34,258 nucleotides of DNA, from the NCBI GenBank assembly GCA_029879945.1, contig JAOUPJ010000002.1, forward strand, positions 1-34,258, given 5' to 3'. Source of the DNA: Gammaproteobacteria bacterium (lineage in GTDB: Bacteria; Pseudomonadota; Gammaproteobacteria; S012-40). Shown here in pieces: positions 1 to 34,258 of this stretch; the first letter of the stretch is position 1, and the number at the start of each line of letters is the position of its first letter. The notes under the pieces were generated by a model. It did not search any database. It saw only the letters and a program-made list of their open reading frames with translations, and was not told the DNA's origin. A program made the position numbers and the translations under genes.

Positions 1-1099
1 CATCCACTTCATTAAGCAGGGCCACCTCATCAGCAATGGGACGCCGTTCTTCTACCCACATTCTCAACACCTGAACGACTGCGGGAGGGTTTTTCTTGAC
101 CAGCGCAAACAAGAGATCGGTAACCTGATCCTTACGCAAACTGGTAAGCCGACCGACCATGCCAAAATCGATAAAGGCCACTCGATTTCCGGGCAAGGCA
201 ATCAAGTTTCCCAAATGGGGATCAGCGTGAAAAAAGCCGTCAACCAACACCATTTTGAGAATTGCTTTACCGCCTCGTCTGGCCAATTCCCGTCTGTCAA
301 AAGCGCCGTCAGTCTGGAGTAATAACTTGCGCCCGTGCGTTCCGCGTATAAATTCCTGAACATTGACTTGCTCACAGGTCCAGTCCCAATAGATTCTGGG
401 AATGACAACATTGGGATCATCCACAAATGATTTTGCGATCCGTTCGGCATTGCGTCCCTCTTCCTCCAGGTTTAGTTCCCGGCGCAAGGACTGCGCGAAT
501 TGTTTTACAATCTCAACCGGCTGGAAACGTTTCAACTCAGTAATATTATGCTCAGCAATTTCGGCCAGACGATTCAAGAGTCGCAAATCACCTTCGACCT
601 GTTTTTCGATTTGAGGACGCCGAAATTTTACGACAACTTCTTCGCCCGTTTTTAATCGGGCACGATGGACTTGTGCTATAGAAGCGGCGGCGAACGCTTC
701 TGAATCTAGCCTCTCCAATACCAAATTGGGATCAGCACCAAAGACTGCTTCAATCTCTTCCTGAAGTTCTTCTATTGGGAGTGGTTTGACTTGATCTTGC
801 AGGGTCTCAAATGCCGTAATCCACTCATCTGAAAACAAATCAACCCGAGTAGACAACAGCTGCCCTAATTTTATGAATGTGGGGCCAAGCTCCTCTAGCG
901 CCTTGACCACACGCTCAGGCGGTTCAATATCAGAAAGGGTGACAGACTCTTTAAAATGCAAGGCTCGGCCTGCCCGTTCCAGCGCATGGCTCATTCCCAG
1001 TCTACGAACCGTATCGCCAAAACCCCAGCGTATGAGCACGCTAGCGATTTCATGCAAACGCCCCAGATCACGCGCTGCGCTTAAAGTCTCCCATAGCAT
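1..1099 (-). CDS. ABC1/UbiB-family atypical protein kinase (AarF domain), N-terminal ~366 codons; the 3' end runs off the left edge
   Basis: Absent from the ORF track because no stop lies in the window. My own minus-strand translation from the ATG at 1099 stays open to position 1. It reads MLWETLSAARDLGRLHEIASVL..LGPTFIKLGQLLSTRVDLF..ASIAQVHRARLKTGEEVVVKFRRPQI..FFHADPHLGNL..IDFGMVGRL, which gives the ABC1 signature, the catalytic-loop HxDxHxGN and DFG. It starts 9 nt after the stop of the upstream ORF. Confidence 0.85.
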   Translation of the reverse strand, partial: MLWETLSAARDLGRLHEIASVLIRWGFGDTVRRLGMSHALERAGRALHFKESVTLSDIEPPERVVKALEELGPTFIKLGQLLSTRVDLFSDEWITAFETLQDQVKPLPIEELQEEIEAVFGADPNLVLERLDSEAFAAASIAQVHRARLKTGEEVVVKFRRPQIEKQVEGDLRLLNRLAEIAEHNITELKRFQPVEIVKQFAQSLRRELNLEEEGRNAERIAKSFVDDPNVVIPRIYWDWTCEQVNVQEFIRGTHGRKLLLQTDGAFDRRELARRGGKAILKMVLVDGFFHADPHLGNLIALPGNRVAFIDFGMVGRLTSLRKDQVTDLLFALVKKNPPAVVQVLRMWVEERRPIADEVALLNEVD

Positions 1100-1108
1100 T
1101 CGTGCGTG

Positions 1109-1759
1109 TTACTTTTTTTCCTGAGGATTGATTGCTTCCGCCATACCGGAAAGTATGCCACTGGCGACTTGCGCGATTTGCTCGCTCAACTTACGTCCGG
1201 TGTGATTGGCAACTGCAGCCCCTTCTTTCATCAAGTTCGCCAACTGCTGCTGAATCTGTGCGGCGGCCTCCTTGGCCTCGTTTCCTGCAGACGTGCCACT
1301 ATTGTTAAAATGTTCTGCCAGGCGCTTGAGTACAGCTCCAGTCAATTCACCACTCTTCTGACCCACCTTATTGATGGCATCGATAAATATCCCTTCTACT
1401 GAACTCAGATCGTTAATCACTGACTTTAAATCTTCTTCTACAAACTCCTTGGCCTGTCCCAAGGTCTCTTCAGCCGCCAGTTTGGCGGCTTGTGCCGATT
1501 TTTTCAGGGCCTCATCTACCCCATTCAAGGCAGCTTTCAGCTTGGGTTCAACATCACCGGATTGATTTTTAAATCCTTCACTAAGACCTTCTGTAACCAG
1601 GGTCACAGCCCTGCGTATGGATTCCCTATCCAGTTGCCTTTCTGTCAGCGCCCTTAACGTTAGAGCACGAACCACTTCGGATAGTGCTTCCGTACTCTCA
1701 GAAGCCGCCTGCTTCGCTTCCTCCCTGATGGCTTCATCAGATTCAGACTGATCAGACAT
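1109..1759 (-). CDS. Ala/Glu/Lys/Ser-rich all-helical protein (phasin/apolipoprotein-like), function unknown
   Basis: ORF 1109..1789. The likelier start is the ATG at 1759 (MSDQSESDEAIREE..), which is preceded by AAGGGGA 7 nt upstream. It has low-complexity helical composition, no TM segment or signal peptide, and is tightly coupled to the downstream ABC1 kinase. Confidence 0.6.
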   Translation of the reverse strand: MSDQSESDEAIREEAKQAASESTEALSEVVRALTLRALTERQLDRESIRRAVTLVTEGLSEGFKNQSGDVEPKLKAALNGVDEALKKSAQAAKLAAEETLGQAKEFVEEDLKSVINDLSSVEGIFIDAINKVGQKSGELTGAVLKRLAEHFNNSGTSAGNEAKEAAAQIQQQLANLMKEGAAVANHTGRKLSEQIAQVASGILSGMAEAINPQEKK

Positions 1760-1994
1760 GATAATTCCCCTTATTTTTTCTACCACCACTTGCTATTTTG
1801 GCAGAAGTTAAACAACTAGACCAATAAAGAATCCCACACCTATTGGACAACAGCAAACTTGAAACTTTCCACACACACATCGTCTCGGGCTATTTGTACT
1901 TAGTCTTAAATAGGCTGCTGCTGAAGTGAATTGTGGTATTCGCAAGTTTAGACAAATATAATAGGCAATTGGCAAGGGTAAAAACAAAGTAGTC

Positions 1995-2351
1995 ATGAAA
2001 ATAAATAGCCAGGCTTTCAAACAATTAGATCAATTTGATTACCATAGTGTGTTAGAAGAGACCAAGGGAATCAGTCTGGTTTTATTCGTCAAACAGAGTT
2101 GCTCGTCTTGCAAGAGCTGGGCAAGCCTGCTGCTAAATTATCAAAACTTTCACCCAGCCATTCAGCTATTCTTACTGGATGTGGAACGTGACCCTGGTTT
2201 AGGGGAGGAATTTGAACTGTTCCACCTGCCCGGTATTTTTCTATATATCGATGGTCAGTTTCACGCGACTATTCAATCGGAAGCCAGGCTTTCTCAATTT
2301 GAGGCCGCAGTTCAAAAGGCTGTGTTTTCCCTTCCACAAGAGACGCCCTAG
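1995..2351 (+). CDS. Thioredoxin-fold protein with a CxxC (CSSC) motif
   Basis: 118-aa ORF. VLFVKQSCSSCKSW followed by ..LPGIFLYIDGQ.. matches thioredoxin-like beta-alpha-beta topology with a redox CxxC. It is divergent from the helical-protein/ABC1 operon. Confidence 0.6.
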   Translation: MKINSQAFKQLDQFDYHSVLEETKGISLVLFVKQSCSSCKSWASLLLNYQNFHPAIQLFLLDVERDPGLGEEFELFHLPGIFLYIDGQFHATIQSEARLSQFEAAVQKAVFSLPQETP

Positions 2352-2698
2352 TAGGTTTTGCTCATTAAATAACTAGCATATAGTCTATGGAAAATAATTA
2401 AACAGTTTCATCAACATTTTGTAAAAAAAATTACTTTCTATTTCAACCGCTTTTCTGATTTTTACTTTTTCTTTTCCTTTCGCCCTTGAATAAGCGACCT
2501 TTTAGAACTAAAAATATGTACTCATTTGGTTGGCGCATCGTTCTCTACCACTGGGCAAACAGTAACCAACGTGTTTTTAAACCCGATTGGTGTGTTACCA
2601 GGTAACGAGAAGATCGTTGGACAAAATCTTCGCGCTTTTGGCACGATATTGTTTTGATACCGCTTTATCAAACTTACTTATTTCTGGGAACAATCTAA

Positions 2699-4816
2699 AT
2701 GGATATGCAAAACGGAAGAACCATTACTTCTGTTTCGGGAGACTCTTACTCTTCAGTTTTTTCCGAGCTTCATGCACTGGGTGATCGTTCAACCACCGCA
2801 TTATTTTCACTGGACGCCGAAGGAAATATCACCGCATATAGCGGCAGCCTTACTGCCGATGCCAACGCAATGATCGGGACCAGCATCTTTAGTGAATCAA
2901 ACCCTCTGAATGTGTTATCCCCTTATTTTGAATTTCTCATTGCCGGGGATACGATTTCTGAAAACTGTGTGCTGGAAGACAGACGTTATCGCGTCACCCT
3001 TATTCCCATTAAATTTAACAAATCCATCGTATCGATTTCAGGCACTCTAATTCGCAATTCCGATATAGAACTCACGCTCAGTAAGTTGACTGAATTCCAA
3101 CGGCATTACTTGTTATTGTCTCAATACTCCAGCGACATCATTACTTCACTGGACGATCAAGGGTCTGTGACCTATGCATCACCCACACTACAACGCGTAT
3201 TGGGGTACAGCAGCGGCGATTTAATCGGGGGCCCCATCTATGAACTCTTCAGCGGCGAAGATACCCGCGCAAAAAAGAGAGTCTTTAGCAAGATTCTTAG
3301 CCAGCTTCCTGGCCAATCCACTAGCTATCGGATTCAACGCAAAGACGGTGAGTTTATTTGGTTAGAGACCACCACCCGAGCCATCCTGCAGGGAACGCAG
3401 GAAGACCCCAAAGAGATCCTGACCGTTTCACGAGATGTGACCGAGCGCAAGGAAACAGAGGAACGTCTCCTTTATCTAGCAAACTATGACTCCCTTACCG
3501 GATTACCCAATCGTGCCCTGTTTCGTGATCGACTTCGTCGCGCCATTGCCAGGGCTCAACGCAACGACACCCGAGTTGCCCTGCTGTTTTTGGATCTGGA
3601 TCGATTTAAAAATATTAATGACAGCCTGGGTCACCAGGCCGGCGACCAATTATTACGGGGCGTGGCCAGACGTCTCAAGCACTATGCGCGAAAAGGGGAC
3701 ACCATCGCACGATTGGGGGGTGACGAGTTTACCGTGATTTTGGAAGGGATAAATCACCCTGATGACGCTGCAGTAGTCGCTAAAAAGATTCTGGAACTCA
3801 TGGAACCCGCCTTCAAGGTAGATGGCCACGAAGTAGTCGCCTCGCCCAGCATTGGGATCACCGTCTATCCAGACGATGCGGCTGATATGCGTACCCTGCT
3901 TAAGAATGCCGACACAGCCATGTATCGCTCTAAAGAGCGCGGAAGAAACCGCTATCAGTTCTACACCTCTGATATGAACGCCAAGGCCTATCAGTACCTG
4001 TTACTGGAAAATAATCTGCGCCATGCCCTGGAACGCGAGGAATTCTGCCTGCATTTTCAACCGCAATTGGATTTGCACACTCAGGGAATTATCGGCATTG
4101 AGGCCCTGCTGAGGTGGAACCACCCGGAGCAAGGACTGATATCGCCGGAAAATTTTATTCCCTTTACCGAGGAGACCGGACTAATCATTCCCATCGGCCA
4201 ATGGGTGCTGCGCGCAGCATGTAAGGAAGCCATGCACTGGCAACGCTCCGGGCTGGCTCCCGTGAGAGTTGCAGTCAATCTCTCGATGCGCCAATTTCGT
4301 CAGAAAGACTTTGTCAACATGGTGGCCGAAGCGCTGGACGAAAGTGGCCTGGAAGCCAAATATCTGGAGTTGGAGATTACCGAAAGTTTTCTCGCGCACA
4401 ACGTGGAACAAGCCACCGCGATTCTGCGGGATCTACACGATTTGGGGGTACAGCTATCCATAGACGATTTTGGAACGGGTTATTCCTCCTTGAACTATCT
4501 GCGAAATTTTCCGCTCAACACGCTCAAGATAGACCAGTCCTTCGTACAGGACATTTCAAAAAATCCGGAAGGGGCAACCATCGCCGAGGCCATTATTGCG
4601 CTGGGGCAAAGTCTGGGGCTCAACGTAATGGCTGAGGGTGTGGAGTCAGAAGATCAGGTCTTTTTCCTCCGTGGCCGTGGTTGTGATCAGGTCCAGGGAT
4701 ATCTGTTCAGCCACCCCTTACCTTCCGATCAGGTCATGAGCTGGATGAGGCGAAATCGCAAACATCAAACCCTGTACGAACAACATCACCTGTGGCCAGA
4801 GGCCGCTCGACTCTAG
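2699..4816 (+). CDS. PAS-PAS-GGDEF-EAL signalling protein (diguanylate cyclase/c-di-GMP phosphodiesterase)
   Basis: 705 aa. It carries the PAS-like ALFSLDAEGNITAYSG and SLDDQGSVTYASPTLQRVLGY segments. The GGDEF domain has an RKGD I-site 5 residues before RLGGDEFTV. The EAL domain shows EALLRW, ELEITES, DDFGTGYSSL, KIDQSF, EGVE and QGYLFS. Confidence 0.92.
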   Translation: MDMQNGRTITSVSGDSYSSVFSELHALGDRSTTALFSLDAEGNITAYSGSLTADANAMIGTSIFSESNPLNVLSPYFEFLIAGDTISENCVLEDRRYRVTLIPIKFNKSIVSISGTLIRNSDIELTLSKLTEFQRHYLLLSQYSSDIITSLDDQGSVTYASPTLQRVLGYSSGDLIGGPIYELFSGEDTRAKKRVFSKILSQLPGQSTSYRIQRKDGEFIWLETTTRAILQGTQEDPKEILTVSRDVTERKETEERLLYLANYDSLTGLPNRALFRDRLRRAIARAQRNDTRVALLFLDLDRFKNINDSLGHQAGDQLLRGVARRLKHYARKGDTIARLGGDEFTVILEGINHPDDAAVVAKKILELMEPAFKVDGHEVVASPSIGITVYPDDAADMRTLLKNADTAMYRSKERGRNRYQFYTSDMNAKAYQYLLLENNLRHALEREEFCLHFQPQLDLHTQGIIGIEALLRWNHPEQGLISPENFIPFTEETGLIIPIGQWVLRAACKEAMHWQRSGLAPVRVAVNLSMRQFRQKDFVNMVAEALDESGLEAKYLELEITESFLAHNVEQATAILRDLHDLGVQLSIDDFGTGYSSLNYLRNFPLNTLKIDQSFVQDISKNPEGATIAEAIIALGQSLGLNVMAEGVESEDQVFFLRGRGCDQVQGYLFSHPLPSDQVMSWMRRNRKHQTLYEQHHLWPEAARL

Positions 4817-4883
4817 GGAACTCGCCCAAAGTTTGCTCACATAGTGTATACTGCGGCCTTTTCTATTCTGTTCAGAGGATGGC

Positions 4884-5753
4884 ATGAACTTCGAAATTCT
4901 GCGAGAAATGGAGGGTTTTACCCAGGACATGTTCAACAACATAATCGGTTTCCAGGAACGCGACCATGCAGCGTGGAATACCGACCTGACTTTCTCCCAA
5001 AGAATCAGCAAGTTACCCCTGCATTATCTTATCTTTAGCAATGCAGACAGAAATCCAGAGACCCATGGTCCGACCATCGCCCATTTCTATCCCCTGCGTT
5101 GGGAAATGCAAACCCTGGCGAAGTACGCCAAACAAGTCGCCAAAAAACCCGTGATTTTCGATCTCTACGCGCGAAACGGATTCGTCGGAAGTCTCTTGGC
5201 AAGAGAAGGGGTGAAGGTAGTAGGCTGGAAAAACGCCTTGCTCAAGCCCAATCAAATCGAGTCTTTCTACGACGAGCAGAATTATGAAATGCGGGATAAT
5301 CCCCCGGAGGCCAGTGAACAAGCCGATGTGGTGTTTGCCAATTGGACCCCATCCGGTGTGGACGATACCCAGCACATTCTATCGCTCAAGCCAAAGATGA
5401 TCGTCTATATCTACACGCAACATATTAACGAGCATAGCGAAGAACGTCAGACTGGCACAGAAGACTCTTTCGGAAAAACGCTACCTGACAACTATGCCCT
5501 GGTGGACGAGTGGCAGGTGACACGTCCTGAAAATGTGTTACATGAAGTCTGGCCAGATCTGACTGCAAACATTGAAGAAACCAGAACAGTGCGTGTGTTT
5601 GCGCTAAAAGACTTCGATCCCGCCCTATTCATGCGCCTGGAAGCACCAAAAGGAAAATGCTACGACTGGGAAAGCGAGTTAAACATGGCTGAAACGGCCA
5701 TGGAAGCGAAACAGTATCTGAAAAAGCATGGTTTTCCTAGCGGGAGTTTTTAG
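4884..5753 (+). CDS. Hypothetical protein with a degenerate Rossmann/class-I methyltransferase-like core
   Basis: 289-aa ORF with GAGGA 4 nt before the ATG. KKPVIFDLYARNGFVGSLLAREGVKVVGW resembles beta1-loop-helix-beta2, and ADVVFANWTPSG resembles the FDxVFSN strand. The glycine loop is not canonical. It lies 67 nt downstream of the GGDEF-EAL gene on the same strand. Confidence 0.55.
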   Translation: MNFEILREMEGFTQDMFNNIIGFQERDHAAWNTDLTFSQRISKLPLHYLIFSNADRNPETHGPTIAHFYPLRWEMQTLAKYAKQVAKKPVIFDLYARNGFVGSLLAREGVKVVGWKNALLKPNQIESFYDEQNYEMRDNPPEASEQADVVFANWTPSGVDDTQHILSLKPKMIVYIYTQHINEHSEERQTGTEDSFGKTLPDNYALVDEWQVTRPENVLHEVWPDLTANIEETRTVRVFALKDFDPALFMRLEAPKGKCYDWESELNMAETAMEAKQYLKKHGFPSGSF

Positions 5754-5766
5754 TAGACAAAAAAAA

Positions 5767-5787
5767 TCCCGTGTCAGCCACGGGATC
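5767..5787 (-). terminator. Rho-independent terminator of the Sel1-repeat gene, between convergent genes
   Basis: 8-bp stem ATCCCGTG / CACGGGAT with a 5-nt loop. On the minus strand it is followed by a T7 run (A-run 5760-5766 on plus). Confidence 0.6.
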
Positions 5788-5820
5788 TAACCCCAGTTTC
5801 AGAACATTATCATTATTGTT

Positions 5821-6657
5821 TTATTGCGTAGCCAGATCAACCGCGAGTAAACCGCGAGATTTGGCCTGATCCCTCTCTTCCTCAGACAAAACTGTTACTA
5901 ATTCATTCATGGCGCGGTAGGCGTCTGCATCACCGGCATCAGATGCCTTGCTGTACCAGTGCAGGGCTTCGACTACGTTTCGTGGCGTCGCAACGCCCGC
6001 TTCATGCATCGCACCCAGTAGGTATTGAGCTCGTGTTACACCTTGATTGGCGGCACGCTCATACCAATACAAAACTTTTTTATCGTCTTTCTTAACGCCC
6101 TTGCCGTAGTAATACATCAATGCAAGATTGAACTGTGCATGGGCGAAGCCGTTATTCGCGGCCTTTTCATACCAATAGGCAGACTTTTCCAGGTCTTGTT
6201 TGACACCTTCACCCTGTCTATACATATTACCCATATTGAATTGGGCGGTGGCATAGCCTTGTTCTGCGGCCTTTTTAAACCATTTCACCGCTTTGGACAT
6301 ATTCTTTTCTACACCCTCACCGTCCGCAAACAATTGACCCAGGTCGATTTGAGCGGGAGCGAAACCGTTATTCGCTGCTTTAATGTACCACTCGAGTGCA
6401 AGCTCGTAGTTGCGGGCATGACCATCCTCACCATCTCGATAACGTCTACCCATTAGATATTGCGCCATCGGCTCACCACCTTCAGCGAGTGTCTTGAGCA
6501 TATCTTCATCTACAGTCTCTTGAAGCTGAATGGCCTTGCTGCCAGTACTCACACCCAATTTACTACTTAAAGCCAATGCATCCGTCGATACGGTCATAGC
6601 GCTAACTACGCCAAGGGCAATTAGAAGATTGAATGTGGCAACAGACTTGAGTTTCAT
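5821..6657 (-). CDS. Secreted Sel1-repeat (SLR/TPR-like) protein
   Basis: ORF 5821..6696. The likely start is the ATG at 6657 (MKLKSVATFNLLIALGVVSAMTVSTDALA, a signal peptide) with AGGA upstream. It has at least five repeats of the Sel1 pattern (A..WY.KAA.QG.A.AQ..LG.MY..G.GV..D..KA..W..). Confidence 0.82.
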   Translation of the reverse strand: MKLKSVATFNLLIALGVVSAMTVSTDALALSSKLGVSTGSKAIQLQETVDEDMLKTLAEGGEPMAQYLMGRRYRDGEDGHARNYELALEWYIKAANNGFAPAQIDLGQLFADGEGVEKNMSKAVKWFKKAAEQGYATAQFNMGNMYRQGEGVKQDLEKSAYWYEKAANNGFAHAQFNLALMYYYGKGVKKDDKKVLYWYERAANQGVTRAQYLLGAMHEAGVATPRNVVEALHWYSKASDAGDADAYRAMNELVTVLSEEERDQAKSRGLLAVDLATQ

Positions 6658-6793
6658 AGTTATCATCCTAGTGCTGGTGATCTCGATATGGTGCACATGG
6701 TAGTTGGCGGAGATTTATACTCACTTAAGGACAAGGTTTTTTTGTTAGACTTGGCCTAAAATACATATCAACTCCTTGAAGCCAGTGGCAAAT

Positions 6794-8089
6794 ATGCAGA
6801 ATAAAATTTCCAAACCCAAGCGTATTGAGATATTTAGTTGGGCAATGTTTGACTTTGCCAACTCCGGTTATACCACCGTTGTACTGACTGCAGTCTTTAA
6901 TACCTACTTCGTGGGCGTAGTGGCAGCCGGTGGTGAAAGCGGTGCCGCGACCTTCCTTTGGACCATTACTACCGCCATTGCAAACATCGTAGTATTGATC
7001 AGTGCACCCCTGATAGGTGCAATGGTGGATCAAACCGCTTCGAAAAAACGCTTTTTGTTTGTGGCCACACTGAGTTGTGTGCTTGCCACAGCCTGTCTCT
7101 ATTTCGTTGGACCCGGAGATGTGGTGTTGGCCATGACTTTAATCATCATTGCCAATATTATGTTCTACACAGGAGAGAACCTGATTTCCGCCTTTCTGCC
7201 AGAAATCACCACGCCTGAAAAGATGGGTAGGATCTCCGCCATGGGTTGGACTCTGGGGTATCTGGGTGGCATGCTCACCCTGGTTCTGTGTCTGGCCTAT
7301 ATAAATAGTGCCACATCACGTGGTGAAACGGCGGCACAATTTGTACCTGCCAGCATGCTCATCGTGGCAGTGGTTTTTGCCCTGGCGGCTGCACCCACTT
7401 TTATCTGGCTGAAAGAGCGAGCACAAGCCAAACCAGCCACATCAGAAGGAAACCTTGTTCGGCAGGCGTATCGGCGTTTAAAGCAAACCTTCGAGCATGC
7501 ACGATCATTTCAGGACCTGTTTCGTTTTCTCATCACACTCACCGTATTTCACAGCGGGATAATGACTGTCATAGTATTGGCGGCTATCTACGCCCAAGAG
7601 GAAATGGGATTTACGACCGAAGACACCATCAAACTCATTTTGATCGTCAATGTCTCAGCCGCCGTCGGCGCGGCCCTATTTGGATTTATCCAGGACAAGA
7701 TTGGCTCTAAAAAAACATTAATGACGACGTTGATTCTGTGGATCATATCTATGGTCTACCTGTTTCAATTAGACGATCGCTTCTCATTTTGGATCGCCGC
7801 TAATCTAATCGGCATCGCATTGGGTTCGTCTCAAAGTGCCGGAAGAGCCATGATAGGACTCTTCTCTCCGGTTGAGCGTTGCGGGGAGTTTTTTGGATTG
7901 TGGGGCTTGGCGACCAAGTTGGCCGCTGTATGCGGTCCGCTTTGCTATGGCTTTATCACCTATGTCACGGCAGGAAACCACCGCATCGCCTTATTATCTA
8001 CCACAGTCTTTTTTTTCCTAGGCCTGATTTTGTTACTGACTGTTAATGAATCCAGAGGAATTAAGGCCGCCCATGGTGAGACTGATTAG
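6794..8089 (+). CDS. MFS transporter, UMF1/Atg22-like family
   Basis: ORF 6776..8089 opens with a TTG; the first ATG is at 6794. The N-terminal FSWAMFDFANSGYTTVVL motif is typical of the UMF1 family. About 12 hydrophobic segments flank a central charged loop (KERAQAKPATSEGN..). Confidence 0.7.
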   Translation: MQNKISKPKRIEIFSWAMFDFANSGYTTVVLTAVFNTYFVGVVAAGGESGAATFLWTITTAIANIVVLISAPLIGAMVDQTASKKRFLFVATLSCVLATACLYFVGPGDVVLAMTLIIIANIMFYTGENLISAFLPEITTPEKMGRISAMGWTLGYLGGMLTLVLCLAYINSATSRGETAAQFVPASMLIVAVVFALAAAPTFIWLKERAQAKPATSEGNLVRQAYRRLKQTFEHARSFQDLFRFLITLTVFHSGIMTVIVLAAIYAQEEMGFTTEDTIKLILIVNVSAAVGAALFGFIQDKIGSKKTLMTTLILWIISMVYLFQLDDRFSFWIAANLIGIALGSSQSAGRAMIGLFSPVERCGEFFGLWGLATKLAAVCGPLCYGFITYVTAGNHRIALLSTTVFFFLGLILLLTVNESRGIKAAHGETD

Positions 8090-8149
8090 TAAAACCTGCA
8101 CGATTTATGCTCTAATGGGAATGAGACAGAAAACATTCACAGGTGACTC

Positions 8150-8629
8150 GTGACCAAGCCAGACGCAAAATTTATGTTGGCTGCCATCAGTGATGCCAAG
8201 GCGCATCTTAGCGACGAAGGAGGCGGACCGTTTGGCGCTTGTATAGAAAAAGATGGCAACATCCTGGCAATTGCCCACAACACGGTCTTGGAAAATACTG
8301 ATCCAACCTGTCATGCCGAGGTCAATGCCATTCGGATTGCCGCAAAAAAGATCGGCAATCATGATCTGAGTGGTTGCACCATTTACTCCACCACCGAGCC
8401 TTGTCCCATGTGCTTTAGCGCCATCCATTGGGCCAATATCGAACACATCGTGTATGGAACGAATATTTCCGATGCACAAGATCTGGGCTTTAACGAATTG
8501 ACCGTGAGCAATCAGCTGATGAAAAGCGAGGGAGGATCAAAGGTAGTCATTACCGCAGATTTTATGCGGGACGAGTGCCTGGATCTATTCAAAGCGTGGA
8601 AAGAAAACACCAGTGGTATTGTGTACTGA
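8150..8629 (+). CDS. guaD: Guanine deaminase of the cytidine-deaminase fold (GuaD-type)
   Basis: 159 aa with GGPFGA..DPTCHAEVNAIR..TEPCPMC zinc ligands, ..GF.E.., and a C-terminal FKAWKEN....Y ending in Tyr. This closely parallels B. subtilis GuaD as I remember it. It has a GTG start after AGGTGA. Confidence 0.72.
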   Translation: MTKPDAKFMLAAISDAKAHLSDEGGGPFGACIEKDGNILAIAHNTVLENTDPTCHAEVNAIRIAAKKIGNHDLSGCTIYSTTEPCPMCFSAIHWANIEHIVYGTNISDAQDLGFNELTVSNQLMKSEGGSKVVITADFMRDECLDLFKAWKENTSGIVY

Positions 8630-9199
8630 ATGGATGCAAAGATTTATGCCCTCATACTCAGCGGAGGAAAGGGTAGCAGGATGGGCAATCAGGACAAGGG
8701 ACTCGTCCCCTACAAGGGACGCCCCCTGATCGAGCACGTATTAGATATCATCCGCCCCCAAGTCCAGGAGATTGTAATTAGCGCCAATCGTAACCTGGAC
8801 CAATATCAGCAATACACTTCCAAACTCGTCAAAGATACAGAATCAGAAAACAGGGGCCCCTTGGCCGGTGTCCACTCGGGATTACAAAAAATCGATGCGC
8901 CCTATACCTTACTCGTAGCCTGTGATCAACCCATGCTCCCGGTAGATCTGGTTGAAAAGCTTTATGCACCTTTCATCACTAACCCTGAACTGCAGGTAAG
9001 TTGCGCAAAGGTTCTGGGTAGCATCCAACCCCTGAATGCCATTATCAAAACAGAACTGTCAAAGGAATTGGACATATTCATCGGTAGAGATGAGTATTCC
9101 GTCAAACGCTGGTATCAGACACTCAACACCTATCAGGTAGACTTCTCGACTCAAGCCGAACACTTTGCTAATGTGAACGAGACATCCCAACTAATCTGA
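8630..9199 (+). CDS. mobA: Molybdenum cofactor guanylyltransferase
   Basis: LILSGGKGSRMGNQDKGLVPYKGRPLIEHV..GPLAG..ACDQP motifs. The ATG directly abuts the guaD stop (TGA ATG). Confidence 0.87.
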   Translation: MDAKIYALILSGGKGSRMGNQDKGLVPYKGRPLIEHVLDIIRPQVQEIVISANRNLDQYQQYTSKLVKDTESENRGPLAGVHSGLQKIDAPYTLLVACDQPMLPVDLVEKLYAPFITNPELQVSCAKVLGSIQPLNAIIKTELSKELDIFIGRDEYSVKRWYQTLNTYQVDFSTQAEHFANVNETSQLI

Positions 9200-9208
9200 T
9201 CGAGCACA

Positions 9209-9730
9209 ATGACACAAGAAACCCCCGTCATTGCCTTTGTGGGCTACAGTGGCAGCGGAAAAACCACTTTAATAGAATTACTAATACCCCTGCTCGCTGC
9301 AAAGGGTGTTCGAGTCGCTGCACTGAAGCATTCTCACCACCGTTTTGATATTGACCATGAAGGGAAAGACAGTTATCGACTACGGAAGGCAGGTGCCAGG
9401 CAAACCATTGTTGCCTCCCAAACTCGTTGGGCACTTATAGGTGAAACGCCGAATCAGACGGTACCCGACTTGAACACACTACTCAAGAAATTTGATCACG
9501 GCGCCCTGGATCTCATCCTCATTGAGGGATTCAAACACGAACACATACCCAAAATTGAAGTGCATCGGAAGGCGATTGATAAACCCTATTTCCACATTGA
9601 AGATTCCGATATCTTTGCACTGGCTACAGATCAAGCAATTTCCTACAATGTTGTCCCTGACCTCCTGGACATAAACAATCCCCAGGAAATCGCTGACTAT
9701 ATTACGAGAAAATATTCACTAACTGGATAA
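9209..9730 (+). CDS. mobB: Molybdopterin-guanine dinucleotide biosynthesis adapter protein
   Basis: Walker A motif FVGYSGSGKTTL, then KHSHH.FDID..GKDS and ILIEGFK, typical of MobB. Confidence 0.87.
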   Translation: MTQETPVIAFVGYSGSGKTTLIELLIPLLAAKGVRVAALKHSHHRFDIDHEGKDSYRLRKAGARQTIVASQTRWALIGETPNQTVPDLNTLLKKFDHGALDLILIEGFKHEHIPKIEVHRKAIDKPYFHIEDSDIFALATDQAISYNVVPDLLDINNPQEIADYITRKYSLTG

Positions 9731-9735
9731 ACACC

Positions 9736-10980
9736 ATGACAGATCCATGCCTTACCCCCCAGGACAATCAATTACTCAGCGTCGCGCAAGCCAAAGAAAA
9801 GATACTGGATGCTATTGAGGCTTTAACTGAATTCGAAACCATTCCACTTGCTCATTGCATGGGAAGATTCCTGGCGGAAGATATCTGCTCCACAATCAAT
9901 GTTCCCAGTTGGGACAATTCGGCCATGGACGGTTATGCGATTTGTTTTCATGCCGACGGCTCCCTTGCCGACAAGCCCTACCAAGTAATCGGTAAGGTGA
10001 TGGCGGGTGACAGCTCCGTACTCGCACTCACTCCAGGACAAGCGGCAAGAATTATGACGGGTGCGCCCGTACCAAAGGGGACGAGTAGTGTAGTGATGCA
10101 GGAACACGCGACACTGCTTGGAGAGAATTTACAAGTTCCCACCCGCATCGGCCTGGGAGACAATATTCGCCGAGCCGGTGAAGATATCGAAATAGGAAAA
10201 ACCATTCTACGAAAAGGTGACTTGCTCACCCCGCCCCGTATAGGTCTACTTGCCTCGGTAGGATTTTCTCAGGTTACTGTATCTCGAAAAATCAACATCT
10301 CCCTGTTCTCCACCGGGAATGAAATAAAGGAACCAGGGGAAAAATTAAGTGAGGGACAGATCTATGACACCAATCGATATGTGTTGAAGTCGTTTCTCAG
10401 TAGTCTACCTGTCAATATCCAAGACCTGGGTATCCTGAAAGATGATCAAGCAGAGATCCATGCCGCATTGCAGCAGGCATCAAAAAACTCCGATCTGATT
10501 ATCACCAGTGGCGGCGTATCAGTGGGGGATGCGGATTTTGTTAAGCAGACCCTGGAATCCTTAGGTTCACTTTCATTCTGGAAGATTGCAATGAAACCGG
10601 GCAAACCCCTGGCATTCGGACATATTGGCGAAGCCCTTTTCTTAGGACTCCCCGGAAATCCGGTTTCCACCACCGTTACTTTTTTACTGTTTGCTAAACC
10701 GAGTATCACCAAACTTTCGGGAGGCACAGAGCACCAAAATCTTAGACTCAAACTAAGGACCACCTCAGAATTAAGAAAGAGCGTGGGCAGACAAGAGTTT
10801 CAGCGAGGAATTATGGAAGAAGGGGCGAATGGGGAATGGCTTGTTAGAACAACAGGACGCCAAGGTTCCCATGTACTCTCTTCCATGGCGGTTGCAAATT
10901 GTCTGATAGATCTCCCCGCCGACTCAGAAGGTACTGAAATCAATGAATGGGTGGATGTTATTCCGCTAAATCAGTGTTGA
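9736..10980 (+). CDS. moeA: Molybdopterin molybdenumtransferase
   Basis: 414 aa with PSWDNSAMDGYA, IMTGAPVP, STGNE, YDTNR, ITSGGVSVGDADF, MKPGKP and LPGNPVS motifs. It starts 5 nt after mobB. Confidence 0.92.
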   Translation: MTDPCLTPQDNQLLSVAQAKEKILDAIEALTEFETIPLAHCMGRFLAEDICSTINVPSWDNSAMDGYAICFHADGSLADKPYQVIGKVMAGDSSVLALTPGQAARIMTGAPVPKGTSSVVMQEHATLLGENLQVPTRIGLGDNIRRAGEDIEIGKTILRKGDLLTPPRIGLLASVGFSQVTVSRKINISLFSTGNEIKEPGEKLSEGQIYDTNRYVLKSFLSSLPVNIQDLGILKDDQAEIHAALQQASKNSDLIITSGGVSVGDADFVKQTLESLGSLSFWKIAMKPGKPLAFGHIGEALFLGLPGNPVSTTVTFLLFAKPSITKLSGGTEHQNLRLKLRTTSELRKSVGRQEFQRGIMEEGANGEWLVRTTGRQGSHVLSSMAVANCLIDLPADSEGTEINEWVDVIPLNQC

Positions 10981-11033
10981 AATCTGGACCAATCGGCAGG
11001 CAGCGATGGTGTTTCCAGCTTAAAAGAAAAAAA

Positions 11034-11059
11034 GCCGTTACCCTCCCTTAGGTAACGGC
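11034..11059 (-). terminator. Rho-independent terminator of the histone-like gene (also sits behind moeA)
   Basis: 9-bp stem GCCGTTACC / GGTAACGGC with an 8-nt loop. On the minus strand it is followed by TTTTTTTCTTTT. Confidence 0.65.
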
Positions 11060-11093
11060 TTCTCCAGCCAAAATGTAAGCTAACTACGCTGTT

Positions 11094-11645
11094 CTAACCC
11101 AAGAAGCCGAAAGATGGCGGTGGTTGATTATTGGAGCCATTGTTCGAATCATTCCCACTGGAAGAATTCGAGGTTCCAACATTTGCACTCTTCTTCGCCT
11201 GATCAGCAACCTTTTTAGCAGCTGATTTTTCGGCCTTTTTAGCTACAGCGGCGGCTTTCTTCTTCGCCGCAGCGGCCTTTTTCTTGTCGGCAGCAGCTTT
11301 ACGTTTAGCAGCAGCGGCTCTTTCCTTAGCCTTTTCTTTAGCATCCCAGTCACGATCCCACTTCTTCTCGAATGCCTTAAGGGCTGAGGCTTTAGCCTTT
11401 TTCTTGGCTGCGGCCTGCTTCTTAACCGCCGCTGCTGCTTTCTTGGCGTCAGCTATTTTTTTTTTTGCTGCAGCTTTTTTCTTAGCTGCAGCTTTTTTCT
11501 TACCTGCAGCCTTTTTCTTGGTAGCTGCCTTTTTCTTGGTGGCTACCTTCTTCTTGGTGGCTACCTTCTTCTTGGTAACTACCTTCTTCTTAGCAACCTT
11601 CTTCTTGGTTGCCTTCTTCTTTGCTGTGGCTTTCTTCTTTGCCAT
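11094..11645 (-). CDS. Lysine/alanine-rich histone-H1-like nucleoid protein (AlgP/Hc1-like composition)
   Basis: 183 aa starting MAKKKATAKKKATKKKVAKKKVVTKKKVATKKKVATKKKAATKKK.. with more KA repeats downstream. The tail is Ser/Asn/Gly-rich and ends PPPSFGFLG. A strong AAGGAG RBS sits 6 nt before the ATG. Confidence 0.78.
   Translation of the reverse strand: MAKKKATAKKKATKKKVAKKKVVTKKKVATKKKVATKKKAATKKKAAGKKKAAAKKKAAAKKKIADAKKAAAAVKKQAAAKKKAKASALKAFEKKWDRDWDAKEKAKERAAAAKRKAAADKKKAAAAKKKAAAVAKKAEKSAAKKVADQAKKSANVGTSNSSSGNDSNNGSNNQPPPSFGFLG
11467..11640. repeat. Tandem 18-nt (6-codon) coding repeats inside the histone-like gene
   Basis: Units GCTGCAGCTTTTTTCTTA x2 and GTGGCTACCTTCTTCTTG x2 are each identical pairs. 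Five to six degenerate 15-18-nt units flank them. They encode the (K)KK(V/A)A(T/A) repeats. Confidence 0.85.
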
Positions 11646-11682
11646 GTTGATCTCCTTTTAGGGTCCCCAAACGAATTTGCGT

Positions 11683-11711
11683 ATCATCACAAAAAACTAC
11701 GTTGTATGCAA
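11683..11711 (-). promoter_or_regulatory. Candidate sigma70 promoter of the histone-like gene
   Basis: Minus strand: TTGCAT, a 17-nt spacer, then GATGAT preceded by TGt (extended -10). This sits ~30 nt upstream of the RBS. Motif match only. Confidence 0.3.
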
Positions 11712-12130
11712 ACTTCTTCGGTTCAATTTTCCATTACTTTAAAAGATTTTAGACCTTTTTCATCAATTTTGTTGTAAAAGACAAAAAATTTCTAAAATTT
11801 TGTCCAATCCAAACGCAAAAATGTTGCCGTTCGTACATTTTTTTTTCAAAAAACGACTCTTCAACGCAATTTTTTTCAAAATAATTGTCTTCAAACTTAG
11901 ATTTTTTGTTTGAACACGAGAAAATTTCAGTTACAAAGCCCGAATTAGAAATTCAAATCACACTTTTTGGCAAATTTTCTCTGATCAAAAGTGAAAATCA
12001 TCCTGCGAACTACAAAAATCGACGACCCAAAACTCCAAATCACTGCATTCAACTCCGTTCAAATGAATTTTTTGCTTGTTGAAAGCAAGAAATTTTCATA
12101 TCAACGATCGAAAACAGGGCTCCATTATTC
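11690..12130. promoter_or_regulatory. Very AT-rich tract with phased A/T runs (predicted intrinsically curved DNA) upstream of the histone-like gene
   Basis: There are dozens of A4-9/T4-9 runs. Between 11727 and 11800 they recur about every 9-11 bp (11727, 11738, 11747, 11756, 11767, 11776, 11783). TTTTTTCAAAA occurs twice (11841-11851 and 11871-11881). No credible ORF. Confidence 0.45.
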
Positions 12131-12879
12131 AATTTGCGGAACATAGTTGCCGTTTTTCCAATTAACGGAGGAAAATTTTGAGTCATTTTTGTATTCTGCA
12201 CCCCGTTGGACATGAACAAGGGTTAAAATTTTGCTCCGTGAGTCAGAAATGTTCCAAGGCTTAGCGATCCAGCCCTGCAGTTTAGGTCACGAAGATCAGA
12301 GTTCATCGCTTGTTTCAGAGAAACGAGTAAAAAGACTAACTCAAACTATGAAATTCTCCGTGAGCTCCTCTCTAAGCGCTATCAAGCGGATTTAATGTGC
12401 GATGATCATTGCGCTAGCTCCTCCAATCGGGCCGGTAGTATCCGTTCTGGTGGCGTTTAGCGGGTATATCTGGAACTCAGGGCAATATCGCCTCAAAGAA
12501 AGTACACTATCTTAGTAAGGGCCAAGTATCAGCAGCGCTTTTCACCTTCAAGATCTGTATTGAAACGTTTCAAATCGAAATAGCCGCCTATCTCTACTCC
12601 AGGAAAAGGAAGACGCAACATCAACACTCGGCACTCGTCCAACCAGAGCAGGACAAACCGGAAATGCGTGGTGAAAGTTAGCCCTCAGGGCCATCTAGCT
12701 ATCTTCCTACCATAGCATGATTCCCAAATCGACCGACTCCATTTTTCGGTCATTTGGAAACGCATCCCACAGATTCAACCGGACCGGCAATGCAAAGAAT
12801 TCTTGTCACATGCTTTCGATGCTTAATGGGTGGAGAGTAGTTAGGAGGGAAAAGGACTAGTCAGCGACACAAAAGAAAA

Positions 12880-12906
12880 GGCCCGGTGGGTTCCCCCAAC
12901 CGGGCC
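12880..12906 (-). terminator. Rho-independent terminator of the beta-barrel OMP gene (possibly bidirectional)
   Basis: Stem GGCCCGGT(GGG) / (CCC)aACCGGGCC. On the minus strand it is followed by TTTTCTTTT, and on the plus strand by TTGTCGTCTTT. Confidence 0.65.
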
Positions 12907-12930
12907 TTGTCGTCTTTATATCGGACTTGC

Positions 12931-13665
12931 CTAGAATCTGAAACCGAACTTCAAGCTGTAAGAGGTAGAATCACCCGTCTTGTCCCACTCACCCGCCAGG
13001 TTCATCAGACCCATATTGAAATTCAGGCCGGCGAAGGTTTTGAAGAGACTGGATTCACCGTCTTTAAGACCGCTCAAAGTTTTGAAATCACTATCCAGCT
13101 TGGCGCTTCCCATAACCTGCCCAACACCGGCATAGGGTGTCAACATCAGGAAGCCTTTGGAGATGGTAAGCTCTGCGCCCATCGTACTCATATCAAGTAG
13201 CTTCACCCCTGAAACCTTGGTGTAGGTTCCTCTCAGTGCAATGGCAGGTAAGGCCACGTTACCACCCAGGAAGCTGTAACGAACTTCCCCACCGAAGTAA
13301 CTGACATCTAACCCCGGAATACTGGTGTATACCGCTCCCAGATCCAGACCAAACGGCAGCCCCTTGTGCAGATGGACCTTAGGTATTGGAACGATGTCGA
13401 GGGAAGTTGATCCTATCGCAGCGCCCCAATCCTTCACACCCGTAAGTTCGGTCGCAGTGACTTCCAGGCCTATATCAAAACCTGTGATCCCTAGTGGTTC
13501 CGCAGGAGCCACTGCCTTGTAACTCATCGCTGCAGTAAAGTCGTCTGCAAAACTATCGAATGTAGTTTGATTAAGCTTTGTCAGATCTGGGGCATTGACC
13601 GCCCAAGCCGATCCAGAACTCATCGCTACAAGCAATGCCGCCACTTTTAAATCTAATCGCTTCAT
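12931..13665 (-). CDS. Small outer-membrane beta-barrel protein, family not recognised
   Basis: 244 aa with signal peptide MKRLDLKVAALLVAMSSGSAWA and alternating amphipathic strands. The C-terminal YSLKFGFRF has the terminal Phe typical of BAM substrates. AAGGAGAG RBS. Confidence 0.7.
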   Translation of the reverse strand: MKRLDLKVAALLVAMSSGSAWAVNAPDLTKLNQTTFDSFADDFTAAMSYKAVAPAEPLGITGFDIGLEVTATELTGVKDWGAAIGSTSLDIVPIPKVHLHKGLPFGLDLGAVYTSIPGLDVSYFGGEVRYSFLGGNVALPAIALRGTYTKVSGVKLLDMSTMGAELTISKGFLMLTPYAGVGQVMGSAKLDSDFKTLSGLKDGESSLFKTFAGLNFNMGLMNLAGEWDKTGDSTSYSLKFGFRF

Positions 13666-13894
13666 GAGGTCTCTCCTTAGCGCATTTATCAGATCATTTT
13701 CCCACTGGAATCTCTTTCATTCAGAGGATTTCGTCACAAATCTACAAATCCTTGAGAATTCGAGCGAAAAAACACGAAATAAGTCCCTGTTGCTAACAAG
13801 ATTAGCACCAAAAGCCAGTAAAGCCAGTTCAAACGTGCGGAATCAGGTCGCTTTTTAAAGCGATTTTAAAGAGGAAAGCAGACTTAAAAGTCCG

Positions 13895-13911
13895 TATAAT
13901 AGCGCGCTATT
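13895..13911 (+). promoter_or_regulatory. Candidate -10 box (TATAAT) overlapped by a perfect 14-bp palindrome upstream of the DAHP synthase gene
   Basis: TATAAT lies at 13895-13900. AATAGCG/CGCTATT lies at 13898-13911, 29 nt before the ATG. No good -35 box was found. Confidence 0.35.
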
Positions 13912-13939
13912 TTGGCCAAAACTGTCTAGAAAAGTACGC

Positions 13940-15010
13940 ATGACTGAAGAGCAAGTTAACAATATCAATGTCATTTCCCAAACCCTGTTGCCCACGCCCG
14001 AAGAGGTGAAAAAGCAGGTGCCTTTGAGTGAAAAAGCAGAAGACACTGTCCTCTACGGCAGACAGTGTCTGCAAGATATCCTGGATCGCAAAGACCATCG
14101 GGTATTTTTTGTAGTAGGCCCCTGTTCCATTCACGATACCGAGGCGGCTATTGAATATGGAACGCGTCTAAAAAGGCTTGCAACTGAAGTGGAAGACACA
14201 CTTTTTCTTGTCATGCGCGTCTATTTTGAAAAGCCCAGAACCACCGTTGGCTGGAAGGGCCTCATCAATGATCCACACATGGATGATACCTTTCATATAG
14301 AAGAAGGCCTGGTGAAGGGAAGACAACTGTTACTTGATCTGGCAGAAATGGGCTTGCCCACGGCCACTGAGGCACTGGACCCTATCGTCCCTCAGTATCT
14401 GTCTGACCTGGTAAGCTGGACGGCTATCGGCGCTCGCACCACCGAGTCCCAAACCCATCGGGAAATGGCCAGTGGTCTGTCTACCCCGGTTGGTTTTAAG
14501 AATGGAACAGACGGCAGCCTGGACGTGGCAATCAATGCCCTGCATTCGGCTTCGCGCCCCCATCATTTCCTCGGTATCAATCAAAACGGCCAGTGCGCCA
14601 CTTTCAAGACTCGTGGTAACCGATACGGCCATGTGGTGCTACGTGGTGGCGGCGGCAAAACCAATTTCGATGCGGAAAGCATCGCAATAGTTGAGCAAGA
14701 ACTGAGAAAGAATGCGCTACCGGAAAATATTTCCATAGACTGCAGCCACGGCAATTCCAGTAAAGACCCGGCCAACCAACCCAAGGTAGTCGCCGATTGT
14801 GTGGACCAGATCATTCAGGGAAATCAATCCATCGTATCCATGATGATAGAAAGCAATCTACATTGGGGAAGCCAGTCCATCCCACAGGATCTGTCAAAAT
14901 TACAATACGGCGTTTCGGTAACGGATGCCTGTATCGATTGGGAAACCACAGAAAAAATGATTTTAAACACCCGGGATTTGCTGAAAGGCATACTCCCCGG
15001 CCGTATCTAG
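13940..15010 (+). CDS. aroG: 3-deoxy-7-phosphoheptulonate (DAHP) synthase, class I alpha
   Basis: 356 aa with GPCSIHD, KPRTTVGWKGL, GLP.ATE.LD, WTAIGARTTESQ.HRE.ASGLS.PVGFKNGTDG and IDCSHGNS motifs. The isozyme (Phe/Tyr/Trp-sensitive) cannot be assigned. Confidence 0.92.
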   Translation: MTEEQVNNINVISQTLLPTPEEVKKQVPLSEKAEDTVLYGRQCLQDILDRKDHRVFFVVGPCSIHDTEAAIEYGTRLKRLATEVEDTLFLVMRVYFEKPRTTVGWKGLINDPHMDDTFHIEEGLVKGRQLLLDLAEMGLPTATEALDPIVPQYLSDLVSWTAIGARTTESQTHREMASGLSTPVGFKNGTDGSLDVAINALHSASRPHHFLGINQNGQCATFKTRGNRYGHVVLRGGGGKTNFDAESIAIVEQELRKNALPENISIDCSHGNSSKDPANQPKVVADCVDQIIQGNQSIVSMMIESNLHWGSQSIPQDLSKLQYGVSVTDACIDWETTEKMILNTRDLLKGILPGRI

Positions 15011-15091
15011 ACACAGGGCCAGCACACCAAATTACTGCCGGTGTTATAGATTCCAATTACTTAGGGGTAGCCTCTTACCCCGTCACAAAAT

Positions 15092-15124
15092 GCTCGTGTG
15101 GTGAGAATAAAATTCCACACGAGC
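15092..15124. other. Perfect 10-bp inverted repeat/hairpin with a 13-nt loop in the aroG-DUF2892 spacer
   Basis: GCTCGTGTGG tgagaataaaatt CCACACGAGC. No flanking T-run on either strand. It is preceded by a second hairpin, GGGGTA gcctct TACCCC (15064-15081). Confidence 0.5.
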
Positions 15125-15182
15125 AGATCCAACTCGGCACTCCCATTGCTCTACCACTAATAAGCACACTCGGAGAGCAGCC

Positions 15183-15413
15183 ATGCAAGCGATCAAACCA
15201 CTTATTGGCGGGATGGAAAGAATCTCAAGATGTTTTCTTGGTGGATTGATGGTTGTGGTGGCCTTTGTTTTACCCGCCGGCACCGAATGGTTCGCGCGTT
15301 TACTGCTCCTAGCCACCTATCCCCTGCTCACAGCGCTTACTGCCTGGGATCCGGTCTACTCATTGTTTCGCTTTATCCGAGAGCGCTTTAGCGAATATCT
15401 TTTTTTTCACTAG
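15183..15413 (+). CDS. Small membrane protein, DUF2892 (YgaP-like TM domain)-like
   Basis: 76 aa. IGGMERISRCFLGGLMVVV and ATYPLLTALTAWDPVYSLFRF fit the two-helix DUF2892 pattern (..DR..R...G.. / ..PL.t...g.(C)P.Y.l.g), with Trp-Asp in place of the usual Cys-Pro. GGAGAG RBS. Confidence 0.5.
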   Translation: MQAIKPLIGGMERISRCFLGGLMVVVAFVLPAGTEWFARLLLLATYPLLTALTAWDPVYSLFRFIRERFSEYLFFH

Positions 15414-15520
15414 AAACGATCTCATTGAACAATCTTTAGGCCTTCCGCCTGCCTTTGTGTGACCTCCGCCACATTATAATATTTATGGAAAAACTCCGGC
15501 CTGTGCTAGTCTATTAGAGT

Positions 15521-16951
15521 ATGCGTAAACGCCTTCTAATCCTGTTTATTCCCCTGTCGCTTTTATTTCTGATTTTCATCGGCCCCTGGCCAATTGATAC
15601 CACTCACTTTGCCGATACAGAATACTCGCGTTCAACATTGAGAGGGATTAATGACAGTGCCCCGAAAATCAGTCGCGGGGCATTGAAGGCGGGTATGTCA
15701 GTTATGGATATTACGCCACCACCGAGAGTCCCCTTGGGTGGTTATTCAGCACGTGATCCAAAAGAGAATGAAGGCGTGTTGACTCCGGTGTATGTGAAAG
15801 CGCTGAGTTTTGCAAATGGTAAGGAAACGTTCACCTACATCAGCGCAGATATCCTGCTCCCCTTGGAAGACTATGTGAATGCCGTTGTAGAGGGGACTCA
15901 TCTCCCCAGAGCCAATCTGTTTTTTACCTCTAGCCATACTCATTCCGGTCCTGGCGGTTATCAGGAAGGCCTGGTTGCGCAAATGAGCCTGGGAGACTTT
16001 CATCCCCATTACTTTCAGACCCTGGTTCAACAGACCATCCATGCGGTCAATCTCAGTCGCAGCAGACTTAAACCGGCGCAATTATCCTATCAGCGCATGC
16101 GTCTTTCCAAAGAACAGGTGGCTCATTTTGTTTATGACCAATTAAACAAGGGCCCCAATGGCTACCCCACACTCCATGCATTACAACTGCAGGAATTGAA
16201 CAGCAAGCGTGATATTGCCACATTGATCACCTTTAGTGCCCATCCCACTTTTCTAGGCCGCGTGAATAAAAAAATCCATGGTGATTACCCCAGCCTATTA
16301 GTAAGTAAGCTCGAACTCAGCCTGGGTCACCCGGTGATTTTTTCCATTGGGGCCGTGGGAGGTTCTTTGCCGATGGGTCTGGGAAAACCACCCATGGATA
16401 CAGTGGATGTGCAGTTGGCGCAGATGGAAAGTATGAGTAATGAATTTCACGATATCCTTTTTAATAGCCTGAATATTCGACCGAGAGCGGTCAACGACAA
16501 AGTGAAAGGCGACACCTTCCAAACAGAAATCCAGTGGCAGGCAAGTTCTTTGGAGATCGGTAGCCTAGTCAGCGAGGTGCAACTCCCCAGCCCCACCTAC
16601 CGTCTCACTGATCAATGGCGCTTGAGTCCCCTTATGATCAATGGACTGTTTCATAGCAATACCAGCTATCTCCATGCACTAAGACTGGGCAGAATTATGT
16701 TTATTGGATTTCCCGCCGACACCTCGGGCGAGTTGGCAAAGAATCTGGAGGACTGGGCCGCCAAGCAACCCATCTATCCATGGGTGACTTCCTTTAATGG
16801 GGACTATATTGGGTATCTGAGCGCGCAGAAACGCTATTCGGAAAAACACTACACCGTGCGCGATGTGAATCTCTTTGGTCCCTGGGGGGGAGACTACCTC
16901 ACTGAGGTGGCAAAAGAGATATCTCTAAAGGTATCGCAAAATCCGCTTTAA
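15521..16951 (+). CDS. Neutral/alkaline ceramidase N-terminal-domain-like hydrolase, secreted or membrane-anchored
   Basis: 476 aa with an N-terminal hydrophobic anchor (LLILFIPLSLLFLIFIGPW). PLGGYSARD, ADILLP and SSHTHSGPGGY resemble the Zn-binding region of neutral ceramidases. It is shorter than the Pseudomonas enzyme as I recall it. Confidence 0.55.
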   Translation: MRKRLLILFIPLSLLFLIFIGPWPIDTTHFADTEYSRSTLRGINDSAPKISRGALKAGMSVMDITPPPRVPLGGYSARDPKENEGVLTPVYVKALSFANGKETFTYISADILLPLEDYVNAVVEGTHLPRANLFFTSSHTHSGPGGYQEGLVAQMSLGDFHPHYFQTLVQQTIHAVNLSRSRLKPAQLSYQRMRLSKEQVAHFVYDQLNKGPNGYPTLHALQLQELNSKRDIATLITFSAHPTFLGRVNKKIHGDYPSLLVSKLELSLGHPVIFSIGAVGGSLPMGLGKPPMDTVDVQLAQMESMSNEFHDILFNSLNIRPRAVNDKVKGDTFQTEIQWQASSLEIGSLVSEVQLPSPTYRLTDQWRLSPLMINGLFHSNTSYLHALRLGRIMFIGFPADTSGELAKNLEDWAAKQPIYPWVTSFNGDYIGYLSAQKRYSEKHYTVRDVNLFGPWGGDYLTEVAKEISLKVSQNPL

Positions 16952-16952
16952 G

Positions 16953-18337
<1,385 letters not shown>

Positions 18338-18428
18338 TCACATTTCAGGTTTTCATTTCGACGGGCCCTGTGGGCCGCGATGAACCGGTGGCGATGAGTG
18401 ATTCCTGCCAACCGTAAACGAGTGCGGA

Positions 18429-19268
18429 TTATCCTTGAATTTCGGCTTCAAGAAAAGGTCTAGCTTTTACCACACGGTCAATTTCCAGCAAGATTTCCAG
18501 CATTTCCCGCATTCTACCCAATGGCCAGGCATTGGGTCCGTCGCTCAGCGCCTTGGCCGGGTCGGGATGGGTTTCCATGAACAGGCCGGAAACACCCGCT
18601 GCCACCGCTGCACGCGCCAGAACCGGAACATGTTCACGCTGTCCGCCCGAAGCAGTACCCTGTCCACCAGGCAATTGCACCGAATGAGTGGCATCAAAAA
18701 CGACCGGGCAGTTACATTCACGCATCACCGCCAGGGCGCGCATATCCGAAACCAGATTGTTATAACCAAACGAGACGCCTCGCTCGCATGCCATGATCTG
18801 CTCATTCCCGGTAGCACGGGCCTTGTCGATCACATTTTTCATATCCCAGGGCGCGAGAAACTGCCCCTTCTTGATATTGACTGGCCGGCCTTGTTTGGCC
18901 ACGTCTTGAATGAAGTTGGTTTGTCGGCACAAAAACGCGGGGGTTTGTAACACGTCAACAACCGAAGCGACTTCATCCATCGGTGTATCTTCATGTACAT
19001 CAGTCAGAACCGGCACGCCGATCTCGTCTTTTACCTTTTGCAGGATACGCAGACCTTCTTCTATTCCTGGTCCACGAAAACTGGCATGAGAAGAACGGTT
19101 GGCTTTATCGAATGAAGACTTGTAAATAAAAGGAATTCCCAGTTCAGCCGTGACTTCCTTTAATTGGGCAGACGTTTCCAGCGCCAAGCCCTCGCTTTCA
19201 ATCACACAAGGACCGGCAATGAGAAAAATGGGCTTATCCAGACCGACTTCAAAATCCAACAGCTTCAT
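18429..19268 (-). CDS. kdsA: 2-dehydro-3-deoxyphosphooctonate aldolase (KDO-8-P synthase)
   Basis: 279 aa with [34 protein letters not shown] and [11 protein letters not shown] motifs. Confidence 0.96.
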
Positions 19269-19281
19269 ATCCTATGCCTCG

Positions 19282-20952
<1,671 letters not shown>

Positions 20953-20999
20953 CTAGAGAATAGCAGAATTCGCCATCCGCCACAAATGGAACGAGTTGA

Positions 21000-22337
21000 C
21001 TAGAAGCTGATCAAAGAAGCCGCTATACCGATCTGTTCACGGTTGGTATCGGAGGCTTTGTTGGTAGAACGTGTCACGGTCAGTTGGTAACTCACTTCGA
21101 TATCAATATTTTTCGTCAGTTCGTAGACTAGGGCGGCATAAGCACGATAACGCCGGTCGCGTCGAAACTCGCCGCTAAGAGATGGCACATCATACTCGGA
21201 TTCCCGATAGCTGCCCCCTGCACCCACTATCCAGCGATCGAATAGCCTCAGCCTGCCATCGGCATCCACTCTTTTCCGGGTCGGCGAGATACTCGTCCAA
21301 GCGATCTTACTGAATAGATAGATATCGTCCGGTCTTTGTTCATGCTTGGTCTGATCATATTCATAACGCAGCCGCAGCCAACTGGAAGACTGGCCCAATG
21401 AATATCGAGCCCCCAGGCGAATACGATGTCGCATACCACTATCGTAGCTTAGATATTCGACCGTTTTATAGGTTTTTTCAGCCTGGTATCTGGCATCAAA
21501 GCGTAGTTTCTTAGTGGTATTGTGTTTGGCGTCCAGTTGCAAGGAATAACTTTGGGTGTAATCTTCCTTATAGATTCGCGTAAGATTGTAGTTCAACACG
21601 CTATCTAATGAGAAACTGTCCCAAAGGGCATGGTGACCCAAGCCCAGGGTGTAGAGTTCTATGCGTGGCAAGATCCCTGAATCGGGTTCTCGAACAAATA
21701 GAAATCCTTCAACGCCAACATTTCTTAAAAAACCATATCTCGCCAGCCTGGTTTCCGCTGTCAGATTCAATTCGGTAAAACTTGAGCTAATGGCTGGCGT
21801 AGCGCCGTTATCTATTCTTTCCCAGTCGGGTTCACTTTCATAGGCCCTCACGAGATTCAGAATGATGAGCCTATCCAGGCTTGAATCGTCTTTATTAATC
21901 CTGCGCAAAACCTCTCTGGCCAGACGTTGAATCTGCGGCGACTTACCGTGGTCTAAGATTTTCCGCAGCCATATTTCAGCTGCATTGTATTGTTCTTCTC
22001 TTACCGCAAGCAGGCCCAGATTGAGATAGGCTCGATCGCGAAATTCCCTATTTTCGGTCAGCGCAATAAAAAGGGGTTTGGCTTCTGCGTATCTTGTTAG
22101 CTTGTAGAGTGTAACGCCAAGATTGAATGTGAGTTTGGGATCATCCATGCCCTTGGACTGAGCCTCTTCAAAGAAAGACAGGGCCAAGGAATAGTTCTGT
22201 TTTTCAAATTCTGATATACCCTTCTCAAATATCTGCTCCGCTGCCTTATCCGCAATAGCTGTATTGGCAAAAAGCAACATTGTCAGAACAGCAAACAGCC
22301 TTTTCAATCGATCCCCCGGAATCCCACAAAACCACAT
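21000..22337 (-). CDS. Outer-membrane protein with an N-terminal TPR domain and a C-terminal ~14-strand beta-barrel (Slam/DUF560-like architecture)
   Basis: 445-aa ORF with signal peptide ..KRLFAVLTMLLFANTAIA|DK. TPR-like helices occupy ~30-150 (YSLALSFFEEAQ.., YAEAKPLF.., YNAAEIWLRKIL..). Alternating aromatic/charged strands follow to the C-terminal IAASLISF. The start may instead be the TTG at 22307 (GGGGG 5 nt upstream). Confidence 0.7.
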   Translation of the reverse strand: MWFCGIPGDRLKRLFAVLTMLLFANTAIADKAAEQIFEKGISEFEKQNYSLALSFFEEAQSKGMDDPKLTFNLGVTLYKLTRYAEAKPLFIALTENREFRDRAYLNLGLLAVREEQYNAAEIWLRKILDHGKSPQIQRLAREVLRRINKDDSSLDRLIILNLVRAYESEPDWERIDNGATPAISSSFTELNLTAETRLARYGFLRNVGVEGFLFVREPDSGILPRIELYTLGLGHHALWDSFSLDSVLNYNLTRIYKEDYTQSYSLQLDAKHNTTKKLRFDARYQAEKTYKTVEYLSYDSGMRHRIRLGARYSLGQSSSWLRLRYEYDQTKHEQRPDDIYLFSKIAWTSISPTRKRVDADGRLRLFDRWIVGAGGSYRESEYDVPSLSGEFRRDRRYRAYAALVYELTKNIDIEVSYQLTVTRSTNKASDTNREQIGIAASLISF

Positions 22338-22411
22338 CGAAGTATATTTATAGACTTTGTTGGCTTAGGCAAGAATTTTTTCATTGCCGCAGCTTTTTAT
22401 TTTTAGTCGAC

Positions 22412-22445
22412 AAAAAAAACACCCTGGCAGTTGCCTACCAGGGTG
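22412..22445 (-). terminator. Rho-independent terminator after the acidic repeat protein gene
   Basis: Minus strand: CACCCTGG taggcaactg CCAGGGTG followed by T8, 33 nt past the stop codon and ahead of the OMP gene. Confidence 0.7.
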
Positions 22446-22477
22446 GAGCTAAGGAGAAAACTTCCCTATCTATATTC

Positions 22478-23191
22478 TTAACCGCGAACTTCGTCGGCCT
22501 TATCTTTTCCCTTTTCGGCAGCATCCTTCGCGCTGTCTACTGCATCTTGGGCGGCCTCGTTTGCATGCTCAGCCGCATTGTCGGCAGCGTCTTCAGCAGC
22601 GTCATTTGCATTGTCTGCAGCATCTTCAGCGGCTTCGTTTGCGTTCTCAGCGGCATCTTCAGCAGCGTCATTTGCATTGTCGGCAGCATCTTCAGCGGCT
22701 TCGTTTGCGTTCTCAGCGGCATCTTCAGCAGCGTCATTTGCATTGTCTGCGGCTTCTTCAGCGGCTTCGTTCGCATGCTCAGAAGCATCATCTGATGCGT
22801 CATTAGCCTTGTCTGCGGCATCGTTCGCGTGATCTTTGCCCATTTCCGCGTGCTCTTGACCGGCCTCTTTCTTGTCTTCAGCCATGTCTTTGGCATCATC
22901 AGACTGGTCAGAAGCATGATCTGCGGCATCATCATTTGAATCATCGCTGTGATCGTCACGCTTTTCACGTGCTTCGTTTGCAGTCTCCAGACCCTTAGCA
23001 GACATCTCTCTGCCCTTATCTGAAGCGGCTTCTGGTAATTCCAGTTCTCTCACTGCAGCTTCCGGTAATTCCACACCATCGGCTACAACACTCATGCCCA
23101 CATTTTCGATATCATCGATATCAACTGCGAAAGCAGGAGCCACACTGACGGCCCATACTGAAAGGGCCAGTAAAATTGATTTTGGATTCAT
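22478..23191 (-). CDS. Secreted hyper-acidic Ala/Asp/Glu/Asn repeat protein (non-lipoprotein signal peptide)
   Basis: ATG at 23191 after GGAG plus 6 nt. The signal peptide is MNPKSILLALSVWAVSVAPAFA|VD, with no lipobox Cys. The mature part has ~71 D/E versus ~17 K/R in ~215 residues by hand count. The core is ANDAAEDAAENANEAAEDAADN, repeated. Confidence 0.75.
   Translation of the reverse strand: MNPKSILLALSVWAVSVAPAFAVDIDDIENVGMSVVADGVELPEAAVRELELPEAASDKGREMSAKGLETANEAREKRDDHSDDSNDDAADHASDQSDDAKDMAEDKKEAGQEHAEMGKDHANDAADKANDASDDASEHANEAAEEAADNANDAAEDAAENANEAAEDAADNANDAAEDAAENANEAAEDAADNANDAAEDAADNAAEHANEAAQDAVDSAKDAAEKGKDKADEVRG
22570..22798. repeat. Tandem 66-nt (22-codon) repeats with 33-nt sub-periodicity inside the acidic protein gene
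   Basis: GTCATTTGCATTGTC recurs at 22601, 22667 and 22733. Copies 22601-22666 and 22667-22732 differ at a single base (T/G). The flanking copies are more diverged. Confidence 0.9.
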
Positions 23192-23227
23192 GACCAACTC
23201 CTTAAAATCGGTTCTATATAGATTGCT

Positions 23228-23935
23228 CTATATGGCAATCTGGTTAGTGTCAACATAGCGGACTTGCCCATCCTCTATTGCATCCACTAAAACCTTGAGA
23301 ACTTTTGCTTTACCATCGTTCTCTATTTTCGTAATTACCTCGCCACCCATCATGGCCTGGTGAGCTACTACGGGTAATTTGAGGACATTCTGTCCTTGAT
23401 GCAGATCTGTCTTCCAGCTCATTTCGCTAACGCCGGGGTAGCCACTCAATTCCATCATAGGAGGCAGCTTCACGGTTAACGTGACATCCTGCATATCGCC
23501 AGGGGCGTTAAACAAAACGCGCAAAGGATGCACCTTCGCAACGCTCACCTTGACCACCGGCAGATTCAGACTTGCTTGAGAACCTGGGTTCGTAGCAGGA
23601 ATCACACTGGTCTCAGGTGATAGAAACACTGTTACTCCCAGCCAAACTGCCAGACTGGCTGCGATCGCCGAGCTAAAACCAATGGTGAATCCCTTGCGGT
23701 GTGACTTGCTCGCAGGCCTTTCCAAGGCTGCGAAAACTTCGTCTGCAAAACCCTTACGGGGACCCGGCACCTTGTCCAGATCAATCAGCGCGTGTTTGAT
23801 TTTATTTTCCAAATCAAATAGCTGCGCACATTTTTCACATTCCGCCAAATGCTCGTCAAGCTGCGCCTGACGGATGGGGTGGAGCCTGCCGACCAGGTAG
23901 TCATCAATTTGGTTTTGTGCTGTTTGACAATTCAT
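23228..23935 (-). CDS. Membrane-spanning zinc-binding (ZAS-type) anti-sigma factor with a periplasmic beta-rich domain
   Basis: It has the full C3-x25-H29-x3-C33-x2-C36 motif (..DEHLAECEKC..). One TM segment (FTIGFSSAIAASLAVWLGVTVFL) is followed by a ~130-aa C-terminal domain. GAGGA RBS; it starts 16 nt after the sigma gene stop. Confidence 0.8.
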   Translation of the reverse strand: MNCQTAQNQIDDYLVGRLHPIRQAQLDEHLAECEKCAQLFDLENKIKHALIDLDKVPGPRKGFADEVFAALERPASKSHRKGFTIGFSSAIAASLAVWLGVTVFLSPETSVIPATNPGSQASLNLPVVKVSVAKVHPLRVLFNAPGDMQDVTLTVKLPPMMELSGYPGVSEMSWKTDLHQGQNVLKLPVVAHQAMMGGEVITKIENDGKAKVLKVLVDAIEDGQVRYVDTNQIAI

Positions 23936-23951
23936 AATGTGTCCTCAAACT

Positions 23952-24521
23952 CTAACACGCTTCAACACGGGAAAAGGTTCCATTCTTTAATTTGTCTCGC
24001 AGACTGGATCTAGCGCGATGCAGTCTGGATTTCACGGTTCCTATGGGTAGACAAAGCATGTCTGATATCTCATCTAGACTATAGCCTTCGATTTCAAACA
24101 TTTGAATGAGAAGTTTTTGGTCTTCGCTGAGCGAGTCCATAGCGCGGCGCACTTCGTTGCGGAAGTCGTCCTGGGTTGCTTCTTCTTCGGGGTCGCCAAA
24201 TTCACTTTCAGAATGTTCGTATTCGATCTGGCTGTCACCATCCAGATCGCTTAAATTCTTTATAGGGGAACGGGTGTATCGTCTACGGTCATCGATAAAA
24301 ATTCGATACATCACCTTGGATAACCAGATATCCAGTCTTTCAATATTGACCAGCTCATCGTAGCGGCTGAACATTTTGGTGACCAGTTCCTGAACCAGGT
24401 CTTCGGCATCATCCTGGTTCTGGGTGAAACGGTAGGCTACACGATATAGTTTTTCGAAGTGAGGACGGATTAGCGCCTCATACGCTGCAGCCTGATTACG
24501 AAAACCGTTTATCACTGCCAT
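23952..24521 (-). CDS. ECF (group 4) RNA polymerase sigma factor
   Basis: Region 2 reads FEKLYRVAYRFTQNQDDAEDLVQELVTKMF. Region 4 reads LSEDQKLLIQMFEIEGYSLDEISDMLCLPIGTVKSRLHRARSSLRDKL. The likely start is the ATG at 24521 (MAVINGF..) after GGAGAA; the ORF-track start at 24623 adds an implausible 34-aa extension. Confidence 0.87.
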   Translation of the reverse strand: MAVINGFRNQAAAYEALIRPHFEKLYRVAYRFTQNQDDAEDLVQELVTKMFSRYDELVNIERLDIWLSKVMYRIFIDDRRRYTRSPIKNLSDLDGDSQIEYEHSESEFGDPEEEATQDDFRNEVRRAMDSLSEDQKLLIQMFEIEGYSLDEISDMLCLPIGTVKSRLHRARSSLRDKLKNGTFSRVEAC

Positions 24522-24629
24522 TGAATTCTCCGAGATCGCCCAATTAGATGTAGAAATTAGTAGCCCCCAACAAGCAGTCCCGGTTCGAAAACCGGTTCTA
24601 CCGGAAGGGGGCTGGATGGGCATAAGCTA

Positions 24630-24656
24630 ACACGCATCAACCCATCCAAAGGTTCC
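24630..24656 (-). promoter_or_regulatory. Candidate ECF-type autoregulated promoter (GGAAC-N17-CGTGT)
   Basis: Minus strand: tGGAACc tttggatgggttgatg CGTGTT, ~110 nt upstream of the sigma ATG. This fits the generic ECF -35 GGAAC / -10 CGT pattern. Motif match only. Confidence 0.4.
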
Positions 24657-24744
24657 ACAATATTGCGTTGTGAGCCTGAATCTTATGTGAGCCAGCTTAA
24701 ACGAGTATTAGCCAGGCACAGAAAAAACTATTATCTTATTGATA

Positions 24745-26088
24745 TTATAGCATTTTTACATGAATAGACGGCTCTCGGTTGCGGGCAAGAAAGGCTTCGT
24801 CTACCCAGTAACCCACAACGGCCGCCAGTTTCTCATCTATATAAATCAAGGGGATACGATTTCTTTCCCAGGGAGGGATTTTTTCGTCCTGAAAAAGTTT
24901 TTTTAGTTTGTGTCTGCCTCGACCGGCCAACGTGATCTGTTCTCCCCCTTGGCGAAAACGGATCTCGGTTTTTTGAGACGATTCAATTTTGTGTATGCTC
25001 AGGCCCTGATCGTCTATCACCAGGCTTCTCAGTGTTCCGACTCCCGCAATCTCCAGATCGCTTTTGCCGTCCCAGGGAATCGGTTGCGACTCATCGAAAG
25101 ACTGCAAAGGCGCTAAGCAATACAACACGCCTTGAAAGCGCCTCAATTCTTTACCGCAACAAAAAAGGACGGGTTCCGCATCTTCCCAAGCATGTAACAT
25201 TTGTTGCGCGATCTGGTTTAGCTGTTCGGTGCTCGGGCTACTTCCGGTTAGTTTCATCAACCAATAGCGGATGAGCTGGATGGCCTCGTCTTCGTTAAAT
25301 GCGCTGAGCTTGTCTAGATTCAATTGATCGGCCCTGATCAACTGGGGGAGTAGTTTTTCTTCCAGACTGGCGTCGAGTATTGCACATAGCTGCCGGCTAT
25401 GATCAGCGCTGCGGGAAACGGCCTTGGCGGCGGAGGGCCAGCGGGATTTCAGTTTGGGTATGACTTCGTGTCTCAGAAAATTGCGGTCATGGTGTAATAA
25501 TTGGTTGCTTGGATCTTCAATCCAGTTCAGTTCATGGGCACGGGCATAGTCTTCTATTTCGGATCGACTCACGCCCAGCAATGGACGAATGTGCAGGCCG
25601 GTGGAAAATTCTCTGCACAGGTCCATGGCCGAAAGACCATGTGGCCCAGCCCCTCGCATCAATTGCAGCAGCACCGTTTCGAATTGATCATCTTGATTGT
25701 GGGCAGTGAGCAGCACGCTCTTGTCAGACATGTTCCCTGCCAGCGCCTGGTATCGTACCTCACGGGCTGCCGCTTCCAGACCCAGACCACGAGACAAGTC
25801 CACCTCCACATTGATGGCCGTGAATTCCACGCCCCACTCAGCACAGATATGCTGGCAGTGACTGGCCCATTCATCGGCTTGCGTCTGTAACTGGTGATTG
25901 ATATGCACGGCGCGCAGGGTGGCGTTTTCTTTATTCTTTAATATGCGGTGAAGCAGATGTAAAAGCACTGTGGAATCACAGCCACCGCTGAATGCCACCA
26001 CAATGTGTTGCGGCGGCGGCACTGGGTCGACCACCTGTTCCAGGCAGGTTTCTAGTGTGTGAAGTACTCTTTCGGCGAGTGGTTCCAT
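24745..26088 (-). CDS. tilS: tRNA(Ile)-lysidine synthetase
   Basis: 447 aa with the PP-loop VAFSGGCDSTVLL, HINHQLQ, AHNQDDQ.ET.L..L.RG and a C-terminal TilS substrate-binding domain. Confidence 0.9.
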   Translation of the reverse strand: MEPLAERVLHTLETCLEQVVDPVPPPQHIVVAFSGGCDSTVLLHLLHRILKNKENATLRAVHINHQLQTQADEWASHCQHICAEWGVEFTAINVEVDLSRGLGLEAAAREVRYQALAGNMSDKSVLLTAHNQDDQFETVLLQLMRGAGPHGLSAMDLCREFSTGLHIRPLLGVSRSEIEDYARAHELNWIEDPSNQLLHHDRNFLRHEVIPKLKSRWPSAAKAVSRSADHSRQLCAILDASLEEKLLPQLIRADQLNLDKLSAFNEDEAIQLIRYWLMKLTGSSPSTEQLNQIAQQMLHAWEDAEPVLFCCGKELRRFQGVLYCLAPLQSFDESQPIPWDGKSDLEIAGVGTLRSLVIDDQGLSIHKIESSQKTEIRFRQGGEQITLAGRGRHKLKKLFQDEKIPPWERNRIPLIYIDEKLAAVVGYWVDEAFLARNREPSIHVKML

Positions 26089-26146
26089 GGAACACGGCCT
26101 ACAGTGTGGTGGGGTTGTTCGCTAACGGTACCGACTGGTCGAGATA

Positions 26147-27112
26147 CTATACCGCGAGATCTTTGTATCTCCCGAAGCCCATCAGACGATCGTAACGCGC
26201 ATCCAGCAATTTATCCACCGACATGGCGGTGAGCAAATCCAGATTTTCAGTGAGTGCGTCTTTGAGTCGCGTTGCCATGCCATCCACATCGCGGTAGGCA
26301 GAACCCAGGGGCTCTTCGATGACCTGGTCGATCAGACCCAGCTGCTTTAATCGATCCGCGGTAATTCCCATGGCGTCTGCCGCGGTGGAGGCATACTCGG
26401 CGCTCTTCCACAAAATGGAGGCGCAGCCTTCTGGGGAAATGACTGAATAGGTGCTGTATTGCAACATCATGACGCGATCGCCGACTCCGATGGCCAGTGC
26501 GCCACCCGAGCCTCCTTCACCGATCACGGTGCAGAGGATGGGAACCTTGAGGCCGGCCATGACCAGCAGGTTTCTGGCGATGGCCTCACTCTGTCCACGC
26601 TCTTCGGCACCGATACCGGGATAGGCACCGGCAGTATCGATAAAGGTGAGCACGGGCATCTTGAAACGTTCGGCTAACTGCATCAGACGTAGGGCCTTGC
26701 GATAGCCTTCCGGCCGGGGCATGCCCCAGTTTCGTCTCACGTTTTCCTTGGTGTCTCGACCCTTTTGATGGCCGATTATCATCACCGGATCACCGTTTAG
26801 CCGTGCAATTCCACCGACTATGGCCGGGTCGTCGCCAAAGGCTCTATCGCCGTGCATCTCTTCAAAATCGGTGAAGATACGATCGATGTAATCTTGCGTG
26901 TAGGGTCGACGCGGGTGCCTGGCCAATTGGGATATCTGGCCTGCACTCAAGGAGGAGAAGATTTGCTTGGTTAAATTCTTACTTTTTGATTCCAAACGTT
27001 GAATTTCATCTGAAATATTGATTTCGGTATCGTTGCCTACATAACGTAGTTCTTCAATTTTGGCTTCCAGCTCGGCAATCGGCTGTTCAAATTCCAGGAA
27101 ATTTAAATGCAT
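26147..27112 (-). CDS. accA: Acetyl-CoA carboxylase carboxyltransferase alpha subunit
   Basis: [23 protein letters not shown].., [32 protein letters not shown] and [10 protein letters not shown] motifs. Confidence 0.96.
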
Positions 27113-27189
27113 CTTCTCTCTACCGTTTCGAATATCTGTTAATTATATAACAACTTAGAAAATGAATCGCTATACAAACTTTGCGCCGC

Positions 27190-30100
27190 CTAACGATATT
27201 GCAAATCCACATTCTCCGCCCCGACCAATCTTTTAATCTGCGTTAAAGCCGACTCGTTTGGTGAGACAGACCACTGGGCGGGCAGACGTAGACTGCCACG
27301 TCCCGTGGAATTTTGATAATCGATAATCACTGGGCACGAGCCCTCCTGGTGTTCCTTCAGAATACCCTGCAAGGAGTGAACAAAACCGTTACCTGCCAGT
27401 TTTTCGTTTGCACGAATGATCAGGCGCTTGGCATACAGATTTCTGGCGGCAGGGATATCAAAAACCTCTTTCACATTGACTCGCATGCCACCGCTGAAAT
27501 CGTCTATACCCACATCGGCGACAAAAACGAAGATCTTGTCCACCTGCACCTGCTCGGCATATTTACTATAAGCATCTGAAAATAATGTAAATTCTTGACG
27601 GGCCGTTTTGTCGTCCACGGTAAGAATGGCCATGGTGTCGCCCCGTTTGGTCTTTCTCGTGCGCACACCCAGAATCAGACCGGCCAACACGGCATTTTGA
27701 TATTTTTCTGTGGGGAGCTTGGCCAGCTTATGCGTGACAAACTGATCTATCTCACTCTGCCAGCGATCCAGGGGGTGCCCGGAGAGATAGAGACCCAGTG
27801 ATTCCTTTTCCAACTCCAGGCGTCGCTGCTCTTGCCATTCATCTTGCTCATTCCAGACCACAGCCTGTTCCGTTGCTTGTTCATCACTAAAACCAAACAG
27901 GTCATTTTGCCCGGTACTGAGCGCCTCTTTGTGTTGCTCGGCAGTCTGCAAGGCGCTACTCAGGGTGGACATAAGCGTGGCCCGATTAGGACCCAGCTTG
28001 TCCATGGCACCGGATTTGATCAGGGTTTCCAGAGCCCGTCGGTTTAGTTTTTTCAGATCGACGCGTTTACAAAAATCGAAAAGTTGCGGGTAGACCCCAT
28101 TGAGCAGGCGCTCGTCTTTGATGGCCAATATGGCAGACTCGCCCACACCCTTGATGGCACCCAAACCGTAATAGATATTCTGGTTTTCCACTGTAAAGGG
28201 GTAATCACAGGAATTCACATCGGGAGGGACAACAGGAAGCCCCATGGTTCGACATTCCTCGATCAAGCCCACCACTTTGTCGGTGTTGTCCAAATCGGCC
28301 GACAGCACGGCCGCCATGAACTCGGCCGGGTAATGGGCCTTGAGCCAGGCGGTTTGGTAGGAGACCAGGGCGTAGGCCGCCGAGTGCGATTTGTTAAAAC
28401 CATAACCGGCAAATTTTTCCATCAAATCAAATATATAGGTAGCCAGCTTTTCATCGATACCGCGCGCCAGAGCCCCCTGAGTGAAGATCTCGCGCTGCTT
28501 GGCCATCTCCTCGGGTTTCTTCTTACCCATGGCTGGGCGCAGCATATCGGCGGCCCCCAGGGTGTAGCCTGCCAATACCTGGGCGATCTGCATGACCTGC
28601 TCCTGGTAGAGGATAACACCGTAGGTGGGTTTGAGTATGGGCTCCAGATCCGGATGGGGATATTCCACCCTGGCGCGGCCATGCTTACGATTGATGAAGT
28701 CGTCCACCATGCCCGATTGCAAGGGACCCGGTCGGAACAGGGCCACCAGGGCGATAATGTCTTCGAAGGAATCGGGTTGCAGCCTGCCGATCAATTCCTT
28801 CATGCCACGAGATTCCAACTGGAACACAGCGGTGGTCTGGCAGGCCTGCAATAACTTGAATGTGTGCGCATCATCGAGCGGAATGCGGGTGATGTCTACC
28901 TGCTCTCCCCGAGACTTGATGATATTTTTCACCGCCCAATCGATGATCGTGAGGGTGCGCAGACCCAGAAAATCGAACTTGACCAGGCCCACTGCCTCCA
29001 CATCGTCCTTATCGAATTGGGTAACGAGCGAGTCTCCATTCTCCTCGCAATACAGCGGCGAAAAATCGGTGAGCGCCGTGGGCCCGATAACCACCCCTCC
29101 CGCATGCTTGCCTGCATTACGGGTGATGCCTTCCAGGGAGCGGGCCAGATCAATCATGGTCTGCACCTCTTCCTCATCGGTGTAGCGCTGGCGCAGGGCC
29201 TCCTCCTGGTCTAGTGCCTTTTCTAGGGTGATCCCGATTTCGAAGGGAATGAGTTTGGCAATTTTATCAACAAAACCATAGGGATGGCCTAGTACCCGGC
29301 CCACATCGCGCACCACCGCCTTGGCCGCCATGGTGCCGTAGGTGATGATCTGGGAAACGCGGTCTCGTCCATAGTGTTGCGAAACGTATTCGATAACGCG
29401 ATCGCGATTTTCCATACAGAAATCGATATCAAAGTCGGGCATGGAGACCCGTTCCGGATTAAGAAAGCGCTCAAACAGCAGATCGTATTCCAGTGGGTCC
29501 AGATCGGTGATGGTCAGGGCGTAGGCCACGAGGGAACCCGCCCCCGAACCCCGTCCCGGCCCCACGGGGATGCCGTGTTCCTTGGCCCAACGAATGAAGT
29601 CGGCAACGATGAGGAAGTAGCCGGGGAAACCCATCTGGATGATCGTATCCAGTTCCCAGTCCAGGCGGGCTATATATTCTTTGCGCTTCTCTGCGTATTT
29701 GGGATCGGCCTTGTCCAACAGAATTTCAAGACGCGCCTCTAGACCTTTGTGAGACTCGGCTCTGAGAAAATCGTCGACGGTCATGCCCTCGGGCACGGGG
29801 AAGTTGGGTAGAAAATTTTCACCCAGGGTCAGTTCCACATTGCAGCGCTTGGCGATCTCGACGGTGTTGGCCAGCGCTTCGGGCAAGTCGGCGAATAACT
29901 CCGCCATCTCTTGCGGGCTACGCAAATACTGTTGATCGGTGTAACGACGGGGTCGTCGTGGGTCGTCCAGGGTGCGGCCATCGTGGATACAAACGCGTGC
30001 CTCATGCACCTCGAAGTCGTCCTGCTGGAGAAACATGACGTCGTTGGTGGCGACCACAGGTAAATCATTTTCCAAGGCCAGAGAAACCGCCAATGCATTG

Positions 30101-30642
30101 TAGTCTTCTTCATTGGGGCGACCGGTACGTTGTAACTCCAGGTAAAAACTATCGGGAAAACGATCCTGCCAGAACGTGAGTAACTGGGAAACCTGAGACG
30201 GGTCAGAATTCAATAGAGCACGGCCCACGTCTCCCTCACGACCACCAGAGAGGGCGATCAGACCTGAAGTCATCTCCTGGGTCAGCCAGTCGTACTGCAT
30301 CACAGCACGGCCATGGCGCTGCCCTTCGGTGTAAGAGCGGGAGACAAGCTCAGCCAAACGCCGGTAACCTTCAGTATGCTTACACAATAAGGTGACGCGA
30401 TGCGGGGCATTCAGATCTTTATCATTTTGCAGGTAGGCATCGACACCGATAATGGGTTTAACGCCGGTGGCTAGGGCAGCTCGGTAGAACTTGACCATGG
30501 CAAAGAGATTGGATTGGTCTGTTAAAGCGACGGCAGGCATCCATGCCTCACGCACGGCACCCATTAAGGGTTTGACCCGTACGATACCGTCGACAAGCGA
30601 AAACTCGGTGTGACACTTTAAATGAACGAACGAAGCATCCAT
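27190..30642 (-). CDS. dnaE: DNA polymerase III alpha subunit
   Basis: 1150 aa with the PHP domain FVHLKCHTEFSLVDG, GFPGYFLIVADFI, PGRGSGAGSLVAY, PDFDIDF, KFDFLGLRTLT, GYGFNKSHSAAYA and a C-terminal OB domain. Confidence 0.98.
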   Translation of the reverse strand: MDASFVHLKCHTEFSLVDGIVRVKPLMGAVREAWMPAVALTDQSNLFAMVKFYRAALATGVKPIIGVDAYLQNDKDLNAPHRVTLLCKHTEGYRRLAELVSRSYTEGQRHGRAVMQYDWLTQEMTSGLIALSGGREGDVGRALLNSDPSQVSQLLTFWQDRFPDSFYLELQRTGRPNEEDYNALAVSLALENDLPVVATNDVMFLQQDDFEVHEARVCIHDGRTLDDPRRPRRYTDQQYLRSPQEMAELFADLPEALANTVEIAKRCNVELTLGENFLPNFPVPEGMTVDDFLRAESHKGLEARLEILLDKADPKYAEKRKEYIARLDWELDTIIQMGFPGYFLIVADFIRWAKEHGIPVGPGRGSGAGSLVAYALTITDLDPLEYDLLFERFLNPERVSMPDFDIDFCMENRDRVIEYVSQHYGRDRVSQIITYGTMAAKAVVRDVGRVLGHPYGFVDKIAKLIPFEIGITLEKALDQEEALRQRYTDEEEVQTMIDLARSLEGITRNAGKHAGGVVIGPTALTDFSPLYCEENGDSLVTQFDKDDVEAVGLVKFDFLGLRTLTIIDWAVKNIIKSRGEQVDITRIPLDDAHTFKLLQACQTTAVFQLESRGMKELIGRLQPDSFEDIIALVALFRPGPLQSGMVDDFINRKHGRARVEYPHPDLEPILKPTYGVILYQEQVMQIAQVLAGYTLGAADMLRPAMGKKKPEEMAKQREIFTQGALARGIDEKLATYIFDLMEKFAGYGFNKSHSAAYALVSYQTAWLKAHYPAEFMAAVLSADLDNTDKVVGLIEECRTMGLPVVPPDVNSCDYPFTVENQNIYYGLGAIKGVGESAILAIKDERLLNGVYPQLFDFCKRVDLKKLNRRALETLIKSGAMDKLGPNRATLMSTLSSALQTAEQHKEALSTGQNDLFGFSDEQATEQAVVWNEQDEWQEQRRLELEKESLGLYLSGHPLDRWQSEIDQFVTHKLAKLPTEKYQNAVLAGLILGVRTRKTKRGDTMAILTVDDKTARQEFTLFSDAYSKYAEQVQVDKIFVFVADVGIDDFSGGMRVNVKEVFDIPAARNLYAKRLIIRANEKLAGNGFVHSLQGILKEHQEGSCPVIIDYQNSTGRGSLRLPAQWSVSPNESALTQIKRLVGAENVDLQYR

Positions 30643-30652
30643 GCCGCGGGGA

Positions 30653-31282
30653 TCAAACTTCCTTAATTGACTGAGACACGTTGTAACCTGTCAGAGCCTG
30701 CTTCACTGGTCTGAATGAACGCCTATGAATTGGTGTTACCCCCAATTTCCCGATGGCCGCTATATGGCTCTTGGTCGGGTAGCCCTTGTGTCTGGCCAAT
30801 CCATACCCCGGGTAGGTCGTATCTAGCACCAACATCTCTCTATCGCGAAATACCTTTGCCACGATTGAGGCGGCAGATATGGCGGCGACTAGGGAGTCCC
30901 CCTTGACGATGCTTCTTGCGCTACAGGGTAACCCATCCGGCACGCGATTACCATCCACCAGGGCCAAATCGGGTTTGATTTTTAGACCGTCCACGGCGCG
31001 CTTCATGGCAAGTAAAGAGGCGTTGAGGATGTTGAGCCTATCGATTTCTTCCACCTCGGCCCGACCCACATTCCAGGCCAGGGCGTTGCGACAAATTTCC
31101 TGGTAGAGTCGGTCGCGTTGTTTCTCTGAAAGCTGTTTAGAATCGGCCAGCCCTTCGATGGGGTGCGTAGGATCTAAGATCACGGCTGCCGCGATCACCG
31201 CTCCGGCCAACGGTCCCCGTCCCACTTCGTCCACGCCAGCCACAAATCGGGCGTGCGTTATATTCCCAATGGTTCTTTGCAT
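30653..31282 (-). CDS. rnhB: Ribonuclease HII
   Basis: [27 protein letters not shown] and GYPT..H motifs. It starts 2 nt after the lpxB stop. Confidence 0.94.
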
Positions 31283-31284
31283 TA

Positions 31285-32436
31285 TTACTTCCCAATCAGT
31301 TCCAAAACCGCCGCCGCAGCCCGTTCACTGGCTCCCTGTCGCAATTGTGTATGAATCTGGTAGAAGGTTTCAATGCTCTTTTTTGTTCGATTTTTATCCA
31401 AAAACCAGTATAAAACCGCCTCACCCAGCTTCGCTGGCTGTGCATCATCTTGTAACAACTCAGGAATTTGAGGTTCCTCCGCCAGTAGATTAGCCAGAGA
31501 GACATGTTTTACTTTTGCCAATTTTTTCATCAACCAATAACTGAAGGGCGAGAGTTTGTAGGTGACAACCATGGGTGTCTTGGCCAACAGACCCTCCAGC
31601 GTCGCGGTCCCTGATGCGAGCAGTATGCAGTCGGCGGCTGTCATCACTTCACGAGACTGTCCATCGAGCAACTTTATGGCTAGGCCCTGCCCTTCTGCGA
31701 CGATCGCCGCTTCAATTTGCTCACGTGCTCGGGCGTTCGCGCATGGGATGACAAAGCGGAAATCTTGTCGTTTTTGGACAAGATAGCGGGCGGTTTGTAA
31801 CATAACGGGTGCCAGTCGTTTCACTTCATTGCTACGCGAACCAGGCAACAAGGCGACCCAGGGCTCACCCTCTGCCATACCGAATTTCGCCCTCAGTGTG
31901 GCCTTATCAGGTTCCAGTGGCATCTGATCTGCCAAGGGATGGCCGACAAACTTCGCCTCCAGCCCGAATTGTTTGTAAAAATCGGGTTCGAAGGGAAAGA
32001 GCGTCAACATCAGATTCATGGAGCGGACGATCTTCTTCACCCGGTATTGGCGCCAGGCCCAAACAGAGGGACTGACGTAGTGGACAGTCGGAATCCTGGC
32101 TTCAAACAGGCTGCGCTCCAGACTCAAGGTAAAATCCGGGGCGTCGATTCCGATAAAGACGTCCGGCGGATCTTGAATGAATTGCTGAGCCAGTCTCTTG
32201 CGGATTCCCAACAGCTCCGGTATTCGGCGCAGAACTTCGGGCCCAAAACCCATCACCGCAAGGCGCTCCATGGGATAGAGTTCTTCACATCCCGCGGCTA
32301 TCATTTGAGGGCCAGGGATACCTAGAAAATGACTATCGGGATATTTCTTGCGAATGGCCTGGATCAAGCCTGCACCCAGGATATCCCCGGAGGTCTCACC
32401 ACAGACCATGGCTATTGTGAGTGTATTCTTTCCCAT
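31285..32436 (-). CDS. lpxB: Lipid-A-disaccharide synthase
   Basis: [20 protein letters not shown].., [25 protein letters not shown] and ASGTATLE motifs. Confidence 0.94.
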
Positions 32437-32449
32437 CCCTCGGAGAGGA

Positions 32450-33220
32450 CTAACGAACGATACCCCGAGTGACCTGCTTAAGGAATTTCACCAACTCGGC
32501 CACTTCATGGGTCTGATTGGCTTGTTCTTCCAGGTCCACCAGGGCCTCTTTCAGTGTCTTTCCAGAACGGTAAAGGGTTTTGTAGGCACGCTTGAGTCCC
32601 ACCAGGGCCTCACTGCTGAACCCACGTCGTTTCAAGCCTTCAGTGTTCAGCCCGTGTGTCTCGGCCATATGACCAGAAACCATAACATAGGGAGGCACAT
32701 CCTTGGAGATCACGCTGTTCATGGCAGTAAAACAATGCGCTCCGATGCGGCAAAACTGGTGAACCAGCGTAAAGCCCCCCAGGATGGCGTAGTCGTCCAC
32801 ATACACATGGCCAGCCAAAGAGGCGCTATTGGCAAATGTGGTGTTATTACCGATGACACAGTCATGCGCAATATGCACGTAGGCCATGATCCAGTTGTTG
32901 TCGCCAATGATAGTGCTGCCGCGGTCTTGCGTGGTTCCCCGATTGATGGTGACAAACTCCCGGATAGTGTTTCCGGAACCTATGACCAGGGTGGTCTCTT
33001 CGTCGGCGTATTTCTTGTCTTGGGGCGCGCCACCGATGGAAGCGAATTGGAAAATGGTGTTATTTTCGCCTAACTGGGTGGGCCCCTGTATCACGACATG
33101 GGGGCCGATCTTGTTTCCGGCGGCGATTTGCACGCCCTTTCCCACGATTGAGTAGGCCCCAATCTCTACGTTTTGATCAATTTCCGCTTTGGGATCGATC
33201 ACAGCGGTAGGATGTATCAC
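32450..33220 (-). CDS. lpxA: UDP-N-acetylglucosamine acyltransferase
   Basis: MIHPTAVIDP.A.I, hexapeptide repeats, a C-terminal helical domain, and GLNTEGLKRRGF. The GTG start overlaps the fabZ stop by 1 nt (TAGTG). Confidence 0.95.
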   Translation of the reverse strand: MIHPTAVIDPKAEIDQNVEIGAYSIVGKGVQIAAGNKIGPHVVIQGPTQLGENNTIFQFASIGGAPQDKKYADEETTLVIGSGNTIREFVTINRGTTQDRGSTIIGDNNWIMAYVHIAHDCVIGNNTTFANSASLAGHVYVDDYAILGGFTLVHQFCRIGAHCFTAMNSVISKDVPPYVMVSGHMAETHGLNTEGLKRRGFSSEALVGLKRAYKTLYRSGKTLKEALVDLEEQANQTHEVAELVKFLKQVTRGIVR

Positions 33221-33675
33221 TATTCCGCGTCCTTTTCAGCGCACATGAGATCTGCGCTCGCTACTACATTACCTGCCACCAGGGCCTGGGCCTTGAACTT
33301 CCAGATTCCCCGGGAATTCTTTACATGCTCTACGAATAATTCTATCTGATCACCCGGTTCTACGGGAGACTTGAAACGGGCATTATCGATGCCCACCAGG
33401 TAAATCAGTTTTTTGCTGTCCGGTGTTCTACCGATTGCCTCAAAGGCCAATAGACCGGTGGCCTGAGCCAGGGCCTCAATGATGAGCACTCCAGGCATGA
33501 CCGGCTTCTGTGGGAAGTGCCCAATAAAATACGGTTCATTAATGGTGACATTCTTGATGGCCTTGAGATAAACCCCAGATTCCATCTCGGTAATTCGATC
33601 TACCAACAGGAATGGATAGCGATGAGGGAGCAGATCCAATATTTCCTTAATTCCACTCGATTCCAAACGAGACAC
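33220..33675 (-). CDS. fabZ: 3-hydroxyacyl-ACP dehydratase
   Basis: [37 protein letters not shown] motifs. 151 aa. Confidence 0.96.
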
Positions 33676-33678
33676 CTC

Positions 33679-34258
33679 TTAAACCTTTTCCGCTTCAAAA
33701 CTCTTAAGCCGATCTTCCATCTCTTTAAGCTTATTTTCAAGCTTTTCCAGACGTCGGAAACGAGCAACATTTTTTCGCCAAACAGCATTAGGCTCTGCGG
33801 GCATCCCGGAAGAATACACGCCAGGCTCACGGGTACTACGGGTAATCATGGACATGCCTGTAAACATCACATTATCACAGATGGTGATGTGTCCGGTCAT
33901 GGCGGAAGCCCCACCGATGGCCACATTCTTACCCAGTTTGGCACTGCCAGCAATGCCAACCAAGCCGGCGATAGCACAGTGCTCACCCACTTGAACATTA
34001 TGAGCAATATGGACCAGATTATCGATCTTGGTGCCATTGCCTATGAGGGTGTCTTTAATCGCACCTCGATCGATGGCCACATTGGCACCGATTTCCACGT
34101 CGTCTCCCACGATTACCCGACCCAACTGAGGAATCTTGACCCATTTCTCCCCATCTTTGGCATTGCCAAAGCCATCACTCCCAATGACCGAACCGCCATG
34201 GATCAGTACCCTTGATCCGATTTGTACATCGTCATAGATTGTTACGTTTGCAACCAGG
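33679..34258 (-). CDS. lpxD: UDP-3-O-acylglucosamine N-acyltransferase, C-terminal part; the 5' end is beyond the right edge
   Basis: The frame is open from the right edge to the stop at 33679. It has left-handed beta-helix hexapeptide repeats ([15 protein letters not shown].., [18 protein letters not shown]..) and a C-terminal coiled coil, in the position upstream of fabZ. Confidence 0.9.

Follow-up and report, generated by a model that had tools for sequence, protein, structure and literature searches.

A four-gene envelope module lying between tilS and pyrG in the 34,258-nucleotide stretch of gammaproteobacterial DNA analyzed here (the window) is conserved and undescribed. The genes are co-oriented on the minus strand, running from an ECF sigma factor gene through those of a ZAS anti-sigma factor and an acidic protein to a strong terminator and an outer-membrane protein (OMP) gene, and every element of the original prediction was found where it had been placed (Table 1). 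In a Woeseiaceae and a Thiopseudomonas MAG (L003 and L004), tilS is followed directly by pyrG-kdsA-eno. Compared with those genomes, the module is therefore an additional 3.7 kb of DNA, as had been proposed. Elsewhere the module was seen in another genomic setting, ctaB ... uvrD-trkA. The search turned up no close relative of the host, whose TilS has its best match at 41% identity.

Table 1. Features of the module, in positions of the window
Feature	Position	Strand	Description or basis
OMP, 435 aa from TTG at 22307	21000..22307	-	signal peptide, three TPR pairs, 14-strand beta-barrel
Intrinsic terminator of the anti-sigma/acidic-protein transcript	22412..22445	-	11-bp stem at 22445-22420, 7 G-C pairs, T8 tail
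Sec-exported hyperacidic protein, 237 aa	22478..23191	-	signal peptide, conserved N-terminal motif, Ala/Asp/Glu/Asn-rich tail
Tandem repeat in acidic gene, 33-nt unit x 7.5	22575..22822	.	Tandem Repeats Finder; repeat families D1-D3
Single-pass anti-sigma, 235 aa	23228..23935	-	zf-HC2 match
ECF sigma gene, 189 aa	23952..24521	-	Pfam Sigma70_r2, Sigma70_r4_2, Sigma70_ECF; NCBIfam TIGR02937
P2, second exact copy of ECF promoter	23955..23981	-	repeat family D5
P1, ECF-type promoter GGAACCTTT-N12-GCGTGT upstream of sigma	24630..24656	-	exact pattern match

Relatives of the anti-sigma were found at 235 metagenomic loci, and in nearly all of the 80 examined the sigma factor, membrane protein and hyperacidic protein are encoded together. 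An OMP of the same superfamily follows in 32/32 loci, a count that takes in solely those with sufficient downstream sequence. When the search was made from the OMP side, the acidic gene preceded five of the six homologues having upstream sequence; P0005 (L019) is an OMP homologue without an adjoining module. Both counts bear out the proposal that the four genes form a real functional unit. No description of such a module was found in the T11SS and ECF literature searched, in agreement with the earlier remark that no described system of this kind was known.

The sigma factor scored 105.7 bits against TIGR02937 (cut-off 42.9) and shares ∼40% identity with its counterparts at related loci. Its reading frame is open up to 24623 (ORF 23952-24623), and the ATG at 24521 is the likely start, judged by a GGAGAA Shine-Dalgarno site and agreement with homologue N termini. 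The ECF-like promoter proposed upstream of this gene is real: P1 matches the pattern exactly, and so does P2, which sits within the last sigma codons (...GTFSRVEAC*) and precedes the anti-sigma ATG by 20 nt. With 15 specified bases, the pattern has two exact matches in the window compared with 0.06 expected by chance. Related GGAACyTTT...CGTnT motifs precede the sigma gene in L012, L017, L026 and L027, and a P2-type GGAAC-N16/17-CGT element is present at the sigma 3′ end in 73 of 79 loci, with the −10 inside the coding sequence in 16 of them and beyond the stop codon in the other 57. The −35 and −10 elements are invariant and the spacer is variable; as the spacing is fixed wherever the stop codon falls, P2 is a DNA-level element and not a coding constraint. 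The sigma factor appears to switch on the acidic gene.

The predicted 16-nt gap between the sigma and anti-sigma genes was confirmed, whereas the 30-nt gap given for the anti-sigma and acidic genes applies to a TTG start and becomes 36 nt to a better-placed ATG with AAGGAG 6 nt ahead. The stretch containing the terminator (22405-22480) folds at −27 kcal/mol (z = −2.97), and an equivalent hairpin with a T-run lies between the acidic and OMP genes in 30 of 37 unique loci. No ECF promoter was found ahead of the OMP gene. ECF control of this gene was thus not upheld: with no such promoter and a conserved terminator parting it from the acidic gene, the OMP is not co-regulated in a simple sense. In L012 and L018, it is translationally coupled.

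The anti-sigma matched zf-HC2 with 28 bits (cut-off 22.2) and consists of an N-terminal ZAS (H-x3-C-x2-C), one transmembrane segment (about residues 86-105) and an all-beta periplasmic domain of ∼110 amino acids. Residues C3, H29, C33 and C36 are invariant among four homologues, and profile comparison with RsiW gave E = 2.6e-8. For the periplasmic part, profile comparison gave no match to any described family; a single-sequence AF2 model was poor overall and all-beta over residues 140-228. In a large sub-clade, the zinc-binding anti-sigma helices have been lost from the membrane protein and the acidic protein and OMP kept, and sigma control there may therefore differ.

The acidic protein of the window (D+E 0.30, pI about 4.1) has a predicted cleavage site, AFA|VD, followed by the motif DIDDIENVGMSVVADG...ELELPE. 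It has no Cys lipobox, and the earlier view that it is not a lipoprotein and not a cargo of the beta-barrel type was supported. Its tail carries an 11-residue repeat (ANDAAEDAAEN / ANEAAEDAADN), with a higher-order 66-nt unit whose copies are 90% identical. The N-terminal motif, ∼33 residues long with an invariant Pro and alternating hydrophobic and acidic residues, is common to 73 unique homologues. The tails of these proteins are unrelated and polyanionic (D+E 0.3-0.59 across the family), extremely variable in sequence and length, and in most relatives rich in Asp/Glu/Gly with no fixed sequence; the helical repeat of the original prediction holds for the Ala-rich tail of the window protein only and is not upheld as a family trait. 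A conserved N-terminal motif joined to unrelated acidic tails fits a docking signal combined with a bulk-charge function.

We tentatively favor a self-contained envelope module built on a feedback-controlled ECF circuit: its output would be a secreted polyanion and the adjacent barrel would handle this product, a function that we infer. Judged by sequence, the sigma factor recognizes GGAACC-N17-CGTGT promoters, P1 upstream of its own gene and P2 in the 3′ end of that gene. P2 drives a two-gene operon (anti-sigma and hyperacidic protein) ending at the strong terminator, and the TPR-barrel OMP gene always comes next, usually as a separate transcription unit. The ZAS anti-sigma would keep the sigma factor at the inner membrane until an envelope signal, sensed through the all-beta periplasmic domain, freed it to fire P2 and, in this organism, P1 as well. 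Acidic protein would then be made in a burst, along with new anti-sigma that would close a negative-feedback loop. After crossing the inner membrane by Sec and cleavage by signal peptidase I, the acidic protein could dock through its strand-like N-terminal motif to the TPR domain of the OMP or to the periplasmic domain of the anti-sigma. The sequence-unconstrained polyanionic tail would then either thread through the 14-strand barrel or be displayed by it at the cell surface, where its bulk negative charge might bind metal cations, cationic peptides or mineral surfaces. The absence of zinc-binding helices from the membrane protein of the large sub-clade counts against this explanation.

The same data could be read, with lower probability, as an RseB/CnrX-like co-sensor. 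The acidic protein would stay in the periplasm and bind the anti-sigma periplasmic domain through its N-terminal motif, and its tail would sense polycations, metals or cationic peptides; titration would destabilize the anti-sigma and free the sigma factor, and the OMP would be a signal entry or surface sensor (cf. FecA-FecR), not an exporter. In rpoE-rseA-rseB and cnrYXH, a sigma factor, an anti-sigma and a periplasmic third protein are encoded together, and the gene order here mirrors them. Apparent co-transcription of the acidic gene with the anti-sigma from P2 would suit a stoichiometric partner. Conservation within the membrane protein is highest in its periplasmic domain, which has 33 invariant columns in alignment A6, and the hydrophobic/acidic motif resembles a strand for beta-augmentation of an all-beta domain. 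However, the acidic protein has no homology to RseB/MucB or CnrX, the sigma factor would be left with no effector output beyond its own regulators, and tails of such extreme variability and length suit a bulk effector more than a regulator. The strict linkage of the OMP would also be unexplained unless it signals, and the sub-clade without ZAS helices retains both acidic protein and OMP.

In the AlphaFold2 model of the OMP (mean pLDDT 84.4), residues 20-136 form six to seven TPR helices and residues 147-434 the 14 beta-strands, confirming the predicted architecture. Its best structural matches in the PDB (Foldseek) were the 14-strand OmpG and CymA, with a target-normalized TM-score of about 0.7, followed by PelBC and BcsC. 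As no Slam structure was among these matches, the fold comparison is generic and OmpG-like. By Pfam, the OMP of the window has TPR matches and a weak BBP2_2 match. The C-terminal part of BBP2_2, the most frequent barrel-family match in the OMP superfamily, is matched by 22 of 39 family barrels (best E = 7e-10), covering only the last 50-110 barrel residues in the 11 proteins with match coordinates. PF04575 (SlipAM) is matched marginally by only 2/39, and not by the window OMP even at E ≤ 10. The predicted likeness to Slam stands for architecture and is not supported for family membership. OMPs of the window type are rare, with eight true relatives among 1.84 billion representative proteins; one further match was spurious.

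By analogy, the OMP might work like Slam/T11SS or a TPR-porin exporter, with no demonstrable membership of either, and it may export or display the acidic protein. A TPR domain with a barrel is the architecture of known outer-membrane export machines, which supports export. Barrels of the family vary in pI between 4.9 and 10.1, with no consistent positive charge that would favor a polyanion, and this counts against export, as do the transcriptional separation of the OMP gene, the failure of the window OMP to match PF04575, the solitary P0005, and the absence from the acidic protein of the C-terminal 8-strand barrel by which known T11SS cargo is recognized.

A special case of export, preferred in the original prediction, would make the OMP a truly divergent Slam/T11SS (DUF560) member and the acidic protein a new class of T11SS cargo. 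Besides the shared architecture, P0007, from a complete four-gene module (L017), passes the PF04575 cut-off (23.4 versus 22 bits) over profile positions 64-287 of 288, weak TPR_Slam matches occur in four of eight relatives, and uncharacterized DUF560 sequence-similarity clusters come mainly from water- and soil-associated organisms. Against these points, the PF04575 and PDB results and the non-lipoprotein cargo candidate make this special case unlikely.

It is also improbable that the acidic protein is a periplasmic polyanion buffer, a stress-induced cation/Donnan buffer equivalent to anionic periplasmic glucans, and the OMP a functionally separate porin. Bulk-charge tails free of sequence constraint would suit this role, as would the terminator and missing ECF promoter that separate OMP expression from the operon, but it conflicts with the unfailing adjacency of so rare an OMP family and the translational coupling in two loci, and leaves the need for a conserved docking-like motif unexplained. 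That the acidic ORF is only a spurious frame of low complexity, in a cluster formed by chance, as its Pfam matches (weak, low-complexity and nothing else) and the ORFs that overlap the repeat region in other frames might suggest, is highly implausible and in effect refuted by conservation: 77 loci encode a signal-peptide protein at this position with the conserved motif and invariant Pro, the gene starts at an ATG with a proper Shine-Dalgarno site ahead of it, and the framing promoter and terminator are both conserved.

Among known systems, BBP2_2 (PF10082, putative beta-barrel porin 2) takes in many of these barrels, with the window protein below the cut-off (22.7 versus 23.7 bits); we know of no function for this family. 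Slam/T11SS proteins (DUF560; Neisseria Slam1, Xenorhabdus NilB/HrpB) share the N-terminal periplasmic TPR and 14-strand barrel, and there too the OMP gene adjoins that of a Sec-exported protein it could translocate. They differ in that 37 of the 39 relatives, like the window OMP, have no PF04575 match, that the neighbor lacks the C-terminal 8-strand barrel unifying predicted T11SS cargo, and that an ECF sigma/anti-sigma pair is not mentioned in the T11SS literature searched. TPR-porin exopolysaccharide exporters (BcsC, PgaA, PelB/PelC, AlgK/AlgE) likewise fuse or partner a TPR module with an outer-membrane barrel passing a charged linear polymer, but have 16-18 strands, long TPR arrays and polysaccharide synthase operons; here the barrel has 14 strands, the TPR pairs number three, synthase genes are absent and the candidate polymer is a protein. 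FecI-FecR-FecA also combines a sigma factor, a membrane anti-sigma and an OMP, so that a signal from an outer-membrane component could reach the periplasmic domain of the anti-sigma; here, however, a FecR domain is absent, the OMP is no TonB-dependent transducer, and an extra acidic protein is encoded between. The rpoE-rseA-rseB (sigma E) and algU-mucA-mucB operons share the order of ECF sigma, single-pass anti-sigma and periplasmic third protein, the GGAAC-type −35 and sigma-dependent anti-sigma negative feedback. Outside sigma there is no sequence similarity; the anti-sigma here is of the ZAS type, with RsiW as its nearest counterpart, the third protein is hyperacidic and largely unstructured instead of having the RseB fold, and a dedicated OMP gene is attached.

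Pfam and NCBIfam agreed with the gene calls of the original prediction, and the arrangement described there, in which genes for an ECF sigma factor, an anti-sigma factor, a highly acidic secreted protein and an outer-membrane protein (OMP) lie between tilS and pyrG, was confirmed with minor corrections only. Start codons were refined from the sequence. Every gene from 16.9 to 30.6 kb is on the minus strand. The sigma factor matched Sigma70_r2, Sigma70_r4_2 and Sigma70_ECF in Pfam and TIGR02937 in NCBIfam (105.7 bits against a cut-off of 42.9); it carries sigma-2 and sigma-4 domains only, as in ECF (group 4) factors, with an anti-sigma gene directly downstream and AAC-type −35 and CGT-type −10 elements at its own locus. 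All four module proteins are annotated as hypothetical or under generic names, if named at all, and their relatives appear in the source databases as hypothetical, ECF-type sigma factor or zinc-finger protein. Searches of Rfam and of PADLOC matched no RNA family and no defence family, respectively. On the opposite strand, adjoining eno, is a gene for a 476-aa protein that matches PF04734, the neutral/alkaline ceramidase N-terminal domain, at E = 4e-18; to our knowledge this enzyme family is uncommon in bacteria.

Positions of the module genes, their neighbours and other elements of the window
Feature	Coordinates	Strand	Remarks
dnaE	27190-30642	-	
accA	26147-27112	-	
tilS	24745-26088	-	
P1 (promoter copy upstream of sigma gene)	24656-24630		
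Leader between P1 and sigma ATG	24540-24620	-	short inverted repeat, then Ts
ECF sigma	ORF 23952-24623; likely start ATG 24521 (189 aa)	-	GGAGAA Shine-Dalgarno; N-terminus aligns with homologues
P2 (promoter copy in 3' end of sigma gene)	23981-23955	-	
Anti-sigma	23228-23935	-	begins 16 nt downstream of sigma
Acidic protein	listed as 22478-23197; start ATG 23191	-	AAGGAG, 6 nt, ATG
Terminator	22445-22420		
OMP	listed as 21000-22337; start TTG 22307 (435 aa)	-	start as in public protein collection (P0001)
pyrG	19282-20940	-	kdsA, eno come next in order
Ceramidase-domain protein	15521-16951	+	
183-aa ORF	11094-11645	-	
PAS-GGDEF-EAL gene	2699-4816		

The family was revealed by a metagenome scan with an alignment of four anti-sigma factors (A3), together with an exhaustive search of representative proteins. 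The scan yielded 235 related loci, of which 80 were kept. In nearly all of these an ECF sigma gene lies immediately upstream of the anti-sigma homologue, and an ORF with an Asp+Glu fraction of 0.3–0.59 lies immediately downstream. An OMP of the same superfamily followed in 32/32 loci whose downstream sequence extended for 2.6 kb or more, as judged with an iterated barrel profile on a small ORF set, with some matches falling in the TPR region and drift towards TPR sequences possible; these OMPs are either ~430 aa, as in the window, or 535–560 aa with the same TPR start. The contigs of the OMP homologues gave a similar picture: those of P0008 and P0007 have the same order of ECF sigma, ~220-aa membrane protein, acidic secreted protein and OMP; in P0006 the membrane protein and acidic protein precede the OMP; in P0003 and P0009 a truncated gene encoding an acidic C-terminus lies before it; and P0005 is the only homologue lacking a module beside it. 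Co-occurrence of the four genes elsewhere, as expected from the original prediction, was thereby borne out, and the module proved widespread in marine-sediment and hydrothermal-vent metagenomes.

Its position is not fixed. In a large clade of the related loci the module sits between the ctaB/cox genes and uvrD-trkA instead of at the tilS–pyrG junction, and two MAGs, one of Woeseiaceae and one of Thiopseudomonas, have an uninterrupted dnaE-accA-tilS-pyrG-kdsA-eno block; the module is therefore an accessory unit whose position varies between lineages, and relative to the two MAGs it is extra DNA. A Candidatus Thiodiazotropha MAG (L002:11400-18300) has an apparently OmpA-like protein (judged by eye) and unrelated accessory genes after tilS in place of pyrG, so the 3′ side of tilS is a recurrent variable spot and not a peculiarity of the window. 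The closest TilS among species-representative genomes is 41% identical. No flanking direct repeats or tRNA were found at the module, no gene called within the tilS–pyrG interval belongs to a mobile element, and module G+C is only slightly below that of the flanks. Elsewhere in the window two patches, at 11000-12500 and 1500-3000, have a G+C of 0.385–0.415 against about 0.50 in the remainder; the first holds only the 183-aa ORF, and the second lies upstream of the PAS-GGDEF-EAL gene.

The ECF-like promoter that had been proposed upstream of the sigma gene is present as a sequence element (P1, GGAACCTTT-N12-GCGTGT), and an exact duplicate, P2, was found within the last sigma codons (...GTFSRVEAC-stop), 20 nt before the anti-sigma ATG. 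The exact pattern has two matches against 0.06 expected, with none other in the 34 kb even when two mismatches are allowed, and the pair was recovered independently by a repeat finder (family D5). A loose ECF-like motif (TGAAACTTT-N12-CGTCT) at 1860 on the plus strand, 840 nt upstream of the PAS-GGDEF-EAL gene, is probably due to chance. Among the related loci, the sigma gene carries GGAAC-N16/17-CGT at its 3′ end in 73/79, with a 17-nt spacer in 70. The −35 (GGAACC.TT) and −10 (CGTGT) are invariant and the spacer is variable, and the −10 lies within the sigma coding region in 16 loci, as against 57 in which it falls beyond the stop codon. Conservation of this kind, which disregards the reading frame, points to P2 as a predicted promoter and not a constraint on the protein. 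GGAACC also encodes Gly-Thr of the conserved sigma C-terminal tail, DGT[FIL]S (window; L017-L099), and P2 constitutes a clean, testable overlapping code in which the DNA keeps the −35 and −10 in place and the stop codon shifts across them.

Upstream of the sigma gene the loci differ. The P1-type copy is confined to the sub-clade of the window. In the window itself it is followed by a leader of ~100 nt with a short inverted repeat and then Ts (CCGGTAGAACCGGTTTTCGAACCGG); the long form of the sigma ORF begins at ATG 24623, which coincides with the start of transcription expected from P1, and either this ATG or the inverted repeat could modulate sigma expression. In the large clade GGAAC...CGTGT is absent upstream of the sigma gene, which is thus probably not autoregulated there. 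A conserved TGCCAAC-CGCTTCCTTGT-N17-TACACT (e.g. L092:5280-5352, L040:5300-5377), ending ~12 nt before the ATG, was seen at this place; as a sigma-70-like promoter it would give a nearly leaderless mRNA. The acidic gene is followed by a terminator, an 11-bp G+C-rich hairpin with a T8 tail (−27 kcal/mol, z = −3 for 22405-22480), and a G+C-rich hairpin with a T-run separates the acidic and OMP genes in 30 of 37 unique loci. Since P2 and the terminator are both conserved, the conserved transcription unit comprises P2, anti-sigma, acidic protein and terminator. The OMP gene, upstream of which no ECF motif was found in the window or in related loci, is adjacent to this unit and mostly separate from it, with translational coupling in L012 and L018. 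In L040 (7144-9162, minus strand), and identically in L041, a 672-aa opposite-strand ORF with a kinase-like start by eye (a candidate protein kinase) lies between the acidic and OMP genes; the module in these loci tolerates insertion at the terminator position.

The anti-sigma matched zf-HC2 (PF13490; 28 bits, cut-off 22.2), and its N-terminal domain contains the ZAS motif H-x3-C-x2-C, with C3, H29, C33 and C36 invariant in four homologues. A profile of this domain matched RsiW (E = 2.6e-8) and, more weakly, RsrA, and on its predicted zinc motif the membrane protein of the window is classed as a ZAS-type anti-sigma. For the ~110 periplasmic residues no Pfam family and no solved relative were found; a single-sequence AlphaFold2 model was weak (pLDDT 52), yet all-beta over the periplasmic part. 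In a large sub-clade (L040:5938-6495, L076:5986-6519, L085:5527-6072, L092:5941-6495 and ~50 other loci) the membrane protein lacks ~31 residues bearing H-x3-C-x2-C and retains the transmembrane segment and periplasmic domain; 33 columns are invariant in an alignment of six sequences. Its short N-terminus might still bind sigma, in the manner of class II (CnrY-like) anti-sigmas. As the zinc motif can be dropped and the rest kept, the periplasmic domain, the acidic protein and the OMP form the constant core of the module.

The acidic protein has the signal peptide MNPKSILLALSVWAVSVAPAFA, followed by VD, and no Cys, and is therefore not a lipoprotein. Pfam gave low-complexity matches only (YtxH, apolipoprotein, Ag473), and the protein has neither a lipobox nor a barrel domain. 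The gene contains a 33-nt (11-aa) unit repeated 7.5 times and a higher-order 66-nt repeat with 90% identity between copies. Alignment of 73 unique N-termini gave one plan: signal peptide, a motif of ~33 residues ([ILVM][DE][DE][ILVM][DE][ILVM][ST][ILVM]x[ILVM][ILVM][DE] ... P[DE], with the Pro invariant) and an acidic tail. The consensus of the motif is LDDLDVTMEVLDD...SEMRGPE, and the window version is IDDIENVGMSVVADG...ELELPE. The tails are always strongly acidic, and their sequence, length and repeat structure are unconserved; most are rich in Asp, Glu, Gly, Ser and His, and the window protein stands apart with an Ala-rich tail whose 11-residue period is compatible with helices. Such a plan, with the short motif conserved and the polyanionic tail free to vary, suggests that an element for docking or recognition is attached to a part acting through bulk charge. 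Large-clade proteins have a further conserved island, F[DE][DE]G[DE]D[IV]D (also written [DE]F[DE][DE]G[DE]D[IV]D.D), in 36/58 complete sequences (e.g. L085:6088-6615, L092:6518-7009), and a penultimate Val (-V-D/E/V C-terminus) in 28/58, Val being 3% of the tails; these C-termini recall the EEVD peptides bound by TPR domains. Neither feature is present in the window protein. The island (DFEDGEDIDDDEF) was considered as a calcium site and by eye fitted neither the EF-hand nor the DxDxDG calcium-loop consensus.

Read from its TTG start, the OMP begins MKRLFAVLTMLLFANTAIA, followed by DK. Pfam detected TPR repeats and a weak barrel signal. Word-indexed homologue searches either drowned in TPR words or recovered no protein but that of the window itself; the barrel part, searched exhaustively against 1.84 billion representatives, identified eight true relatives (432–443 aa, same layout, 21–27% identity), the ninth match, P0004, being spurious. 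An AlphaFold2 model built with the relatives as alignment (mean pLDDT 84.4) contains three TPR pairs (residues ~20–136) and 14 strands (residues 147–434), in agreement with the architecture read from the sequence alone. In Foldseek searches of the PDB the best superpositions were with the 14-strand porins OmpG and CymA (target-normalised TM-score about 0.7), and the TPR-porins PelBC and BcsC were also matched. There was no Slam entry among these generic matches, so that Foldseek cannot settle the relationship to Slam; a viral library gave nothing informative. A search for solved relatives of the barrel found none, the best being FapF at E = 0.76.

The kinship to Slam (DUF560) put forward in the original prediction fared less well. 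The barrel of the window did not match PF04575 (SlipAM) even at E ≤ 10, and among 39 non-redundant barrels of the wider family two matched PF04575 and 22 matched BBP2_2 (PF10082, at E ≤ 0.1). The BBP2_2 match of the window protein (22.7 bits, cut-off 23.7) covers profile positions 304–372 of 378 only, and in relatives with coordinates seen it covers only the last 50–110 barrel residues. P0007 exceeds the PF04575 cut-off (23.4 bits against 22) across nearly the whole barrel, which leaves room for a distant relationship. The OMP is thus Slam-like in predicted architecture, and the Pfam results argue against membership of DUF560. An electropositive lumen, as in AlgE, was also considered and rejected: barrel pI in the family ranges from 4.9 to 10.1 with varying net charge, and counting strand alternation crudely in the window OMP gave no consistent positive lumen.

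Our preferred reading, held tentatively and with slightly less than even confidence, is of a sigma-controlled acidic protein that is exported by Sec, docked by its N-terminal motif and handled by the TPR-barrel OMP. The anti-sigma would hold the sigma factor until an envelope signal frees it; freed sigma would act at P2 (here also at P1) to supply both acidic protein and new anti-sigma, the latter closing a negative-feedback loop. After Sec export the N-terminal motif would dock and the TPR-barrel OMP would take over, the most likely end point being an acidic protein threaded out or displayed as a surface polyanion. If the barrel does handle the polyanion, outer-membrane protein export would gain a cargo type and a mode of recognition (an N-terminal motif and no folded barrel domain), and the module would offer a handle on surface cations, metals and mineral encrustation in abundant sediment bacteria.

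A more doubtful proposal is that the module represents an unrecognised outer-membrane pathway exporting or displaying disordered polyanions, made up of a non-DUF560 TPR and 14-strand barrel protein and an inner-membrane protein whose all-beta periplasmic domain would be new, the cargo being recognised by an N-terminal strand motif and not by a folded C-terminal barrel. The inner-membrane component would double as anti-sigma in many lineages, a homeostatic ECF loop with its promoter in the end of the sigma gene would set cargo supply, and surface cation or mineral interactions could be controlled. The main rival to Sec export followed by handling through the OMP is an RseB/CnrX-like arrangement, in which the acidic protein would bind the anti-sigma as a periplasmic co-sensor and signal input would come through the OMP. 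The operon logic recalls that of rpoE-rseA-rseB; resemblance to RseB/MucB lies in gene order only, with no MucB_RseB match of the acidic protein in Pfam or NCBIfam, and we regard this alternative as unlikely. A plain periplasmic buffer beside an unrelated porin fits poorly with the 32/32 OMP linkage and is quite improbable.

Neither ECF sigma/anti-sigma pairs nor TPR-barrel OMPs are new in themselves. Literature searches on ECF-linked acidic periplasmic proteins, PF10082 and non-canonical T11SS cargo found nothing matching, and in the literature searched a conserved module pairing a regulated secreted protein of 30–59% Asp+Glu with a dedicated barrel is undescribed. Besides rpoE-rseA-rseB, the close analogues are Slam/T11SS, FecIRA and the TPR-porin exporters, and every one of them differs in a defining feature. 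Slam/T11SS shares the OMP architecture and the adjacent secreted protein. Its cargo, however, has a C-terminal 8-strand barrel (TbpBBD/lipoprotein C) and is often a lipoprotein; T11SS survey papers define cargo by this barrel, or by DUF1194 in marine cluster 3, and make no mention of sigma factors or acidic cargo. The acidic protein has neither a C-terminal 8-strand barrel nor a lipobox, in line with the original prediction. FecIRA offers the likeness of a sigma/anti-sigma/OMP trio. BcsC, PgaA and PelB have 16–18 strands, a long TPR array and polysaccharide synthase neighbours, whereas the window OMP has 14 strands, three TPR pairs and tilS/pyrG as neighbours (ctaB/uvrD in relatives), and was rejected as a synthase-dependent exopolysaccharide porin on all three counts. 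Set against these systems, the module is a well-defined and testable one, an ECF-regulated envelope unit and TPR-barrel OMP with an unusual, widespread effector.
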